Made by a program: the position numbers and the translations under genes
Shown: in pieces, positions 1 to 64,000 of the stretch
How positions within the stretch are numbered: position 1 is the stretch's first letter
How the letters are laid out: each line of letters starts with the position of its first letter
The notes under the pieces: generated by a model
The model's database searches: none
Told to the model about the DNA's origin: nothing
The model's input: only the letters and a program-made list of their open reading frames with translations
Assembly (NCBI GenBank): GCA_028281825.1
Contig: JANQJC010000006.1
Location: 10,076 to 74,075 of the forward strand
Source of the DNA: Flavobacteriales bacterium
GTDB taxonomy: Bacteria > Bacteroidota > Bacteroidia > JANQJC01
DNA: 64,000 bases
Reading direction: 5' to 3'

Positions 1-2
1 AA

Positions 3-383
3 GTGGATTGGGGAGATATCGCCCTGGAAATGCGTGAATTTATCAGGGATTATCTGATGACAGGAGAGCCAGTAGTATTGGAAGAAAATTTTGAAGAACC
101 CATAGCTGCCAACTCCACAGACTCTTTTGTTGAAGATGCCGAGCCTCAGTCGGAAATAGAGGTGCAAATAATAAGTATCTTAGAAGAATATGTAAGACCT
201 GCTGTAATGCAAGACGGTGGGCACATCTATTTCAAGGCATTTGACGAAGGCACTGTGAGCCTGGTGTTGCAAGGTGCCTGCAGTGGCTGCCCATCATCAA
301 CCGTGACTTTGAAAACAGGTATTGAAGGGCTGCTAAAAAGAATGGTTCCTGAAGTGAAAGAAGTTGTAGCCTATGAAGGCTAA
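3..383 (+). CDS. NifU-like Fe-S cluster protein (Nfu C-terminal domain), probably 5'-truncated by the window edge
   Basis: Translation ends ...HIYFKAFDEGTVSLVLQGACSGCPSSTVTLKTGIEGLL, with the CxxC Nfu-type motif. The ORF begins at the window start. Confidence 0.6.
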   Translation: MDWGDIALEMREFIRDYLMTGEPVVLEENFEEPIAANSTDSFVEDAEPQSEIEVQIISILEEYVRPAVMQDGGHIYFKAFDEGTVSLVLQGACSGCPSSTVTLKTGIEGLLKRMVPEVKEVVAYEG

Positions 384-3300
384 TGAAGCCATCCAGCCCA
401 AATAATTTCCTAAATTCGCCCCTTTCAAGCTCCTTTAAGCCGATGAACAATTACAGGCTTCTTAATAACATCTTTGGCTGGATAACTTTTGTCATTGCCA
501 CAGTGGTGTATATGCTCACTGTTGAGCCAACGGTAAGTTATTGGGATTGCGGGGAATTTATTGCTGCTGCATACAAACTTCAAGTAGGCCACCCACCGGG
601 TGCTCCCTTGTTTATGATGATTGCCCGCATTTTCACACTTATGGCTGGTGACGACGTCACACAAGTCGCCAAGTGGGTGAACATTTTATCGGGTTTGTGT
701 AGCTCGTTCACCATTCTGTTTTTGTTTTGGAGTATCACGGCTTTCGCTAAGAAAATTGTCTCGAAATCTGGTGAGTTGGACCAGGGAAAGACTATTGCTA
801 TTGTTGGTAGTGGATTAGTTGGTGCACTGGCATACACTTTTACAGACTCGTTTTGGTTTTCAGCGGTGGAAGGTGAAGTATACGCCATGTCGTCTTTCTT
901 TACTGCTATAGTGTTTTGGATGATATTGAAATGGGAAAGTGTAGCAGATGAAAAGCATAGTGATAGGTGGTTGATATTGATAGCCTATACTATGGGGCTA
1001 TCCATTGGTGTCCACCTTTTGAACTTATTGGCCATACCTGCTTTAGCTTATGTTTATTATTTCAAGAAATACAAGCCTACAACCAAAGGAGTATTTATTG
1101 CTGGTGGTATAGGCGTAGGAACACTTTTGTTTATACAATATGGTATTATACCAGGGGTGGTCAGTATAGCTTCTAAATTTGAGTTGTTCTTTGTAAACTC
1201 AATGGGCTTGCCATTCAACTCAGGATTGATAATCTATGCTATTTTGATAGTTGCAGTATTGGCAGGTGGTTTGTATTACACCACTAAGCTTAACCCTATG
1301 CCAATTGCCAATACACTGCTATTGGCATTTACTGTTATCCTCATTGGTTACTCATCTTATGCCTTAATAGTCATCCGCTCATCAGCTAATCCGCCGATGG
1401 ACGAAAATGACCCTTCTAATGTGTTTTCGCTATTGGCCTACCTTAACAGGGAACAATACGGTGATAGGCCCCTACTATATGGGCAGTATTACAACACACC
1501 GATGGAGATAGACAGGGAAAAGCGTCAATACAAGATGGAAGATGGCAAACCTGTTTACTACCCCGGCGAAAAAGATGGAGAAGACAGTTACCTGATAGGT
1601 GACGACAGGAAAGAGTCAATACCAGTATACGTAAAAGAACTGTGCACCTTTTTCCCGAGGATGTATAGCAGCCAGAGCCATCATATTCAATCCTACAAAA
1701 GCTGGGCAAATATCAAGGGGAAAAAAGTGAGGCTAAAAAACAGGCCTGATGTAGATGAAATTGTACAACCCACTTTTGTAGAAAACTTAACCTTCTTTTT
1801 CAAATACCAAATAGGCCATATGTACTTCCGCTACTTTATGTGGAATTTCGCTGGTAGACAAAATAACATTCAAGGGCATGGTGGTATTGTAGAAGGCAAC
1901 TGGATAAGTGGTATACCTTTTATTGACAATTATTTATTGGGTTCCCAAGAAGGTTTGCCTGATGACATGGCTAGCAACCATGGAAGAAACCATTTTTATT
2001 TGCTACCACTCATACTAGGGTTGATTGGTATTTATTACCAATTTAGTTGGGATAGTAAGGATGGCTTTGTAGTATTCCTACTGTTCTTCTTCACTGGTTT
2101 GGCTATTGTACTTTACCTCAATCAATATCCAAATCAGCCAAGAGAAAGAGATTATGCCTATGCAGCTTCCTTCTATGCTTTCTCCATTTGGATTGGCCTG
2201 GCAGTACTAGCCATTTATGATTTTCTTTCAAAGAAGGTTCCAGCTAGCATTTCGGCGGCTATCGCCACAGGGGCATGTTTAATTGCTGCGCCTGTTGTTT
2301 TGGCAAGCGATGGATGGAATGACCATGACCGTTCTGGTAGATACATGGCTCATGACTTGGCGCATAATTACCTAAATTCATGCGCACCAAACGCCATCCT
2401 GTTTACTAATGGAGATAATGACACTTTCCCATTATGGTATGCGCAAGAAGTAGAAGGGATAAGAACTGATGTACGTGTAGTGAACCTGAGCCTCCTTGGC
2501 ACAGACTGGTATATCAACCAGATGAAACGCAGGGCTTATGAGTCGGCGCCATTGCCTATTTCGTTTACTGAAGACCAAATAAGACAAGGTACCCGAGACT
2601 TTTTGCCAATAGTAGAAAAAGGGCTTGAGGGGTATACTGACTTGAAACGTATAATGAACTTTATAGTGAGTGATAAGCCTGGCGCGAAAGAGGATATTTA
2701 TGGTGATATAACTAATTATATCCCTACCAAGAAGTTCAGTATTCCTGTTGATTCGGCTTATATCATTGACAATGAAATTGTACCCAGAAAGGATGCTGAC
2801 AAGGTTCTTAGCAGTCTTAACTGGGAGATAGATAAGCGCTATGTAATCAAAAACGATATGGCGGTTATGAGCATCCTGGCTAATAACAACTGGGAAAGGC
2901 CTGTTTATTTTGCAGTAACCGTTGGCAATGATGCCTATCTCAACCTTGAAAACTTTTTCCAACTGGAAGGATTGGCTTATCGTGTTGTGCCTGTTAGGGC
3001 CAAATTGGGAGCCTATAGAGGCCGGGTGAATACCGATGTGATGTACGATAACGTGATGAACAAATTTAAATGGGGTGGCATCAACAACCCAGAGTTGTAC
3101 ATGGACCCAGAGACCAAAAGGTTAACCACCAGCTTGAGAATACACATGACCCGCTTGGCAGAAGCCCTAATGGAGGAAAACAAAAATGACTCTGCAATAG
3201 CAGTATTAGACAAGTTGATTACTGAAGTGCCCAATGAAACAGTTCCGTATAACTTCCTGATGATATCAGTTGCCGAGTTGTATTATGAATTGGAGCAAAC

Positions 3301-3541
3301 GGAAAAGGCAAATACTGTTGTGAAAATATTGGCTGATACTTACGACGCTCACTTACATTATTACCTGAAGATGAAACCTAGGTTTTTGTCTATGGCCCAA
3401 ACCGAGGTGAGCGAGGCTATCTCTATTACACAGCGTCTATTAGAGGCTACCATGACTTACCAGCAGGACGAGCTGGCTGATGAAATTGAAGCGAAATTTA
3501 ATGTCGTTCAGGATAAGTACCTTGAAGTTATTGAAGAATAG
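383..3541 (+). CDS. Large polytopic membrane protein, DUF2723-like / GT-C (family 39-like) glycosyltransferase fold with a C-terminal soluble domain
   Basis: 1052-aa ORF. More than 10 predicted TM helices in the N-terminal 600 aa. Matches the pattern of ~1000-aa Bacteroidota DUF2723 proteins related to PMT/ArnT-type transferases. Confidence 0.5.
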   Translation: MKPSSPNNFLNSPLSSSFKPMNNYRLLNNIFGWITFVIATVVYMLTVEPTVSYWDCGEFIAAAYKLQVGHPPGAPLFMMIARIFTLMAGDDVTQVAKWVNILSGLCSSFTILFLFWSITAFAKKIVSKSGELDQGKTIAIVGSGLVGALAYTFTDSFWFSAVEGEVYAMSSFFTAIVFWMILKWESVADEKHSDRWLILIAYTMGLSIGVHLLNLLAIPALAYVYYFKKYKPTTKGVFIAGGIGVGTLLFIQYGIIPGVVSIASKFELFFVNSMGLPFNSGLIIYAILIVAVLAGGLYYTTKLNPMPIANTLLLAFTVILIGYSSYALIVIRSSANPPMDENDPSNVFSLLAYLNREQYGDRPLLYGQYYNTPMEIDREKRQYKMEDGKPVYYPGEKDGEDSYLIGDDRKESIPVYVKELCTFFPRMYSSQSHHIQSYKSWANIKGKKVRLKNRPDVDEIVQPTFVENLTFFFKYQIGHMYFRYFMWNFAGRQNNIQGHGGIVEGNWISGIPFIDNYLLGSQEGLPDDMASNHGRNHFYLLPLILGLIGIYYQFSWDSKDGFVVFLLFFFTGLAIVLYLNQYPNQPRERDYAYAASFYAFSIWIGLAVLAIYDFLSKKVPASISAAIATGACLIAAPVVLASDGWNDHDRSGRYMAHDLAHNYLNSCAPNAILFTNGDNDTFPLWYAQEVEGIRTDVRVVNLSLLGTDWYINQMKRRAYESAPLPISFTEDQIRQGTRDFLPIVEKGLEGYTDLKRIMNFIVSDKPGAKEDIYGDITNYIPTKKFSIPVDSAYIIDNEIVPRKDADKVLSSLNWEIDKRYVIKNDMAVMSILANNNWERPVYFAVTVGNDAYLNLENFFQLEGLAYRVVPVRAKLGAYRGRVNTDVMYDNVMNKFKWGGINNPELYMDPETKRLTTSLRIHMTRLAEALMEENKNDSAIAVLDKLITEVPNETVPYNFLMISVAELYYELEQTEKANTVVKILADTYDAHLHYYLKMKPRFLSMAQTEVSEAISITQRLLEATMTYQQDELADEIEAKFNVVQDKYLEVIEE

Positions 3542-3550
3542 CTTTACGGG

Positions 3551-5023
3551 TTATTGAGTTGGGTTAGGCTTTAAAGAATAAACCCGGATACTTCCTTTGT
3601 CAAAAAGCTTTTCATCAAAGTACTGTCGAATAGCTGGATTTTGGTCTGTTTTCCTATCATCACAATAAATGTATTGAGCTCCCTTTTGTATCATTTCTTC
3701 CAATGCATCACCAGTTAAGTAATTATCGTATCCCCATCCTTTTTTGTCCACATAGTAGAAGTAGATTACTTTGGTATGGTCGTTACCTGCCACACACAAG
3801 GCATCTTTTGGAACCAAGTCACGCAATTCATTTTTGTATACCAGAAAGTCTTTATTAAAGCCAGGGCTTTCCATATTCCACCTATCCTTCATTCGCAAAT
3901 AGGCTGTTAGTGGCAGGGTCAGCAACAATATGTACACCACATAAGTGAGATAAGGCTTGTCGCTACCCATCAGCTGATATGCGCCATAGGCCACTAATAT
4001 AAATAGCACAGGCATAAATGGAAACAAATAATAATCATGCACAGTTGATATCACGTTTATTTCAAAAAAGAAATAAGCAATGAGCGCAAACCCGGTGAGT
4101 GCAAAAGCCTTAAAGATAAGATTTGTACTCACCCTATTTCTCCACAAAAAGTAAAATGCCGCGATGAAAAATGGCACTGCAGCATAGTTAAGCAATAATT
4201 CTGGCAGGGTGGAAATGAGGTTATGTTGTATGTAGTAAAAAATGGTTGTTATATCAAGTTGATTACCTAACACTCCTGTCACAACACCTCCCTCTGTTCC
4301 CCACCCTGGTATCACCCACAAATACCAGGATAACGGCATAATCAATACCAGTGCAAAGAGAATAATAATCATCACCAATTGCTTCTGATTATAACTTTTT
4401 ATGTTGAACAAGAAATAGAAAAACGGCACTGCGAAAAAAATGACAAATGGAAGCTTGGTTAGAGTACCTAGGCTAAGTAGGAGGGCTGAAACCAAAAGGG
4501 TTACAGGCTTATTATTGGCAAGATACGCAATGAAAGTTGCAAGCCCCCAAATACCAAAGCATAAAGCTAAATTATCAGGCATTGGGTTAACTGTATAGTA
4601 GTAAAAAATAGGTGAAAAGTTGAAAGCCCATGCCCCGCAGACGCCAACAACTGGATTATCAAAAAGCCAATGAAGCAGAAAATACATACCGAAAACCGAT
4701 AGCAAGCCTATGAGAAAACTCAAAATTCTGGTGATTATTAGATGCTTACCAAAAAGCTTGTATACACCCGCAAATGACCATTGCATTATAGGAAACTCAA
4801 GCCTCACTATACCATCATCATCGCCCCTTGTGTTGAGCCTGGGGTTTAGTATATTAAAGTCTTCTTCGTAAAAATTATTGATGGTAGTTTGCGTTTGCAC
4901 CTGCCGCCATACATGTATGCTGACTAGCTCCTTGGGGAAAACATCCCAATGCATGATAAGGCTGATAATAGGGATAGATGCCAATACCATCCATCTTACT
5001 CTTTTTTGCTTCAGTAGTTCCAA
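3551..5023 (-). CDS. Polytopic membrane protein, glycosyltransferase family 39 (ArnT/PMT-like) candidate
   Basis: 490-aa ORF. About 11 hydrophobic helices followed by a ~120-aa soluble C-terminal domain. Convergent with the DUF2723-like gene. Confidence 0.4.
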   Translation of the reverse strand: MELLKQKRVRWMVLASIPIISLIMHWDVFPKELVSIHVWRQVQTQTTINNFYEEDFNILNPRLNTRGDDDGIVRLEFPIMQWSFAGVYKLFGKHLIITRILSFLIGLLSVFGMYFLLHWLFDNPVVGVCGAWAFNFSPIFYYYTVNPMPDNLALCFGIWGLATFIAYLANNKPVTLLVSALLLSLGTLTKLPFVIFFAVPFFYFLFNIKSYNQKQLVMIIILFALVLIMPLSWYLWVIPGWGTEGGVVTGVLGNQLDITTIFYYIQHNLISTLPELLLNYAAVPFFIAAFYFLWRNRVSTNLIFKAFALTGFALIAYFFFEINVISTVHDYYLFPFMPVLFILVAYGAYQLMGSDKPYLTYVVYILLLTLPLTAYLRMKDRWNMESPGFNKDFLVYKNELRDLVPKDALCVAGNDHTKVIYFYYVDKKGWGYDNYLTGDALEEMIQKGAQYIYCDDRKTDQNPAIRQYFDEKLFDKGSIRVYSLKPNPTQ

Positions 5024-5033
5024 TGTACAAGCC

Positions 5034-6488
5034 TTATTCCGCTAGTTCAAGCAATTGATACAAGATACTTTCATCACTTGGCCTTTTGGCGTTGGGCTCA
5101 ACTATAGCCCCATTTTTGTCCATTATCATATAGCGTGGGATGCTATTGATGCCAAAGTATTTACAGACCTCAGAGTTCCAGTTGCCAGGGGAGATCAAAT
5201 TCACGCCCTGCAAGTCGTATTGCTCAACCGCCTTTTTCCATGCATCTTCAGTAGCATCTATGGAAATATACAAGAATTCAATTTTCTTGCGTTGCTTTTT
5301 AGATAAGCTCTCATGCATTTTTTTAGAGTACGGAAATTGCTGCCTACATGGCCCACACCAGCTTGCCCAAAAATCGATGTAAACCACTTTACCTCTAAAA
5401 TCATCCAGACTTACTTCTTTGCCATTAAGGTTCTTAAATGTTATCGGGTATTCTGTGGTTTTACCTTTCTTGTCTTCTTTGGTCACTGCTGCTTTGGGTT
5501 TTACCTTTTCTGCACAGTTCTCTTTTATTGCAGACGCATATTTACCATTAGTATCAAAGGATACAATATTGGCTAACATTTCCTCATAAACATCCTCAGT
5601 TATACCTTCGCAGTTGTCGTACAAGTAGCGCGATAAAAAGCATAGGATTTGCTCATCACTCAAATTCCTGCGGGCAAAACCATATTTCGCCCTCATTGAC
5701 TCATTGTAATCTGTAAACTTTTGAAAATCCCTCTCTTTTGAAGTGAAGTAGACAACGTAATACTCTAAAAAGCTTTGATACTCTTTACATGAAAGTGCTG
5801 CATCATTATAAATCACGGTGTCCTTTATCTCGCTAATCATTACAGGCGGTAATGCACCAACCGTCATCAACTTAGTTTGATTAGAACGAATAATTGGGAA
5901 AGACAACAACAAGTCAAGGTAATTATAACGAATACGGTTTTGAATATATGTTTTGAAGGTCAAAGACAACAAATCATGGTTTTCATGCTTTTTCAAGAAA
6001 TCCAGTTCCGCAAGTCTGTTGTTAAAGATTTCTATCTCAAAAGCATCCACACTGGTTGAAGCCAATATTTTGTCCTCCCAAATTGGTTTATCAAAATGAT
6101 TCTCAAATTTTTCGTGAAACTCTTGCAAAAACACGCTTTCCGATACATTTCTACCCATCAAAACAATTTTGGGTGGAAATGCAAAGGCATCAACATAAAC
6201 CTGTGGTTCTGAACCTGAGTACATGAAAAGCTCCGCGCCAGCCTCCTTATATATCAAGGTGCCCGTAACTGGTTTCATTAATGGAAATTCAAACTCAAAG
6301 AACCCTCCCGATACGGGAATACGATAAGTATCTGACAGTGCCTCCAGATAGTAATTGTTTATCACCAACAGCACTTCATCCTGGTCTTGCCCATTAACTT
6401 CTCCACTTATTTTTATCTTCTGCGAAAACGCTTGAACACTTGCAATTAGAGCAAGGAAAAACAAGTAGTATCTAATTGATTTTATCAT
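5034..6488 (-). CDS. TlpA-like thioredoxin-family thiol-disulfide oxidoreductase with N-terminal extra domain, secreted
   Basis: Signal peptide MIKSIRYYLFFLALIASVQAFSQ. C-terminal FWASWCGPCRQQFP redoxin active site. Confidence 0.75.
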   Translation of the reverse strand: MIKSIRYYLFFLALIASVQAFSQKIKISGEVNGQDQDEVLLVINNYYLEALSDTYRIPVSGGFFEFEFPLMKPVTGTLIYKEAGAELFMYSGSEPQVYVDAFAFPPKIVLMGRNVSESVFLQEFHEKFENHFDKPIWEDKILASTSVDAFEIEIFNNRLAELDFLKKHENHDLLSLTFKTYIQNRIRYNYLDLLLSFPIIRSNQTKLMTVGALPPVMISEIKDTVIYNDAALSCKEYQSFLEYYVVYFTSKERDFQKFTDYNESMRAKYGFARRNLSDEQILCFLSRYLYDNCEGITEDVYEEMLANIVSFDTNGKYASAIKENCAEKVKPKAAVTKEDKKGKTTEYPITFKNLNGKEVSLDDFRGKVVYIDFWASWCGPCRQQFPYSKKMHESLSKKQRKKIEFLYISIDATEDAWKKAVEQYDLQGVNLISPGNWNSEVCKYFGINSIPRYMIMDKNGAIVEPNAKRPSDESILYQLLELAE

Positions 6489-6595
6489 ATCTCAAAACTG
6501 CTTCAAAGTTAATGAAACGTAAGAAAGCGATTATCTTTCTTTTATTATTAAAAAAGGATGCATGCATTCTAATATTCTATAATTTTGTACCCCTC

Positions 6596-8506
6596 ATGAG
6601 AAATTTCAAGCTAACTCTCTGTTTCGCAGTTTTTCTGCTGGTTTATGGGCCAAGCCTAAATGCCCAGAAACTAACCGAGTTTCCTGAGCACGTAAGTGAT
6701 GTAGCCGTTGATATACCTGTACCCTACAATTATAAAGCCAATCAGGAGTACAAGAAGATAGAAAAGACTTCACTCTATCTGCCTATGAAAGATGGTGTGA
6801 AACTAGCAGTGAATGTATACCTACCCAAAGGCCTTAAAGAAGGTGAGAAACTTCCCACTATTCTCTATCAAACGCGCTACTGGAGAGCAATTGGTTTCAG
6901 ATGGCCTTTGAATACCTTTATGGAAATGATACCCAGCACACCCAATTTCAATATGAAGGAATTTGTATTGAGTGGGTATGCCTTGGTGACAGTAGATGTA
7001 AGGGGAACAGGCGCATCTTATGGAACCAAAGACCTTACCTTACCCACCTGGAATGAAGTACAGGACGGAGCTACAATTATGGATTGGATTATCGAGCAGC
7101 CTTGGTCTGATGGACAAGTCGGAGCTACTGGTATATCATATATTGGTATTACAGCATTGTATTCCATGCTCAACCAACACCCAGCTTTGAAAGCTGTAGC
7201 ACCCTTGTATTCTGTGTTTGACTTGTATGATGATATTGCATTGCCAGGAGGTGTTTTAATTGAAACTTTCTTGGAAAAGTATGGCCGCTTCTGCAGTAGC
7301 CTTGACCAAAACGATTTAAGAAAAGGCTTTTTAGCCAAGCTATTGGTGAAAGGCGTTGACCCAGTAGATGGCCCTAAAAGCCTTTACAAGGCTGCATTCG
7401 CCGAGCACACTTGCAACTACTACCAGGTAGATGAATCGGGTAGCGCCGAGTTTATTAATGACCCATCAACACCAGCTGGTTTTCTTCTAAAGTATATCCT
7501 CAGTCCACACCAGCACATTGAAAAATTTAATAACGCAGGTATACCTATATACTCCTACAGTGGTTGGTGGGATTTAGCCTTCACGCATGCGGCTATCAAG
7601 CAATACGTGAATTTTACCCACCCAGATAATAAACTCATCCTGGGGCCTTGGAGCCACGGTGGAGTTATCAATGTTGACCCTACTAACCCCGAAGAGTCAG
7701 AATTTGACCACGTAGCCGAAGTCATCAAGTTTTTTGACTACCACCTTAAAGACATCGACAACAGCCTTGACGAAGAAGCACCAATCCACTACTACACCAT
7801 GGTAGAGGGCAAATGGAAAAGCAGTAATACCTGGCCACCCGAAGGTACTAGTAAAACCAACTATTACTTCTCCAGCAACAACACCTTGTCTGCTAAAACA
7901 GGGGAAGAAGGTTCAGATAAATTCATCACAGACCAAACCGTTGAAACTGGCAAGTACAGCCGCTGGAACCTTAGCAAAAAAGCTATTCCGAAAAATGGCT
8001 ACCCAGATAGACAAGAAGAAGACCAGCTGCGCCTGTGCTATACTTCAGAGCCTCTAAGCGATTACGTGGAAGTAACAGGCCACCCGGTAATCAGATTCTA
8101 CATGACATCATCCGCAAAAGATGTAGGGGTATTCGCTTACTTAGAAGACATTGATGAAAATGGCAAGGTAACCCGTGTTACAGAAGGCGTTTTCAGGGCA
8201 TTGCACAAAAAGCTACACGATGAAGCCCCTCACTACAAAGACGTAGTTCCTTACCATAGCTACAACCGCGAGGACGCCGAAATGCTCAGCGCCACAGAGC
8301 CCAGCCAAATTGTGTTTGACATGTACCCCACTTCTTACCTGTTTAAGAAAGGCCACAAGATAAGAGTAGCTATTTGTGGAAACGACGCCAATTTCTTCAA
8401 ACAGATTACCCCAAACGGCACCGAGTGGAAAATATACCATGGCGCTGAATACCCCAGCAGCATTGAGCTACCAGTGATGCAAAAAACATTGGGATACGAA
8501 AAATAG
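6596..8506 (+). CDS. CocE/NonD-family hydrolase (peptidase S15, X-Pro dipeptidyl-peptidase-like), secreted
   Basis: Signal peptide MRNFKLTLCFAVFLLVYGPSLNAQ. Motifs TILYQTRYW, VDVRGTGASYG, GISYIG. The ORF-track start at 6476 overlaps the divergent gene, so the internal ATG at 6596 is preferred. Confidence 0.75.
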   Translation: MRNFKLTLCFAVFLLVYGPSLNAQKLTEFPEHVSDVAVDIPVPYNYKANQEYKKIEKTSLYLPMKDGVKLAVNVYLPKGLKEGEKLPTILYQTRYWRAIGFRWPLNTFMEMIPSTPNFNMKEFVLSGYALVTVDVRGTGASYGTKDLTLPTWNEVQDGATIMDWIIEQPWSDGQVGATGISYIGITALYSMLNQHPALKAVAPLYSVFDLYDDIALPGGVLIETFLEKYGRFCSSLDQNDLRKGFLAKLLVKGVDPVDGPKSLYKAAFAEHTCNYYQVDESGSAEFINDPSTPAGFLLKYILSPHQHIEKFNNAGIPIYSYSGWWDLAFTHAAIKQYVNFTHPDNKLILGPWSHGGVINVDPTNPEESEFDHVAEVIKFFDYHLKDIDNSLDEEAPIHYYTMVEGKWKSSNTWPPEGTSKTNYYFSSNNTLSAKTGEEGSDKFITDQTVETGKYSRWNLSKKAIPKNGYPDRQEEDQLRLCYTSEPLSDYVEVTGHPVIRFYMTSSAKDVGVFAYLEDIDENGKVTRVTEGVFRALHKKLHDEAPHYKDVVPYHSYNREDAEMLSATEPSQIVFDMYPTSYLFKKGHKIRVAICGNDANFFKQITPNGTEWKIYHGAEYPSSIELPVMQKTLGYEK

Positions 8507-8621
8507 GCCTAAAAAGTACGATGTTATTCGGCGACTAAGATTTTCCGTGAGTCCCTCAGGGGTCTCGACGAAACTTTGTTTACTTTGTAAATAAATTACA
8601 CCATACACACTATTTACAACA

Positions 8622-9035
8622 TCACAAATCCTTAATCTCTGGAAATAAGTTCTTTGCATACCTATGTATTTCCATAATTTGATGCTTCGATATAGAATCA
8701 ATTGATTCAAGAGACTTCTCTATATAAAAGAAACAACTTTCACTGTTCACCATTCTTAAGAGTAACATACTTGCCCAATTCGGGCTCTTTTGAAAAAGGC
8801 TATACAAACGGTTTTTCATTAAAGAATTAACATATTTCTCATCTTCAATTGCTTCAACGGTATGTATAATCGAGAACATTACTTCTTCATATTCATAATT
8901 GTCTTCTAGGAACTCAATCAAACTAATAATTTGCTCTTCATCACCACCCTCATATATTGAAGCAAGAGCCAACTCTGCTAAGTCTAGATCCATCTTATCT
9001 AATCCATTCCTTAATTGCTTAAAATAATCCCCCAC
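8622..9035 (-). CDS. Hypothetical acidic helical protein (orphan)
   Basis: 137-aa ORF with no recognisable catalytic motif. Sits alone in an AT-rich stretch with ~300 bp of non-coding flank on each side. Resembles small immunity-type proteins only in general composition. Confidence 0.35.
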   Translation of the reverse strand: MGDYFKQLRNGLDKMDLDLAELALASIYEGGDEEQIISLIEFLEDNYEYEEVMFSIIHTVEAIEDEKYVNSLMKNRLYSLFQKSPNWASMLLLRMVNSESCFFYIEKSLESIDSISKHQIMEIHRYAKNLFPEIKDL

Positions 9036-9334
9036 ACTAATTGATTTTACGAGTTAGCTTCTAATTCTACTTTGATTGGCTAATTTACTTTTTCGATGAA
9101 TACAATACCTCTCATTGAGAGGAAGCGCTGAGGTTAAGGTGTAAGCGCAGGAATACTAACATCGTAGCTCCTAACTTTTGTTACTTATCTTCTCTCTTCT
9201 TTCACCTGACTCCCGATTTCTATTTTTTTTACTTTTTGTCTATTTTCGAGTAAATTTCTTTAAACAAGTTGCCCCAATCTGTTGTTAAAGCAGTAAAAAA
9301 TAATTAAAACCATAGTTATACGTTAATTTTTATC

Positions 9335-10246
9335 ATGAATGGTGATTATTCTATTAAGGACTTGGAAAAGCTTTCGGGCATCAAAGCTCACACTATTAGG
9401 ATATGGGAAAAGCGTTACAATATTATCCACCCTCAGCGCACTGACAGCAACTATCGTTACTATTGCGATACTGAGCTTAAGAAGCTCCTGAACATTGCGG
9501 TGCTCAATAATAATGGCTATAAAATCTCTCACATAGCCAAATTATCAGAGGACGATATCAATCAGGCATTACTAAGGGTAGCTGAAGCAGATACCAACTA
9601 CCAAACACAAATAGATAGTTTGGTGATAGCCATGGTAGACCTGGATAGAAATAAATTTGAGAGAATATTTAACCATAATATACTCAAGTTTGGCTTTGAA
9701 GATACCTTCCTGCATATTATATACCCACTATTGATGAAAGTGGGTGTGATGTGGCAAACCAGCAAGATTGACCCCTGTCAGGAACATTTCTTATCCAATC
9801 TCATTCGCCAAAAATTAATAGTGGCTATTGATGGGCAATACAAACCCCACCCCAAATACGATAAAGCTTTTTTGTTTTTCTTGCCTGAAGGTGAATTGCA
9901 TGAGCTTGGCCTATTATTCCACACCTACATGGTGAAGAAATATGGTTTTAGGGCTATATACCTGGGGCAAAGCGTTCCGTATGAAGACTTAATCGCCGTC
10001 TACGAAAAGCATAAACCTGACTACATGTTAACTGCTTTTGTTACTCCATGCGGCTCAGAAAAAATAACCAATTATCTTACCGGTTTATCCAAAGAATGCC
10101 CTGAAACAACTATCTATATCACTGGCTCCCAGGCATGCCAATGCACCTCGAATTTGCCCGAAAATGTCAAAACCCTGAGAACTGCAGAAGATTTCAAAGC
10201 CGAAATGAAGAATCTGGGAGCTCAATTCGAGCTTGAAAAGGTGTAA
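9335..10246 (+). CDS. MerR-family transcriptional regulator with C-terminal cobalamin-binding domain (LitR/CarH-like light-responsive regulator)
   Basis: N-terminal MerR HTH (IKDLEKLSGIKAHTIRIWEKRYNII...YRYY). C-terminal region has the ExHxxG B12-binding motif (PEGELHELGLL) followed by a Rossmann-like segment. Confidence 0.6.
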   Translation: MNGDYSIKDLEKLSGIKAHTIRIWEKRYNIIHPQRTDSNYRYYCDTELKKLLNIAVLNNNGYKISHIAKLSEDDINQALLRVAEADTNYQTQIDSLVIAMVDLDRNKFERIFNHNILKFGFEDTFLHIIYPLLMKVGVMWQTSKIDPCQEHFLSNLIRQKLIVAIDGQYKPHPKYDKAFLFFLPEGELHELGLLFHTYMVKKYGFRAIYLGQSVPYEDLIAVYEKHKPDYMLTAFVTPCGSEKITNYLTGLSKECPETTIYITGSQACQCTSNLPENVKTLRTAEDFKAEMKNLGAQFELEKV

Positions 10247-10264
10247 TAACCAGTTTTTTCTTTT

Positions 10265-10414
10265 GTTTAAACTTTACGTATTTGTTAATAAACGTTAATG
10301 TTTATTTACAATGTGCTGTATATCAGTGATTTATGTATTATAGTCATATTTTGTTTAAACTTTTTCTTGGTAGTTTAAACAATTTGTTTAATTTTGACGT
10401 TAAGAAGTTTAAAC
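10265..10414 (+). promoter_or_regulatory. Array of four perfect GTTTAAAC palindromes in the regulator-to-sigma-factor intergenic region (candidate operator/promoter elements)
   Basis: GTTTAAAC at 10265-10272, 10353-10360, 10373-10380 and 10407-10414. A GTTTAAT variant at 10386-10392. A CTTTAAAC variant upstream of the regulator at 9258-9265. Confidence 0.45.
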
Positions 10415-10429
10415 AAAAAATTTACAGCC

Positions 10430-10942
10430 ATGACAACACTAGAATTCAACTACCATGTCATCAGCTTAAGAGAAAAACTAAAGTTCTTTGCACTTAAGTT
10501 AACCCAAAACGGAGATGACGCCGACGATTTACTTCAAGATACCATGCTTAAGGCAATGGTTAACCGCGATAAGTTTCAGGAGAAAACCAACCTGGCAGCG
10601 TGGTTGTATACTATAATGAAGAACACTTTTATCAATAACTATAGAAAAGCCGCAAAAGCCAATACTATTATTGATAATACCAAAGAGTTGTACTACCTCA
10701 ACATCCCTCAGTCTTCTGATAGTATATCACCAGAGTCAAGGCTCTCTGAGAAACAGATAAAAGAGCATATCAACTCATTAGATGACACCTACAAGGTTCC
10801 ATTCCAAATGCATTACGATGGCTACAAGTACAAAGAGATTGCTGACGAATTGGATATTCCAATAGGCACTGTTAAGAGCCGCATCTTTTTAGCTCGCAAA
10901 GAATTGATGGAGCTACTTAAAGATTACAAAAAGAGTGCTTAA
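10430..10942 (+). CDS. RNA polymerase ECF-type sigma-70 factor
   Basis: Region 2 (DDLLQDTMLKAMVNRDKFQEKTNLAAWLYTIMKNTFINNYRK). Region 4 HTH (IADELDIPIGTVKSRIFLARKEL). The ATG at 10430 is preferred over 10394. Confidence 0.8.
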   Translation: MTTLEFNYHVISLREKLKFFALKLTQNGDDADDLLQDTMLKAMVNRDKFQEKTNLAAWLYTIMKNTFINNYRKAAKANTIIDNTKELYYLNIPQSSDSISPESRLSEKQIKEHINSLDDTYKVPFQMHYDGYKYKEIADELDIPIGTVKSRIFLARKELMELLKDYKKSA

Positions 10943-10945
10943 AGA

Positions 10946-12262
10946 ATGCAGCCGCTCAATATCTTTTGGTTCAGGCGAGACCTGAGGCTCAATGATAATT
11001 GCGGCCTTTACAAGGCACTTAAAGAAAGTGAACCGGTATTAGCTGTTTTCATTTTCGATACCAATATTTTATCCCAGCTTGAAGATAAGAACGACGGGAG
11101 GGTGGATTTTATCCACTCTTCTGTTTCTCAGCTCAAAACCGAGCTGGAAAAACGCGGCTCATCACTTTTGATTGAGGTAGGCAAACCCCAAGAAGTTTAT
11201 CAGAAACTATTTGATGAATACAACATCAAAGCCATCTACACCAATCATGATTATGAACCATATGCACAAAAAAGGGATGATGAAATAAAAGCACTTGCCC
11301 AAAACAAAGGTGCTCAATTCTTCACCTTCAAAGATCAGGTTATATTTGAAAAAGATGAAGTGTTAAAGCCCAATGGTGAGCCTTATACCGTTTACACACC
11401 TTATATGAAGATGTGGAAACAGAAGTTAACCGAGAAAGGAACTAAGTCTTTTGACACTACTCCACTTCTAAACAATTTCTTTAATGCCCAACCCTTTGCA
11501 CTTCCCACCATTGAAGATATTGGTTTTGAGAAAACAGGTGTGACTATCCCACCCACCAACGCTTCAATTGACTTATTAGAAAACTATAAACAAACGCGCG
11601 ACTACCCCGCAACCAAAGGCACTAGTAAACTAAGCGTTCACCTAAGGTTTGGTACCATTAGTATTCGTCAGTTGGTAAAAAAAGCACTCGAAGCCAGTGA
11701 TACTTTCCTCAATGAATTGATTTGGCGCGAGTTTTACATGATGATACTCTGGCACTTTCCGCATGTGATTGACGGTGCCTTTAAACCTCAATACAATCAC
11801 ATTCAATGGAGAAACAACGAACAAGAATTCAAAGCTTGGTGTGAAGGCAAAACGGGCATTCCCATCGTTGATGCTGGTATGCGAGAATTGAACAAAACAG
11901 GTTATATGCACAATCGCGTAAGGATGATTGTAGCCAGCTTCCTGACCAAAAACTTACTCATTGACTGGCGTTGGGGTGAAGCATACTTCGCAAAAAAGTT
12001 ACTGGATTTTGAGTTGGCATCAAATAATGGCGGTTGGCAATGGGCCGCAGGAACTGGTTGCGACGCCGCACCTTACTTCAGGGTCTTCAACCCTACCCTG
12101 CAAACACAAAAATTTGACCCAGAAGGAAAATACATCAAAAAGTGGGTGCCAGAGTTGAATAGCCTGGAATACCCGCAACCTATAGTTGATTTATCATCGT
12201 CCAGAAAAAGGGCTTTGCAAGTGTATAAGGAGGCATTATCCGATGAAGGTGTTCACGCTTAG
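10946..12262 (+). CDS. Photolyase/cryptochrome family FAD-binding protein (deoxyribodipyrimidine photolyase or CRY-DASH)
   Basis: N-terminal photolyase alpha/beta domain (IFWFRRDLRLNDNCGLYKAL). C-terminal FAD-binding motifs (WREFY, GYMHNRVRMIVASFLTKNL, ASNNGGWQWAAG). Starts 3 nt after the sigma factor stop. Confidence 0.85.
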   Translation: MQPLNIFWFRRDLRLNDNCGLYKALKESEPVLAVFIFDTNILSQLEDKNDGRVDFIHSSVSQLKTELEKRGSSLLIEVGKPQEVYQKLFDEYNIKAIYTNHDYEPYAQKRDDEIKALAQNKGAQFFTFKDQVIFEKDEVLKPNGEPYTVYTPYMKMWKQKLTEKGTKSFDTTPLLNNFFNAQPFALPTIEDIGFEKTGVTIPPTNASIDLLENYKQTRDYPATKGTSKLSVHLRFGTISIRQLVKKALEASDTFLNELIWREFYMMILWHFPHVIDGAFKPQYNHIQWRNNEQEFKAWCEGKTGIPIVDAGMRELNKTGYMHNRVRMIVASFLTKNLLIDWRWGEAYFAKKLLDFELASNNGGWQWAAGTGCDAAPYFRVFNPTLQTQKFDPEGKYIKKWVPELNSLEYPQPIVDLSSSRKRALQVYKEALSDEGVHA

Positions 12263-12710
12263 CAGAGAGCTTTTTATTCCCACAAGTATTGAAAAAGCCT
12301 GGGAATTCTTCTCTTCTCCTGATAACCTCGGGAAAATTACCCCCTCTTATATGGGCTTTAAAATTCTTTCACCCACCAATAGAGAGAACATCCGTACAGG
12401 CATGGAAATAGTTTATAAGGTAAAGCCTGTATTGAACATTCCACTCACCTGGGTAACGGTAATTGACCGAGTAGACGCACCCTACTCATTTGTTGATACT
12501 CAAAAAAAGGGGCCTTACAAAATTTGGTGGCACTCCCATCAATTTGTACCTACGGAGGGTGGCGTATTAATGAAGGATACTGTAAATTATGTCTTACCTT
12601 TAGGCTGGCTTGGCATAATCATGCATTCTCTTTTTGTGAAAAAGCAATTGAAAAACATATTTGATTATCGAAAAAAAGCCGTTCATCGCATCTTTAACAG
12701 TAATGTATGA
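12243..12710 (+). CDS. SRPBCC (START/Bet v1-like, polyketide cyclase-like) family protein
   Basis: MKVFTLSRELFIPTSIEKAWEFFSSPDNL... is a typical SRPBCC N-terminus. Overlaps the photolyase 3' end by 20 nt. Confidence 0.6.
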   Translation: MKVFTLSRELFIPTSIEKAWEFFSSPDNLGKITPSYMGFKILSPTNRENIRTGMEIVYKVKPVLNIPLTWVTVIDRVDAPYSFVDTQKKGPYKIWWHSHQFVPTEGGVLMKDTVNYVLPLGWLGIIMHSLFVKKQLKNIFDYRKKAVHRIFNSNV

Positions 12711-13630
12711 AACAAGTACTTCTACTCTTTTTATGTATGCTCACTCTCGGGCTTTCGGCACAGCAAATACCCAACAATTCATTCGAGTCATGGACACCTG
12801 AACTAGGTGGCACCTATGAAGAACCAGGTGGCAATTGGTGGGCTACCCTTAACTTTCTCAGGGGCTTTGGCTCTAGTGCACCCATTTCTGTGAAGAAAAC
12901 CACCGATGCACAATTGGGCCAATTCGCAGCAGAAATAAGCACGGGCACTTTCGGCTCATTCACCATTCCCGGACTGCTCGTTTCAGGAACGGTAGGTCAG
13001 ATTGATTTGGGCAACCCAACAGACGTGATTGAAAGGGGACAACCATTTACCGCAACACCCGATAAAATCTCAGGTTATTATAAATACACCCCCGTCAATG
13101 GTGACTCCGCCGTAGTGAATGCCATGCTCACCAAGTTCAATACAGGTACCAACAAAAGGGATACCGTCGCCTTTGCAGAGCAATTGTTTTACTCCAATGT
13201 CACTACCTATACCCCTTTTGAGGCCACCTTCAATTACGACATGCCCAATGTAACCCCTGATACCATCATTATTGTGCTGGTATCCAGTGCTGGTGCGCAG
13301 TCTTTGGCTGGCCAGCCCGGCAGCACCTTTTTTGTCGACAACCTATCCTTAAGCTACATTCAAGGCATAGAAATGGATGTCTTCAATGCCATCACAGTTA
13401 ATGCATATCCCAACCCAGCTATAGACAGGATCGTTTTCTCCACCGCAAAACCATCAGGTTCCAGAAGCATTACTTTATATGACCAATTGGGTAGAAATTG
13501 CTTATCCTTGCCCTTTCAATCAACCAATATTGAAATAGATATAAGTTCACTAGCCAAAGGAAAATACCTTTTCGCAGTGCAAGAAAGAGACAAAACCATT
13601 TCAACCGGAACTATCATTAAATCCCAATAA
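12707..13630 (+). CDS. Secreted T9SS cargo protein (type A C-terminal sorting domain)
   Basis: Signal peptide. C-terminus ...AYPNPAIDRIVFS...KGKYLFAVQERDKTISTGTIIKSQ (Por_Secre_tail-like). Start ATGA overlaps the SRPBCC stop. Confidence 0.65.
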   Translation: MKQVLLLFLCMLTLGLSAQQIPNNSFESWTPELGGTYEEPGGNWWATLNFLRGFGSSAPISVKKTTDAQLGQFAAEISTGTFGSFTIPGLLVSGTVGQIDLGNPTDVIERGQPFTATPDKISGYYKYTPVNGDSAVVNAMLTKFNTGTNKRDTVAFAEQLFYSNVTTYTPFEATFNYDMPNVTPDTIIIVLVSSAGAQSLAGQPGSTFFVDNLSLSYIQGIEMDVFNAITVNAYPNPAIDRIVFSTAKPSGSRSITLYDQLGRNCLSLPFQSTNIEIDISSLAKGKYLFAVQERDKTISTGTIIKSQ

Positions 13631-14358
13631 TGGCCAAAAATATCAGCATCTTTTTCCTGGCTTTATTGTTTGGCTTCGCTACCTATGGGCAAAACATTGA
13701 TTTGGGCATCATGGGTGGCATCAATTATGGTGGCCCTATCGGCAAGGTAGACAGCGCTGAAGGTAGCCCACTTGCTAAATTTGAGGCCGGGCTTTTGTCT
13801 TCCATTAAGCTATCTGACCGATGGTATTTCAAACCTTCACTATACTTTACCCAAAAAGGCGCTGAGTATAGCCAATCTTACAGACGAGACACCATAGTTG
13901 AGATTGAGATAGCTGGAATAAAAGGTGAAATACCTACCTTTTACAGGGCAAGTGTAAGCGGTGACGTGTTAGGTCAGTATCTGGAGTTTCCATTGGCAAT
14001 ATCCTATCGCAACAAAAAAGGCTTTTTCGTTGATTTAGGGCCGTATCTATCATTCCTACTCTCAAGCAAAGACCAAGGTCACCTCAGGCTTGATATTGGC
14101 GAAGACGGCTTTATCACTGACGAAAGTAATTTTGTATACACCAAAGCCCTCAACACTTTTGAATACGGTGCTGTGTTTGCTGGTGGCTACCAGTTCAATT
14201 TTGGTTTGGGATTATACATCAAAGGCACACGTAGCTTCTCTAAGCTATACAGAAGCTCCCACTTCGAGAAACTTCAACAAACTGAAGTGAAGCTATACAA
14301 TACTATCGTATCATTTGGTTTACAATATTCTCTCGTAAAGTTTAAGACAGAAAGCTAG
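13630..14358 (+). CDS. Outer-membrane beta-barrel protein (porin-family-like)
   Basis: Signal peptide MAKNISIFFLALLFGFATYGQ. Alternating amphipathic beta-strand pattern. Start overlaps the preceding stop (TAATG). Confidence 0.55.
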   Translation: MAKNISIFFLALLFGFATYGQNIDLGIMGGINYGGPIGKVDSAEGSPLAKFEAGLLSSIKLSDRWYFKPSLYFTQKGAEYSQSYRRDTIVEIEIAGIKGEIPTFYRASVSGDVLGQYLEFPLAISYRNKKGFFVDLGPYLSFLLSSKDQGHLRLDIGEDGFITDESNFVYTKALNTFEYGAVFAGGYQFNFGLGLYIKGTRSFSKLYRSSHFEKLQQTEVKLYNTIVSFGLQYSLVKFKTES

Positions 14359-14359
14359 C

Positions 14360-17300
14360 TTATTGCTCCTTTTTAAGCGCCTCAATAGCTTTTTCACATA
14401 TGCCCCTTAGTTTTAAGGCCATTTCGCCTAGCTCATCTTCATTTGCACTTTTAGCATGTTCCATAGTCTCGGCAATATTTGAAGCCTCTGCCATCCCCAT
14501 CAACCCCAATGACGACTTCAGCTTATGAGCCTGCCTTCTGGCAAGATTTAATTCCCCATTCTCTATTAGGCCATCCAATTGTTTCAACTCATCTGGTGTC
14601 CCCGATACAAAAGACTTTATCATTTCCAACACAAACTCTCTATCCCCCATGGATACGTCATACAAGTTGGCCAAATCATACAAAGGTGGGGCACTTGCAG
14701 CTACCTGTGGCTTGGTCGCATGTTTCAGTATTTTATCAACCAATTCCTCTTTCCTGAATGGCTTGCTCACATAATCATTCATCCCAATTGAAAAGCAACG
14801 TTTCTTTTCCTTTTCCATCGCGTCAGCTGTCATAGCTATCATTGGTGTATTCTTCACCCTTTCGTCCTCCGAGGCCCTTATTCTTTTTCCTGTTTCCATA
14901 CCATCCATCTCAGGCATATGAATATCCATCAACACCAAATCATACGGCTCCTTTTCCAACATTTCCAAGCCAATCTGCCCATTATCGGCAATGTGCAGCG
15001 TTGCACCATATATCCTCGAAACAACTTCTGTTACCAACCTCTGATTCAACTCATTATCCTCGCACAACAGTATTTTGTAACCTGTTAAATCCTTTCTTTT
15101 CTTCCGGGTTTCAGTAACCTTTTCTTTCCTGGCTTTCTTCTGGTCAGCCACCACAAATGGAATAGTAAAGCTAAAAGTAGTGCCTGCACCTGCTTTACTT
15201 TTAACCCTCATTTCTCCACCCTGTAATTCTACCAAGCGCTTGGCAATGGTAAGCCCCAAACCCGTACCACCATATTTTCTGGTAGTATCTGCAGTAGCTT
15301 GAGTAAAACTTTCAAATACCAGATTCAACTTATTCTTTGGTATGCCTATCCCTGTATCCTTTACAGAAAACTGTAACGTAGCTTTTCCTCGCTCTACCTT
15401 TATTGCCTTCACACCTATATTCACCGACCCCTCATGCGTAAACTTCAATGCATTGCCCACCAAATTATTGAGTATTTGGTTAATCCTTACTGAATCACCA
15501 ACAATAAATTCAGGCACCGACGACCCAATAGTATAGTTCAAATCAAGTCGCTTCTCCCTTGCCTTCTCAGTAAAAAGGTCTACAAGTCTCGTAACCAGCT
15601 CGTGCACACTAAAGTCCTTCTTCACAATTTCTAGCTTACCAGCTTCCATCTTTGAGAAACTCAAAATATCATCCAATATCACTTTCAGGTTCTGCCCCGC
15701 GGTGTGTATAGACTCAACATATTTAAGTTGGTCAGTATTAAGCTCCGTTTCCAATAATATATCTATAAAGCCAACAACAGAATTCATAGGAGTTCGTATC
15801 TCATGGCTCATATTCGCCAAAAACTCCTCCTTTATCCGCGCCGACCTCTCTGCTTTTTCCTTGGCTTTTATCAATTGAAACTCCGCTTCTTTCTTATCTG
15901 TGATGTCTATGGCTATTTCAATAAATTTTTGTTTGCCCTCGCTCATCACAGGAGTGTTAGTGATGGTAAACCATATGCTATTTCCATCTTTATGATAGTT
16001 CAATACTTCAACTCTAAATGGTTCACGTTTCTTTTGCTTATCATGCATGTATTGCAAAGTAGATGGCTCTGTGTTTGGCCCTATTAATACCTTTGAAGGC
16101 AGCTTACCCTTTATCTCTTCAAAAGTATAACCGGTAATTCTGGTAAACGCCTCATTCACCCACTCCACTCTGCTCTCTTTATCAGATATTACCACTACAC
16201 TATCTGTCTTATCTGCTACAATCGAGAGTTTGTTCAACTCCTCTTCGGTCTTCTTGCGTTCGGTAATGTCAACGCCCATTCCCAATATTTGCGCTGGTGT
16301 ACCGTCGGGCTTTCTCTTGAAAATTGTCTCCTTATTGTAATACCACAACAGCGCACCACCCTTCGACTTTAGTCTCACCTCAAACTCATAAAACTCCCCG
16401 TCCTTCATGTCATCGAACTCTTCATAGTGGCCCATAACAATGGGCAAGTCTTCAGGGTGCACAATATTGGGTATCATTTTATCTCCCATCTGCAGCATTT
16501 CTGCTTCCGTATAACCCAACTGACCAAGAATTTTCCTATTAGTATATACCTGTTGCCTGGTATCCAAATCAATGATGTAAATGGAGTTGGGTGATTGCGT
16601 GGCAATTGCCTCAGCAAACTGCTTACTCTGCTCAATTTCCTGTGCTGCATTTCTCCTTTCTATGGTACTGCCCACCCAGCGAGACAATAACCTTACAAAC
16701 TCCTGCTGATGCTCTGTAAAGTCCTCATGGCCTTCCTCAAAGGCGATAAAATTGATAGTGCCATGTATCCTATTGCTCACCCAAATAGGCACTCCTATAT
16801 ACGACTTGGCGCCTACGTCATGAAACCCGGCATTCTTAGCTATCCTATGCTTTGAAACTTCATTAATCACCACCAGGTCTTTCTTCTTCACCACCGCGCT
16901 ACTCATGGTATTCTTCAACTCATACTCCCCTCCTTGCACAAACAAGTCACTTGCTTTTGCACTTTGATACAAGTGCTGTATGGTATAGCGCTTGTCTTGT
17001 ATGTGACTAATAAGTCCAACTGGTGTGTCTAAGTATTCGCATGCCGCCCTCAATACTTCATCCAATTGCTCATCAAATGTCACATCACTTTGGGAGGCAA
17101 TCTCGTTCAATGTCTTCAGGCCTTCCTGAAACTCCGCCAAATACTCCTCTGCCTTTTTTCTATCCGTTATATCAACTGCCACACCCAGTATTTGCGCGGG
17201 AGTTCCATCCTCATTCCTCCTAAAAACATTTTCTTTAAAGAACATCCAACGCCACCCACCTTCATTATCCCTCATTCTCAACTCAAACTCAAGCACCTTA

Positions 17301-18727
17301 TTCTCGTCAGCCCCAATAAACTCATCATAATGCTTGTAGGCATACTCCCAATCATCAGGATGAGCCACTTTCTTGATAACATCCACACCCGCATTTTCTA
17401 AAAACTCTGCTGAGTGGCCAAGGTAACCGTTGGCATACACATATTTCTTGGTAGCAAAATCAATGATGTAAATGGAGTTGGGTGATTGTTTGGCAATGGC
17501 TTCAGCAAACTGCCTGCTCTCCTCCAATTCAAGCACTGCCTGTTTTCTCTCTCTCAGGTCTAGGCCAATACCTATGTATCCGTCAATATTACCTTCTGAA
17601 TCGAAAATGGGAGAAGCCGATAAAAGCATAGGTATGCGCTCCCCTTTCTTGCTGATGTAGGTCATCTCATACTCATCTGGTTGCCGGGTGAGCTTTATCT
17701 TACCAGCAAATGTATCAAGGCCTGGCTTGAATTTAGTGCCTAGTTCCTCGTTAAGCTTGTTCGTCCTTTCTACTATCTCCTCAAAATCGTGAAACGGAGG
17801 ATTAGATAACCCTATCATCTCCTCGGCTTTGTAGCCCAACAGTTTTTCTGCGGTTTTATTAAACGCCTGGATAACCCCATTTTTGTCTAATGAGATAACC
17901 GTGAGGTTGGTACTGTCCAAAATTGCCTTACGCAATTGGTCAGCTTGTTTTTCCCTCTCTTCCAGCTTTTTTCTCTCATCTATATTCTCAATTACACCAA
18001 TTATTGAGGTAATGTCACCTTCCTCATTCAACACTTTAGTCGCTGTCATAGAAGCCCAAATTAAGCCTCCGTCTTTCTTGATATAACGCTTTTCCAGGGT
18101 ATATGACTTTATCTCCCCACCCACAAAATCCTTTTGCTTTTTTAAATTTTCAGGCAAATCTTCAGGATAGGTAATCTCAGTAAACGGCCTACCCTTTATA
18201 TCCTTCATAGCATAACCTGTCATCTTTAAAAAAGCCTGGTTACAATCAATCAATACACCATTGGCATCGGCTATGCTCACACCCAAAGTTGAGGCGTCAA
18301 AAATTGCCTTAAACCTCCTTTGAATTGTTTCATGTATCTCATTCTGCTTCTTCTCCTCAGTCACATTTCTAAAGATACCCCTGGTTGAAACTGGTTTGCC
18401 ATTCTCTAGTCTAACCGTGATGCTTCCGCTTACCCTTATCACCTTACCTTTCTTCGATACAAAAGCAGTCTTTACATTCTTAACTTCTTTCCCTGAAAAT
18501 ATTTGTTGAAAAATATCTTGGCAATGTGGCAGCTCTGAAGGTGCTACTATATCAGGAAAAGTAAGTTCTAGGGCCTGTTTTTTGGTATAGCCCAACTCTT
18601 TACACCAAGTGTTATTCACATAAACAAAAGCACCTGATGATGACACCACCTGAATAAGGTCGCTGGCATGCTCTACCAAGTCATAATAAAAGTCGTCCGT
18701 AGTGTCTTGTGGGTGCTTTTTAGCCAA
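14360..18727 (-). CDS. Hybrid sensor histidine kinase/response regulator with multiple PAS/PAC modules, GAF-like region, HisKA, HATPase, REC and C-terminal HPt
   Basis: H-box MSHEIRTPMNSVVGF. G2 box GTGLGLTIAKRLVELQGGEMRVKSKAGAGTTFSF. REC (ILLCEDNELNQ...LVLMDIHMPEMDG). HPt (RQAHKLKSSLGLMGM). Repeated PAS-like units. Confidence 0.85.
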   Translation of the reverse strand: MAKKHPQDTTDDFYYDLVEHASDLIQVVSSSGAFVYVNNTWCKELGYTKKQALELTFPDIVAPSELPHCQDIFQQIFSGKEVKNVKTAFVSKKGKVIRVSGSITVRLENGKPVSTRGIFRNVTEEKKQNEIHETIQRRFKAIFDASTLGVSIADANGVLIDCNQAFLKMTGYAMKDIKGRPFTEITYPEDLPENLKKQKDFVGGEIKSYTLEKRYIKKDGGLIWASMTATKVLNEEGDITSIIGVIENIDERKKLEEREKQADQLRKAILDSTNLTVISLDKNGVIQAFNKTAEKLLGYKAEEMIGLSNPPFHDFEEIVERTNKLNEELGTKFKPGLDTFAGKIKLTRQPDEYEMTYISKKGERIPMLLSASPIFDSEGNIDGYIGIGLDLRERKQAVLELEESRQFAEAIAKQSPNSIYIIDFATKKYVYANGYLGHSAEFLENAGVDVIKKVAHPDDWEYAYKHYDEFIGADENKVLEFELRMRDNEGGWRWMFFKENVFRRNEDGTPAQILGVAVDITDRKKAEEYLAEFQEGLKTLNEIASQSDVTFDEQLDEVLRAACEYLDTPVGLISHIQDKRYTIQHLYQSAKASDLFVQGGEYELKNTMSSAVVKKKDLVVINEVSKHRIAKNAGFHDVGAKSYIGVPIWVSNRIHGTINFIAFEEGHEDFTEHQQEFVRLLSRWVGSTIERRNAAQEIEQSKQFAEAIATQSPNSIYIIDLDTRQQVYTNRKILGQLGYTEAEMLQMGDKMIPNIVHPEDLPIVMGHYEEFDDMKDGEFYEFEVRLKSKGGALLWYYNKETIFKRKPDGTPAQILGMGVDITERKKTEEELNKLSIVADKTDSVVVISDKESRVEWVNEAFTRITGYTFEEIKGKLPSKVLIGPNTEPSTLQYMHDKQKKREPFRVEVLNYHKDGNSIWFTITNTPVMSEGKQKFIEIAIDITDKKEAEFQLIKAKEKAERSARIKEEFLANMSHEIRTPMNSVVGFIDILLETELNTDQLKYVESIHTAGQNLKVILDDILSFSKMEAGKLEIVKKDFSVHELVTRLVDLFTEKAREKRLDLNYTIGSSVPEFIVGDSVRINQILNNLVGNALKFTHEGSVNIGVKAIKVERGKATLQFSVKDTGIGIPKNKLNLVFESFTQATADTTRKYGGTGLGLTIAKRLVELQGGEMRVKSKAGAGTTFSFTIPFVVADQKKARKEKVTETRKKRKDLTGYKILLCEDNELNQRLVTEVVSRIYGATLHIADNGQIGLEMLEKEPYDLVLMDIHMPEMDGMETGKRIRASEDERVKNTPMIAMTADAMEKEKKRCFSIGMNDYVSKPFRKEELVDKILKHATKPQVAASAPPLYDLANLYDVSMGDREFVLEMIKSFVSGTPDELKQLDGLIENGELNLARRQAHKLKSSLGLMGMAEASNIAETMEHAKSANEDELGEMALKLRGICEKAIEALKKEQ

Positions 18728-18874
18728 GTTATGCGTAGGTTACAGGTTTCACTAATGTAAATATGCTATTAATTTACAGCAAATCAGTCATTTATACCTG
18801 CAAAACACTTTAATGTTCCCCCACTTCGACAAGTGGCATATTAACACATACAGCAACAAGAAAAAAATGAGAAA

Positions 18875-19783
18875 CTAGAATTTGATAGATATCCCTATGG
18901 CCAGCACTTCTTTAAACTGGGTTCTAGGGCCTACAGCTTCAATTACGCCATCATTATTTTTATCCACTTGTATATCGATGTCATCATCGTAAATAAGATT
19001 GGTAGTAATACTAGCGGTAAGAAACTTGTTGACTTTCATGGCTATAAGCGCTTCCCAATTCACATCTATGTTTCCAAAGTCTTCAAGATAATTGGCAAAC
19101 AACTCCAACCTGGTTTGCAAGTCTACGTTTTTCATCACCGTCACTTTGTAAGACCCCTTAAAAGAAGCACCAAACTCATAGCGTACCACCTCATTGGTAT
19201 CCACACCAAAGGCGCCTTGAGCTGATAAGCTGTCTTCATTCACTATGGTTATTTTGCCTGTAAGCGGTGCCATCAATAAACTCAGGTTATCATTGGGTTT
19301 ATAATCCATACCAAGTCCCACAACAATATACGCTGGCGCCAATAGGTCTGATATTTTTGTAGAGTCATTAGGGAGTTTATAGCCTGGTGCCATCTGAGTC
19401 CTAAAACTCAATAAAGCACTGTAAAACCATTGCTTTGAGGCCATATACCCATACTTGCTGGTCAACTCTACCCTATCATCACTCTTTTGGAAATCAAGTC
19501 TATCCTGTTTGATTACACCATAACCTACATCAAGCGTATTATCCCATGACGACCTTCCTTTTTTGTACTTAGCAAAAAGGCTCACCAGGCCATTCACCGC
19601 TATAGAGCTTTGCCCCCCAGCTGCCCAGTTGTTCAATAATGTTTGGGAAAAGTTTATATTCGTTATTCCACCTACTTTCCATGTACTGTCTTTTTTGGCC
19701 GTAGCCGTTGAGTCTGGCGCTTGTGCAAATGAGTTGATACTTACGGCTAATAGAATAACCGCACTTAGAAAAAGTCTTTTCAT
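18875..19783 (-). CDS. Outer-membrane protein (DUF3078-like beta-barrel), secreted
   Basis: Signal peptide MKRLFLSAVILLAVSINSFAQA. Beta-rich sequence ending in ...GISIKF (C-terminal aromatic). Confidence 0.45.
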   Translation of the reverse strand: MKRLFLSAVILLAVSINSFAQAPDSTATAKKDSTWKVGGITNINFSQTLLNNWAAGGQSSIAVNGLVSLFAKYKKGRSSWDNTLDVGYGVIKQDRLDFQKSDDRVELTSKYGYMASKQWFYSALLSFRTQMAPGYKLPNDSTKISDLLAPAYIVVGLGMDYKPNDNLSLLMAPLTGKITIVNEDSLSAQGAFGVDTNEVVRYEFGASFKGSYKVTVMKNVDLQTRLELFANYLEDFGNIDVNWEALIAMKVNKFLTASITTNLIYDDDIDIQVDKNNDGVIEAVGPRTQFKEVLAIGISIKF

Positions 19784-19848
19784 AATTGGTTGAATGATAA
19801 ATGTGCCGCGAAAATAGTAATCAATGCGCTAATTAGCGAACAAAGGCC

Positions 19849-20550
19849 TTAGAGAGTGTTCATCCTTGAAAGAAATTCCTCCTTTTTAGAGCGGCTTATT
19901 GGAAGATTTTTCCCATTCAGGGCAACGTTATTGTCCTCAATCTCCTTGATTTGGTCTAACCTTACTATAAATGAACGATGGATACGCATAAACTGGTTTT
20001 CTGGCAGTTTAGACTCTATCGCCTTCATGGTAGAGAGCACCGTATGCCTATCTTTTGGGGTGTAAATATTCACATAGTCAGCTAGCGCTTCCACCCAATG
20101 GATATCTTTAAAATCAACTCTCACTAACCTCGAATCTTTTTTGATAAAAATATGGTCAGCACCTTCCCGCTGTATATTCTCATTAATTTCTTTTGCCTTC
20201 TCAGCTGCCCTTAAAAAGCGGGCATAATCAACTGGCTTTACGATATAGTCCGTTACGTCATAATCAAATGCCTCGGCTGCATAATCAGTCTTAGAAGAAA
20301 TGAAGACAATCTGTGGTATCTCTTTAAAATTACGAATCAAGTCTAAGCCACTCATCTCAGGCATCTCAATGTCCAAAAAGATAACATCAACCGAATGGGT
20401 CTCTAATAGCTTTTTAGCTTCAATGGCACTTTCACACACGCCTACCACGTTCAAAAAACCTGTACGCTCGGCGCACTTCTCGGCCACTTTCCGCGAAAGC
20501 TCTTCATCGTCTACAATAATGCAATTCATACGGCTCATAGGTTGATTCAA
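19849..20550 (-). CDS. LytTR-family two-component response regulator (REC + LytTR DNA-binding)
   Basis: REC (IIVDDEELSRK...VIFLDIEMPEMSGLDL). LytTR domain (VRVDFKDIHWVEALADYVNIYTPKDRHTVLSTMKAIESKLPENQFMRIHRSFIV). Confidence 0.85.
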   Translation of the reverse strand: MNQPMSRMNCIIVDDEELSRKVAEKCAERTGFLNVVGVCESAIEAKKLLETHSVDVIFLDIEMPEMSGLDLIRNFKEIPQIVFISSKTDYAAEAFDYDVTDYIVKPVDYARFLRAAEKAKEINENIQREGADHIFIKKDSRLVRVDFKDIHWVEALADYVNIYTPKDRHTVLSTMKAIESKLPENQFMRIHRSFIVRLDQIKEIEDNNVALNGKNLPISRSKKEEFLSRMNTL

Positions 20551-20683
20551 TTATAAAAGTATTTAATTAAAATTGAAAAGTCAACTTATTGTTATATTAC
20601 GCCCCTATTCACTTGAATAAAAACTCATGCTGATATTTCAATACAGTATGATACATCGCTTTGGGCCAATTACATAATTACAC

Positions 20684-21454
20684 ATGGGTAGAATACACTT
20701 TTTTGAATTAGAAGATCAGGAATGGTTCCCCGCAACATGGCGAAATTACGGCACTGACTACCTGCAATTCATCTCAAATACAGCCAAAATGTACAAGTCA
20801 GTTGTCCCAATCATTCAAAAAGGGTTAGACGCTGCCGGCAACAACCAAATTATAGACCTGGCTAGTGGTGGTGGTGGCGGGCTATTATGGCTCAATGCTG
20901 AACTTCTCAAAACCAACCCTGACCTAAAAATCCTGTTGACGGATTACTTCCCCAATATCACCGCTTTTGAGCGGACAAAAAAAGTGGCTGGCAACTTTGA
21001 CTACATCTCCTCACCAGTGGATGCGCGGGATGTACCGCCTAACTTGAAAGGACTAAGAACCCAATTCCTCTCCTTCCATCATTTCAAACCCAGGGATGCC
21101 AGGCTTATCCTGCAAAATGCAATTGATACCAAAATCCCCATCGCCATCTTTGAAGTAACCGAGAGAAGTATACCCAGCCTTATCTCAGCCATTTTTTCAC
21201 CGATTGCGGTATTGCTGCTCACCCCTTTTATCAGGCCATTCAGTATTGGCAGGTTATTCTTTACCTACCTTATACCCATTATCCCACTATTCGTAATGTT
21301 TGATGGCATCGTCTCCTGCCTGAGAACCTATTCCGTAAAAGAAATGAATGACATAATTGATAGACTTGAAAATAAAGACAGCTTTACCTGGGACATTGGC
21401 AAAGCCAAAACTGGCCCTGCAGCTGTATCTTATTTGTTGGGAGTTCCTAAGTAA
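20684..21454 (+). CDS. Hypothetical protein, class I SAM-methyltransferase-like N-terminus with hydrophobic C-terminal segments
   Basis: IIDLASGGGGGLLWL resembles methyltransferase motif I. C-terminal third is hydrophobic (PIAVLLLTPFIRPFSIGRLFFTYLIPIIPLFVMF). Confidence 0.3.
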   Translation: MGRIHFFELEDQEWFPATWRNYGTDYLQFISNTAKMYKSVVPIIQKGLDAAGNNQIIDLASGGGGGLLWLNAELLKTNPDLKILLTDYFPNITAFERTKKVAGNFDYISSPVDARDVPPNLKGLRTQFLSFHHFKPRDARLILQNAIDTKIPIAIFEVTERSIPSLISAIFSPIAVLLLTPFIRPFSIGRLFFTYLIPIIPLFVMFDGIVSCLRTYSVKEMNDIIDRLENKDSFTWDIGKAKTGPAAVSYLLGVPK

Positions 21455-22012
21455 CTATACTCTCAGACTCCCCCTAAACCCCCTTGCAGCGTAGTAAGAC
21501 TCCGCACCATTATGGTAGACAAAAACAGTGCCAAAGCGGTAATCACCAAATATAGCACCGCCCAGTTCCCTGATGTTTTCTGGTGTCTTTAACCAACTTG
21601 AAGTTTTTGAGTCAAAATTCCCAAGTTGTTGTAACCCCCTATACTGTTCTTCATCTAGCATTTCTATACCCATAGCAGCCGCAACATTTGCAGCACTATC
21701 TTTCGGCTTATGCTGCTTCCTCGCCTCCAACGCATCCTGGTCGTAGCATAGGCTTCTCCTACCCTTCGGGCTCTCTGCCGAGCAATCACAGAATACATAT
21801 TCCCCAGTAGGAGGTACATAACCCACCACGTCTGGCTCACCCTCTGTATCCTCCATTTCATTTAATGACCACAGTTTATCAGGACTGGCTTCCAGCTTAG
21901 CTTGTACCTTAGCCCACTCCAAACCCTCATGGCGATTCATATTACTCTCAAAACGTTCTTGCAAGGTTTTGAGTAGCTCCTGTGTTTCTTCTAAGGGTAA
22001 TCTTTTACTCAT
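21455..22012 (-). CDS. Conserved hypothetical protein (DUF4256-like)
   Basis: 185-aa ORF. The family assignment is from memory of Bacteroidota DUF4256 proteins and is not certain. Confidence 0.35.
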   Translation of the reverse strand: MSKRLPLEETQELLKTLQERFESNMNRHEGLEWAKVQAKLEASPDKLWSLNEMEDTEGEPDVVGYVPPTGEYVFCDCSAESPKGRRSLCYDQDALEARKQHKPKDSAANVAAAMGIEMLDEEQYRGLQQLGNFDSKTSSWLKTPENIRELGGAIFGDYRFGTVFVYHNGAESYYAARGFRGSLRV

Positions 22013-22045
22013 GCTTATTAGATTTCAATACCAAAATAAATAAAA

Positions 22046-22079
22046 AAGCGAGAGAAGCGTTCTTCACGCTCACTCTCGC
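22046..22079 (-). terminator. Hairpin downstream of the tRNA
   Basis: GCGAGAGAAGCG-ttcttca-CGCTCACTCTCGC is an imperfect inverted repeat directly 3' of the tRNA on the minus strand. Confidence 0.4.
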
Positions 22080-22087
22080 TCTATTTG

Positions 22088-22164
22088 TGGTGGGCCCACC
22101 TGGACTTGAACCAGGGACCACTTGATTATGAGTCAAGTGCTCTAACCAACTGAGCTATAGGCCC
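22088..22164 (-). tRNA. tRNA with CAT anticodon (tRNA-Met elongator or tRNA-Ile2/lysidine), CCA encoded
   Basis: Reverse complement GGGCCTATAGCTCAGTTGGTTAGAGCACTTGACTCATAATCAAGTGGTCCCTGGTTCAAGTCCAGGTGGGCCCACCA folds as a cloverleaf. Anticodon loop is CTCATAA. Confidence 0.85.
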
Positions 22165-22250
22165 TAAAACGCTAATTTAATGAAAGTATAAACTACTCCT
22201 GAAAAAAGCGGAGTGCAAAAGTATATATTTGCCGCATATAAAGCAACACC

Positions 22251-22883
22251 GTGGCAGCAAAGAACATCAAAAACATCATTTTCGACCTTGGAGGCGTTAT
22301 CCTTAATATCGATTACGACCTCACTATAAAAGCCTTCACCGCCCTTGGAATACACGATTTTAAAGCCCTTTACTCCCAGGCTGGGCAAAACCACCTATTC
22401 GATAGGCTGGACAAAGGCCATGTGGATACACAAGGCTTCATTGATGAGATTCAAGAACTTACAGGTGAACATATCACCAAAGATGACATCCTCAATGCTT
22501 GGAATGCCATGCTTCTGGAGCTACCCAAAGAAAGGGTGGAGTTACTGGAGAAACTAAAAGAAGATTATCGCCTGTTTCTGCTAAGCAACACTAATGAGAT
22601 ACATATTCCTGTGTATAATGACATACTGGAAGACTCACACGGTTTCAGGGATTTAGCCCATATCTTCGAGAAGCAGTATTACTCTTTCGAAATCGGCATG
22701 CGAAAACCCGATGTGGAAATCTATGAGCATGTTTTGGAAGAAAACGGACTAAAGGCGGAAGAAACCCTCTTTATCGACGACTCAAAACAACATTTGGAAG
22801 GTGCGGCCAAAGCTGGTTTGCGTACCTATTGGTTAAAGCCTGGCGAGACGATTTTGGATGTGTTTCCCGTGATACTTTACTAA
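22251..22883 (+). CDS. HAD-family hydrolase (subfamily IA)
   Basis: Motif I IIFDLGGVIL. Motif II LSNTN. Motif III/IV FIDDSKQHLEGAAKAG. Confidence 0.75.
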   Translation: MAAKNIKNIIFDLGGVILNIDYDLTIKAFTALGIHDFKALYSQAGQNHLFDRLDKGHVDTQGFIDEIQELTGEHITKDDILNAWNAMLLELPKERVELLEKLKEDYRLFLLSNTNEIHIPVYNDILEDSHGFRDLAHIFEKQYYSFEIGMRKPDVEIYEHVLEENGLKAEETLFIDDSKQHLEGAAKAGLRTYWLKPGETILDVFPVILY

Positions 22884-23100
22884 AGACTTCCCATCCATTT
22901 TCCATACCTTTCAGTCACGAACGCACCTCAATGGATGTTCGCCTTACTACCGAGACTTTCTGCTTGGTACAAGAAACTGGCCGTCCACACTGGTTTCCTT
23001 TGAGGGAAACCAGTCTCACCAAATTATTGGACTTCCCCCAGGGAAAAGGTGTAATCCATTACACGTCTATGGCGGAGAAGCAATCTCAAACTAAAAACCC

Positions 23101-23508
23101 TCAGGGGGTGTAGTCTTGGCACAACTCTACCAGCACCCCGTTCGCACTCTTAGGGTGAACAAAACAGATGAGCTTATTATCCGCCCCACGCTTAGGTTTT
23201 TCATTCAATAGGGTAAAGCCTTCTTCCCTCAATCGTTGCATTTCAGTTTTTATGTCTTCCACGGCAAAAGCAATGTGGTGTATTCCCTCACCTTTCTTCT
23301 CAATAAACTTGGCAATAGCACTTTCAGGCTTAGTAGCTTCCAGCAGTTCCACCTTGCTCTCCCCTGTCTGAAAAAAGGAGGTAGTAACCCCCTCGCTCTC
23401 CACAGTCTCTTGCTTGTAAGGCGCTACACCCAACAGTTGTGTATATAGCTTGTTGGCTTTCGCAATGTCCTTCACCGCAATACCAATATGTTCTATTTTC
23501 TGCACCAT
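23101..23508 (-). CDS. VOC-family protein, methylmalonyl-CoA epimerase-like
   Basis: MVQKIEHIGIAVKDIAKANKLYTQLLGV...GIHHIAFAVEDI shows paired glyoxalase/VOC modules. Start chosen at MVQK. Confidence 0.65.
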   Translation of the reverse strand: MVQKIEHIGIAVKDIAKANKLYTQLLGVAPYKQETVESEGVTTSFFQTGESKVELLEATKPESAIAKFIEKKGEGIHHIAFAVEDIKTEMQRLREEGFTLLNEKPKRGADNKLICFVHPKSANGVLVELCQDYTP

Positions 23509-23576
23509 AATCTGAGATATTAAAAAAGCCAACCCCATGATTGAGATTGGCTTTCAAATTTGTCAAAATTATCTTT

Positions 23577-24374
23577 TTATTTCTTGAAAGAAGCGAATTT
23601 ATTATCAAAGTTCACCCAATAGGTGCCCTTATCTAGATTAGCCACGCTCACATCCTTCGCTATACCCTTATCTACTATCACACCATATTCATTGTATATC
23701 TCGTACATGGTTTTGTCAGTAAAACCAATCTTATCACCAGCCTTTTTGCCATCGCCTGGGTTGCTAAACTGCACTTCAGCAATTGGTGACCTAAACTTGG
23801 TGTCAAACGAGTAACGTGGCTTACCAGTAGCATCTACTTGCTTTAACCTAAACCTGTTCTCACCTGAGTGGATAGTTGGTATCTGATAGTCATACTCATT
23901 CTTTTCTGGTGAGCCTTTACCTTCTATAGTACCTATATCCACCCACTTGTTCCAGCGGAACTGCTGAACAGTGTACGGCAATGAACCTGTTTCATTCTTG
24001 GTTACTACGTACAGGCTACCGTCTTTATTCACTTTCATCGCGTCAATCTCAAAAGTACTCATCGCTGAAAGCACCTCGCCATTCACCACCTTAGGCTTGC
24101 AATCATCCTTGTGCTTTATCTTCACTTCTACTTTCGAACCTATCGCTAGCTGGAAATAAGAAAAATCAATCTCATAAGCACTCGAATTGATTTCGTCTGT
24201 AGTAGTCTCTCCGTTTATCTGAACTTCGATTGTACAATAACCAACGCCTGAAGAAGCAAATGGATTTTGTACATATAAGTTTTTACCGTGATAAGTACCT
24301 TCAAGCACAATAACACCTGCAAAAGAGCTTACAGATACCATTAATGCGATTGCCGCTAAGAAAATTCTTTTCAT
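23577..24374 (-). CDS. Hypothetical secreted protein
   Basis: Signal peptide MKRIFLAAIALMVSVSSFAG. Beta-rich, no catalytic motifs. Confidence 0.4.
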   Translation of the reverse strand: MKRIFLAAIALMVSVSSFAGVIVLEGTYHGKNLYVQNPFASSGVGYCTIEVQINGETTTDEINSSAYEIDFSYFQLAIGSKVEVKIKHKDDCKPKVVNGEVLSAMSTFEIDAMKVNKDGSLYVVTKNETGSLPYTVQQFRWNKWVDIGTIEGKGSPEKNEYDYQIPTIHSGENRFRLKQVDATGKPRYSFDTKFRSPIAEVQFSNPGDGKKAGDKIGFTDKTMYEIYNEYGVIVDKGIAKDVSVANLDKGTYWVNFDNKFASFKK

Positions 24375-24560
24375 TTTTTCGATAGGTGTTTAGCCGTTTT
24401 TATAAATGAATTCGTAAATATAATAACCTTCAGGGCACTAAGTACGTAAGTTTCGCCGAATGGTTATACTTTCTACAAAAATAATAAATAAACTTTGCAC
24501 CGTTGCACAAGATAAATTATCCTTGTATCTAAGTTCTCAAGCATAAATATAAATCAAATT

Positions 24561-25613
24561 ATGAAAAAACCAGCGATTATCAGTGGTATAGCAAGTTGCA
24601 TGATTTTTACCTTACTTGTTTTCAATGCCTGCCAACCTCCTGCACAAGAAGAAGCAGAGCAAGCCAGAGAGGCACAGGGCGGCATAGCTTTAGGTGGCAA
24701 TTTACAAGTAAATGAATCTCAAAAACCTGCATCTCTTTACCCTGCTTCCATCAATGATAGGCATTCTTCACACCTTGCCACTCAAATTTATGATGGCCTG
24801 CTGAAATACAATGCTGAGAACCTTGAATTAGCCCCTAACCTGGCTGCCAATTGGACGGTTGATGAAACGGAAACTGTTTACACCTTTGAGTTGAAAAAAG
24901 GAGTGATGTTTCATACTGATGAATGCTTTGGCAAAGAAGGCAAAGAGCTTACTGCCAGCGATGTGCAATACTCATTTGAGTTGCTATGCAAGGCCGGCGA
25001 TGACAACAAGAATTTTGAAGGTACCTTTAAAGGAAAAGTTAAAGGCGCTGAAGAATACAATGCTGGTTCCGCATCAGGCATAAGCGGTATTAAAGTAGTT
25101 GATGACTATACCGTTGAGATTAGCTTAGTAAAGGCAGATAAGTCTTTCCTTTACAACCTTGCCCATCCTGCAACGGCTATCTTGGCTAAAGAAGCGATAG
25201 ACAAATATGGAAAAGACGCCAAGATAGGCACCGGGCCATTTGCATATGGTGAAGAAGGTGGCAAGGTAGTATTGAGCAGAAACACAAAATACCACAGGAA
25301 CGATGCCTATGGCAATCAACTACCATACTTGGATAAAGTAACTGTTTCTTTTGAGCCTAATAAAGATGCCGAACTGGAAGCTTTCTTCAATGGTTCGCAG
25401 GATATCGTTACTGGATTAAACCTTGACCCGGTAAAAACTATCATGGAAGAACGCATCAATGATTTCGAAGGCAATAATGCTAAATATGTATTAGTGAATG
25501 CCTCCGAAATAGCTGGCTACGACTCCTACACACTATACCGGAAAAGTGTAAAAGGCTTCTCAGACAACTTCATGAACTACCACGATTATTCAGTAGTGCA
25601 AAAAGCCGAATAA
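24561..25613 (+). CDS. Lipoprotein resembling the N-terminal lobe of ABC transporter substrate-binding protein family 5 (Dpp/Opp-like); apparently C-terminally truncated
   Basis: Lipobox ...LLVFNAC. ASLYPASINDRHSSHLATQIYDGLLKYNAENLELAPNLAANWTVDETETVYTFELKKGVMFH matches the SBP_bac_5 N-terminal signature. ORF is only 350 aa versus ~550 aa typical. Confidence 0.5.
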   Translation: MKKPAIISGIASCMIFTLLVFNACQPPAQEEAEQAREAQGGIALGGNLQVNESQKPASLYPASINDRHSSHLATQIYDGLLKYNAENLELAPNLAANWTVDETETVYTFELKKGVMFHTDECFGKEGKELTASDVQYSFELLCKAGDDNKNFEGTFKGKVKGAEEYNAGSASGISGIKVVDDYTVEISLVKADKSFLYNLAHPATAILAKEAIDKYGKDAKIGTGPFAYGEEGGKVVLSRNTKYHRNDAYGNQLPYLDKVTVSFEPNKDAELEAFFNGSQDIVTGLNLDPVKTIMEERINDFEGNNAKYVLVNASEIAGYDSYTLYRKSVKGFSDNFMNYHDYSVVQKAE

Positions 25614-25626
25614 GAGGACTATAACT

Positions 25627-26553
25627 ATGTATACTAAAAGGAGGCTATTAGCCTCCTTTTTTGTTTCCCTAATTCCGATTTATACTATCTTCACACTATC
25701 TAACCGCAATTCGACCGAAATGAAACACGAAGAACTAAGCTGGAAAAGCTCTGATAAGCTAAATATATTTGGGCAATACTGGGCTCCTAATGGCACTCCT
25801 GATGCCGTGATTTGCCTGATACATGGCATGGGTGAACACTCTGGCCGTTACGCTCATGTTGCCGACTTTTTCGTTAGCAAAAATATCGCAGTAATATCTT
25901 ATGACCATCGCGGCCATGGCAAGTCAGATGGTAAAAGAGGGCATACACCAAGTTACGACCTTTTACTCGACGGCGTATCAGACTTGATGGAACAAGCGAA
26001 TAAGGTATTTCCAGGTGCACCGCAATTCCTTTATGGACACAGCATGGGAGGTAACGTTGTAGCCAACTATGTGATAAGAAGAAAGCCTAATGTGAAAGGT
26101 GCTATCCTTTCAGGGCCATACCTTCGCCTGGCATTTGACCCACCGGCATTTAAAGTGGCATTGGGTAAATTCGCGGCAAGTTTGTTTCCAGGATTACAAC
26201 AGCCCACGGGCTTGGATGCAGCAGCAATATCACAGGAAAAGGCGGTTGTAGATACTTATATTAATGACCCATTGGTACATGATAAGATTACAGCTAGTTT
26301 CTTTGTAAATGTACATGGCGCTGGTGAGTGGGCCATGGAACACGCTGGTGAGCTAAACTTGCCCACTTTAATATTCCATGGCACTGGAGACAGGTTAACC
26401 TCACACAAGGCTTCTGAAGAGTTCGCACAAAGTGCCAATGGAAACACCACCCTAAAACTATGGGAGGGACTATATCACGAAACACATAACGAGGCTGAAA
26501 AGCAACAAGTGTTTGAGCACATCTATGGTTGGATTGAGCAACACCTGAAGTAG
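25627..26553 (+). CDS. Alpha/beta hydrolase (lysophospholipase/monoacylglycerol-lipase-like)
   Basis: LIHGMGEHSGRY oxyanion region. GHSMGG nucleophile elbow. True start may be the internal ATG near 25720. Confidence 0.75.
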   Translation: MYTKRRLLASFFVSLIPIYTIFTLSNRNSTEMKHEELSWKSSDKLNIFGQYWAPNGTPDAVICLIHGMGEHSGRYAHVADFFVSKNIAVISYDHRGHGKSDGKRGHTPSYDLLLDGVSDLMEQANKVFPGAPQFLYGHSMGGNVVANYVIRRKPNVKGAILSGPYLRLAFDPPAFKVALGKFAASLFPGLQQPTGLDAAAISQEKAVVDTYINDPLVHDKITASFFVNVHGAGEWAMEHAGELNLPTLIFHGTGDRLTSHKASEEFAQSANGNTTLKLWEGLYHETHNEAEKQQVFEHIYGWIEQHLK

Positions 26554-26580
26554 GTTTCAAGGCAAACCCCCAACAAAACA

Positions 26581-26610
26581 AAAAAGCCCGACCATATGGT
26601 CGGGCTTTTA
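26581..26610. terminator. Bidirectional rho-independent terminator
   Basis: AAAAAGCCCGACCATATGGTCGGGCTTTT is a perfect 8-bp GC-rich stem with A/T runs on both sides. Lies between convergent genes. Confidence 0.8.
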
Positions 26611-26629
26611 CTTAATAAAGTCTTTCTAA

Positions 26630-27094
26630 TTAATGACCGCCGTGAGCGTCATCATGGCCTTCATCATGCCCGTGGGCATCCTCATGAGTTGCAGCCCCAT
26701 GCTCATCACTGTGGTGCGCAGCATTAGATTGTGGGTGTTGAACCTCATAGCTTGGCCTTTTAGTCTTAACAAAAACTGCCTCCGCAAGAGAAATATAAAT
26801 CAAGTAACCAATCAATACGATAAATGGGAACAAGATAGTCGCCCGCACATTCTTCTTCTCATCGCCAAGGTGCATGAATACATAAACGATGTACCCGGCC
26901 TTGATAAGCGTTAGTACAATGAAAGAAGTAGTTAAAAAGGTGCCTGGCTCCAACCAAAGACCCATACCAACCTCAAGTAAGGTAACAGCCGAAAGTAATG
27001 CCAAGACAAGGTATATCTTTTTCCTTACCTTTTTTCCATGCTCTTCGTCATGATGGGTATCTAGTGAGTATTCGTAAATATCGTCTCTTTGCAT
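26630..27094 (-). CDS. Cytochrome c oxidase subunit IV-family small membrane protein with His/Asp-rich C-terminal tail
   Basis: Two to three TM helices. Lies immediately downstream of coxIII in the same orientation. Tail is HPQSNAAHHSDEHGAATHEDAHGHDEGHDDAHGGH. Confidence 0.5.
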   Translation of the reverse strand: MQRDDIYEYSLDTHHDEEHGKKVRKKIYLVLALLSAVTLLEVGMGLWLEPGTFLTTSFIVLTLIKAGYIVYVFMHLGDEKKNVRATILFPFIVLIGYLIYISLAEAVFVKTKRPSYEVQHPQSNAAHHSDEHGAATHEDAHGHDEGHDDAHGGH

Positions 27095-27117
27095 GATATA
27101 TAGATATTAAGAGGGTA

Positions 27118-27900
27118 CTACAGTAGGTAAAAGAAGGTAAACACGAAAACCCAAACAAGATCTACAAAGTGCCAGTACAAACCTGTCTTCTCAACCATTT
27201 CGTAATGTCCGGTCTTCTCCATTTTACCTTGAAGAACCATGATAAAGATGATAATATTAATAACCACACCACTAAATACGTGGAAACCGTGGAAACCAGT
27301 AATTGTGAAAAAGAAATTGGCAAACAGTGGGTGTCCATATTCATTGTGATGCATATTGGCCCCTTGTATCAAGCCTTCTACCCATTCGCCATCGCCATTC
27401 ACATACCAACCAGTTGCACCTTCAGCCGTGCCGTGTATAAAATGATACCACTCCCAAGCCTGTGAGCCCAAGAAGATAAAACCACCAATAATCGTAAGGA
27501 ACATCCACAAGATAACCCCTTTCTTGTCCATCCTATGGCCGGCTTCCACAGCCAACACCATCGTCACCGAACTCGCGATAAGTATAAAGGTCATCAAAGC
27601 AACATAAGCCAACTCCACATGGCCATCATAAAACGGGAAGTGAGTAAATACGTCACCCGCCGCAGGCCATACATCAGAGTATTTGTGCCTCATAAAACCA
27701 TAAGCTGTCAATAGGCCAGAAAAGGTAAAGGCATCAGAAAGAAGGAAAAACCACATCATCATCTTTCCGTAGCTCATCTTGAATGGCGAAGTACCGCCAT
27801 CCCAAGGTTTTGCATTAGGATCGTTGTGTTGTGGGCTTACATGTTGTGCTACGTGACTGGACATTTCTCTTCTAAAATTTAATTCCGCAAAAATAGGCAA
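27118..27900 (-). CDS. Cytochrome c oxidase subunit III
   Basis: Seven-helix pattern. C-terminus ...GLYWHFVDLVWVFVFTFFYLL is the canonical Cox3 ending. Confidence 0.85.
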   Translation of the reverse strand: MPIFAELNFRREMSSHVAQHVSPQHNDPNAKPWDGGTSPFKMSYGKMMMWFFLLSDAFTFSGLLTAYGFMRHKYSDVWPAAGDVFTHFPFYDGHVELAYVALMTFILIASSVTMVLAVEAGHRMDKKGVILWMFLTIIGGFIFLGSQAWEWYHFIHGTAEGATGWYVNGDGEWVEGLIQGANMHHNEYGHPLFANFFFTITGFHGFHVFSGVVINIIIFIMVLQGKMEKTGHYEMVEKTGLYWHFVDLVWVFVFTFFYLL

Positions 27901-27919
27901 CTCACAAAACTGTGCAAGT

Positions 27920-28633
27920 TTATCTAATAAAAAGTAAAAACAAGAACAAATAAATCCATAATCCGCCTAAAAAATGCCAAAAAATAGCTGTTACTTCCAT
28001 TCCTAGCGTATTTCCAACACTATACCTGTCCGTAAACACCTTTATCAGGGCAATTAGTAAAAAAATCATGGCTATGGCAACGTGTGCCAAATGCGCCCCA
28101 GATAAAACGTACAAGAAAGAGGCAGATGTGTTAAAAGATTTATCAATTGCTTCGTTTAGTGGTTTCTCAAGGTCTCTGTCAGCCGCCAGATAGTAATTTC
28201 CATCCAAGTACTGCAAGCTTTCTTTCTTGTATTCAATAATGTAATCCTGACCGTAAACTCCTTTCAGATTCTCAATATTACCCACAAAAAACTTCCCTTG
28301 ATGCGTTAGCTCTTGCCACGACATGAATTGTGTAGCGCAAAAAACTACACCCAATACAAAAGTGAGCAATACACCCATCTTTGCAGCTCCAAAATTTCCC
28401 TTTTTGGCTGCTATTGTTGCCATTATCATCCCCAAACTACTCAGGATAATAATGGCAGTGCTATACCAAAACATTTCAGGCAAGTCTGACTTTACCCAAA
28501 AAGCATCGGCCTGGATAACCACATAACCACTGGTAAGTCCCGCGAAAAACATCACGATAGTTACGATACCTACCCACATCAATGGTTTTGATGTCCTTTG
28601 CCTTATCTCCTGCTTCTCCGCCGCCGTTACCAT
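27920..28633 (-). CDS. Cytochrome c oxidase subunit III-like (second Cox3-family membrane protein)
   Basis: Polytopic protein with C-terminus AIFWHFLGGLWIYLFLFLLF, which is Cox3-like. Paired with coxIII as in Bacteroidota oxidase operons. Confidence 0.6.
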   Translation of the reverse strand: MVTAAEKQEIRQRTSKPLMWVGIVTIVMFFAGLTSGYVVIQADAFWVKSDLPEMFWYSTAIIILSSLGMIMATIAAKKGNFGAAKMGVLLTFVLGVVFCATQFMSWQELTHQGKFFVGNIENLKGVYGQDYIIEYKKESLQYLDGNYYLAADRDLEKPLNEAIDKSFNTSASFLYVLSGAHLAHVAIAMIFLLIALIKVFTDRYSVGNTLGMEVTAIFWHFLGGLWIYLFLFLLFIR

Positions 28634-28638
28634 TCTAC

Positions 28639-29532
28639 TTATAGTTTATCAATCAATAAAGCCAACTGTGCCACTGGTAGGTATATAAACGACCCAAACA
28701 TTAGTTTCGAGGCAGCATCAGGTGAAAGAGTTAGATATAACCTGATAGCCTGTGAAAGGAAAACTGCACCCGCCACCAATAATATAGCCGCAGAAATATA
28801 TCCCGTAATCCCAAAAATAACAGGTGTCAAACTAACAGGTATCAAACCAATGGTGTACACTAATATCTGAAAAGCACTGGCTTTATCCCTGCTGCCTGAT
28901 GGCAACATCTTGAAACCGGCACGTTTATAATCTTCATCCAATCTCCAGGCAATAGCCCAAAAGTGAGGAAACTGCCAAATGAACTGGATACAGAACAGTA
29001 TCCAGGCTGCCATTGTAAGTTCATTCGCATAAGCTGCCCAACCAATCAATGGTGGGATAGAACCTGGAAAAGCTCCAACAAACACTGCAAATGGAGTCAC
29101 TTTTTTTAATGGGGTATAAACAATTGTATAAAGCACCAGTGCTATCGCACCTAATAAGGCACTAAGTGGGTTCAAGAAGTACCACAATATAGCAGTGCCA
29201 ACCAACCCAAGAACAGAAGCTACAATAAGACCTTCAGTTACCGTCATGCGCCCATTGGGTATAGGTCTACCGGCGGTCCTGTTCATCTTCTTGTCCGACT
29301 CCCGCTCTATAATCTGATTAAACCCATTAGAGGCCCCGGTAACACACAGGCCACCTAGAATGAGCATAATAAGGTCAAAATAATTAATGCTACTTGCGGC
29401 AAGTAAATAACCAGCCACGGCTGAAAATATAACCAGCGAAGTAAGCCTTAATTTAATAAATTGGCTGTAATCCTTGATTTTGCTTAGAACCACTATTTGG
29501 TTGTCAATACTTGTGGCTTCTTCTACTTGCAA
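28639..29532 (-). CDS. cyoE: Protoheme IX farnesyltransferase (heme O synthase), UbiA family
   Basis: NQIIERESDKKMNRTAGRPIPNGRMT is the UbiA prenyltransferase motif. Nine TM helices. Sits next to the oxidase genes. Confidence 0.85.
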   Translation of the reverse strand: MQVEEATSIDNQIVVLSKIKDYSQFIKLRLTSLVIFSAVAGYLLAASSINYFDLIMLILGGLCVTGASNGFNQIIERESDKKMNRTAGRPIPNGRMTVTEGLIVASVLGLVGTAILWYFLNPLSALLGAIALVLYTIVYTPLKKVTPFAVFVGAFPGSIPPLIGWAAYANELTMAAWILFCIQFIWQFPHFWAIAWRLDEDYKRAGFKMLPSGSRDKASAFQILVYTIGLIPVSLTPVIFGITGYISAAILLVAGAVFLSQAIRLYLTLSPDAASKLMFGSFIYLPVAQLALLIDKL

Positions 29533-29608
29533 TTTGGTATTTACTTAAAATTCAGCGTGCAATTTTACCAATTAAAAACCACGTGGCAAGTACAATTTAT
29601 CGATTAAA

Positions 29609-32311
29609 TCACAGTTTTTGCTGAACTTCTACTTCTTCATAGCCCTCAATAATGTCACCAACTTTGATGTCATTAAAGTTTTTGATGTTCAATCCACACT
29701 CATATCCAGCAGCTACTTCCTTCACATCATCTTTAAAGCGTTTCAGTGAACCTAATTCACCAGTATACACAACAATACCATCTCGAATAACCCTTACACT
29801 GGTATTACGGTTGATTTTTCCATCAAGCACCATACACCCTGCAACTGTACCAACCTTTGATATCTTAAACACTTCCCTAATCTCGATATTAGCCACCACC
29901 TTCTCAACAAATTCAGGGGCAAGCATACCTTCCATCGCTTGCTTAATCTCATTAATGGCATCGTAAATAACTGAGTATAAGCGGATATCAATTTGTTCCT
30001 TCTCAGCTAGTTTTCTTGCATTAACCGATGGCCTCACCTGGAAACCAACAATTACAGCATCAGAAGCAGACGCCAAAAGAACGTCTGACTCAGTAATCGC
30101 ACCTACACCTTTTAGTACTATATTCACCTGTATCTTATCAGTAGATAATTTAATCAACGAGTCTGAAAGTGCTTCAACAGAACCATCCACATCACCTTTC
30201 ACAATAAGGTTAAGCTCCCTAAAGTCTCCGATTGCCAGCCTGCGGCCAATCTCATCCAGTGTGATATGTTTCTGCGCACGATAGCCTTGCTCCCTTTGCA
30301 ATTGCAACCTGCGGGCAGCAATTTCACGGGCTTCTTTCTCATCGTCCATCACATTGAACTTGTCACCCGATTGTGGTGCACCGCTCAAGCCAAGCACCAA
30401 GGCAGGTGTGGCTGGTCCAGCACTTTCAATCTTATTGCCCCTCTCATTAAATAAGGCTTTCACACGGCCGCTATAGCATCCAGCTAACAATATGTCACCT
30501 ATACGCAGTGTACCGCCTTCAACAAGTATAGTAGCTACATAACCACGGCCTTTATCCAACTCAGACTCAATCACTGTACCTACCGCATTCTTACTAGGGT
30601 TGGCTTTCAACTCAAGTAATTCAGCCTCGAGCAATACTTTCTCAAGCAGGTCATTAATATTTGTTCCCTTCTTAGCTGATATCTCGGCGCATTGATATTT
30701 ACCACCCCAGTCTTCAACCAGGATGTTCATGTTAGCCAATTCTTCTTTAATCTTATCAGGATTAGCACCTGGCTTATCAATTTTGTTGATGGCAATAACA
30801 ATAGGCACACCAGCAGCCTGTGCGTGGTTAATCGCTTCCACTGTTTGCGGCATCACACTGTCGTCAGCTGCCACCACAATAATTACAACATCAGTAACCT
30901 GCGCACCCCTGGCCCTCATTGCGGTAAATGCTTCGTGGCCTGGTGTATCAAGGAAAGTTATCTTCCTTCCGTCTTCCAGTTCCACACCATACGCCCCAAT
31001 GTGCTGGGTGATACCACCCGCCTCACCGGCAATAACATTGGCCTTCCTCACATAGTCAAGTAAAGATGTTTTACCGTGGTCAACGTGACCCATCACAGTT
31101 ACGATAGGCGGCCTGTCCACAAGGTCTTCAGGTTTGTCTTCTTCCTGCTCTATATTACCCTGAACATCGGCACTTACAAATTCTACTGTGTAACCAAACT
31201 CTTCAGCAACTATAGAGATTGTTTCAGCATCAAGCCTTTGGTTAATAGACACAAACAAGCCAAGGCTCATACAGGCAGAAATAATGTCATTTACTGCCAC
31301 ACTCATCATGTTGGCCAACTCGTTTGCAGATACGAACTCAGTTACCTTGAGTATTTTCTTCTCTTCCTGCTCTTTTAAGAATTGCTCCTCCTGTCTTTCC
31401 CTTCTCTCCTCTCGCTTCTCCCTTCTGTACTTAACAGCTTTTGATTTACCTCCACCACTCAGTCTGGCAAGGGTTTCGCGTACTTGCTTTTGGATTTCCT
31501 CGTCAGAAATCTCCTCTTTTTGGTTTTGCTTTTTCCTATCACCCTGCTTCCTGCCGCCTTCATCCTTCTTGATACGTTTCCGCTTCTTTTTCTTGCCATC
31601 TGTATCCATACCACTTGAAGAAGCGACTGGCTTTTTCTTCTTCTCCTCAGGCAAATCCATCTTACCGATTACCTTGGCTCCTTCAAGCTTCTTATACTCG
31701 GTCTTTATAAAGTTATCTTCCTTCTCTTCCTCTGGCTGTGGCTTAGCTTCTTCCTTTTTCTCTTTCTCAACAGGTTTTTCTTCAACCTTTTTCTCAGCAA
31801 CAGGTGCTTTCTCTTCTTCCTTAGCCTTCTTTTCTGCCTCTTTCTCTTCTTTTGTTTTCTTGCTTGGCCTTGTTTTCTGGTTCATAGAATCAAGGTCCAG
31901 CTTGCCCGTTACTTTAACCCCCGGTTTCTTGGCATCATCAGACTTGGCACGAATTATTTCTTCTTCTACTTTAGTCTTCTCATCAGGCTTTTGGGTGTCT
32001 TTGATAATAAGCTCCTGAGGCTCCTTAGGATTAGGCTTATCTGCAGGTGGCTCTGGTTCGGCTTGAGTTTCCTCAGCCGCACTTTCCCGCTTCTCTTTCT
32101 CTTGCTTGCTCCTGAGTTCGGCTGCCTCACGCAACACTTTCTCATCGGCAAACTCTTCCAACAGCATGTCATATTGCTCATCAGAAAGTTTAGACGTTGG
32201 ATTCAAATCCTCAACTCCCTTTGATGAAAGAAAGTCTAGGATAGTGGTAGTACCAACACCCAATTCCTTAGCCGCTTTATTTAACCTTATGCTTCCTGCT
32301 TTATCTGACAT
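29609..32311 (-). CDS. infB: Translation initiation factor IF-2
   Basis: G-domain [36 protein letters not shown]-rich N-terminal low-complexity region. Confidence 0.95.
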
Positions 32312-32359
32312 ATATTATCCTTAGTTCTCCTGAAAACCAGTCCCGAAAATTACCAGTTT

Positions 32360-33604
32360 TTATTCAAATTCTTCTTTTAATATTTTAACTACATCGTTAA
32401 TAGTTTCCTCTTCAAGGTCTGTTCTTCTCACCAATTCTTCTACTGGTATCTCCAATACACTTTTAGCTGTATCGCAACCAATAGACTTCAATTCATCCAA
32501 AATCCAGTCTTCAATTTCATCTGAGAATTCTTCCAAATCAACATCTTCCTGGTCAACGTCACTCTCTCGGTACACATCAATTTCATACCCTGTAAGCTTT
32601 CCTGCCAATTTGATGTTGTAACCACCTTTGCCTATTGCTAATGAAACCTGGTCAGGCTTTAAATAAACTTCAGCTCTCATTTTCTCATCATCAATATTCA
32701 CTGATGTGATTTTTGCAGGGCTAAGTGCACGCTGAATATACAAAGGAATGTTGTTAGTATAATTAATCACGTCAATATTCTCGTTCTTCAACTCACGAAC
32801 TATGCCATGTATACGTGAACCTTTCATGCCTACGCAGGCTCCAACCGGGTCAATCCTATCATCGTAAGACTCTACAGCAACCTTGGCTCTCTCGCCCGGC
32901 ACACGAACAATATTTCTGATAGTAATCAGTCCATCAAATACCTCTGGTACTTCCTGCTCAAACAGTCTTTCTAAGAAAACAGGAGCCGTTCTTGATAAAA
33001 TAATAAAAGGAGTATGGTTTCTCATCTCTACTTCCAATATTACCGCTCTCACGGTATCTCCCTTTTTGAAGTAATCAGTCGGTATCTGTTCAGTTTTTGG
33101 CAAAATCAACTCATTACCTTCATCATCAAGTATTAGTGTCTCTTTTTTCCAAACCTGATAAACTTCCCCAGTTACAATATCACCTGCCCTGTCTTTGTAT
33201 TTCTTAAATACGCCTTCCTTCTCAAGGTCTAGGATACGTGAAGCAAGGTTCTGGCGGATAGCTAATACAGCCCTGCGGCCAAAGTCCTCCAGGCTTACTT
33301 CCTGAGACACCTCCTCGCCCACTTCAAAGTCAGGTTCTATTTTTGTTGCTTCCGATAAAGCTATCTGCAAGCTTGGGTCTTCAATTTCGTCATCCGCAAC
33401 TATTTCGCGGTTACGCCATATCTCCAAGTCGCCCTTGTCAATATTGATAATGAAATCGATATTCTCATCGGTTCCATATTTCTTAATTAGCATACCACGA
33501 AAAACATCTTCAAGGATGCTCATCATGGTTACACGGTCAATGTTTTTGAATTCCTTGAATTCCTGAAACGACTCTACCAGATTTATTTTTTCCTTTTTTT
33601 CCAT
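32360..33604 (-). CDS. nusA: Transcription termination/antitermination factor NusA
   Basis: S1 and tandem KH domain signature. Conserved rimP-nusA-infB order. Confidence 0.95.
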   Translation of the reverse strand: MEKKEKINLVESFQEFKEFKNIDRVTMMSILEDVFRGMLIKKYGTDENIDFIINIDKGDLEIWRNREIVADDEIEDPSLQIALSEATKIEPDFEVGEEVSQEVSLEDFGRRAVLAIRQNLASRILDLEKEGVFKKYKDRAGDIVTGEVYQVWKKETLILDDEGNELILPKTEQIPTDYFKKGDTVRAVILEVEMRNHTPFIILSRTAPVFLERLFEQEVPEVFDGLITIRNIVRVPGERAKVAVESYDDRIDPVGACVGMKGSRIHGIVRELKNENIDVINYTNNIPLYIQRALSPAKITSVNIDDEKMRAEVYLKPDQVSLAIGKGGYNIKLAGKLTGYEIDVYRESDVDQEDVDLEEFSDEIEDWILDELKSIGCDTAKSVLEIPVEELVRRTDLEEETINDVVKILKEEFE

Positions 33605-33611
33605 CTCCTAG

Positions 33612-34061
33612 CTATTTAAAAGATATGACCACTTTTGTTTCTTTAACATCATTATAATTAAAACCTATTTCCTTTGGTTCTTCTTTTTTCTTGGCTTTCT
33701 CCAATACTTTAAACCCCTCATCATCAGTTGCTAATAACTTCCCAGTTACTTTTTGCCCATCCGCAGTAATCACGGTTACATCTCTCCCCACATTCTTCTC
33801 ATACTGTTGCCTTACCTTGAAAGGTTGTGTTAACCCTGGTGAAGACACTTCCAATTCGTAATCCTCTATTTCTCTATCAAGGTTACCTTCCACATGCCTG
33901 CTTACACCTACACACTCTTTTATTGAAAGCCCCGCTGGATTATCAATAAATACCTTAATCTGGTTGGTGGCACTCACCTTTACATCCACAAGATAGGCTC
34001 CTGTTTCTGCAATTTTCTCCTCTACTAAGGCCCTTACTTTTTGCTCACTAATCATAGCCAC
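33612..34061 (-). CDS. rimP: Ribosome maturation factor RimP
   Basis: 149-aa ORF immediately upstream of nusA. Matches the RimP (YhbC-like) pattern. Probably uses a GTG start. Confidence 0.85.
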   Translation of the reverse strand: MAMISEQKVRALVEEKIAETGAYLVDVKVSATNQIKVFIDNPAGLSIKECVGVSRHVEGNLDREIEDYELEVSSPGLTQPFKVRQQYEKNVGRDVTVITADGQKVTGKLLATDDEGFKVLEKAKKKEEPKEIGFNYNDVKETKVVISFK

Positions 34062-34085
34062 GAAAAAGGGGGCTGCGGCCCCCCT
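34062..34085 (-). promoter_or_regulatory. Terminator-like leader hairpin immediately 5' of rimP
   Basis: On the minus strand, GGGGGCcgcaGCCCCC is followed by TTTTT and then the rimP start codon within ~6 nt. Confidence 0.5.
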
Positions 34086-34261
34086 TGAACTAATTCATCA
34101 ATTTTGCGACGCAAAGATAAAATAATTTTTTCGCACACAAAATAGTTCCCCTTACTTCCACTGTCTAAATGTCATCAAAATGGACAATCCAAGGCAATTT
34201 TTTAACTTTGCGACTCCATTAAAGCAAACCACCTCTTTTTAACAAAATTAGCTGTCTCGTA

Positions 34262-36694
34262 ATGAAGAAGACTAAATACTTAGCCCTCGCTGTCTCATTT
34301 ATATTGTCTATTATGTGCGGCATCGCACAAGAAAAACACACCCTTGAGATTGGTTCAGAGAAATACAAGGAATTAAAGGCTAATGGTACGCTATCCATGA
34401 GTCTTGAGGATTACGAATTATCCTACCCGACTTTTGGTAAACACGAACAACAACCTATACTATCTGGTTTTTATAGAGGTGGTGGTGGCATCCCTGAATA
34501 TGTGCAATGCGGTCAATTAGTAGAAAGGGATAGCCTTGCAACACCTTCTGTAGCAGGCACCGTTTTTGACGATGGCTCAAGTGATACCATTTTCTTACCC
34601 TTCGACTTTTGTTTTTATGGTGATTTGAAAACTAAACTGTTTATCAACGCGAATGGTAACATTTCTTTTGATTCACCCTATGGCACCTTTACTTCCAATG
34701 CCTTCCCAACGGCAAACTTCAGTATGATTGCCCCATTTTGGGCAGATGTAGATAACTCAGGCGACCCTTTAAACAACAACGTAGGCTATGAGATATTCTC
34801 AAACTTTGCTATATTCAAATGGGATGCGGTGGGTTACTATGCCCAACACTATGATAAGAGAAACACTTTCCAATTAGTAATTTCAGACGGCACTTCGCCA
34901 ATAATACCTGGAGGAAATAACGTGGCTTTCATATATGGAGACATGCAATGGACTACAGGTGATGTTTCAGGAGGAAACAACGGCTTTGGTGGCACGCCAG
35001 CAACGGTAGGTGCCAACCTGGGCGATGGGGTCAATTATTTTCAGCTGGGGCGTTTTGACCATGCTGGGATTGATTACGATGGGCCAGTGGGCAACAACGA
35101 CGGTGTAAGCTGGCTAGACTATCAAGTCTTTGCATTCAACGTATGTCCATCTTCCGGTTCAAGCAACATCCCGCCAGTGCTTAGTAATTTTGGTTTGGTA
35201 TGCGACACCTTAGAACTATGCCATTCAGGAACTGGGCTTGACACTTTACCGATAGAACTTGATTTTATTGCTCCCGAACCGGGACAAACTACCGTTACGT
35301 CAATAGATACCACAGGCGTAGATGGCTTCACATTGATTAGCAACACAAGTGGAATATCCTCTCAAATTGTAGGTCATTTTGTAGCCACGCCTAATAATTC
35401 AGGTATCAACGTGATTACCTTCACAGCTGTAGACGACGGCACGCCCGCTGACACTACTATTTTTGAAGTTGTAATTCGTGTCTCACAAATTGAAGACCCG
35501 ATTGTAACTGGAGACACAGCCTATTGTTACCCTGGGAGTGCCACTGTTGAATTGGTTAATGACACCTTCTTTGACCATTATCAATGGAGTGATGGTAGTC
35601 TTTCTCCTGACTCTATTATAGAACTGCAAGGTGGTAGTCATACTTTAATGGCCTTTAACTCCGAAGGTTGTGTAAGAATAGTAGATATAGAGATTGAAGA
35701 ATGGGGTAACTATCCATTAGACAAGGCCGCACTTGATATTGCATGCCATGGAGACAGCTCTGGTAGCATTACCTTCGTTCAAAATGACACCGTGCCTTTG
35801 AGTTTCACATGGATTTCAAGCGGTGGGGACACCCTACAATACACGGAGTCTTTACTCGGACAAGATTCTCTAACTGACTTGACTCCAGGAGATTACTATG
35901 TTGTTATATCTGATAGCCATAACTGCCATGTGCTAACAGACACCACCACCATAGCGGAGCCAGCCCAACTTACCGCTGACAGTCAAATTATAAATGAAAC
36001 ATGCGAAGACACAAACGGTATCGCTATCATTCAAATCTTTGGCGGAACACCAATCTATGATTATAACTGGTCGCCAGTTTCTGGAAGCCAAGCTCAATTG
36101 AGTGGGCTTTCTGCTGGCATTTATATCGTTACTACTACAGATGCCAATGGATGTGAGAGAGTTGATACGCTGGAAGTAGGCAATATTGTCTCCCCCGTTG
36201 CCAACTTTACTGAAGATATGGACACCACACTTGCGAATGAAATTATCTCTTTTGCTGACCAATCAGATGACGTTAATGATACCATTACTGATTGGTATTG
36301 GGATTTTGGTGACGGTTCTATCTCTGTAGAACAAAACCCGACTCACGCATACACAGATACGGGCTTGTATGATGTGATGCTCATAGTTACAAATACTGAC
36401 GGCTGCATGGATACCATCATTTCTGATATATATGTTTCTCCCGAGTTGATGCTGCCTAATGTATTTACACCTGATGGCGATAGCAAAAATGACTACCTTG
36501 AGTTTGCTAACCTAAAAGCACTTTATCCTGGTTCTGGGCTTAAAGTATACAACCGCTGGGGACGAAAAGTGTATGAAAGCGAAGACTACCAGAACGACTG
36601 GGATGCAGATAAATGTCGCGCAGGCACCTACTTCTTTGAACTAATACTCAGCGATGGTACTATTAAAACGGGCCATGTTTTGATTATTAAGTAA
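34262..36694 (+). CDS. Large T9SS cargo adhesin-like protein with NIDO-like and PKD domains and type B (gliding-motility-associated) C-terminal sorting domain
   Basis: NIDO-like region FDFCFYGDLKTKLFINANGNISFDSPY...IAPFWADVD. PKD motif WDFGDGSISVEQNPTHAYTDTGLYDVMLIVTNTDGC. CTD-B LPNVFTPDGDSKNDYLEF...YNRWGRKVYES...YFFELIL...GHVLIIK. Confidence 0.75.
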   Translation: MKKTKYLALAVSFILSIMCGIAQEKHTLEIGSEKYKELKANGTLSMSLEDYELSYPTFGKHEQQPILSGFYRGGGGIPEYVQCGQLVERDSLATPSVAGTVFDDGSSDTIFLPFDFCFYGDLKTKLFINANGNISFDSPYGTFTSNAFPTANFSMIAPFWADVDNSGDPLNNNVGYEIFSNFAIFKWDAVGYYAQHYDKRNTFQLVISDGTSPIIPGGNNVAFIYGDMQWTTGDVSGGNNGFGGTPATVGANLGDGVNYFQLGRFDHAGIDYDGPVGNNDGVSWLDYQVFAFNVCPSSGSSNIPPVLSNFGLVCDTLELCHSGTGLDTLPIELDFIAPEPGQTTVTSIDTTGVDGFTLISNTSGISSQIVGHFVATPNNSGINVITFTAVDDGTPADTTIFEVVIRVSQIEDPIVTGDTAYCYPGSATVELVNDTFFDHYQWSDGSLSPDSIIELQGGSHTLMAFNSEGCVRIVDIEIEEWGNYPLDKAALDIACHGDSSGSITFVQNDTVPLSFTWISSGGDTLQYTESLLGQDSLTDLTPGDYYVVISDSHNCHVLTDTTTIAEPAQLTADSQIINETCEDTNGIAIIQIFGGTPIYDYNWSPVSGSQAQLSGLSAGIYIVTTTDANGCERVDTLEVGNIVSPVANFTEDMDTTLANEIISFADQSDDVNDTITDWYWDFGDGSISVEQNPTHAYTDTGLYDVMLIVTNTDGCMDTIISDIYVSPELMLPNVFTPDGDSKNDYLEFANLKALYPGSGLKVYNRWGRKVYESEDYQNDWDADKCRAGTYFFELILSDGTIKTGHVLIIK

Positions 36695-36807
36695 AAATAG
36701 AAACCGCCTCTCGGGAATTTATTTTGGGCAAAAAGTCTTTTATTCCCTACTTTTGCGCGCTAACCCTCTCATCTAAAGATAAATAGGTATATTCTAGACA
36801 GTAACCG

Positions 36808-37761
36808 ATGAAGGTAATCGAACATTTTAAAAGAGCAGAATCCACGCTCTTCTCTATAGAGATACTTCCTCCTGTAAAAGGTAGTAGCATTCAATCAGTA
36901 TTTAATGGTATTGACCCACTGGTAGAGTTCAAGCCTGCCTTTGTGGATGTTACCTACCATAGGGAAGAATATCTTATCCGCAAGGGGCGTAATGGGGAAT
37001 ACCGCAAGGTGCTTACCCGCAAGCGCCCAGGTACTGTGGGTATTAGTGCGGCTATAAAAAACAGGTACAATGTTGATACCGTTCCTCATATCATTTGTGG
37101 TGGCTTCTCCAAAGAAGAAACTGAAAACGCATTGCTTGACCTGCACTTCCTGGGCATAGATAATGTACTGGCACTTCGCGGAGACTCGTTAAAAGACGAA
37201 CGCGTTTTTGTTCCAGACCCTGACGGGCATTATTTTGCTTCAGAGTTGGTGGAACAAATAGTGAGCATGAACAAAGGAAAATATCTTGATGACAAAATTG
37301 TAAAGCCAGACCCTACCGATTTCTGTATTGGAGTTGCAGGATATCCTGAAAAACACTTTGAAGCTGAAAATCTCAATAGCGACCTCCAATTCCTTAAACA
37401 CAAGGTCGATTTGGGAGCGGAATACATAGTTACCCAAATGTTTTTTGATAACACCAAGTTTTTCCAATTTGTAGATAAATGCCGCGAGATAGGCATTACA
37501 GTCCCTATTGTTCCAGGCATCAAACCGCTATCTACACTCAAACATATTGAGATACTGCCTAAGTTGTTCTATACAGATTTTCCCGAACCACTAATGGCTG
37601 AATTGAAAAAGTGCAAGAGTAATGATGATGTGAAAGCCGTAGGTACCGAATGGGGTATCGCCCAATGCAGGGAACTGATTGAACACAATGTGCCTTGCCT
37701 CCACTTTTACACCATGGGTAAATCTGAAACTACCCGCAGGATTGCAGAAGGGGTTTTTTGA
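36808..37761 (+). CDS. metF: Methylenetetrahydrofolate reductase
   Basis: MKVIEHFKRAESTLFSIEILPPVKG... matches the MetF TIM-barrel pattern. 317 aa. Confidence 0.85.
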   Translation: MKVIEHFKRAESTLFSIEILPPVKGSSIQSVFNGIDPLVEFKPAFVDVTYHREEYLIRKGRNGEYRKVLTRKRPGTVGISAAIKNRYNVDTVPHIICGGFSKEETENALLDLHFLGIDNVLALRGDSLKDERVFVPDPDGHYFASELVEQIVSMNKGKYLDDKIVKPDPTDFCIGVAGYPEKHFEAENLNSDLQFLKHKVDLGAEYIVTQMFFDNTKFFQFVDKCREIGITVPIVPGIKPLSTLKHIEILPKLFYTDFPEPLMAELKKCKSNDDVKAVGTEWGIAQCRELIEHNVPCLHFYTMGKSETTRRIAEGVF

Positions 37762-37873
37762 GGAAAAGAAAGTAACAAGTAACGGAAGTCAAAAGGAACT
37801 CTTATATATCAATATTCTGAAGCTATTATTTTATACCTAAAGTTCCAGAGGAGTTGCGCGAGAATTCTGACTT

Positions 37874-38482
37874 CTAACTTCCGGCTTCTGGCTTCTGTGA
37901 ACCCATCAGTTTTGCTACATACTTGCCAATAATATCAAACTCGATATTAACGGTGCTGCCAGGTTTTAAAGCTTTAAAGCTGGTATGTTCATACGTATAA
38001 GGTATTATCGCAACTGAGAATTTCCCTGGCAGGTCATCTACTACAGTAAGGCTGGTGCCGTTTACACAAATAGAGCCTTTCTCCACAACCAAAGTTTCGT
38101 CTTTAGGTTCATAACTAAAGGTGAACTTCCAACTACCATCTTGTTCCTCAATTTTCTCACATGTGGCTGTTTGGTCTACATGCCCTTGAACGATATGCCC
38201 ATCCAAAAAACTATTAGCTTTAATGCAACGCTCCAAATTAACAAGTGTTCCTTTTTCCCACATACCCAAATCTGTTTTGGCCAGTGTTTCTGCAATAGCT
38301 GTCACTTTGTAATGATTCGCATCAGGCATTTCGGTCACAGTAAGGCAAACCCCATTGTGGGCTATGCTTTGGTCTATCTTTACCTCAGAAGCGAATGGAG
38401 CTTTGATGGTAAAATGTATGTTACCACCCTCGGTTTCAATATTCTCTACAATACCTAAATCCTCAATTATACCCGTGAACAT
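37874..38482 (-). CDS. ribE: Riboflavin synthase alpha subunit
   Basis: MFTGIIEDLGIVENIE at the N-terminus. Repeated lumazine-binding half-domains. 202 aa. Confidence 0.9.
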   Translation of the reverse strand: MFTGIIEDLGIVENIETEGGNIHFTIKAPFASEVKIDQSIAHNGVCLTVTEMPDANHYKVTAIAETLAKTDLGMWEKGTLVNLERCIKANSFLDGHIVQGHVDQTATCEKIEEQDGSWKFTFSYEPKDETLVVEKGSICVNGTSLTVVDDLPGKFSVAIIPYTYEHTSFKALKPGSTVNIEFDIIGKYVAKLMGSQKPEAGS

Positions 38483-38529
38483 GGAAATTTTGTTTGGCGC
38501 AAAAATACAGGATTTTATAAGAGCTTGGC

Positions 38530-41154
38530 TTACCTCTTCCGCAACAAGTGGATAAAACCTTTCAACACCCTCGGCTTAACACCAGCAAGATAAATCTCGT
38601 TTACCTCACACACATAGTAGTATACCCCGTCTGAGCAATCCAGTTTGGTATCTTTATTAGTGCCATCCCAACCTACATTAGGGTCTGTGGTCTCGAATAC
38701 CTTATTGCCCCAACGGTTGTATATCTTGATGTCCACGCTTTCTACATACTTGTATGGGAAAGGCCCAAATAGATTATTGAAATTATCCCCATCAGGCGTA
38801 AACACATTAGGCAAGGTATATTCTGGACAATTATCCACACAAATGGTATCTGTTATCTCGCTTTCGTTCAATACTGAATCCATTGAAGTAAGTGCATAGC
38901 ACCCCGCTATCGACTCAAGTTCATCATGAAGGAAAGATGTATCACTCAAATTATAGATGGAAGCTAATAACTCCATATCACCGCCCAACGTAGGTGTGTA
39001 ATACACCCTGTATGAAACCGCATCGTCGTCGCAACTGCCGGTAGGTAAGTCCCAGGTAAGCAGGTTAAATCCTTCACTGCAATTCGGCAATACACTCAAA
39101 GTAGGCGCGCATGGCGGAATAGTATCTAAAGGTACTCCACATAGCTCTTGTGATAGGTTAATCAAAGGAGAAGGCATGTCTTCCCCACTATATTCGCCAT
39201 GCGCCTCAATGTAGTAGCAGTATTCCTCTCCGTTAATCAATCCAGTATCAGAATAAGTAGCCTCAGTTACTTGTGCTATGGAGTCCCAAAGTTGAGTAAT
39301 GTCATTAAAGCGGAATACTGTGTAGTCATAATTATTCCACGGCACATTGAAATCCCATGAAAGAATAAGTGTTCTATCTGTTTCTGTAATAGATTGGAAC
39401 ACGCTTGAAGCATCTGTGCCTCCCACTTCAAAATCATCTCCGTTAACTGTCGCAAATAGCTTTATCTCATAGTGATATGCATTGGCTTCTGTATCAAAGT
39501 CGGTATCAACGTAGATGGTATCACTATCCAAATCGCTTAACTGGTTGCCATTGAAGGTTTGCAATAATTGTGGACTGCTGCCATTAAACCCTGTCGAGCG
39601 ATGTAATTCATACCTATAAGGTCCAGGTATTTGCTGGGTGTCCAATTCTGTTGGTTTCACCCATCTCACTGTCATTTCACCATTGTTGGAGCCAGTAACA
39701 TCAACCGTAACATGGGTAATAATGGGCACATCTTTCTTCAGCTCTGCGCACACTTCCAGTGAAGCATAACTTTCTGAGCCATCGGGATGGCAAGCCACTA
39801 TCATGTAGCAATAATCAACCCCATGCAGTAAATCTAAACCATTATTATCATCCAGGAAACTAGTTGAATTGAGTCCTGTAGTTGTTCCTATCAAGCTGTA
39901 ACCCGTATAAGCAGGGACCCCAGTCTCACATTCATCAGGAATAAATCCGTAGTACCCATCACGACGGTATATTTTATATCCCGTAACCTCTGAACAAATA
40001 CTTGCATCCCAACTCACATTAATGGTAGTTCCAACAGGAGTTGCCTGAGGGTTTTTAGGTGAAGGGCCAACCACGTAAATATCGGTGGTATGAAAGTCCA
40101 CTAACTCTGGATTCCCATCATCTTTTGCCTTAAAGAAAACCTGGTAAGGCTGAAGCCTCACATGCGAGCACTCTGTTTGCCAAGAGAAATTAGTGGTAAC
40201 ATTTCCTGTGCCTGATACTCCTTGTTGAAATTGAGCCGTATTAGGAGGCACTAATGGCCCGCCAGTAGCTGTTAATGTAACTATATCAAAGTCTTCATCT
40301 GTACCAGTTACAGGAAAATCAACCAAGGTACCAGCTTCTACACATATTTCATCTTCAGTCACAATCTCTGGTGGATTGTTCTGGCAATTAAAAACAGTTA
40401 CCTGCAAATCCCTTGTCACTGTTCCTATTAGCTGCCCGTCGCGGTATTCATATATTATCATGGCAAAGTTAAACTCTCCAAGCGGCCCCGTAGGCACATC
40501 CCAAATCAAGTCACCTGTAACTTCATCAACCGTAACCCCTGCTGGAGTGGTATATCCGGGTATTTCTAAGCCATCTAACCCACGGCAAACTGTCAACCTA
40601 TAGGCAAGGCTATCACCTTCAGCGTCATACGCACCTGGATTATGAATAAATACCTGGTTAATACACGCATCATCAATTGGGGGGTTAAGTAACACAGGCG
40701 TACTATTATTCCCGTAAAATGGATTAGCAATCAATGTAGTCTCCACATAAAAAGGAATGTTAACCGAATTGGGGATATTCTGCACCAAGCTGTTCCTATT
40801 GGCATCCTCAAATGAGATAGTATAGCTTCCAGGGCCGGCGTAGGTGTGGACTCCAACATAGATGTTCTTCTTTAAGTCAGCCCCGGAAATCTGTTCGCCC
40901 ATAAGCGCTCCTACAGTTGAACAAGTGCCTGATGGTCCATTAACGCGAGGTAATGTATCCAAAGTCCCATCTCCCCAATAAAGCCCTAACTCACATCTAT
41001 CAGCAGAATTATCTATTGTGTAGGTTGTAATGGTAACCTCATAGGTAAGGCCATTGATATGGCGATAGGTAATTTCACCAGCACGGTTATGGGTGGCATG
41101 TGCCACAAAAGCTGTTAGAAGAACAAATATTACTGAGGAAATTACTTTTTTCAT
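38530..41154 (-). CDS. Large T9SS cargo protein with type B (gliding-motility-associated) C-terminal domain; Ig/FN3-like repeats
   Basis: Signal peptide MKKVISSVIFVLLTAFVAHA. C-terminus CPEYTLPNVFTPDGDNFNNLF...KIYNRWGNKVFET...GVYYYVCEVN. Start chosen at MKKV (41154). Confidence 0.75.
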   Translation of the reverse strand: MKKVISSVIFVLLTAFVAHATHNRAGEITYRHINGLTYEVTITTYTIDNSADRCELGLYWGDGTLDTLPRVNGPSGTCSTVGALMGEQISGADLKKNIYVGVHTYAGPGSYTISFEDANRNSLVQNIPNSVNIPFYVETTLIANPFYGNNSTPVLLNPPIDDACINQVFIHNPGAYDAEGDSLAYRLTVCRGLDGLEIPGYTTPAGVTVDEVTGDLIWDVPTGPLGEFNFAMIIYEYRDGQLIGTVTRDLQVTVFNCQNNPPEIVTEDEICVEAGTLVDFPVTGTDEDFDIVTLTATGGPLVPPNTAQFQQGVSGTGNVTTNFSWQTECSHVRLQPYQVFFKAKDDGNPELVDFHTTDIYVVGPSPKNPQATPVGTTINVSWDASICSEVTGYKIYRRDGYYGFIPDECETGVPAYTGYSLIGTTTGLNSTSFLDDNNGLDLLHGVDYCYMIVACHPDGSESYASLEVCAELKKDVPIITHVTVDVTGSNNGEMTVRWVKPTELDTQQIPGPYRYELHRSTGFNGSSPQLLQTFNGNQLSDLDSDTIYVDTDFDTEANAYHYEIKLFATVNGDDFEVGGTDASSVFQSITETDRTLILSWDFNVPWNNYDYTVFRFNDITQLWDSIAQVTEATYSDTGLINGEEYCYYIEAHGEYSGEDMPSPLINLSQELCGVPLDTIPPCAPTLSVLPNCSEGFNLLTWDLPTGSCDDDAVSYRVYYTPTLGGDMELLASIYNLSDTSFLHDELESIAGCYALTSMDSVLNESEITDTICVDNCPEYTLPNVFTPDGDNFNNLFGPFPYKYVESVDIKIYNRWGNKVFETTDPNVGWDGTNKDTKLDCSDGVYYYVCEVNEIYLAGVKPRVLKGFIHLLRKR

Positions 41155-41279
41155 ATGGGTATCTCCCACAAAAATCGTGCTGCTATTACAAAACTCTAAG
41201 TTAGGGAATTTATTTTGTCAATCATCTTAAAAAAACCGCATTATATACCAATCAGCCTACCTTTTGGATAGCTCGCATT

Positions 41280-42404
41280 CTAGTAATTGATTACCTGCTG
41301 CTCTATTGCCTCTGGCAAATCCCTATACTCATATTGTTGTGTTCTCAACTGTGGTTCATATCCCGCCTCTTGAATAGCTTGCTGAATACCATCTGCTGTA
41401 AACCTATGCGGTGCACCGGCAGCAGATACCACATTCTCCTCAATCATAATAGAACCAAAGTCGTTGGCGCCTGCATGGAGGCACAACTGGCCTACCTCTT
41501 TACCCACTGTCAACCAAGAAGCCTGTATATTAACTACATTAGGCAACATGATACGACTAATAGCAATCATTCTCACATATTCATCACCACTTGTATGATT
41601 GCGAATACCTTTCACCCTATTCAATAATGTACCATCATCCTGAAAAGGCCATGGAATGAAAGCCAAAAAGCCTTTTGCATTTTCTGGCTTTTCTGACTGC
41701 ACCTCTCTCAGCCAAACCAGATGCTCAAAGCGCTCCTCCAAAGTCTCGATATGCCCAAACATCATAGTTGCCGATGTTGTAATATCCAGTTGATGAGCGG
41801 CACGCATCACATCTAACCACTCTTGCCCACCGCACTTGCCTTTGGATATCATCCTGCGCACCCTGTCATTCAATATCTCTGCACCAGCACCAGGCAATGA
41901 ATCAAGCCCTGATTCCTTTAAAGCTTTCAGTACCTCCATATGTGTTGAACCCTCCAGCTTAGTAATGTGAGCTATCTCGGGAGGCCCCAAAGCATGCAGT
42001 TTCAAATTAGGGTAAAGACTTTTCAATTCACGGAAAAGGCCAGTGTAATACTCCAGTCCCAAATCTGGGTGGTGACCTCCTTGTAATAATAGCTGCTCAC
42101 CACCGTACCTAAATGTCTCCTCTATCTTTTGCTTATACTCTTCAATGGTGGTAATATAGGCTTCTTTGTGCCCAGGGATACGATAGAAATTACAAAATTT
42201 GCAGTTGGCAATGCATACGTTAGTCGTGTTGGCATTACGGTCTATAATCCAGGTTACCTTATTGCTTGGCACCTGCTTTTGGCGCAATTGATTACCCACC
42301 CAAGCCAACTCGGCGGTAGGAGCATGTTCAAATAAATACTGTCCTTCTTCGGCAGTTAAAAACTCCAAATTCAAGGCACGTTCAAAAAGCAAATCTGTAT
42401 TCAT
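41280..42404 (-). CDS. Radical SAM enzyme of the futalosine menaquinone pathway (MqnC/MqnE family; cannot separate cyclase from aminofutalosine synthase by eye)
   Basis: CIANCKFCNFYR CxxxCxxC cluster motif. ~370 aa. Matches the CofH/MqnC/MqnE architecture. Confidence 0.6.
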   Translation of the reverse strand: MNTDLLFERALNLEFLTAEEGQYLFEHAPTAELAWVGNQLRQKQVPSNKVTWIIDRNANTTNVCIANCKFCNFYRIPGHKEAYITTIEEYKQKIEETFRYGGEQLLLQGGHHPDLGLEYYTGLFRELKSLYPNLKLHALGPPEIAHITKLEGSTHMEVLKALKESGLDSLPGAGAEILNDRVRRMISKGKCGGQEWLDVMRAAHQLDITTSATMMFGHIETLEERFEHLVWLREVQSEKPENAKGFLAFIPWPFQDDGTLLNRVKGIRNHTSGDEYVRMIAISRIMLPNVVNIQASWLTVGKEVGQLCLHAGANDFGSIMIEENVVSAAGAPHRFTADGIQQAIQEAGYEPQLRTQQYEYRDLPEAIEQQVINY

Positions 42405-42516
42405 TCCGCAATCTTATCAATAGCTGAAACAATCTTTCAGCTAAATGGTTCTACTGGCTTTCCTTTAATCCAATGGATTTTTAAGTACTTTTACCCGTTC
42501 AAAATTACGACTAATT

Positions 42517-43953
42517 ATGAACACGGCAATCAAGAAGGTCTCCAAGCTATCTGCCAAAGACAATATTGTACTTTTAGCCAACAAGAATAGCGACTTTAAA
42601 CCCTATGGTTTTTCTGACAAGGAGTTGAAATATGTAGTAGACCAGGTTTATAAAAAGAAAAGTGAGATAGTTACCATCAACCGCTATGAGCGGGTGATAT
42701 TTGTAGTACCAATAGACCGCAAAGGTGAAGAACACAAAGTATATGAGCGCGCCCGCACCAATGCTTTTGAGATTATTGCTGAAGCAAACAAGCACAAGCT
42801 AAAGGAACTCACAGTTGTTGATGTTGAATCAAATGATAATATTCTCAAGGCTTTTGTTGAAGGCCTGGCCCTATCTAACTATCGTTTCCTGAAGTATTTT
42901 AAAGACGCCAAAGAGAGAGAAAGTTCTCTTAAATCAGTAAAGATTTTGGCGGCAGGAATCAATAAAGCTGATATTGACCTGCTGACTGCAGTTGTTGAAG
43001 GCACTTGCTTTGCCCGTGACTTGGTTAATGAGCCACTATCATACCTAACGGCACCACAATTATCCAAAGAGATAACAGCCGCAGGTAAAAAAACTGGCTT
43101 TAAGGTAGAAGTATTCAATAAGGCTAAGATAGAGTCCCTTAAAATGGGTGGCTTGTTGGCAGTAAATAAAGGTAGTGTTGACCCTCCAACATTTAATATC
43201 CTGGAATGGAAACCTTCAAAAGCCAAAAACAAAAAGCCTATTGTGTTTGTAGGCAAAGGAGTAGTTTATGATACAGGTGGGTTGAGCCTTAAGCCTACAA
43301 AAGGCAGCATGGACATGATGAAGTGCGATATGGGAGGTGCAGCTTCTGTTGTTGGCGCCCTCTATGCCATTGCCAAAGCAAAGCTACCCGTCCATGTTAT
43401 AGGTTTGGTGCCTGCTACTGATAATCGCCCCGGTGGCAATGCATACGCTCCGGGCGATGTTGTGAAAATGCACAATGGGATGACAGTTGAAGTGCTCAAT
43501 ACCGATGCAGAAGGGCGCATGCTTTTGGCTGATGCGCTGAGTTATGCCCAAAAATATGAACCTGAGCTAGTAATTGACCTTGCCACCCTGACTGGCGCCG
43601 CTGTTGCTGCAATAGGCAAATATGGTATAGTAGCCATGGGCACCGCCTCTGAAAAAGAAAAGAACAAATTGAAAGATAGCGGCAAAAGGGTTTATGAGCG
43701 ATTGGTAGAATTCCCATTTTGGGATGAATATGGCGACTTGCTAAAGTCTGAAATAGCCGATATGAAAAACATTGGCGGACCATATGCAGGTTCTATCACA
43801 GCTGGCAAGTTTTTGGAGAAATTTACACAATACCCTTGGATGCATTTTGATATTGCAGGCCCTGCCTGGGTAGAAGCAGGAGATAACTACAGGGGTAAAG
43901 GTGGAACAGGCGTTGGCGTGAGGCTGCTTTTTGATTACATAAAAGGACTTTAA
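42517..43953 (+). CDS. pepA: Leucyl aminopeptidase (M17 family)
   Basis: VLNTDAEGRMLLADAL and GKGVVYDTGG metal-site motifs. Confidence 0.9.
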   Translation: MNTAIKKVSKLSAKDNIVLLANKNSDFKPYGFSDKELKYVVDQVYKKKSEIVTINRYERVIFVVPIDRKGEEHKVYERARTNAFEIIAEANKHKLKELTVVDVESNDNILKAFVEGLALSNYRFLKYFKDAKERESSLKSVKILAAGINKADIDLLTAVVEGTCFARDLVNEPLSYLTAPQLSKEITAAGKKTGFKVEVFNKAKIESLKMGGLLAVNKGSVDPPTFNILEWKPSKAKNKKPIVFVGKGVVYDTGGLSLKPTKGSMDMMKCDMGGAASVVGALYAIAKAKLPVHVIGLVPATDNRPGGNAYAPGDVVKMHNGMTVEVLNTDAEGRMLLADALSYAQKYEPELVIDLATLTGAAVAAIGKYGIVAMGTASEKEKNKLKDSGKRVYERLVEFPFWDEYGDLLKSEIADMKNIGGPYAGSITAGKFLEKFTQYPWMHFDIAGPAWVEAGDNYRGKGGTGVGVRLLFDYIKGL

Positions 43954-43970
43954 ATTGAGGGTGGACTTGA

Positions 43971-45035
43971 ATGGGTAAAAATCAAGAGGATAGGATAAAA
44001 GTAGGCATCACCCAGGGTGATGTGAATGGTGTTGGGTTAGAAATTGTCATGAAGGCATTTCAAGACCCATTGATGTATGATTTGTGCACACCTGTTTTAT
44101 ATGGCTCCACAAAGGCAATTGCTTATCACAAAAAAGCCATTGATATGGAAGATTTTAACTATCAGAGAGTTGATAGTGCTGACAAGGCCCTTCCAAAAAA
44201 GTTTAACCTTATCAACTGCATTAATGATGAACCCAAAATTGAGTTGGGACAATCAACCGAAGATGGAGGCAGGTTTGCTCTTGAGTCATTAAAAGCCGCA
44301 GCCGTAGACCTCAGTACTGGAAAGATTGATGTAGTTGTTACTGCCCCTGTGGATAAACACAGCCTGGACTTGGTGGGCTTTGGCTTTCCCGGACAAACGG
44401 AGTTTTTCACCAATACCTTTGAGAACAAAGAAAGCCTGATGATATTGGTGGGCGAAAAGTTGAAAGTAGCGCTTGTAACTGGTCACGTTCCTGTTAAGGA
44501 TATTACTGCTAATCTCACGAAAGAAAAGATTGTACAGAAATTGAAGCTATTCAATGCCAGTTTGAAGCAAGACTTTGGTATTCGCAAGCCAAAAATTGCA
44601 GTGCTTTCACTCAATCCACATGCGGGTGATGGCGGATTGATTGGCAAGGAAGACGAAGAAATCATTAAGCCGGCATTGCAAGAGGCTGAAAAGCAAAACA
44701 TTTTTGTCCAGGGCCCCTACCCTGCCGATGGCTTGTTTGGCTCACAAAACTATGCCCAGTTTGATGGCATTTTAGCCATGTATCACGATCAGGGATTGGC
44801 ACCCTTTAAGGCATTGAGTTTTGGCGGTGGGGTCAACTTCACAGCTGGTTTACCTGTTATCAGGACTTCACCTGACCACGGCACAGCTTATGATATTGCG
44901 GGCAAAGGCCAGGCATCACCTGACTCCTTCCGCCAGGCCATCTATACCGCATGCGATATTTTCAGATTAAGAAACGAATATAAAGAGCTAACAGCTAACC
45001 CCTTGAAGCAGGGAGTTTACAAAGGAGATAGGTGA
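43971..45035 (+). CDS. pdxA: 4-hydroxythreonine-4-phosphate dehydrogenase
   Basis: PdxA signature segments GHVPVKDI and NPHAGDGGLIGKEDEEIIKPA. 354 aa. Confidence 0.85.
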   Translation: MGKNQEDRIKVGITQGDVNGVGLEIVMKAFQDPLMYDLCTPVLYGSTKAIAYHKKAIDMEDFNYQRVDSADKALPKKFNLINCINDEPKIELGQSTEDGGRFALESLKAAAVDLSTGKIDVVVTAPVDKHSLDLVGFGFPGQTEFFTNTFENKESLMILVGEKLKVALVTGHVPVKDITANLTKEKIVQKLKLFNASLKQDFGIRKPKIAVLSLNPHAGDGGLIGKEDEEIIKPALQEAEKQNIFVQGPYPADGLFGSQNYAQFDGILAMYHDQGLAPFKALSFGGGVNFTAGLPVIRTSPDHGTAYDIAGKGQASPDSFRQAIYTACDIFRLRNEYKELTANPLKQGVYKGDR

Positions 45036-45113
45036 AATAAATAATCCTTTTTTAGCCTTTTATTATCCAATCATATTTTTTACCTTTGCGACCCTCTTTG
45101 AAAAATTGGGTCG

Positions 45114-45632
45114 ATGGATGAGTTTAATATCAAGTTTGCCGGGTTGAAAAATGGGAAACATGAATTTGATTTCGCCATCACCAATAAGTTCTTTGAAGAT
45201 ATTGATTACAGTGAGATACGTGATGGCAACGTAGCTGTGAAAATGGAGATGGACAAAGGAGAAACCATGTTGGTTTTGCAATTTGACATCACTGGTGGAA
45301 TAGAAACCACTTGCGACCGTTGTGCAGTTGGCTTTACTTATCCCATACACACAGAGCAGAAGCTCATCATAAAGCTAGGCAATGAGGCCGTTGAAGAAAG
45401 TGATGATGTTATCGTGATACCAAGAACGGAGCACTCTATAAGTGTCAAGCAATTCATTTATGAGTTCATTAGCCTGCAGTTGCCAGTAAGAAAAACTGCT
45501 TGTAATGATGAAGAGAATAATGACCTGTGTGATAAAGATGTAATCGGGAAAATAGAAAGGGAAAACAAAGAGAAAAAAGAGATGGACCCACGATGGGCCG
45601 CTCTTGAAAAATTAGTATCGGATAAAAAATAA
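45114..45632 (+). CDS. DUF177 (YceD-like) protein
   Basis: Conserved position upstream of rpmF. Cys pairs CDRC...C match the YceD pattern. Confidence 0.7.
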   Translation: MDEFNIKFAGLKNGKHEFDFAITNKFFEDIDYSEIRDGNVAVKMEMDKGETMLVLQFDITGGIETTCDRCAVGFTYPIHTEQKLIIKLGNEAVEESDDVIVIPRTEHSISVKQFIYEFISLQLPVRKTACNDEENNDLCDKDVIGKIERENKEKKEMDPRWAALEKLVSDKK

Positions 45633-45644
45633 ACATAGTATAAA

Positions 45645-45830
45645 ATGGCACATCCTAAACGAAAAATTTCGAAAACAAGGAGAGATAAAAGAAGAACTCA
45701 CCTAAAAGTAGATGCTCCTACTATTGCTATATGCACAACAACTGGCGAGCCACACTTGTACCACAGAGCTCACTGGTATGAAGGCAAACTTTACTACAAA
45801 GGTAAAGTGGTAATGGAGAAAGAGGCTTAA
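45645..45830 (+). CDS. rpmF: 50S ribosomal protein L32
   Basis: [42 protein letters not shown]... with L32 zinc-ribbon-like cysteines. Confidence 0.9.
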
Positions 45831-45930
45831 TAAAAAGCTCCGCCTACTTCCTAGATATTCGAAAGGTGACTCAATGGGTTGCCTTTTTTTGTTGGGGGTA
45901 ATCCACATTTTGATACCGAGAGTTTTGTCT

Positions 45931-46230
45931 TTACAAATTACCATAATTTGAATGTACCTCTTCTTTTGATAGATTCTTTAGAGTGGGCGCTCCACCGCCA
46001 TGCATTTCACTTTGCGGATATGATAGCTCCCAATATCTGTAATCATCTGGGTCAATAAACAATCTAGCCCAACCTGCTTTGTCAATACCCACCTCAATTA
46101 GACATTCTGAAATCAGCATGTCAATTCTTTTAGTAGTGTCATCAGCGACTAACTTGTTTCCATTAACTCTCCAGTTACCCTTTAATTCTTTTTCATACGA
46201 TTTTAATTTCATTATTTCCAAATTTAGCAA
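45931..46230 (-). CDS. Hypothetical small protein (possible orphan immunity-type protein)
   Basis: 99-aa ORF with no catalytic motif. Contains conserved-looking W..GGG region (RYWELSYPQSEMHGGGAP). Located in an insertion between rpmF and fabH. Confidence 0.3.
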   Translation of the reverse strand: MLNLEIMKLKSYEKELKGNWRVNGNKLVADDTTKRIDMLISECLIEVGIDKAGWARLFIDPDDYRYWELSYPQSEMHGGGAPTLKNLSKEEVHSNYGNL

Positions 46231-46251
46231 GTATATGGTAAAACTATTCCC

Positions 46252-46653
46252 CTACCTCACAAAAGCAACTAGCTCACCCTTATCACAAGATTGAAAACCC
46301 ATAGCTTCATAAAATCCACGCGTTTCGGGGTTGTCGTCTGTTAAAAGCACTTTCTGCCTTACCTGTTTAAATTCCCCTAGTGCCTTTTGCATGAGGGTTT
46401 TACCAATGCCCTTTCTTTTGTAAGCCTTAAGCACTAATATGTCCTGTATATAGACTATGGTTTGTCCATCACCTACTATGCGGATAAGCCCTACTAGTCT
46501 ATCTCCATCACGGGCAGTTAATACATACAAAGAGCCTTTGATTGCTTTAACCAAAACATCAGGTTGCGTAGTGTAAGCTCCCCACCCTGCATCGTTATAC
46601 AAGTCAAGCAAGTCTTGTTGGGATATCTTGGTTTCTTGCTGGTAGGTAATCAA
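46252..46653 (-). CDS. GNAT-family N-acetyltransferase
   Basis: Acetyl-CoA binding motif A RKGIGKTLMQKAL. 133 aa. Confidence 0.75.
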   Translation of the reverse strand: MITYQQETKISQQDLLDLYNDAGWGAYTTQPDVLVKAIKGSLYVLTARDGDRLVGLIRIVGDGQTIVYIQDILVLKAYKRKGIGKTLMQKALGEFKQVRQKVLLTDDNPETRGFYEAMGFQSCDKGELVAFVR

Positions 46654-47240
46654 AGATTCTCTTCTTTTAAAACATTGGCCTCTTGAAGTATCTGTATCAA
46701 GTAACGAGCTTCGGGCTCTTCAATATTATCGCCTACTTCAATCGTCTTCATTCCATAATCAAACTTCAAAGCTCCTGTTTTCTTTGAATCATCATCTTTA
46801 CCGCCAAGCCTAACTTTCCAGGGAGATTCAGATTGACTAAAGTCATCATTTAAAGAAAAGTTGGTGATACTGCCAATGCTGTATACTTTTTTCCTCGAGA
46901 AGATATAATAACTCCTAAAAACTCTGAGTTGACCATCTTCAAAAACAAGGTGTTCTTTTCCGAAGAGCATATAAATGATTACCCTCATTGCAGAAAAACC
47001 ACCAAAAGTCCAACCAGCAATCCAGAACATAAGAAAGCCGCTGGACGCTAATTCAGAACTTTTAAAAAGTGAGTTAATAGCTGTGTACTCACCAATCGCC
47101 CAAAAAAACATCCAAACCAACAAAAAGAGAATGGCAAACGGCTCCTTAGGAGCAGGGATATCTATCTTTATACCGCGCATAGTTTTTTCTATTGCAGCCT
47201 TCGCTGGATAAGGTCTTTCTATCTTTTCACTTCCAAACAT
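46650..47240 (-). CDS. Hypothetical membrane protein (2 TM + soluble C-terminal domain), translationally coupled to the GNAT gene
   Basis: TM segments FAILFLLVWMFFWAIGEY and FLMFWIAGWTFGGF. Stop overlaps the GNAT start (ATGA). Confidence 0.4.
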   Translation of the reverse strand: MFGSEKIERPYPAKAAIEKTMRGIKIDIPAPKEPFAILFLLVWMFFWAIGEYTAINSLFKSSELASSGFLMFWIAGWTFGGFSAMRVIIYMLFGKEHLVFEDGQLRVFRSYYIFSRKKVYSIGSITNFSLNDDFSQSESPWKVRLGGKDDDSKKTGALKFDYGMKTIEVGDNIEEPEARYLIQILQEANVLKEENL

Positions 47241-47385
47241 TTATTTCATTGAAATAAGCACATTCGCAATTTATAATTTAGTAATGAAATACCACTCATT
47301 ACCTTATACTATGTTTATGAAGTATAGAATTTGATTTTTATTGAAATACCGTACCTTTCCGCCCTGAAACCAAACCTCTTAAAGA

Positions 47386-48375
47386 ATGACTAAAACGCGG
47401 GCAGCTATAACCTGTGTAAACGCTTGGGCTCCAGACTATGTCCTCACTAATAAGGAGTTGGAGAAAATGGTTGATACAAGCGATGAATGGATACTAACGC
47501 GTACTGGTATCAGTGAGCGAAGGATACTAAAAGACAAAGACAAAGGCACATCATACCTGGGTGCCAAGGCCGTAAAAGGTTTGTGCGAAAAAGCAGGCAT
47601 TTCACCTGAAGAAATTGACCTCTTGATATGCGCTACAGCCACACCTGATATGATGTTCCCTGCAACAGCCAATATCATCGCAGATAAAGTTGGTGCTAAA
47701 AACGCTTTCAGTTATGATATTATGGCAGCATGTTCAGGTTTTATTTACTCAATAACAACCGCATCCAAATTTATAGAGACAGGTACTTACAAAAAAGTAG
47801 TAGTTGTGGGTGCCGATAAAATGTCGTCTATCATTGATTATACAGACCGCCAAACCTGTGTAATATTTGGCGATGCAGCTGGCGCCGTGCTTCTAGAAGC
47901 TGATGATAGTGGCAATGGCATAATGGATGCTATATTGCATTCTGATGGTTCTGGCTGTCAACATTTGCATATGAAAGCAGGTGGCTCAGTTAAGCCGGCT
48001 AGCCATGAGACAGTTGATGCCCGTGAGCATTACGTTTACCAGGAAGGTAAGCACGTTTTTAAATTTGCTGTAACCAATATGGCAGATGTATCTGCTGAGA
48101 TAATGGAAAAGAACAATCTCACCAGTGATGATGTAGCCTATCTGGTGCCTCACCAGGCCAATAAACGCATTATTGACGCGACGGCTGACCGCATGGGTAT
48201 CAGTAGTGATAAAGTCATGTTAAATATTCAACGGTATGGAAACACCACCAATGGTACAATACCCATGTGTTTGTTTGAGTGGGAAAACAAGCTTAATAGA
48301 GGCGATAACCTAATACTGGCAGCCTTTGGCGGTGGATTTACCTGGGGCGCTGTGTATGTAAAATGGGCTTATTAG
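47386..48375 (+). CDS. fabH: 3-oxoacyl-ACP synthase III
   Basis: Active-site AACSGF. C-terminal GGGFTWGA. 329 aa. Confidence 0.9.
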
Positions 48376-48447
48376 CAAATTTTGTTTGCATATCACTTTC
48401 ATAATTAGCAATTTCACTTCATATTTGACCCACGAAAACTGAGGATA

Positions 48448-48951
48448 ATGGAGCTTAAGGAAATACAAGATCTCATCAAATTTGTTGCTAAATCTGGTGT
48501 TAGCGAAGTTGAGATAGAATCTAAAGGGTTTAAAATCACCATAAAAACGCCTCCTGGTAAAAAAGGTAGTGCAACTATTGAGCAACCCGTGGTACAAACC
48601 CAAATGGCTGTTCCAGCGCAAGTAGTAGCGCCAGTTCAGGCCTCGCCACAACCTGCTGCTCAGCCTGCCGCTGAAAAAGAGGAGAAACCAGCTCCGAAAG
48701 AGGCTGATAACACAAAAGAATTCCCTTCACCAATGATAGGTACTTTCTATCGCTCATCTTCACCTGAGAAACCACCATTTGTAAATGTGGGTGACGAAGT
48801 AAAGAAAGGAGACATCCTGTGTATTATAGAAGCTATGAAGCTCTTCAATGAGATTGAAGCAGAATATTCAGGCAAGATAGTAAAGGTATTGGTTGATGAC
48901 TCTTCTCCTGTTGAATATGAGCAACCTTTGTTCCTTATTGAACCTCATTGA
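48448..48951 (+). CDS. accB: Acetyl-CoA carboxylase biotin carboxyl carrier protein
   Basis: Ala/Pro-rich linker. Biotinyl-lysine motif [14 protein letters not shown]. Confidence 0.85.
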
Positions 48952-48970
48952 TAATCAATAATTATAGGTT

Positions 48971-50338
48971 TTGGCTGTAAGAAAGAAGAAAGAAGAAAGG
49001 CCTTTCAAAAAAGTGCTCATTGCCAACAGAGGCGAGATTGCATTGCGTATTATCCGCACTTGCAAAGAAATGGGCATACCCACGGTGGCTGTTTATTCCA
49101 CTGCTGATAAAGAAAGCCTGCATGTGCGCTTTGCAGACGAAGCCGTGTGTATAGGCCCTGCAGTAAGTAAAAACTCTTATCTCAACATCCCAAACATTAT
49201 AGCAGCAGCTGAGATTACCAACTCAGATGCGATACACCCTGGTTATGGCTTCTTATCTGAGAATGCCAACTTCTCTCGCATCTGTACAGAGCATGATATC
49301 AAGTTTATAGGCGCCTCACCAGCAATGATTGAGGCCATGGGCGATAAGGCTTCAGCAAAAGAAACAATGCAGAAAGCTGGTGTGCCTACCATCCCCGGCT
49401 CAGACGGACTAATTGAAAGTGCAGCCGAAGCTAAAAAATTAGCCAAAAAGATAAAATATCCTGTAATCCTGAAGGCTACTGCCGGCGGTGGTGGGCGTGG
49501 CATGCGAGTGGTGTGGAAAGAAGAAGACTTGGAGAAGAACTTCGAGTCAGCCCAGAAAGAGGCTGGTGCTGCCTTCGGTAACGACGGCATGTACATGGAG
49601 AAGTTTATTGAAGACCCACGCCATATTGAGATACAAATAGTTGGTGACCAATACGGTAAGGCTTGCCACTTATCAGAAAGGGATTGCTCGGTACAACGCC
49701 GCCATCAAAAACTGTTGGAAGAAACGCCTTCGCCTTTCATGACAGACGCTTTGCGTAAAAAAATGGGTGAAGCTGCTATAAAAGCTGCTTTAGCTGTTAA
49801 CTACGAAGGTGTGGGCACAGTAGAATTCCTGGTGGATAAACACCGCAATTTCTACTTCATGGAGATGAACACCCGTATACAGGTAGAGCATCCCATTACC
49901 GAAGAAGTAATCAACTTTGACCTGATAAGGGAGCAAATAAGAGTGGCTCAAGGCGCTCCCATCTCTGGAAATAATTACGAACCTCAATTACATGCTATTG
50001 AGTGCCGCATTAATGCGGAAGACCCTGATAATGATTACCGCCCAAGCCCTGGTTTGATTACTACTTTGCACATCCCTGGTGGGCATGGTATTAGGGTTGA
50101 CACCCATGTATATGCCGGCTATACCATACCACCTCATTATGACTCAATGATTGCCAAGCTTATCACTATTGCACAAACACGTGATGAAGCTATAGCCAAG
50201 ATGAGCCGCGCACTGGACGAATTTGTAATTGAAGGTATCAAAACCACTATTCCGCTGCACAAAAAGATAATGGCCAATAAACAATTCCAGGAAGGACATT
50301 ATACTACCAAGTTTATCGAGGAGATAAAGGAAAAATAA
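48971..50338 (+). CDS. accC: Acetyl-CoA carboxylase biotin carboxylase subunit
   Basis: [14 protein letters not shown] and ATP-grasp motifs. Start is either TTG at 48971 or, more typically, the in-frame GTG at 49013 (VLIANRGE). Confidence 0.9.
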
Positions 50339-50365
50339 CAGACTTTTTGACTTTACACCAATGTA

Positions 50366-50394
50366 AAAGCCCTACCTGTACAGGTAGGGCTTTT
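50366..50394. terminator. Bidirectional rho-independent terminator
   Basis: AAAAGCCCTACCTGTACAGGTAGGGCTTTT lies between convergent accC and a small membrane-protein gene. Confidence 0.8.
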
Positions 50395-50418
50395 CACTTT
50401 ACAAAGGGAAAGGGGGGA

Positions 50419-50628
50419 CTATTGTTTACCTACTGCTAATACTACGATACCGGCAACGGCAGCAATAGTACCACCAATCATCATCATGTTTATATTCTCA
50501 CTGGCATCTTGTTTAAGTTCAACGTCTCCTATCTCAAGAATTTCGTTGTCTTGCGATTGCTCTGTAAATCCAAGAATTCCAACAATGATACCTATTAATA
50601 ATAATGAAATTCCAATTGCTTTTTTCAT
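50419..50628 (-). CDS. Small hypothetical membrane protein (69 aa, 2 TM)
   Basis: MKKAIGISLLLIGIIVGILGF...IGGTIAAVAGIVVLAVGKQ. Confidence 0.4.
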   Translation of the reverse strand: MKKAIGISLLLIGIIVGILGFTEQSQDNEILEIGDVELKQDASENINMMMIGGTIAAVAGIVVLAVGKQ

Positions 50629-50984
50629 GATTTCTAATTTTTATTGATTTATGTGAGTAATTAATTAAACTATCATGCCATAAATCTTTTATCCATATGC
50701 ATTTTTCCTTCAATTCCCTTACAATCCCTACTATCAAGAGGTTATCATTTGATGTTCACCTGTTCTCTGAACACAGTGGTCATATAATTCCTAAGCAAGA
50801 GAATGTGTCACATTTTCATCATTACGGGGAATTTTTACCTCGTTTTTTTATTTTGCCCGAAAAATTGAGATTTAATAAAAGTCAACGCCATCAAGGGTTT
50901 CCTGCCATCCTAATATACACCCATGTTTCTCGGCATGCATTTGGGACTATTTCTGGCATTATTAACCATTAAAATTTTAAAATC

Positions 50985-51140
50985 ATGTTAGAATGGGCAA
51001 TCGGATTTTTAATAGTTGCATTGGTAGCAGCGCTTTTTGGATTTACAGGAATAGCTAAAGGGGCTGCCTCAATAGCAAAAGTTTTGTTTTACATTTTTAT
51101 TGTTGTGTTTTTGGTAAGTCTTGTAATGGCCTTGCTTTAA
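50985..51140 (+). CDS. DUF1328/UPF0391-family small membrane protein (51 aa); not in the supplied ORF track
   Basis: ATG at 50985, TAA at 51138. Translation [51 protein letters not shown] matches the conserved FGFTGIA core of the DUF1328 family. Confidence 0.6.
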
Positions 51141-51203
51141 TGGCTAAGTGAAATACCATAAACACAACTAACCAATTTTATTAACTACCTAAATTTAAAC
51201 GCA

Positions 51204-51431
51204 ATGAAACGCTTATCAATAATTACAGCCATTTGTGCTTCTTTTTTTGTGTTGAGTTTTAGCTCATGCACTAAAGATTACACTTGTGAGTGCGAGTCAA
51301 GTTCTTTTGGAACTACTGATACGCAAAGCTATACCTTTAATGGAACAAAAAGTGAAGCAACAGAAGACTGTAGTGAAAAAGAAGAAGAACTTAACGGAAC
51401 ATTTAATGACGTAGATTGCTTTATTAAGTAA
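51204..51431 (+). CDS. Small Cys-rich lipoprotein (hypothetical)
   Basis: Lipobox FSSC. Six cysteines in 55 mature residues. Followed by a strong terminator. Confidence 0.4.
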   Translation: MKRLSIITAICASFFVLSFSSCTKDYTCECESSSFGTTDTQSYTFNGTKSEATEDCSEKEEELNGTFNDVDCFIK

Positions 51432-51441
51432 TCGAACTAGA

Positions 51442-51475
51442 AAAGGCCCCCTGAATAAATTCAGGGGGCCTTTTC
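51442..51475 (+). terminator. Rho-independent terminator
   Basis: AAAAGGCCCCCTGAATAAATTCAGGGGGCCTTTT. Confidence 0.8.
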
Positions 51476-51544
51476 AGTTTTTGTAGGTAAAGAACGTTTA
51501 CACAGATGTCAATTGTTCCATATAATAAATAAACAAAACTAGCG

Positions 51545-51979
51545 ATGACAATATTTGAAGCATTAAGAAAAGACCACGAAATACAACGTGAATTGCTGGA
51601 TAAACTAATTGAAACCAGCGGAGACACCCCTGAAAGAAGGGAAATATGGAAAAGGTTAAAGAAAGAACTTCAAATTCATGAAGATGCTGAAGAAAGGAAC
51701 TTTTACATTCCATTAATAGATAAAGACCTAACGCAAGAAAAAGCCAGACACAGTATTGCAGAGCATCATGACATTGATGAAATGATTGAACAAATGGAAG
51801 AAACCGAATTCAGCTCCACTGGTTGGCTGACTCTTGCAAAATCACTCAAAGAAATAGTGACACATCATCTAGATGAAGAAGAACACGAGATATTCCAGTT
51901 AGCAGGTAAGGCTTTGACAGATAGCCAAAAGACCTCGTTAGCATCGGAATACAAAAAAGAAATGGAAGAAAACAGATAG
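51545..51979 (+). CDS. Hemerythrin HHE cation-binding domain protein
   Basis: Repeated H..E/HxxxE spacing (KDHEIQRELL, IHEDAEERNFYIPL, EHHDIDEM, THHLDEEEHEIF). Confidence 0.6.
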   Translation: MTIFEALRKDHEIQRELLDKLIETSGDTPERREIWKRLKKELQIHEDAEERNFYIPLIDKDLTQEKARHSIAEHHDIDEMIEQMEETEFSSTGWLTLAKSLKEIVTHHLDEEEHEIFQLAGKALTDSQKTSLASEYKKEMEENR

Positions 51980-52203
51980 CATGCAGTAACAAACCCCAAT
52001 AAGCAAGCTGCCACAATAATATGTGAGCAGCTTGTTTTGTATCATAAAGTATCTAGACAAAAATAATCTTCAATATCCCAAAAACTTTGCCTGAAATATC
52101 GAGGTTAATCTCCTGGGTTAATACTATATTGTGTTTATTGAAACATAGCATAGCCACACAAGGTCATCAAAGCTCAGCCAGAAGTATGATTTGAAAGAAA
52201 AAG

Positions 52204-53277
52204 TTAAGTACCTTTTTCCCCACGCTCTTCACTTAATAATATGCCCAGTGGCTTAAAAGTTCGCGAGTGAGAAAAAATCACACGTAATATGGCTGTTACA
52301 GGTATGGCAAGTATTATGCCCGCAATACCCCATATTAATCCCCCAACAAACAGAGCTATTACTGCAATAAACGGATTGACATTTACTTGTGAGCCCACTA
52401 TATTGGGGGTAATAAGGTTACCCTCAATCACTTGAATGATGACATACATAACTACAACCCCCATGGGGTACCACATTGAGTCTTTTGTTGCAAGAGCAAT
52501 AGCCGTGGGTATGGCACAACCCACTACATTGCCCAAATAGGGGATAATATTCATGGTAGCAGAAAAAATCCCTATGATAATAGCATATTTAATACCCAGC
52601 AAGAGAAGTCCAATACTGTTTAACACTGCTAGGATTAATACTACCAAAAGAACCCCTTTTATGTACTGCCTTGATACCGTCATCACTTCAGAAACGGCGC
52701 TTTCTACTTTCTCAGTCTTGGTATATTGCTCAAATACACTTACCAAAAAGTGTTTCCATTTATCCCTGTAATACATCAAAAATACCATGTAAATGGGAAT
52801 AAGCGCAATAGTAAATAGCGCTTCATAGGTAGTTGAAAGTGCCGTTTTAAAAACTTCACCTGCCGGTGCCATAATGTTTGACTTATTATTTTCTATCAAT
52901 TCTTCCTGCTCTTTCGGAGTCATATTAAGCAATTCGCGCACTTGTTGCATTAGGTTATCAGCAGCCTGGCTAAAATAGCTCTTGAGATTAGGGATATCTG
53001 ATAGAAAATTCTGCATCTCATAGGCCATAAAGGCTGCAAACCCCAAAGCCATCACGGTACAAATGAATACCACGGTTATTACGGAAACTATGCGTGGTAT
53101 TCTCCAACTCTCAAGTTTCTTTACGAATGGTAAAGTGACCAAGCTTAATATAATAGCAAATACCAATGGTATTAATATTGCCTTTGCTACAATGGCTATC
53201 GCTATTATCACTGCAGTTATAAAAAGTATTTGGCTAATATCAGCCAAACCCATTTGTGTTGAACTTTTAGAACGCAT
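52204..53277 (-). CDS. AI-2E family transporter (PerM/UPF0118)
   Basis: 357-aa polytopic membrane protein with the characteristic G-rich C-terminal helices (GGLIWGIAGIILAIPV). Confidence 0.65.
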   Translation of the reverse strand: MRSKSSTQMGLADISQILFITAVIIAIAIVAKAILIPLVFAIILSLVTLPFVKKLESWRIPRIVSVITVVFICTVMALGFAAFMAYEMQNFLSDIPNLKSYFSQAADNLMQQVRELLNMTPKEQEELIENNKSNIMAPAGEVFKTALSTTYEALFTIALIPIYMVFLMYYRDKWKHFLVSVFEQYTKTEKVESAVSEVMTVSRQYIKGVLLVVLILAVLNSIGLLLLGIKYAIIIGIFSATMNIIPYLGNVVGCAIPTAIALATKDSMWYPMGVVVMYVIIQVIEGNLITPNIVGSQVNVNPFIAVIALFVGGLIWGIAGIILAIPVTAILRVIFSHSRTFKPLGILLSEERGEKGT

Positions 53278-53294
53278 AATGGTTGGTTTATAAT

Positions 53295-53666
53295 TTACAC
53301 GTTTGGCATTGCACTACTAATACCTGATACTATTTTGCTTTTGTACTTATTGAAAACTGTGGTCAAAATGTGTTTTAAAACGTCAGACCATGAGCGGCCT
53401 GTTTTCATCTTGGTTATAGCTACATTAATAGCTATTGAAACAAGTGTACCTACCAAAGCATAGGATATGCTACCGGTGTCTTTTTCCTCCTTTGTTTCGC
53501 TTCCACCAGCTATAGTCTCTGCTACTTTGCCTAAAATAGCACCGCCCGAAAACGCTTTGCGGGCTTCTAATTCCAAGCCTATTTTGTGGTATTGTGCTTT
53601 TAGCCTAAGACGCGCTTTAGCCTCATTCAGGCTGCGTATATCAGTTATTTTAAATTCTTCCGTCAT
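53295..53666 (-). CDS. Hypothetical protein (part of YtxH/holin-like stress triad)
   Basis: 123 aa. One central hydrophobic segment. Start overlaps the upstream gene's 3' end. Confidence 0.35.
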   Translation of the reverse strand: MTEEFKITDIRSLNEAKARLRLKAQYHKIGLELEARKAFSGGAILGKVAETIAGGSETKEEKDTGSISYALVGTLVSIAINVAITKMKTGRSWSDVLKHILTTVFNKYKSKIVSGISSAMPNV

Positions 53667-54003
53667 TTTCGTAAATCTTTTTAATCAAGCTGTTTCTCAA
53701 TTCCTTTTTTAGAAATGCTTTTCTTGTTAAGCTGAGAACAAGGCATACAAAAAAATAAAGGCCAGCTACAGCAAGATAGCCCAAGTAAGTACTATTAGTG
53801 TATTCATTAATGACTATTGCCCCGGCCACGCTTATAAAAAGTGTAGCAAAAAACAGCAGTAAGTAAATCAAAAGAGAACTTAATAATGCAGCTATAATGT
53901 TAGTAGACTTCTCTACTAAGGTCAACTTTAGCAGCTTGAGCTGAGCAGTTACATACTGCTCGAGATGTTCTTTGGCCTCACTCCAATTTTTATCGGTACT
54001 CAT
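53650..54003 (-). CDS. Phage-holin-family-like (DUF1469/'holin-X'-like) small membrane protein
   Basis: Two adjacent TM helices after an amphipathic N-terminus. Genomic pairing with a YtxH protein is typical. Start chosen at MSTDKNW. Confidence 0.4.
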   Translation of the reverse strand: MSTDKNWSEAKEHLEQYVTAQLKLLKLTLVEKSTNIIAALLSSLLIYLLLFFATLFISVAGAIVINEYTNSTYLGYLAVAGLYFFVCLVLSLTRKAFLKKELRNSLIKKIYENDGRI

Positions 54004-54010
54004 GATTGTT

Positions 54011-54277
54011 CTATTTGGTGGTTTGTTCTTTAATAACTTCTTTGGCCTTGTCAGCGGCTTTGTCTGCCATTTCCTCACCTTCGGCAGCAAAATCAGCAAG
54101 ACTGTCTTTAACCGAGCCTAAAATCTCTGCTAGATTATCGCGTGTTTCTTTGCCACTGGCAGGCGCAAATAGCAAGGCTACAGTAGCCCCAACTGCCGCA
54201 CCAGCCAATGCCGCTATCATAATTTTAGTCGTTTCGTTAAAATCACTTTGGTCTTTGTTTTTATCTTCGGTACTCAT
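54011..54277 (-). CDS. YtxH-domain protein
   Basis: IMIAALAGAAVGATVALLFAPASGKETRDNL is the YtxH signature. Confidence 0.65.
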   Translation of the reverse strand: MSTEDKNKDQSDFNETTKIMIAALAGAAVGATVALLFAPASGKETRDNLAEILGSVKDSLADFAAEGEEMADKAADKAKEVIKEQTTK

Positions 54278-54350
54278 GGTGTAACATCTATTTTTAGATT
54301 AATCGCTTCGTTTTCAACTCTTTTATATAACAAAATATTCTTCTTATGGT

Positions 54351-55226
54351 TTACCACTTAACCAATTCGGTTCGCCCAGTTGCTTGTATAGTCATCGGCA
54401 CATCCTGAACAGAATCATTATCCAAAACACCTGTTAAATTAATTTCATAATCCATGCTATCATTATTGGTTATCACGCTCCAAAGCATATCAAAAGGCTT
54501 GTCATACTCAAGGTCAATTGGCAACCCTACCTCAATTGTTGATAGTGGGTCTATCACAATTTTACTACCATAACTTCCCCTACCAACTACATTATCGCCC
54601 AACTTGGCACTATACACAAGATTGCGCAACTTGACCCCTATCTCACTACTATTATTAATGATTTGCAACCCCAACATAAGGTCTATTTTCTTTTCCTTTA
54701 GGTTGAGCCTTCCCGCTTTTATTCCTTGTAATCTAAAGTCAGGTGGACGGGGAACCTTAATATCAATACCTCTCTTTATGGAAATAGTTGTTCTACCCAA
54801 AAAGGTATTATAGGTGAGGTTAAAATCAGCAGTAATATAAGTAGAGTCTTGGCTTTGGATATCTTTTATTAAACCTCTGGCTTTCTTGAAAGGTAACCTT
54901 AAAACCAAATCGACGGTATCTATTTGGCCAGGTTCCTGATCCAAACAAATTGCCTGACATTCTGAGACCAATTTAACACCCGCCAATTTGAGGGTATAAT
55001 CAAGTGTATCTATGGTTATTTTGTATGGAGCCTTATTCTCAAGTGTACCAATTACATTGATATATGCCGTATCTCCATTAATTTTGGCAAACACATGATT
55101 AAGTTGATTGAGATTAGGCAGGGCAAAATTTAGCGCCTTAGTGGGTCTGTACCATATATAAGCACCTAATGCAAGCATAACTAATACAGCAATAGAAATC
55201 AATAAATATTTGATTATTTCCTTCAT
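54351..55226 (-). CDS. Membrane-anchored hypothetical protein, possibly LEA-2/WHy-like
   Basis: N-terminal TM anchor then beta-rich domain. Family call is tentative. Confidence 0.3.
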   Translation of the reverse strand: MKEIIKYLLISIAVLVMLALGAYIWYRPTKALNFALPNLNQLNHVFAKINGDTAYINVIGTLENKAPYKITIDTLDYTLKLAGVKLVSECQAICLDQEPGQIDTVDLVLRLPFKKARGLIKDIQSQDSTYITADFNLTYNTFLGRTTISIKRGIDIKVPRPPDFRLQGIKAGRLNLKEKKIDLMLGLQIINNSSEIGVKLRNLVYSAKLGDNVVGRGSYGSKIVIDPLSTIEVGLPIDLEYDKPFDMLWSVITNNDSMDYEINLTGVLDNDSVQDVPMTIQATGRTELVKW

Positions 55227-55271
55227 AAGATTTTAAATCCTTATGCTACACATACTAGCCTTGGGAAGCAT

Positions 55272-56444
55272 CTACCTTTCCTGTTCTGTTTTTTCCTCAT
55301 TTTTCGAGAAAAGCCTTTGGAAAAAACCCTCCTTATCGCCCTCTAAGTCATTAATGTCAATTGTATTGTCAATAGCAGGATATAATGCTTGTAAAAAAGC
55401 ATTTCGCAACACGTAGCCCACTGCACCCCAAATTCCTATTTCAGGGTTATCAAAGGTGTTTTCGATACTGACCTTGGTAGCCACCTGGTCTTTTTTTTGA
55501 TTTTGGATTAATTCAGCACCTCCTGCCACAATAGTTTCCCAAAGTACTTGGGAAAAATTACCCTCCTCCTTCTCCCACTGCACAACATCAAGATCTTTTA
55601 CCAGAGGTTTAACGTAACCGCCAAATCTCCCTTCTTTGGCCGCAAATTCCATATACATATTAAATTCCCCTTTTTTGACATCAAAATTTCCATATGCCCT
55701 TAAAAAATCATTCAAGCCTGTCATATCCAACTGTTTGATTTCTGCATTCAAATCAAAAGTTGGATTCTCTGCCAAAGCATCTAATTTCACATCCAAATCA
55801 AATGAACCCCCATAAGTATTTCCTCGGGCAGTCAATGAAGCAGGTAGCGTATCATTGGGGTCTGGCTTGGTTGATAAATCCTGAGCCAAGACATGTAGCT
55901 CATTGATAAATATATCTACTTTAGGGGAAGCGCCAGGGTCTTTATAATGTATTTGCGCCTCATTTATTTCAAAATGGTTGATGGTGAGCGGAACCAAGTC
56001 ATCAATCAATTCCTTGAAATCAGCTGTGTCGGCCTCCACATTTTCATCCTTGTGCGCGCCTTTTACAAAATTAAGAACTGGCTTCTCCACGTATACTTCC
56101 GCCACTACTTTACCCTCAAACAAGGCCCTCCATTGAACTGAAAGGTCAATTTCATCAGAAGTAAAAAAAGGTATAGAGTCTTTCACATCATTTCCTGCTT
56201 GTTCTTTTTTTCTTATCTCTATATCATCAATAACATAGGCACCTCTCCATAATCGAATGTCTATATCGTCCACGTGACCATAATACTCTTCTAACTGTGA
56301 TAGCTGCTTGTTTACATAATGCAAGACTATAGAAGGCAAAAACAAGCGGAATATTATTAGTATTCCAATTACAGTGCTTATGACAATCAAAGTCCTTCTA
56401 CTCATATTTTTAAAGAAATGATTGAATCTCATTTTTTTGAACAT
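55272..56444 (-). CDS. Membrane-anchored hypothetical protein (DUF748/AsmA-like candidate)
   Basis: N-terminal anchor MSRRTLIVISTVIGILIIFRLF followed by a long soluble domain. Start uncertain (56444, 56432 or 56405). Confidence 0.3.
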   Translation of the reverse strand: MFKKMRFNHFFKNMSRRTLIVISTVIGILIIFRLFLPSIVLHYVNKQLSQLEEYYGHVDDIDIRLWRGAYVIDDIEIRKKEQAGNDVKDSIPFFTSDEIDLSVQWRALFEGKVVAEVYVEKPVLNFVKGAHKDENVEADTADFKELIDDLVPLTINHFEINEAQIHYKDPGASPKVDIFINELHVLAQDLSTKPDPNDTLPASLTARGNTYGGSFDLDVKLDALAENPTFDLNAEIKQLDMTGLNDFLRAYGNFDVKKGEFNMYMEFAAKEGRFGGYVKPLVKDLDVVQWEKEEGNFSQVLWETIVAGGAELIQNQKKDQVATKVSIENTFDNPEIGIWGAVGYVLRNAFLQALYPAIDNTIDINDLEGDKEGFFQRLFSKNEEKTEQER

Positions 56445-56536
56445 TTGTTGGTTACAACTCCTTATAAAGGAAAATACCATGCCAAAGTGGAACAAGATTT
56501 GCCAACTAGATAGCATAATCATTTAACAAACCAATC

Positions 56537-57469
56537 ATGAAACTTTTAAAAACCGTTTGGAATATTCTTAAAGACACAATTAGTGGATTTCTAACAGATA
56601 AATGTGTGAAACTGAGTGCTGCCCTAGCCTATTATACTATATTTTCACTACCTCCGATGCTTGTGATTATCATCGTGATTTGTAGCTTCTTTTATGGCGA
56701 AGAAGCTATACGTGGCGAGCTTTTTGGTGTAATGCGAGGCTATGTTGGTGATGGTGCTGCTTCACAAATTGAAAATGTGCTTGCCAATATATCAATTACA
56801 GGTAATAACCTATGGGCAACCATTATTGGTATAGGTATGTTACTCTTTGGGGCAACTGGTATTTTTGGTGAAATCCAAGACTCAATCAACCTAATTTGGG
56901 GGTTGAAAGCCAAGCCAGAAAAAAGCTGGTTGACGTTGATAATCAATCGATTATTGTCTTTTTCAATGATACTTGTAATAGGTTTTATATTGTTGGTTTC
57001 GCTCATGCTAAACACCCTACTGGAGATCTTTTTTAATACATTGGAGTCATACTTTCCTGATGAAATAGTAAGGTTAGTTTACTATGCTGATTATTTACTG
57101 ATTTTTGTCATTATTGTGTTACTTTTCTCGCTGATATTCAAAGTATTGCCAGACGCTGTGATTAAATGGAAGCATGTATTGGTAGGCGCAACGGTTACAG
57201 GCCTTCTCTTTATGATTGGCAAATATGTTATTGGCATGTTTTTAACGGATAGTTATTTAATCTCTGCTTATGGTGGCACGGGCTCATTGATAGTGCTTTT
57301 ATTGTGGGTATATTATTCCTCAATAATACTCTATTTTGGGGCAGAATTTACACAGTCTTACGTAAAGCATTCAGGCACAAGGATACGCCCAAACAAGTAT
57401 GCCGTTTTTGTGGAACACACCTCTATTGAAAAAGATAGTAATCAACCTAAAAAAGACGATAGCAATTAA
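56537..57469 (+). CDS. YihY/BrkB family membrane protein
   Basis: LSAALAYYTIFSLPPMLVIII signature N-terminus. Six TM helices. Confidence 0.7.
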   Translation: MKLLKTVWNILKDTISGFLTDKCVKLSAALAYYTIFSLPPMLVIIIVICSFFYGEEAIRGELFGVMRGYVGDGAASQIENVLANISITGNNLWATIIGIGMLLFGATGIFGEIQDSINLIWGLKAKPEKSWLTLIINRLLSFSMILVIGFILLVSLMLNTLLEIFFNTLESYFPDEIVRLVYYADYLLIFVIIVLLFSLIFKVLPDAVIKWKHVLVGATVTGLLFMIGKYVIGMFLTDSYLISAYGGTGSLIVLLLWVYYSSIILYFGAEFTQSYVKHSGTRIRPNKYAVFVEHTSIEKDSNQPKKDDSN

Positions 57470-58956
57470 GCTTTTATCTTTGTGTTTAACCATTTGTTGT
57501 AATTAATCATTTCTGTGTCTTCTGCTAACTCCAGCTTATGCTGTAAGAATTGGTTTATCAAATCTATCAATTTCTTATTCCCCTTACTGAAACCTTCACG
57601 CGCCATGATTTCGATTATGCGCAGAAGGTCACGTTCACGGTTGTTTTCCTCTAGCCCAATCTGGCTTTTGTAATCCCTTTCAACCTGACCAACCCTATAC
57701 TCCAAAAAGTCAAAATCTTGAAGTTCATGCCTTATGATTAACTCAGCTATGGCAATCTTGAATTGCAAACTGGTGTCAGCATTCTTATAGCTATCCAGCA
57801 AGTAGAGTTGGTTGATGTACCGTATCGCTTTGCGATAGTCTTTCTTATCAAAATAGAATATCCCTAAATTTAAGTAGACAAACACCTCATAGAATGGGGT
57901 TTTTCTGAGAAGGTCATTGGTTTTAAGCTCCTCTAGAATCTCTATTGCCTTATCAAGATCAATCTTAGAGTAATTGATAACCAGAGAATTATAATAAAAG
58001 AACCAGTATTTATCATACAAATACCTATTGTGCTCTTCCATGGCTTGTTTTAGATGGTCTGCATAAGAGAGTGATTCTTCAATCTTTCCATTCTTAAACA
58101 GGGTATTTACCAGATAGGTAAGCATCTGCAGCTTGGTATTGTGGTTGTTTCTGTTAAAGAGTTTTTCCTCGCTGAATTGCTTATAGGTGGTAAGTAAATA
58201 TCCCTCAAGGTTCTGAAAATCATGTTTTTGTAGGAGTATTTGACTCACTGCCTGATATATCTTAAACCTTAATACAGCACTCTCTTTCAGTTCTTCTGAC
58301 TGTGAGAACTCACCCACCGTTTGTTCCAACATATCCATCACGGGGTTCTTACCTGGCGAAAAGTTTTGAGTAATTTTCAACTTATACTTCACTGTCGCTA
58401 ATACATCATCAATCTGCCTGATGTGATTGAGTTTAGCTTGGTTCTCCTTCCTTTTATTGATATAAACTTCTGGATTGATAGTGACAAGCTCCTGCGAAAG
58501 CCTGATGAACTCTGTATAAATGATATCCAGTAATTCATAATTCTCCTGTTTTAATGCTTTTTTCTCGGCTTTTTTTAGGTGATTCAAAGCCACTTTAAAA
58601 GCATTTTGGTTGAAGTAGTAATGCGACAAAGAAACCATGAAAAGAATATGGTTATTCTCATCTTCCTCAAAGTGTTGAATGTATAAGCACTTATTGAGTG
58701 TATCCGTTAAGCGATTTTTAAGCCTATAGAATGCATTCTTGCTACCTTCACCATAAAGCTGCTGCGCTATCTTGTCATCATCATAGGCCTCACCTGACTT
58801 CTTTATGTAATCAAACAACTGTATATCTTTTCTGTCCTCACCGGCATGTGTTTTTGTAGCGTAAATCTTAAAGAAGCGAATATCTTCTTTATTCATACCC
58901 CTTACTATTCTATTTATAATATCCATTTTATGATATTTGAATGCGTAAGATAACAT
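57466..58956 (-). CDS. Hypothetical TPR-like helical repeat protein, possible regulator
   Basis: 496-aa all-helical protein. Repeated aromatic/Leu-spaced helices. N-terminal region is vaguely HTH-like. Confidence 0.3.
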   Translation of the reverse strand: MLSYAFKYHKMDIINRIVRGMNKEDIRFFKIYATKTHAGEDRKDIQLFDYIKKSGEAYDDDKIAQQLYGEGSKNAFYRLKNRLTDTLNKCLYIQHFEEDENNHILFMVSLSHYYFNQNAFKVALNHLKKAEKKALKQENYELLDIIYTEFIRLSQELVTINPEVYINKRKENQAKLNHIRQIDDVLATVKYKLKITQNFSPGKNPVMDMLEQTVGEFSQSEELKESAVLRFKIYQAVSQILLQKHDFQNLEGYLLTTYKQFSEEKLFNRNNHNTKLQMLTYLVNTLFKNGKIEESLSYADHLKQAMEEHNRYLYDKYWFFYYNSLVINYSKIDLDKAIEILEELKTNDLLRKTPFYEVFVYLNLGIFYFDKKDYRKAIRYINQLYLLDSYKNADTSLQFKIAIAELIIRHELQDFDFLEYRVGQVERDYKSQIGLEENNRERDLLRIIEIMAREGFSKGNKKLIDLINQFLQHKLELAEDTEMINYNKWLNTKIKA

Positions 58957-59015
58957 AAAATTCCATTACAGAGCAATTAGTTGAATAAGTATATTCGTAT
59001 CAAACTCCAACAGCT

Positions 59016-59702
59016 ATGAAAAGATTCATTGTATTCGCACTTGTTTTAACCGGCCTGTTTTCTTTGCCTCTCAGCTCATCTGCACAAACGCCACAGTTGA
59101 GTTTATCTGCTGTTGGCTTTCCTGATACAGCCCATGTTAATCAATCCTACGACTTTTCTTTTATACTTACTAATGTAAGCCCTGCTAACACTTTCTCGGG
59201 CGCGGTTCACATTTTGTATACTACAGATACTCTTACTGGAGATACCGCTTCATTTGGCGTAAACCAAACTGGAGGCCTGGCACCTTTTGACACTTTTGCT
59301 ATACACATTACCAATTTTAGCTTTGATCCTAATAACCAACCACAATTCAGCACCGGCGACAATGTTGTTGTGGTGTGGCCTGCAATTGGAGGGGATAATC
59401 TGGGAGGAGACTCAATTATATTACATGTATTCATTCCTGACCCAGCAGGAGTAGATGACAAATCCAAAGTATCCGAAAACCCAATTCGTATCACCAAGCC
59501 GGGAAAAAACCTGCTCGGGGTTTCAATTACGAGCCAAGAAAATATCGTTGAGCAAGTAAGAATTTATAGTCTCTCTGGTCAATTACTATTAGACGAAAAG
59601 GGACAAGAGGTGCTCAACCTATCAGGAATACCAACTGGAGTATATATTATAGAGGTAAGCTCAAATGGCGAAAAGCTTTATCAAAAGTTTTTTAAAAATT
59701 AG
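59016..59702 (+). CDS. Secreted T9SS cargo protein (type A C-terminal sorting domain)
   Basis: Signal peptide. C-terminus IRIYSLSGQLLLDEKGQEVLNLSGIPTGVYIIEVSSNGEKLYQKFFKN. Confidence 0.65.
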   Translation: MKRFIVFALVLTGLFSLPLSSSAQTPQLSLSAVGFPDTAHVNQSYDFSFILTNVSPANTFSGAVHILYTTDTLTGDTASFGVNQTGGLAPFDTFAIHITNFSFDPNNQPQFSTGDNVVVVWPAIGGDNLGGDSIILHVFIPDPAGVDDKSKVSENPIRITKPGKNLLGVSITSQENIVEQVRIYSLSGQLLLDEKGQEVLNLSGIPTGVYIIEVSSNGEKLYQKFFKN

Positions 59703-59761
59703 CTCCCTAGCCCTTCTTACTTGCTGCACCACCTATAGATTTTGGTAACTTTGCAGGCAAT

Positions 59762-61714
59762 ATGTCAACTTTGGTAAAGACACCTCTTTATTGTAACAGC
59801 CTTACGGAATACTCCCGATATACAACAAGGGAAGTGATGATAGGCAATGTAGGCATTGGTGGCAAGAACCCCATTAGGGTGCAATCAATGACCACTACTG
59901 ACACAATGGACACAGCAGCTACCGTGGCTCAAAGTATCAGGATGATTGAAGCAGGCTGTGAACTGGTGCGTATTACTGCTCCAAGCCTTAATGAAGCCAA
60001 GAATCTTGAACTAATCAAAAAAGAATTAAGGGCCAAAGGTTATGATACCCCTCTGGTTGCTGATATACATTTCACACCTAATGCAGCTGAATTGGCCGCA
60101 CGGGTGGTTGAAAAAGTAAGGGTAAATCCAGGAAACTATGCCGACAAGAAAAAATTTCAGGTAATTGAATACAACGATGGCACCTATAACGCTGAGCTAG
60201 AGCGCATTCGTGAACGTTTTACTCCTCTAGTGAAGATTTGCAAAGATTATGGCACTGCTATGCGCATTGGAACCAACCATGGCTCACTATCAGACAGGAT
60301 AATGAGCCGCTATGGTGATACACCACTAGGCATGGTGGAGTCAGCTTTGGAGTTTTTACGCATTTGCGAAGACAACAACTACCATGAAATAGTACTGAGC
60401 ATGAAGGCCAGTAACCCGCTAGTAATGGTGGAAGCCTACCGATTATTGGTAGCGAAAATGAAAGAGGAAGAAATGAACTACCCCCTTCACTTAGGTGTTA
60501 CAGAAGCTGGAGAGGGTGAGGATGGGCGCATCAAATCCGCAGTGGGTATAGGAACCCTCCTCGAAGATGGGTTAGGCGATACTGTAAGGGTTTCTTTGAC
60601 TGAAGAGCCTGAATTTGAAATACCTGTCGCCAAAGCCTTGGTGGATAGGTATAACCAGAGGGCAGAACTACAAAAACCAATAGAGCCCATAAACAATAAT
60701 CCCCTGGATGCATTTGAATACAAAAAGAGAGAGAGTTATGAGATAATTAACATCGGGTACGAGAATCCACCAAGGATTATTATGGATTTGAGCAAGCGTA
60801 AAGAAATCACTCCAGCGAGCCTTTATGGCGTCGGATATCGCTACTCAGTGGATTTAGATAAATGGAACCTGAGTGATTTGGCTTGTGACTTTATATATGC
60901 AGGAAATCAAAAGGTAGGATTTGAACTCCCCGGCACTTTAGGGGTAATATACGACCACGATGCGTGGTTGCAATACCAGCATCATCAAAGGGTGTATCCT
61001 TTGCTATCGGCTGAGCAATATATGAGAGATGTACAGCGCTCTATGCAACTGAATTTTATCAAAGCAGATTGGGCCGAATCACAAAAACTTGACCTCCATA
61101 AGCTTAGCGAAGATAGTACCGCTGTTCTAATTCTTGAAACGGATAACGAACACGCCATGCCTGAGCTGAGAAGGGCTGTAATTAGGCTAATGAATGCAGG
61201 TGTGAACACACCGGTTATACTCAAACGTGATTATAAAGGCCTGACAGAAGACCAACTAAGACTATATGCTGCTACTGATTTTGGTGGCTTATTAGTAGAT
61301 GGTTTAGGCGATGGCGTTTGGCTTGCTACCGATGATTTAGGTTTGCAAATAGCTAACAATACCGCCTTTGGTATACTACAAGCCACCCGCACCAGGATAT
61401 CCAAAACCGAGTATATCTCTTGCCCTTCATGTGGAAGAACGCTATTTGATTTACAGGATACTACAGCCATGATACGCAGTAAAACAAGCCACCTAAAAGG
61501 GGTTAAAATTGGCATCATGGGATGTATAGTAAACGGCCCCGGTGAAATGGCTGACGCCGACTATGGTTATGTTGGCACGGGCGTTGGCAAAATAACCCTA
61601 TATAAAGGCCGCGAAGTTGTAAAACGCAATGTAGCCTCAGAGAATGCCCTTAATGAACTGATTGAACTCATTAAAGACCACGGTGATTGGGTGGAGCCAA
61701 GTGTAAATATATAA
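59762..61714 (+). CDS. ispG: 4-hydroxy-3-methylbut-2-enyl diphosphate synthase (long form with insert domain)
   Basis: N-terminal IGNVGIGGKNPIRVQSMTTTDTMDT...GCELVRIT. C-terminal Fe-S ISCPSCGRT...GCIVNGPGE. 650 aa. Confidence 0.9.
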   Translation: MSTLVKTPLYCNSLTEYSRYTTREVMIGNVGIGGKNPIRVQSMTTTDTMDTAATVAQSIRMIEAGCELVRITAPSLNEAKNLELIKKELRAKGYDTPLVADIHFTPNAAELAARVVEKVRVNPGNYADKKKFQVIEYNDGTYNAELERIRERFTPLVKICKDYGTAMRIGTNHGSLSDRIMSRYGDTPLGMVESALEFLRICEDNNYHEIVLSMKASNPLVMVEAYRLLVAKMKEEEMNYPLHLGVTEAGEGEDGRIKSAVGIGTLLEDGLGDTVRVSLTEEPEFEIPVAKALVDRYNQRAELQKPIEPINNNPLDAFEYKKRESYEIINIGYENPPRIIMDLSKRKEITPASLYGVGYRYSVDLDKWNLSDLACDFIYAGNQKVGFELPGTLGVIYDHDAWLQYQHHQRVYPLLSAEQYMRDVQRSMQLNFIKADWAESQKLDLHKLSEDSTAVLILETDNEHAMPELRRAVIRLMNAGVNTPVILKRDYKGLTEDQLRLYAATDFGGLLVDGLGDGVWLATDDLGLQIANNTAFGILQATRTRISKTEYISCPSCGRTLFDLQDTTAMIRSKTSHLKGVKIGIMGCIVNGPGEMADADYGYVGTGVGKITLYKGREVVKRNVASENALNELIELIKDHGDWVEPSVNI

Positions 61715-61720
61715 GCACAA

Positions 61721-61750
61721 AAAAGCGGTTCAATCTATGAACCGCTTCTA
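61721..61750. terminator. Bidirectional terminator hairpin
   Basis: AAAAGCGGTTCAATCTATGAACCGCTTCT lies between convergent ispG and a minus-strand gene. T-run present on the minus-strand reading. Confidence 0.65.
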
Positions 61751-61772
61751 TCTCTTAATAAAACTAACTCAT

Positions 61773-62111
61773 TTAATTTTTATCGTTCTCTTCTTCTTTA
61801 ACGCCAGCTTCTTTCTTCATTCTGGCTAATTCTTTACGCGCCTCAGTAAGGTCTACATTAGGATTATTCTCATTAGCCTTAATCTTGGCTTCCATGTGCT
61901 CAATTTTCTTCAGTTGCTCAGCCTTTTGTTTTTCAGCGACCATTTCGCTTTTCTCTTCAGCAGTTACAGGCTTAGCTTGCGCATTTTCCTTTGGTGAAAC
62001 AGCCTCTTTTTCGGTTCCTTCCTGGTTAGTGAAAGTGCTCTGTGCATTGGCTAAACTTGCTGTGCAAACAATAGCCATTGAAGCTGCTAGAATAGTTAGT
62101 GTCTTTTTCAT
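61773..62111 (-). CDS. Hypothetical secreted/periplasmic K/E-rich helical protein
   Basis: Signal peptide MKKTLTILAASMAIVCTASLANAQ followed by a charged helical region. Confidence 0.4.
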   Translation of the reverse strand: MKKTLTILAASMAIVCTASLANAQSTFTNQEGTEKEAVSPKENAQAKPVTAEEKSEMVAEKQKAEQLKKIEHMEAKIKANENNPNVDLTEARKELARMKKEAGVKEEENDKN

Positions 62112-62223
62112 ATTAGTTGATCGATTAGGTTACTTGTACTTTTAACAATAGCCAAAATAAGAAATTTAATTTATAAACGCCAAACCATGTGTCATTTAAT
62201 CCCCTTGCTTCATATAATCCACA

Positions 62224-62257
62224 AAAAAGCGGGGCTGCAAATTGCAGCCCCGCTTTA
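62224..62257 (-). terminator. Rho-independent terminator for the upstream minus-strand T9SS gene
   Basis: AAAAAAGCGGGGCTGCAAATTGCAGCCCCGCTTT. On the minus strand the hairpin is followed by TTTTTT. Confidence 0.8.
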
Positions 62258-62278
62258 TGAATCAAGCCTATCCGGTTA

Positions 62279-64000
62279 TTACCTCACTACAACTTTAGTA
62301 TTTAACATACCTTTCTCAGTCAACACTTGTAACATATAGTTGCCTGCTGCAAGATTGCTTACATCAATAGTGTTTCTATATGTACCATTAAAGTAATTTC
62401 TAGCATCAGTAAATACCACCTGACCAACTGCATTGGTTATCCTAACTTCTAATCCATTAGCATCTTCAGTTTCAAAACTAACGTTAAGCATTCCTTCAGT
62501 TGGATTAGGATAAACTTCTAAGTTATTCAATTGAGCAAGCTCGCCTGTACCTACGGCAAAGTCGATAAACACTGTATAGTCTTCGGTCTCACCATAAACG
62601 AAGCTAGTTCCGCAAGGGTCAACGTTAGAGGTAACATCCTCTTGCGAAGTGAGACGAATGGCAGTATTGCCAGTACTAGCATTGGCAGGAACAGTAAAGC
62701 TTATAGTACAAGAACCACTGGAGGAATTGCACTCTCCTAGCAATTCATTGGCCTCAAAAGCACCATTGTTGTTGTAATCAATCCAAGCGGCAAAAGTCTC
62801 AAAATCACTGCCTGAGCCATGAAAAGTAAGGTTGTAAGTTCCTCCACGGTTTAGTGTCTCAATGGCAGAACCTGTATTGTCGGTATAAGCAACAAATTGA
62901 GTAAACCCATTAGTTGTGCTGTAATTACCTAAATCAAAACCATCTAGATGGTCATCAACATCTGGGCCGACCAGAAACTGAGGAGCACAACCTGTTGCAG
63001 AAACATTGACCAGGTATGCTGCTGTGTCCAAACAACCTGGATTTACACCGGCCACCATACCAACAATATATGTACCTGGGGTGCCATTATAGGTATTTGA
63101 CGGGCTTTGCGCAATTGAAGTGTTACCATCCCCAAAGTCCCAGAACCAAGTGTTAGGTGTAGGAGCTGATAAATCAGCAAAGTTGACCATCATTGCACTT
63201 TGAGAGAATGAGAAATCAGCCACAGGAGCTGAAACTGAAACTACACTTGCAGAAGTTGAGTCAGAACAAAGGTTGGCATCAGTAACGGTAACCATTGCCG
63301 TAGTTCCTCCAGCCACACCTGGCAAAGCTTGAGTGGTAGCATTAGTATGCCACACATAGCTATATGGCGCTACTCCACCACTGCCACCTGCAGTCAAGGT
63401 TGTTGTTTCACCTGCACAAACAGAAATTGGGGAAGATGGGGAAATACTCGCCGTTGGAGTGCCTAAACTAAGGCTTACCCAATAGTTATTGTTAATACCT
63501 CCACATGGATGGCCTTCAAAGCCAACAGGGCCAACAAGAGCTAAATATGTTCCTGCATTTAAGCTGGTTGAAATAGTGGCTGTTTGGCAAGCACCCGCTT
63601 GTTCAAAGCCGAAGCCAACTGTATCACCACAGAAGCCTAGTATAACCAAATTCATCGCGAAGTCTCCAGAAGCACTCAACGTAACATTTGTTGCTGAGTT
63701 TACAGTAAACTCATACCAATCTAAATCTCTGGAGCCAGCATTGGCGAATATATTACCAACTACCGTCTCACCACATGATAGTGAGCCAAGGGCTAATGGA
63801 TTTGAGCCGCTACAACCATCATTGATTGAGTCACCACAAAGCTCTCCTTCAAGAGTCCCTGGAGGCATCACTGATGGGCCACATGGGCATAGCACCTGAA
63901 ATGTTTGCTGAGATGAAACGAAACCTTCGGCATCGGCTAAAATGTAAATTGATTGCCCAGCTATTAAAGGTATAGTTCCATAAATACCTTCACCAACCAC
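62279..64000 (-). CDS. T9SS cargo protein with type A C-terminal sorting domain (5' end beyond window)
   Basis: C-terminus ...LEVYPNPTEGMLNVSFET...GNYMLQVLTEKGMLNTKVVVR. ORF runs to the window edge. Confidence 0.7.
   Translation of the reverse strand: MVGEGIYGTIPLIAGQSIYILADAEGFVSSQQTFQVLCPCGPSVMPPGTLEGELCGDSINDGCSGSNPLALGSLSCGETVVGNIFANAGSRDLDWYEFTVNSATNVTLSASGDFAMNLVILGFCGDTVGFGFEQAGACQTATISTSLNAGTYLALVGPVGFEGHPCGGINNNYWVSLSLGTPTASISPSSPISVCAGETTTLTAGGSGGVAPYSYVWHTNATTQALPGVAGGTTAMVTVTDANLCSDSTSASVVSVSAPVADFSFSQSAMMVNFADLSAPTPNTWFWDFGDGNTSIAQSPSNTYNGTPGTYIVGMVAGVNPGCLDTAAYLVNVSATGCAPQFLVGPDVDDHLDGFDLGNYSTTNGFTQFVAYTDNTGSAIETLNRGGTYNLTFHGSGSDFETFAAWIDYNNNGAFEANELLGECNSSSGSCTISFTVPANASTGNTAIRLTSQEDVTSNVDPCGTSFVYGETEDYTVFIDFAVGTGELAQLNNLEVYPNPTEGMLNVSFETEDANGLEVRITNAVGQVVFTDARNYFNGTYRNTIDVSNLAAGNYMLQVLTEKGMLNTKVVVR

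What the first reader, a model, noticed from the sequence alone, without database searches (positions are those of the whole stretch)
9335..14358. Candidate light-responsive six-gene module: LitR/CarH-like B12-MerR regulator, ECF sigma, photolyase, SRPBCC, T9SS cargo protein and OM beta-barrel
Seen in the sequence: a MerR HTH protein with an ExHxxG cobalamin-binding motif sits directly upstream of an ECF sigma factor. Four genes then follow with essentially no intergenic space (gap 3 nt, overlap 20 nt, ATGA overlap, TAATG overlap). They are a photolyase/cryptochrome, an SRPBCC protein, a T9SS-sorted secreted protein and an outer-membrane beta-barrel. Established knowledge: LitR/CarH B12-dependent MerR regulators confer light induction, and in Streptomyces coelicolor the litR-litS (ECF sigma) pair drives light-induced genes. 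Photolyase and SRPBCC genes are classical light-regulon members. Inference: this is a LitR-sigma cascade in a Bacteroidota organism. What appears new is that its output includes a secreted T9SS cargo protein and an outer-membrane barrel co-translated with the photolyase. That suggests a light-dependent cell-surface function, not only DNA repair. No anti-sigma gene is present.
Basis: partly seen in the sequence, partly recalled or inferred. Interest (0 to 1): 0.62.

Follow-up and report, generated by a model that had tools for sequence, protein, structure and literature searches.

The report
B12 light switch controlling sigma-photolyase operon
A vitamin-B12-type light-sensor repressor sits in front of an alternative sigma factor whose operon, in this bacterial lineage only, also carries a DNA-repair photolyase, a lipid-binding-type protein, a secreted surface protein and an outer-membrane barrel. 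The sensor-sigma pair is common across Bacteroidota, where it normally sits in carotenoid pigment gene clusters.

Summary
In detail: six same-strand genes with the stated domains, motifs and junctions. The regulator has every sequence hallmark of a class I CarH/LitR B12 photoreceptor. Its pairing with this ECF sigma is not chance: the sigma orthologue lies directly downstream in 54 of 70 Bacteroidota loci. I found a conserved operator, TGTTTAA-N16-TTAAACA, usually two units, in 54 of 57 regulator-sigma intergenic regions. It overlaps the promoter region just upstream of the sigma gene; in the window that is a clear housekeeping-type promoter (two perfect units, 10352-10415). A second, strand-specific promoter-like motif, AACAA-N15/16-GTTA, lies before the regulator gene (window 9263-9287) and before carotenoid genes outside the sigma operon. 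It is a candidate target of the sigma. Most likely this is a LitR-LitS-like light cascade. Its usual cargo is carotenoid genes. Here, and in five close relatives, the cargo is photolyase-SRPBCC-PCMD/T9SS-OMP. The PCMD-OMP pair is an obligate cassette. Elsewhere it sits with lipase, lipocalin, SnoaL, SDR, CrtI-like oxidase or peroxiredoxin genes, and there it shows no light-regulator signal. The "light-dependent surface function" is therefore plausible but confined to one lineage and untested. Verdict: a new variant of a known kind, of moderate interest.

The parts
9237..9266 (.). Operator-like unit upstream of the regulator gene (TGTCTATTTTCGAGTAAATTTCTTTAAACA, 12 of 14 half-site positions). 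Candidate autoregulatory site.
   Evidence: Equivalent 13/14 units lie upstream of the regulator gene in L001-L003, and in L018, L033, L045, L058, L060, L061, L074 and L075. The segment is conserved in alignment A3.
9263..9287 (+). Candidate ECF-type promoter AACAA-N16-GTTA, 48 nt before the regulator gene's ATG.
   Evidence: Forward hits within 150 nt upstream of the regulator gene: 14 of 83 (shuffle mean 0.47, no reverse hits). Also Caroten_synth 9/26, crtZ 7/21, ispH 3/15, sigma 0/58. Conserved in L001-L003. Assignment to this sigma is inference.
9335..10246 (+). CarH/LitR class-I-like regulator: MerR HTH, four-helix bundle (Wx9EH) and a Rossmann-type B12 domain (ExHxxG).
   Evidence: Best solved relatives are Thermus CarH/LitR 3WHP and 5C8D, E about 2e-20 over residues 2-224. 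The GxxW, EH, GxxH and GxxxP signatures of light-responsive cobalamin domains (PMC11796333) are all present.
10264..10294 (.). Distal operator-like unit (12 of 14). It overlaps a 15+15 nt palindrome at 10282-10311.
   Evidence: Its left half-site TTGTTTAA is conserved in L001-L003. Its function is unresolved.
10352..10381 (.). Operator unit 1: TGTTTAA-N16-TTAAACA, 14 of 14.
   Evidence: The architecture is conserved phylum-wide.
10367..10396 (+). Bacteroidota housekeeping-type promoter: -33 TTG (10367-69), N19, -7 TAATTTTG (10389-96).
   Evidence: Read. Both elements are conserved in the alignment of L001-L003. The strict TTG-N18-20-TAnnTTTG pattern matches 29 of 57 regulator-sigma intergenic regions, including the window, L001 and L002 but not L003. 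The consensus itself comes from established knowledge of Bacteroides and Flavobacterium promoters.
10385..10415 (.). Operator unit 2: TGTTTAA-N17-TTAAACA, 14 of 14. It overlaps the -7 box and the predicted transcription start.
   Evidence: The last unit typically ends 8-21 nt before the sigma ATG across loci.
10430..10942 (+). ECF (group IV) sigma factor, 170 aa, with no adjacent anti-sigma gene.
   Evidence: Orthologues (45-63% identical) lie directly downstream of the regulator gene in 54 of 70 loci. The ATG start is conserved and the 170-aa protein is on record.
10946..12262 (+). Class I CPD photolyase.
   Evidence: Best solved relatives are 1OWL/1TEZ (E about 8e-95), 2E0I and 1DNP.
12243..12710 (+). 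SRPBCC/START-like small protein with no signal peptide. It overlaps the photolyase gene by 20 nt.
   Evidence: The window protein has only a weak Pfam hit, but its L109 orthologue passes the cut-off (25.4 against 23.4). It matches the N-terminal SRPBCC domain of 3OH8 at E = 0.0015. Orthologues lie next to the regulator gene in L004 and L072, near it in L028, and before PCMD-OMP in L088 and L109.
12707..13630 (+). Secreted PCMD (CBM-like beta-sandwich) protein with a type A T9SS C-terminal sorting domain.
   Evidence: AlphaFold2 model pLDDT 82. Best fold matches are the PCMD-family structures 3HBZ, 4HET and 3S30, then CBM16 and CBM4.
13630..14358 (+). Small outer-membrane beta-barrel (OMP_b-brl_2), the obligate partner of the PCMD gene.

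Best explanation
This is a CarH/LitR-type, adenosylcobalamin-dependent light switch wired to an ECF sigma factor. It is the Bacteroidota counterpart of the Streptomyces LitR-LitS cascade.

Proposed mechanism, all inferred: in the dark the B12-bound regulator, probably an oligomer, occupies two adjacent inverted-repeat units (TGTTTAA-N16/17-TTAAACA, 10352-10415). These cover the -33/-7 housekeeping-type promoter and the predicted start site of the sigma operon, and so block it. Light photolyses the cofactor and the repressor leaves. One transcript then carries the sigma factor, photolyase, SRPBCC protein, PCMD/T9SS protein and OMP.

The sigma factor has no adjacent anti-sigma, so it is probably controlled by its own synthesis. 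It would then activate AACAA-N15/16-GTTA promoters elsewhere, including one in front of the regulator gene (negative feedback). In other genomes these promoters also lie before crtZ, Caroten_synth and ispH.

In most Bacteroidota the sigma operon carries crtI-crtB. In this lineage that cargo is replaced by a photoprotection set. The photolyase repairs UV lesions. SRPBCC-PCMD-OMP is a recurrent trio or pair that elsewhere sits with lipid, isoprenoid and peroxide-stress genes. It most likely handles a hydrophobic molecule at the outer membrane or cell surface.

Shown here: domain content, motifs, synteny statistics, and cis-element conservation and position. Inferred: B12 binding, light response, repression, who binds which element, and the envelope function.
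For: Regulator identity:
- MerR and B12-binding_2 hits.
- Wx9EH and the ExH core invariant in 14 homologues.
- Best solved relatives are Thermus CarH/LitR, E about 2e-20, with the motifs aligned.
- The four cobalamin-photoreceptor signatures of PMC11796333 are present.

Pairing with the sigma:
- The sigma orthologue is directly downstream on the same strand in 54 of 70 loci from Cytophagales, Flavobacteriales, Bacteroidales/Lentimicrobium and Chitinophagales.

Operator:
- TGTTTAA/TTAAACA occurs 161 times against 7.3 expected, in 51 of 53 distant intergenic regions.
- The inverted pair with 23-nt start spacing occurs 35 times, usually as two units.
- Units at 12 or more of 14 are in 54 of 57 intergenic regions.
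- In 1.19 Mb of loci, units at 13 or more of 14 fall 74 times before the sigma gene, 13 times before the regulator gene, and once before crtI in the sigma-less locus L071.
- In the 64-kb window, all four hits at 12 or more of 14 lie in the module's two intergenic regions.
- The units overlap TTG-N19-TAATTTTG, whose elements are conserved in the aligned close relatives.

Operon:
- Junctions of +3, -20, -4 and -1 nt. Junctions stay within a few nucleotides in L001-L003, at 59-95% protein identity.

Sigma targets:
- The AACAA-N15/16-GTTA motif is strand-specific and enriched.

Precedent:
- Streptomyces LitR-AdoB12 represses the litR and litS promoters, and sigma-LitS drives the crt promoters (PMC11519972).
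- Pseudomonas LitR regulons contain phrB, an SDR, a FAD-oxidoreductase and folE (PMC9758184).

Envelope and lipid link of PCMD-OMP.
Against: - There are no expression, binding or photochemistry data.
- The Rossmann B12-binding Pfam hit is below threshold (18.8 against 32.1 bits). The NCBIfam CarH equivalog score is far below its cut-off (95.5 against 400). This is a distant family member.
- The operator is built of inverted repeats. From memory, the Thermus and Bacillus CarH operators are 11-bp direct repeats, so the binding mode would differ.
- The operator could in principle belong to another factor.
- The ECF-like promoter motif is only weakly associated with presence of an adjacent sigma gene (21 of 53 against 3 of 16). 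It is absent upstream of photolyase genes that stand apart from the sigma gene.
- Internal promoters inside the operon cannot be excluded.
- PCMD-OMP cassettes in other lineages show no regulator gene, operator or ECF-like motif. One sits next to ribosomal genes.
Confidence: 0.68

Rival explanations
1. The regulatory core is real, but PCMD/T9SS and OMP (perhaps SRPBCC too) are passengers. On this view a mobile two-gene envelope cassette landed behind the photolyase. It is expressed mainly from its own internal promoter and has no functional link to light.
For: The cassette occurs with the regulator and sigma genes only in one narrow lineage. Elsewhere it stands in unrelated places, for example next to ribosomal protein genes in L090. 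In those places it has no operator or ECF-like motif.
Against: Start-stop overlaps of 4 and 1 nt leave no intergenic promoter space. Junctions stay within 6 nt in relatives with only 59-62% PCMD and OMP identity (L003 and L088). SRPBCC orthologues are independently linked both to the regulator gene (L004, L072, L028) and to PCMD-OMP (L088, L109), which bridges the two halves.
Confidence: 0.2
2. The regulator acts as a light-dependent activator, or as a dual repressor-activator in MerR style, on the sigma promoter rather than as a simple repressor. This has been proposed for Streptomyces LitR on the litS promoter.
For: PMC11519972 describes illuminated LitR as activating the litS promoter. In the window, one palindromic junction of the operator (TTAAACAATTTGTTTAA, 10375-10391) lies between -33 and -7, which is the classical MerR activator position.
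Against: The 19-nt spacer is the normal optimum for Bacteroidota housekeeping-type promoters, not an over-long MerR-type spacer. In most other loci the promoter-proximal unit covers the -7 box and the start site, a position typical of repression. Characterised CarH proteins are repressors (PMC4557120 abstract; PMC11519972).
Confidence: 0.12
3. The protein senses cobalamin availability or redox state rather than light. Alternatively it has lost photoreceptor function, and the module responds to another stress through an unlinked anti-sigma factor.
For: The Rossmann-domain HMM score is below threshold and the CarH equivalog score is low. Many ECF sigmas have unlinked or unknown regulators.
Against: All photoreceptor signature residues are retained (PMC11796333). 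The family's neighbours are overwhelmingly carotenoid and photolyase genes, the classic light outputs.
Confidence: 0.07

Closest known systems
Streptomyces coelicolor LitR-LitS (AdoB12 photoreceptor plus ECF sigma controlling crt genes)
   Same: A B12-type MerR regulator encoded next to an ECF sigma with no adjacent anti-sigma. A predicted regulator operator lies on the sigma promoter and on the regulator's own promoter region. Carotenoid genes are the usual output of the family (PMC11519972).
   Different: - The genes are in tandem here, not divergent.
- The sigma operon itself carries structural genes (crtI-crtB in most Bacteroidota; photolyase-SRPBCC-PCMD-OMP here).
- The predicted sigma promoter AACAA-N15/16-GTTA is unlike GCATCCR-N15-CVGAAD.
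- It occurs in a different phylum with a different housekeeping-type promoter.
- Sequence relatedness of the two sigmas was not tested.
Thermus thermophilus, Bacillus megaterium and Myxococcus xanthus CarH (class I LitR)
   Same: Same domain architecture and key residues. These are the best solved-structure matches. The operator overlaps the target promoter.
   Different: About 2e-20 similarity only, and far below the NCBIfam equivalog cut-off. The operator here is two inverted-repeat units of 30-31 bp rather than the tandem 11-bp direct repeats I recall for Thermus and Bacillus (from memory, not tested). The direct target is a sigma-factor operon.
Pseudomonas class II LitR light regulons (phrB, SDR, FAD-oxidoreductase, ufaM, folE, cryB)
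   Same: A photolyase together with lipid- and pterin-related genes under a LitR-family regulator (PMC9758184). L004 has NUDIX-PTPS-GTP cyclohydrolase I-photolyase behind the sigma gene. The PCMD-OMP cassette elsewhere sits beside SDR and FAD-oxidase genes.
   Different: Class II LitRs lack the Rossmann B12 domain and work without an ECF sigma. No T9SS cargo or OMP is reported there.
merR-rpoE genes noted inside Cyclobacteriaceae carotenoid clusters (Echinicola)
   Same: The same gene pair, listed with crtI, crtB, crtY, crtZ, crtW and ispH (PMC8683446). It matches the common context found.
   Different: That paper only lists the genes. In the searchable literature I found no description of the pair as a B12 photoreceptor-ECF cascade, nor of its operator or promoters.

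Membership tests
CarH/LitR class I (AdoB12 photoreceptor-repressor) | N-terminal MerR-type helix-turn-helix | tested here: met
   MerR_1 60.5 bits and MerR 43 bits, both above cut-off.
CarH/LitR class I (AdoB12 photoreceptor-repressor) | Four-helix-bundle cap with Wx9EH (GxxW and EH signatures) | tested here: met
   B12-binding_2 37.2 bits (cut-off 23). G137, W140, E150 and H151 are invariant in A1. They align to Thermus CarH. The signatures are as listed in PMC11796333.
CarH/LitR class I (AdoB12 photoreceptor-repressor) | Rossmann-type B12 domain with lower-axial His in (E/D)xHxxG, plus GxxxP | tested here: inconclusive
   The motifs are present and largely conserved: E187, H189, G211 and P215 are invariant, and G186 is nearly so. 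But the Pfam B12-binding score is 18.8 bits against a 32.1 cut-off, and the NCBIfam CarH equivalog score is 95.5 against 400.
CarH/LitR class I (AdoB12 photoreceptor-repressor) | Binds AdoCbl, oligomerises in the dark and dissociates in light | not testable with these tools
   Needs purified protein, spectroscopy and size-exclusion or native mass spectrometry.
CarH/LitR class I (AdoB12 photoreceptor-repressor) | Operator overlapping the promoter of light-induced genes | tested here: met
   In silico only. Conserved units cover the promoter region just upstream of the sigma gene.
CarH/LitR class I (AdoB12 photoreceptor-repressor) | Operator made of tandem 11-bp direct repeats (Thermus/Bacillus type, recalled from memory) | tested here: not met
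   Half-sites alternate in orientation, with start spacings of 23 and 21 nt (10 nt between units in the window).
LitR-LitS-type cascade | ECF sigma encoded next to the photoreceptor gene and under its control | tested here: met
   Adjacency in 54 of 70 loci. Operator in front of the sigma gene in 54 of 57. Control itself is inferred.
LitR-LitS-type cascade | Sigma-dependent promoters on the output genes | tested here: inconclusive
   A strand-specific AACAA-N15/16-GTTA motif lies before the regulator, crtZ, Caroten_synth and ispH genes. Its link to this sigma is only by association. No such motif lies before the photolyase, SRPBCC or PCMD genes.
ECF (group IV) sigma-70 | Only regions 2 and 4, about 170-200 aa | tested here: met
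   Sigma70_r2 and Sigma70_r4_2, and TIGR02937 at 89.6 against 42.9. No curated NCBIfam family more specific than TIGR02937 reached its cut-off.
ECF (group IV) sigma-70 | Co-encoded anti-sigma factor | tested here: not met
   The next gene starts 3 nt after the sigma stop and is a photolyase. In other loci it is crtI. This is typical of transcriptionally controlled ECFs.
Class I CPD photolyase | N-terminal photolyase domain plus FAD_binding_7, closest to class I enzymes | tested here: met
   PDB 1OWL/1TEZ at E about 8e-95 and 1DNP at 1e-86, ahead of DASH and 6-4 types. Activity is not testable here.
T9SS type A cargo | Signal peptide plus C-terminal Por_Secre_tail/TIGR04183 domain | tested here: met
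   TIGR04183 at 39.4 against 23. The model shows an N-terminal helix and a separate C-terminal beta-sandwich at 232-305. Secretion itself and the T9SS machinery genes were not examined.
SRPBCC/START superfamily | Helix-grip fold domain | tested here: inconclusive
   The window protein scores 19.8 against 23.4 bits. The orthologue in L109 scores 25.4 and passes. The 3OH8 N-terminal domain matches at E = 0.0015.
OMP_b-brl_2 small outer-membrane barrels | Signal peptide plus a small antiparallel beta-barrel | tested here: met

The most novel reading that the evidence does not exclude
A phylum-wide, so far uncharacterised Bacteroidota light circuit with three parts. First, a B12 photoreceptor with an unusual double inverted-repeat operator. 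Second, an anti-sigma-less ECF sigma. Third, AACAA-N15/16-GTTA promoters. In this lineage the circuit has been rewired from pigment synthesis to a light-induced envelope system. In that system a cytoplasmic SRPBCC carrier, a T9SS-secreted CBM-like protein and its dedicated OmpW-like barrel would move, anchor or remove a hydrophobic photoprotective or photo-oxidised molecule at the cell surface.
Probability: 0.2. Interest if true: 0.72.

Novelty: new variant of a known kind. Interest (0 to 1): 0.5.

Why it matters
B12-based light sensing has been worked out in Thermus, Myxococcus, Bacillus and Streptomyces. Bacteroidota dominate sunlit marine and freshwater particles, yet I found no regulatory study of it in them. 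The comparative data give a concrete, testable wiring diagram: operator sequence, promoter, sigma target motif and feedback. They apply to hundreds of genomes. The same switch drives pigment genes in most lineages and a DNA-repair plus envelope set in this one. If confirmed, it would supply a compact green/blue-light expression switch native to Bacteroidota. It would also link light to type IX secretion for the first time that I could find. If the PCMD/OMP genes are mere passengers, the locus is simply a good new example of a known regulatory logic.

Tried and rejected
1. I read the GTTTAAAC sites as an ECF -35 box, and looked for AAC...CGT in the distal intergenic region. The spacing is wrong (20-21 nt), the sites occur on both strands, and they form fixed inverted pairs, so they are an operator, not a promoter.

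2. Matching the sites to the Thermus-type direct-repeat pattern nAnnTnnACAn, recalled from memory and checked by eye, gave no fit.

3. The second AACAA-N16-GTTA hit in the window (10378-10402) overlaps the operator, and its GTTA is not conserved in L001-L003, so I treated it as chance. The hit at 35505 lies inside a coding region. The N17 hit at 9157-9182 on the - strand is unconserved.

4. I looked for the operator or the ECF-like motif near PCMD-OMP in other lineages and found none.

5. I looked for crt genes and the SnoaL-SDR-oxidase genes in the 64-kb window and found none.

6. An Rfam scan for a cobalamin riboswitch or other RNA found only one tRNA-Met in the whole window.

7. The generic sigma-70 and terminator scan gave no more hits than shuffles. 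It is not suited to Bacteroidota promoters.

8. The source organism could not be named. The window's proteins are on an unnamed 103-kb NCBI/Logan contig, and the best reference-genome regulator is only 55% identical.

9. The ECF classification paper consulted (PMC7671368) does not mention MerR, photolyase or LitS.

10. Sequence searches of PDB with the OMP and PCMD proteins were uninformative, so I used fold searches instead.

Full report
**Observation**

The six + strand ORFs are present exactly as described. Pfam and NCBIfam give the following:
- Regulator: MerR HTH plus B12-binding_2, with a sub-threshold B12-binding hit.
- Second gene: an ECF sigma with regions 2 and 4 (TIGR02937 89.6 bits).
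- Third gene: DNA_photolyase plus FAD_binding_7.
- Fourth gene: a weak SRPBCC hit (19.8 bits against 23.4).
- Fifth gene: PCMD plus a type A T9SS sorting domain.
- Sixth gene: OMP_b-brl_2.

The junctions read from the sequence are +3, -20, -4 (ATGA) and -1 (TAATG) nt. The operon ends one base before the stop codon of a convergent 1455-aa PAS/histidine-kinase gene. The sigma gene most likely starts at the conserved ATG at 10430 (170 aa), not at the TTG at 10394. That leaves a 183-nt regulatory region after the regulator gene.

**The regulator**

In an alignment of 14 diverse Bacteroidota homologues, W140, E150 and H151 (Wx9EH), E187 and H189 (ExHxxG), and G211 and P215 are invariant. These are the GxxW, EH, GxxH and GxxxP signatures reported for light-responsive cobalamin domains, with W131, E141, H142 and H177 of Thermus CarH as proven key residues (PMC11796333). 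The best solved relatives are Thermus CarH/LitR (3WHP, 5C8D; E about 2e-20 over residues 2-224), with both motifs aligned. By sequence it is therefore a class I LitR/CarH in the sense of PMC9758184. It is a distant one: the NCBIfam CarH equivalog score is 95.5 against a cut-off of 400. The family is very large in Bacteroidota; the homologue search returned its maximum of 8000 scored candidates, all at E <= 1e-10.

**The pairing with the sigma factor is a phylum-wide module**

A scan of one genome per species with the regulator alignment returned 80 loci. They come from Cytophagales, Flavobacteriales, Bacteroidales/Lentimicrobium and Chitinophagales. An orthologue of the window's sigma (45-63% identical) lies directly downstream on the same strand in 54 of the 70 loci that have enough downstream sequence.

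Clustering the neighbouring ORFs and checking them with Pfam shows the usual context: Caroten_synth - CrtZ-type hydroxylase - regulator - sigma - CrtI - CrtB - lycopene cyclase - ketolase - IspH - Idi. About 24 of the loci carry crtI and crtB. A species description of Echinicola lists "rpoE" and "merR" inside its crt cluster without further analysis (PMC8683446). I found no paper that treats the pair as a B12 photoreceptor-ECF cascade.

**Cis-elements: the operator**

All four GTTTAAAC sites of the 64-kb window lie in the 150 bp before the sigma gene. Across 53 distant regulator-sigma intergenic regions, TGTTTAA/TTAAACA occurs 161 times against 7.3 expected, in 51 of the regions. The sites form a fixed unit, TGTTTAA-N16-TTAAACA, with a start spacing of 23 nt seen 35 times. 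There are usually two units 44 nt apart, and 33 nt in the window, which is one helical turn less.

Units matching 12 or more of 14 positions are present in 54 of 57 intergenic regions, and 35 regions have two or more. The last unit typically ends 8-21 nt before the sigma ATG.

In 1.19 Mb of locus sequence, units matching 13 or more of 14 lie:
- 74 times before the sigma gene
- 13 times before the regulator gene
- once before crtI, in the sigma-less locus L071
- twice before ispH

This distribution assigns the element to the regulator, not to the sigma. It also makes the sigma operon the regulator's main target.

In the window the two perfect units (10352-10381 and 10385-10415) straddle a textbook Bacteroidota housekeeping-type promoter: TTG 10367-69, N19, TAATTTTG 10389-96. 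Its elements are conserved in the alignment of the close relatives. A 12/14 unit lies upstream of the regulator gene (9237-9266), and another at 10264-10294.

**Cis-elements: a candidate sigma-dependent promoter**

A second, oriented motif, AACAA-N15/16-GTTA, emerged from the Algoriphagus Caroten_synth upstream regions and the window's regulator upstream region. I then tested it on all loci.

| Upstream of | Forward hits within 150 nt | Shuffle mean | Reverse hits |
|---|---|---|---|
| Regulator gene | 14 of 83 | 0.47 | 0 |
| Caroten_synth | 9 of 26 | 0.09 | 0 |
| crtZ | 7 of 21 | 0.04 | 0 |
| ispH | 3 of 15 | 0.02 | 0 |
| Sigma gene | 0 of 58 | 0.42 | 0 |
| crtI | 0 of 24 | 0.03 | 0 |

Only 6 of 1142 other ORF upstream regions have a forward hit. 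The motif ends 8-55 nt before the start codons. It resembles ECF promoters (AAC in the -35 element, GTT in the -10 element; from general knowledge). It marks the genes of the cluster that lie outside the sigma operon. The window copy is at 9263-9287, 48 nt before the regulator ATG, and is conserved in L001-L003. Its assignment to this sigma is by association only: the motif is seen in 21 of 53 loci with an adjacent sigma gene against 3 of 16 without.

**What is particular to this window**

The complete order sigma-photolyase-SRPBCC-PCMD-OMP, with junctions staying within a few nucleotides, recurs in L001-L003 (regulator 76-85% identical). L088 preserves the last four genes. Two further close PCMD homologues (P0127, P0129) lie on contigs of the same lengths as two close regulator homologues (P0003, P0006), but I did not inspect those contigs.

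Other arrangements occur in other lineages:
- L081: photolyase follows the sigma gene.
- L004: NUDIX-PTPS-GTP cyclohydrolase I-photolyase follows it, recalling folE in the Pseudomonas LitR regulon (PMC9758184).
- L028, L030 and L075: photolyase lies nearby.

The photolyase is a class I CPD type. No carotenoid genes lie in the 64-kb window.

**The PCMD/T9SS and OMP genes**

In every locus with PCMD identity of about 37% or more and enough sequence, the two genes are adjacent, with junctions ranging from overlaps to short gaps. Their commonest context, in at least ten loci, is the following:
- an HSL-type lipase
- PCMD and OMP
- a Blc lipocalin and/or DUF2141
- SnoaL/DUF2358
- an SDR
- a CrtI-family oxidase

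L109 has FakA/DegV - DUF1295 - AhpC/TSA - SRPBCC - PCMD (without the sorting domain) - OMP. In L090 the pair stands alone next to ribosomal genes. None of these loci has a regulator, sigma or photolyase gene, an operator or the ECF-like motif.

SRPBCC orthologues occur next to the regulator gene (L004, L072), near it (L028), and before PCMD-OMP (L088, L109). This bridges the two halves of the operon. The recurring company of lipid-, isoprenoid- and peroxide-related proteins points to handling of a hydrophobic molecule at the envelope. That is inference.

**Mechanism proposed**

Dark: the B12-loaded regulator occupies the double operator over the sigma promoter, and a weaker site before its own gene. 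Light: the repressor is released and one transcript carries the sigma factor, photolyase, SRPBCC protein, PCMD protein and OMP. The sigma factor has no anti-sigma partner nearby. It would then switch on AACAA-N15/16-GTTA promoters, including the regulator gene's own (feedback), and the crt and isoprenoid genes wherever they are in this genome.

This is the logic of Streptomyces LitR-LitS (PMC11519972), with four differences:
- a tandem gene order
- structural genes inside the sigma operon
- a different operator architecture
- a different promoter motif

Shown here: sequences, motifs, statistics and synteny. Inferred: cofactor binding, light response, repression, sigma specificity and the envelope role.

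**Verdict**

The locus is one lineage-specific rewiring of a common, apparently unstudied Bacteroidota module, not a one-off. The link between light and a T9SS cargo rests on operon structure in a handful of related genomes. It is a new variant of a known kind, of moderate interest (0.5). The most useful output is the testable operator and promoter model.

Noticed in passing
window 14360-18727 (- strand): A 1455-aa multi-PAS/GAF hybrid histidine kinase with receiver and HPt-like regions converges on the operon, with one base between the two stop codons. The same neighbour follows the OMP gene in L001 and L003, a cut-off convergent gene in L002, and kinase fragments in L088. I saw no LOV-type NCRFL motif by eye. 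Whether it is functionally linked is unknown.
   Followed up: partly
window 10282-10311 and 10315-10325: A 15+15 nt AT-rich palindrome (TTGTTAATAAACGTT|AATGTTTATTTACAA) is followed by CTG-N5-CAG. The palindrome is conserved in L001 and L002, and the CTG-N5-CAG in all three close relatives, but it is not part of the phylum-wide operator. It could be a distal regulator site, a weak terminator for the regulator gene, or a site for another factor. In several Algoriphagus loci this position holds a GC-rich hairpin followed by a T run.
   Followed up: partly
window 8622-9035 (- strand): A 137-aa acidic ORF lies between the peptidase S15 gene and the regulator gene. It is absent from the corresponding position in L002, so it looks like a lineage-specific insertion. 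An AACAA-N17-GTTA match (9157-9182, - strand) lies 122 nt upstream of it and is probably chance.
   Followed up: no
window 3551-5023 and 5034-6488 (- strand): Two tandem paralogous genes of about 485 aa, with a visible C-terminal thioredoxin-type CGPC motif, lie just upstream of the module; I did not run Pfam on them. The single syntenic gene in L002 has precomputed AhpC-TSA/Redoxin hits. An AhpC/TSA gene also precedes SRPBCC-PCMD-OMP in L109, so a redox-stress theme recurs.
   Followed up: no
L004 3509-7053: Variant sigma operon: regulator - sigma - NUDIX - PTPS - GTP cyclohydrolase I - photolyase, with Epimerase/DUF1731 and SRPBCC genes directly upstream of the regulator gene. The pterin genes could supply the photolyase antenna cofactor. 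SRPBCC and this epimerase type are fused in PDB 3OH8.
   Followed up: partly
L085-L087, L089, L091-L096: A conserved Bacteroidota cluster: HSL-type lipase - PCMD - OMP - (Blc lipocalin, DUF2141) - SnoaL/DUF2358 - SDR - CrtI-family FAD oxidase. Its function is unknown. It looks like a pathway for modifying a lipid or isoprenoid at the envelope.
   Followed up: partly
L071 9877-9906: In this sigma-less locus a perfect operator unit lies directly upstream of crtI. The same regulator family therefore controls pigment genes either directly or through the sigma factor, depending on lineage.
   Followed up: partly
window 22088-22164 (- strand): A single tRNA-Met (CAT) is the only Rfam or ARAGORN hit in the 64-kb window. 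No cobalamin riboswitch is present.
   Followed up: yes

What the first reader, a model, noticed from the sequence alone, without database searches (positions are those of the whole stretch)
10255..10430. Four perfect GTTTAAAC palindromes clustered in 150 bp upstream of the ECF sigma gene
This 8-mer is the PmeI site and is a perfect palindrome. It occurs four times between 10265 and 10414, with a GTTTAAT variant and a CTTTAAAC variant upstream of the regulator gene itself (9258). An AT-rich 8-mer should occur only a few times in the whole 64 kb, so four copies in 150 bp is non-random. Two readings are possible. (a) They are operator half-sites for the adjacent MerR/B12 regulator, since MerR proteins bind palindromes. 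(b) They supply the AAC -35 element of an autoregulated ECF promoter. The copy at 10373-10380 sits 17 nt upstream of CGTT at 10398-10401, which matches the ECF consensus spacing AAC-N17-CGTT.
Basis: seen in the sequence. Interest (0 to 1): 0.5.

Follow-up and report, generated by a model that had tools for sequence, protein, structure and literature searches.

The report
Light-sensor repressor sites at sigma promoter
The four GTTTAAAC copies are real and non-random, and are best read as binding sites for the neighbouring vitamin-B12 light-sensing repressor on the promoter of a sigma-factor/DNA-photolyase operon, a layout conserved across the phylum Bacteroidota.

Summary
GTTTAAAC occurs four times in 64 kb, all within 10265-10414.

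The conserved element is not the 8-mer palindrome. It is the half-site TTGTTTAA / TTAAACAA, arranged as an inverted repeat, GTTTAA-N16(17)-TTAAAC.
- Across 80 LitR-anchored Bacteroidota loci the spacer peaks sharply at 16 nt.
- 44 of 53 litR-sigma intergenic regions carry such a unit within 130 nt of the sigma ATG.
- A Bacteroidetes sigma-A -7 box (TAnnTTTG) lies inside or overlaps the unit.
- In one locus without the sigma gene, the same unit sits between litR and crtI-crtB.

The half-site core TAAACA fits the TnnACA core of known CarH/LitR operators. The arrangement differs: inverted, about 22 bp apart, rather than tandem 11-bp direct repeats.

Reading (a), an operator of the adjacent MerR/B12 regulator, is supported. 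Reading (b), an ECF AAC-N17-CGTT promoter, is not: CGTT is absent in all six closest relatives, and the pattern occurs in only 1 of 60 orthologous regions.

Verdict: a new variant of a known kind, namely a CarH/LitR operator controlling an ECF sigma operon, analogous to LitR-LitS in Streptomyces. Binding and light response are inferred, not shown.

The parts
9335..10246 (+). litR/carH-type gene: MerR winged-helix DNA-binding domain plus B12-binding domain (303 aa). It carries Wx9EH at residues 140-151 and ExHxxG at 187-192.
   Evidence: Pfam MerR_1, MerR and B12-binding_2. phmmer to Thermus CarH/LitR structures 5C8D and 3WHP, E 2e-20, over residues 2-224. Motifs found by regex; W140, E150, H151, E187 and H189 are invariant in 30 homologues.
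9236..9267 (.). Weaker unit upstream of litR: TTGTCTAT-N14-TTAAACAA (hexamers GTCTAT 9238-9243 and TTAAAC 9260-9265, spacer 16). Probable autoregulatory site.
   Evidence: PWM score 15.9, second best in the window but borderline (1 of 20 shuffles reached 16.0). The right half TTAAACAA is invariant, and the left half is a better match (TTGTTTAT, TTGTTTAC or TTGTTTAA) in close relatives at the same 16-nt spacing (alignment A3).
10263..10294 (.). Distal unit just after the litR stop codon: TTGTTTAA (10263-10270, includes GTTTAAAC copy 1), a 17-nt hexamer spacer, then ATAAACG (10288-10294).
   Evidence: Sequence. Both halves and the spacing are conserved in relatives L081-L085, whereas the palindromic extension AC is not (AACC or AAGG there).
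10351..10382 (.). Proximal unit 1: site A TTGTTTAA (10351-10358; GTTTAAAC copy 2), a 16-nt hexamer spacer, then site B TTAAACAA (10375-10382; GTTTAAAC copy 3). It spans about -50 to -19 relative to the predicted start.
   Evidence: Exact GTTTAA-N16-TTAAAC. Best PWM hit in the window, 23.4 bits. Cores conserved in close relatives.
10384..10416 (.). It spans about -17 to +16.
   Evidence: Exact GTTTAA-N17-TTAAAC. It is positionally equivalent to the proximal unit found in 44 of 53 orthologous regions, and ends 15 nt before the ATG, the commonest distance being 14-15. Site D is GTTTAAACAAA in the five closest relatives (L081-L085) and CTTAAACAAA in L086, so the TTAAACAA core is kept in all six.
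10366..10369 (+). Candidate -33 element (CTTG; consensus TTTG) of a Bacteroidetes sigma-A type promoter, 19 nt upstream of the -7 box.
   Evidence: Sequence. The aligned column reads CTTG or TTTG in relatives L081-L085. Assignment is inferred.
10389..10396 (+). Candidate -7 box TAATTTTG (consensus TAnnTTTG), overlapping site C. It predicts a transcription start near 10401.
   Evidence: TAnnTTTG is kept at this column in L081-L085 (TAATTTTG, TAGTTTTG or TAAATTTG) but not in L086. The box lies at unit position 4 in 9 loci and at position 14-15 in 18 loci. It is present in 47 of 60 regions against 3.7 expected. The box spans -12 to -5 in Flavobacterium TSS maps (PMC9723704).
10430..10942 (+). ECF-type sigma factor gene (170 aa, ATG start), with no adjacent anti-sigma gene.
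   Evidence: Pfam Sigma70_r2 + Sigma70_r4_2. Orthologues (45-63% identity, aligned from residue 1 at an ATG) follow litR in 52 of 80 loci.
10946..12262 (+). Photolyase gene, starting 4 nt after the sigma stop codon and therefore presumably co-transcribed.
   Evidence: Pfam DNA_photolyase + FAD_binding_7. The same gene order is seen in L081-L085.
12249..12710 (+). SRPBCC/polyketide-cyclase-like gene overlapping the end of the photolyase gene; part of the same gene string.
   Evidence: Weak Pfam Polyketide_cyc hit, below cut-off. Syntenic in L081-L085.

Best explanation
The cluster is a multi-site operator for the adjacent LitR/CarH-type AdoCbl photoreceptor-repressor. It lies over the sigma-A type promoter of the ECF sigma-photolyase operon.

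The recognition element is the half-site TTGTTTAA (core TGTTTA = TAAACA on the other strand). It is arranged as inverted pairs, GTTTAA-N16/17-TTAAAC, about two helical turns centre to centre.

The window has two adjacent pairs, sites A-D at 10351-10416, spanning roughly -50 to +16. They cover the -33 element, the -7 box and the start site. There is a third pair at 10263-10294 and a weaker one upstream of litR.

Proposed mechanism (inferred):
- In the dark, AdoCbl-bound LitR oligomers occupy these sites on one face of the DNA and block RNA polymerase.
- Light photolyses AdoCbl, the oligomer falls apart, and the promoter opens.
- The cell then makes the sigma factor and, on the same transcript, photolyase. 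In other Bacteroidota the same transcript carries crtI-crtB.

That three of the four sites read as the perfect palindrome GTTTAAAC is a peculiarity of this genome.

Shown: the motif, its spacing, its conservation, its position relative to the genes and to a conserved -7 box, and the protein's family signatures. Inferred: that LitR is the binder, the sign of regulation, the oligomeric state and the light response.
For: 1. Non-random cluster.
2. In 52 orthologous litR-sigma intergenic regions TAAACA is the commonest hexamer (190 occurrences). Its overlapping neighbour GTTTAA occurs 169 times against about 25 expected from shuffles. The half-site logo is tttTGTTTAAy.
3. The GTTTAA-to-TTAAAC spacer peaks at 16 nt (43 cases, against 2 at 15 and 6 at 17). 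38 of 51 exact units lie in litR-sigma intergenic DNA, which is 1.9% of the 804 kb examined. Most of the rest lie next to litR.
4. 44 of 53 regions have a proximal unit within 130 nt of the sigma ATG.
5. Background control: 0 such N16 pairs in 814 kb of unrelated metagenome DNA with the same hexamer density.
6. The motif follows litR, not the sigma. In L076 a perfect unit lies between litR and crtI-crtB-idi with no sigma gene. Units also precede litR in L019, L029, L043, L058 and L079.
7. Promoter overlap: a conserved TAnnTTTG lies inside or overlaps the unit.
8. The protein has the CarH-defining features.
9. Precedents from the literature. CarH domains recognise nnnnTnnACAn repeats that overlap -35 or -10 elements (PMC9304148; PMC8156234). 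Class II LitR binds two TGTACA-N12-TGTACA sites, one at -35 and one downstream of the start (PMC9758184). In Streptomyces, LitR represses the promoter of the ECF sigma gene litS in the dark (PMC11519972).
Against: - There is no binding, expression or start-site data for this or any Bacteroidota LitR; none was found in the searchable literature.
- All comparative loci were collected by anchoring on LitR, so the association is shown by position within loci, not by an unbiased genome-wide scan. My one reverse scan used the wrong spacer.
- The arrangement (inverted, about 22 bp) differs from every experimentally mapped class I CarH operator (tandem direct 11-bp repeats).
- The A at position 2 of the fuller consensus nAnnTnnACAn is not matched.
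- The -33 element is only CTTG.
- 9 of 53 syntenic loci lack a unit with one mismatch or fewer near the ATG.
- In Streptomyces LitR may also activate in the light, so the sign of regulation is uncertain.
Confidence: 0.75

Rival explanations
1. Autoregulated ECF promoter. GTTTAAAC supplies an AAC -35 element and CGTT at 10398 is the -10 element, so the sigma factor transcribes its own gene.
For: AAC-N17-CGTT is present in the window. A looser AAC-N16-18-(CGT|GTC) occurs in 9 of 60 regions against 2.6 by chance, but four of these nine (L081-L084) are close relatives of the window, itself a fifth, so they are not independent.
Against: - CGTT is not conserved in any of the six closest relatives.
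- The strict pattern occurs in 1 of 60 regions, and AAC-N16-18-CGT in 2 of 60 against 1.3 expected.
- The repeated element is dyad-symmetric with a fixed spacer, which a sigma factor has no reason to require.
- In L068, L080, L025, L060 and L070 the right half-site ends 1-3 nt before the ATG, so it cannot be a -10 element upstream of a start site.
- The same unit occurs next to litR without any sigma gene (L076).
- Four to five copies in one region is not a promoter property.
Confidence: 0.05
2. The sites are bound by a different dimeric transcription factor, not LitR, that co-regulates the light or carotenoid locus.
For: No direct evidence identifies the binder. In Thermus a second regulator (the CRP/FNR-type LdrP) acts at light-inducible promoters (cited in PMC7064467).
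Against: - litR is the only gene constantly adjacent to the motif across Flavobacteriales, Cytophagales, Bacteroidales and Chitinophagales loci.
- The half-site contains the TnnACA core typical of CarH/LitR domains.
- The LitR DNA-binding domain is nearly invariant across these loci, matching a phylum-wide invariant motif.
Confidence: 0.1
3. The inverted repeats act at the RNA level. In a litR read-through transcript they would form hairpins that attenuate transcription or control translation of the sigma gene.
For: The 186-nt intergenic RNA folds at -39.5 kcal/mol, z = -3.9 against shuffles, pairing site 1 with site D and site A with site B. No intrinsic terminator is predicted between litR and the sigma gene in the window.
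Against: - Sequence is conserved rather than pairing. Of 30 units with a change in one half, 24 break the pair; only 3 of 10 double changes are compensatory.
- A 6-8 bp A/U stem with a fixed 16-nt loop is weak.
- The -7 box lies inside the units, so the left halves would not be in the sigma transcript.
- There is no Rfam match.
- Any array of inverted DNA sites gives a low folding energy.
Confidence: 0.05
4. LitR binds these sites but acts mainly as a light-dependent activator (MerR-style promoter remodelling) rather than as a dark repressor.
For: Sites B and C lie in the -33/-7 spacer, the classic MerR position. For Streptomyces it is proposed that photolysed LitR-B12 activates the litS promoter (PMC11519972).
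Against: - Characterised class I CarH proteins lose DNA binding in the light (PMC9304148; PMC8156234).
- Sites also cover the start site and +9 to +16, which fits occlusion.
- The 19-nt -33/-7 spacer is not obviously abnormal.
Confidence: 0.1

Closest known systems
Class I CarH/LitR operators (Thermus thermophilus, Bacillus megaterium, Myxococcales)
   Same: The regulator has the same architecture and signature motifs: a MerR-type domain, Wx9EH and ExHxxG. The half-site core TAAACA fits TnnACA. There are several sites in helical register (about 22, 33 or 44 bp apart) overlapping core promoter elements of a primary-sigma promoter. The sites sit next to the regulator gene and next to carotenoid or photolyase genes.
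   Different: Known operators are 3-4 tandem direct 11-bp repeats. Here the sites are inverted pairs with a fixed 16-nt hexamer spacer, and two to three pairs are spread over 66-150 bp. The A at position 2 of nAnnTnnACAn is not matched. The promoter is of the Bacteroidetes -33/-7 type.
Class II LitR operators of Pseudomonas (PplR1/PmlR2): T(G/A)TACA-N12-TGTA(C/T)A
   Same: The unit consists of two hexamers at a fixed spacing, and the hexamer contains TnnACA. There are two units per promoter, one over the -35 region and one between the start site and the start codon, giving a long footprint (-45 to +32). The regulon includes photolyase.
   Different: The hexamer sequence differs (TGTACA against GTTTAA/TTAAAC) and so does the spacer (12 against 16). 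The Pseudomonas regulator lacks B12 binding and is controlled by a LOV protein. The protein here has the class I B12 motifs.
Streptomyces LitR-LitS cascade
   Same: A B12-dependent LitR sits next to an ECF sigma gene whose promoter it controls. The sigma has no adjacent anti-sigma and is regulated transcriptionally. The output is photoprotection (carotenoids).
   Different: In Streptomyces litR and litS are divergent, with bidirectional promoters, and the crt genes are separate sigma-LitS targets. Here litR and the sigma gene are in tandem, and the photoprotective genes (photolyase here; crtI-crtB in 25 of 52 related loci) are fused to the sigma transcript. Orthology between the two sigma factors was not tested.
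Classical MerR-family operators
   Same: A winged-helix MerR-type domain, dyad symmetry, and sites within the promoter spacer.
   Different: From my own knowledge, not tested here: MerR dimers bind one compact palindrome with half-sites about 11-13 bp apart inside a 19-20 bp -35/-10 spacer. Here the half-sites are about 22 bp apart, there are several units, and the protein lacks the MerR coiled-coil effector domain.

Membership tests
CarH/LitR class I (AdoCbl-dependent photoreceptor-repressor), protein | N-terminal MerR-type winged-helix DNA-binding domain | tested here: met
   Pfam MerR_1 1.7e-16 and MerR 4.1e-11, residues 5-71.
CarH/LitR class I (AdoCbl-dependent photoreceptor-repressor), protein | Wx9EH motif capping the adenosyl group | tested here: met
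   WQTSKIDPCQEH at residues 140-151. W140, E150 and H151 are invariant in 30 homologues. The motif aligns to the Thermus motif. Definition from PMC8156234.
CarH/LitR class I (AdoCbl-dependent photoreceptor-repressor), protein | B12-binding motif ExHx2Gx41SxV/Tx22-27GG | tested here: inconclusive
   ELHELG at 187-192 is present and conserved. The distal part is degenerate: TAF at 233-235 in place of SxV/T, and GS at 264-265 in place of GG. Pfam finds B12-binding_2 but not PF02310 in this protein.
CarH/LitR class I (AdoCbl-dependent photoreceptor-repressor), protein | Sequence homology to experimentally characterised CarH | tested here: met
   phmmer E 2e-20 to 5C8D and 3WHP over both domains. 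NCBIfam CarH equivalog model scores 95.5 bits, far below its 400-bit cut-off, so this is a homologue and not an equivalog.
CarH/LitR class I (AdoCbl-dependent photoreceptor-repressor), protein | AdoCbl-dependent oligomerisation and DNA binding in the dark, lost in the light | not testable with these tools
   Requires biochemistry.
CarH-type operator (DNA) | Half-site with TnnACA core | tested here: met
   TAAACA at all sites. It is the commonest hexamer in 52 orthologous regions (190 occurrences), and its overlapping neighbour GTTTAA occurs 169 times against about 25 expected. Consensus from PMC9304148.
CarH-type operator (DNA) | Three or four tandem direct repeats with an 11-bp period | tested here: not met
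   The sites are inverted pairs with a 16-nt spacer between hexamers (43 of 51 exact units). There is no peak at 11-bp direct spacing.
CarH-type operator (DNA) | Overlap with core promoter elements of a primary-sigma promoter | tested here: met
   A conserved TAnnTTTG lies inside or overlaps the proximal unit. The promoter itself is predicted, not mapped.
Autoregulated ECF promoter | Conserved -35 (..AAC) and -10 (CGT..) elements at 16-17 nt spacing upstream of the sigma gene in orthologues | tested here: not met
   AAC-N17-CGTT occurs in 1 of 60 regions and AAC-N16-18-CGT in 2 of 60 against 1.3 by chance. CGTT is absent in all six closest relatives.
Bacteroidetes sigma-A promoter (-33 TTTG / -7 TAnnTTTG) | TAnnTTTG box a short distance upstream of the gene | tested here: met
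   TAATTTTG at 10389-10396, conserved in L081-L085 but not in L086. Present in 47 of 60 regions against 3.7 by chance. Consensus and position from PMC9723704.
Bacteroidetes sigma-A promoter (-33 TTTG / -7 TAnnTTTG) | -33 TTTG about 19-20 nt upstream of the -7 box | tested here: inconclusive
   CTTG at 10366-10369 with a 19-nt spacer. Relatives have CTTG or TTTG in the same column. This is a 3-of-4 match only.
LitR-LitS type cascade | B12-type LitR adjacent to, and controlling, an ECF sigma gene | tested here: inconclusive
   Adjacency holds in 52 of 80 loci, and the operator-like sites lie on the sigma promoter. Control itself, and orthology of the sigma to LitS, were not tested.

The most novel reading that the evidence does not exclude
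Bacteroidota CarH/LitR photoreceptors use an operator grammar different from every mapped CarH operator. It consists of inverted TTGTTTAA half-sites exactly two helical turns apart, used singly, doubled (33 or 44 bp apart) or as distant pairs 90-180 bp apart. This would imply a different placement of the DNA-binding domains on the B12-bound oligomer, with a two-fold-symmetric dimer per unit and possibly looping between units. This one switch would drive a phylum-wide, anti-sigma-less ECF sigma operon fused to photolyase or carotenoid genes. I found no description of such a two-tier light response in the searchable literature.
Probability: 0.45. Interest if true: 0.6.

Novelty: new variant of a known kind. 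Interest (0 to 1): 0.45.

Why it matters
If LitR binds these sites, the result gives a precise, testable operator model for B12-dependent light sensing in Bacteroidota: half-site, spacing, position on a -33/-7 promoter, and a PWM. Bacteroidota is a dominant phylum in oceans, soils and sediments, and I found no experimental work on this system there.

It would show that CarH-family proteins are not restricted to tandem direct repeats, which bears on how the tetramer presents its DNA-binding domains.

It would also define a compact light switch (litR + operator + Bacteroidetes promoter) that could be used for optogenetic control in Bacteroidetes, as LitR-LitS has been in Streptomyces.

Finally, it allows the light regulon to be predicted in thousands of genomes by motif scanning.

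Tried and rejected
1. Reverse test by pattern scan of metagenome contigs. I mis-specified the spacer, writing TTTGTTTAA-N14-TTAAACAAA instead of N16. The 120 loci returned (L088-L207) are unrelated: 0 have LitR or the sigma nearby, and 23 are simply longer hairpins. None of the 80 LitR loci contains the N14 pattern. I used those loci only as a background control (0 N16 pairs in 814 kb).
2. The perfect palindrome GTTTAAAC as the functional unit: rejected. It is present in only 6 of the 52 distant orthologous regions and is conserved at only one of the four positions in close relatives.
3. ECF AAC-N17-CGTT promoter: rejected.
4. Left half-site as the -33 element for the -7 box inside the unit: rejected, because the spacing is only 12-13 nt.
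5. Known RNA element or riboswitch in the intergenic region: no Rfam match at E <= 1.
6. E. coli-type sigma-70 promoter and intrinsic terminator scan: nothing above chance, and no terminator between litR and the sigma gene.
7. Other sites in the 64 kb window: a PWM scan finds only the litR-upstream and sigma-upstream units above background.
8. Source organism: the exact LitR sequence is in the protein collection (P0001) but has no contig on record. The best genome-collection relative is only 55% identical.
9. Literature searches for a Bacteroidota LitR/CarH operator or a LitR-ECF system found nothing. The Jost et al. 2015 structure paper is not held.
10. ECF target promoter downstream of the sigma gene: not recoverable, because crtI or photolyase follows the sigma gene with gaps of 2-27 nt in most loci.
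Full report
**Observation**

The intergenic region between a MerR/B12-binding regulator gene (9335-10246) and an ECF sigma gene (ATG 10430) contains all four GTTTAAAC copies of the 64 kb window, at 10265, 10353, 10373 and 10407.

Four copies in the whole window is only mildly above expectation (1.95 expected; 8 of 100 shuffles reach four). Their confinement to 150 bp is not chance.
- About 0.003-0.004 copies are expected per 150 bp.
- None of 200,000 shuffles of the 22% G+C intergenic region itself gave three or more.
- No other 8-mer family in the window shows four non-overlapping copies within 150 bp.

**What the repeated element really is**

Flanks show that each copy is oriented:
- TTGTTTAAAC at 10263 and 10351;
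- GTTTAAACAA at 10373 and 10407;
- TTGTTTAAT at 10384.

I collected 80 Bacteroidota loci encoding LitR homologues of 45-55% identity, from Flavobacteriales, Cytophagales, Bacteroidales and Chitinophagales. In 52 of them an orthologous ECF sigma gene (45-63% identity, aligned from residue 1 at an ATG) follows litR, as in the window.

The perfect 8-mer palindrome is rare in those intergenic regions: 6 of 52. The half GTTTAA/TTAAAC is present three to six times in most.
- TAAACA is the commonest hexamer there (190 occurrences).
- Its overlapping neighbour GTTTAA occurs 169 times against about 25 expected.
- The oriented logo is tttTGTTTAAy.

The spacing between GTTTAA and a downstream TTAAAC has a single sharp peak at 16 nt (43 cases; 2 at 15, 6 at 17). 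A secondary peak corresponds to two units 44 bp apart.

Of 51 exact units in 804 kb, 38 lie in litR-sigma intergenic DNA, which is 1.9% of the sequence. Most others lie immediately beside litR. As a background control, 814 kb of unrelated metagenome DNA with the same density of the two hexamers contains no N16 pair.

Of the 53 syntenic regions, 44 have a unit with at most one mismatch within 130 nt of the sigma ATG. The consensus is tTTtTGTTTAAtttT...TTAAACAAaa, ending most often 14-15 nt before the ATG.

**Layout in the window**

- Sites A and B: TTGTTTAA at 10351-10358 and TTAAACAA at 10375-10382, hexamer spacer 16.
- Sites C and D: TTGTTTAA at 10384-10391 and TTAAACAA at 10409-10416, spacer 17.
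- A distal unit at 10263-10294 (GTTTAA-N17-ATAAAC).
- A weaker unit upstream of litR at 9236-9267 (GTCTAT-N16-TTAAAC).

**Close relatives**

Six metagenomic contigs with LitR 61-85% identical were examined. Five of them, L081-L085, keep the sigma-photolyase-SRPBCC-PCMD-OMP gene order; in L086 a RecJ-like gene follows sigma.

In alignment A2 the TTGTTTAA/TTAAACAA cores are conserved at every site. The extra bases that make the 8-mer palindromic are conserved only at site D. At the other three positions they read AACC, AAGG, AATG and so on.

The same alignment shows a conserved TAnnTTTG at 10389-10396 and CTTG/TTTG at 10366-10369. It shows no conservation of CGTT at 10398 (TCTT, CCTT, TGTC, GTCT or AGTC in L081-L085, and none in L086).

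The unit upstream of litR is also conserved, with a better left half in the relatives (A3).

**Promoter context**

TAnnTTTG is the -7 box of the Bacteroidetes primary sigma factor and spans -12 to -5 in Flavobacterium start-site maps (PMC9723704).
- It occurs in the last 80 nt of 47 of 60 orthologous regions, against 3.7 by chance.
- It sits at fixed positions in the unit: position 14-15 in 18 loci, just before the right half-site, or position 4 in 9 loci including the window, overlapping the left half-site.

For the window this predicts a start near 10401. That places site A at about -50 to -43, B at -26 to -19, C at -17 to -10 and D at +9 to +16. These positions are inferred; no start site has been mapped.

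**Who binds**

The regulator is a class I CarH/LitR homologue.
- It has a MerR winged-helix domain and a B12-binding domain.
- It has Wx9EH (140-151) and ExHxxG (187-192), which are invariant among homologues.
- It matches the Thermus CarH structures at E 2e-20.
- It scores well below the NCBIfam equivalog cut-off, and the distal part of the B12 motif is degenerate.

CarH DNA-binding domains recognise 11-bp repeats nnnnTnnACAn that overlap -35 or -10 elements (PMC9304148; PMC8156234). TAAACA fits TnnACA.

The motif tracks litR rather than the sigma gene.
- In L076 (Ohtaekwangia) a perfect unit lies between litR and crtI-crtB-idi, with no sigma gene.
- Several loci carry units upstream of litR.

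In 25 of 52 syntenic loci crtI-crtB follow the sigma gene with gaps of 2-27 nt. The controlled promoter therefore drives sigma plus photoprotective genes as one operon. In the window lineage the fused gene is photolyase.

**Mechanism proposed**

In the dark, AdoCbl-LitR oligomers occupy the half-sites, which lie about 22, 33 or 44 bp apart and so on one face of the helix, and occlude the -33/-7 promoter and start site. Light photolyses the cofactor, the oligomer dissociates, and the operon is transcribed.

This copies the established CarH mechanism and the LitR-LitS logic of Streptomyces (PMC11519972). The closest operator grammar is that of Pseudomonas class II LitR: two TGTACA-N12-TGTACA units, one at -35 and one downstream of the start (PMC9758184).

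The difference from mapped class I operators is real. The sites are inverted pairs two turns apart, not tandem direct repeats. A two-fold-symmetric dimer per unit would explain this, but that is speculation.

**Rivals**

- ECF autoregulation fails on conservation, on symmetry, and on geometry: the right half-site ends 1-3 nt before the ATG in five loci.
- An RNA-structure role is suggested by a low folding energy (z = -3.9). However, 24 of 30 one-sided changes break the putative pairs, the -7 box lies inside the units, and there is no Rfam match.
- A different binding protein cannot be excluded without biochemistry.
- Activation rather than repression also remains possible.

**Limits**

All comparative loci were found through LitR, so the evidence is positional enrichment within loci. 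My reverse scan of metagenomes used a wrong spacer (N14 instead of N16) and is uninformative except as a background control. No experimental data exist for this system in the literature I could search.

**Verdict**

This is a genuine, conserved regulatory element. Reading (a) is supported in corrected form and reading (b) is not. It is a new variant of a known kind and of moderate interest.

Noticed in passing
window 10316-10326: The palindrome CTGTATATCAG (CTG-N5-CAG) lies between the distal and proximal site arrays. The CTG...CAG arms are kept in 3 of the 5 closest relatives, with one arm changed in each of the other two (TTG...CAG in L085, CTG...CAA in L084). No function is assigned.
   Followed up: no
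window 9280-9293: CTGTTGTTAAAGCA, between the litR-upstream unit and the litR start, is nearly invariant in close relatives. It contains GTTAAA, one mismatch from the half-site. It may be a further LitR site or part of the litR promoter.
   Followed up: no
L007-L013, L033 (Algoriphagus and relatives), first 40 nt after the litR stop: A TTAAACAAA half-site sits directly after the litR stop codon and immediately 5' of a GC-rich hairpin with a T-run (the likely litR terminator). The window has a site in the same position (10263-10270) but no predicted terminator.
   Followed up: partly
window 10430-14358; L081-L085: The genes for sigma, photolyase, an SRPBCC-like protein, a PCMD/T9SS-sorting-domain protein and an outer-membrane beta-barrel protein form a gap-free, same-strand string that is syntenic in close relatives. 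The last two genes may therefore also be light-controlled.
   Followed up: partly
L087 3509-7053: In this relative the sigma gene is followed by NUDIX, PTPS (6-pyruvoyl-tetrahydropterin synthase) and GTP cyclohydrolase I genes, then photolyase. This suggests co-regulated supply of a pterin/folate antenna cofactor.
   Followed up: no
L039 3380, L059 3311/3400, L063 3280: In Carboxylicivirga/Saccharicrinis, units lie upstream of a lipoprotein gene that precedes litR and has three matched stretches of the fasciclin domain. There is no sigma gene nearby, so the operon layout for the same motif is different.
   Followed up: partly
L006, L022, L003 (Bacteroidales MAGs): Besides the promoter-proximal unit, a second exact unit lies about 150-200 bp further upstream in the same intergenic region. 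This is compatible with looping between distant units.
   Followed up: no
window 8622-9035 (-): A gene with an Imm30 immunity-protein domain lies directly upstream of litR on the opposite strand. It is absent from that position in relatives L082-L086, so the litR upstream neighbourhood is variable.
   Followed up: no
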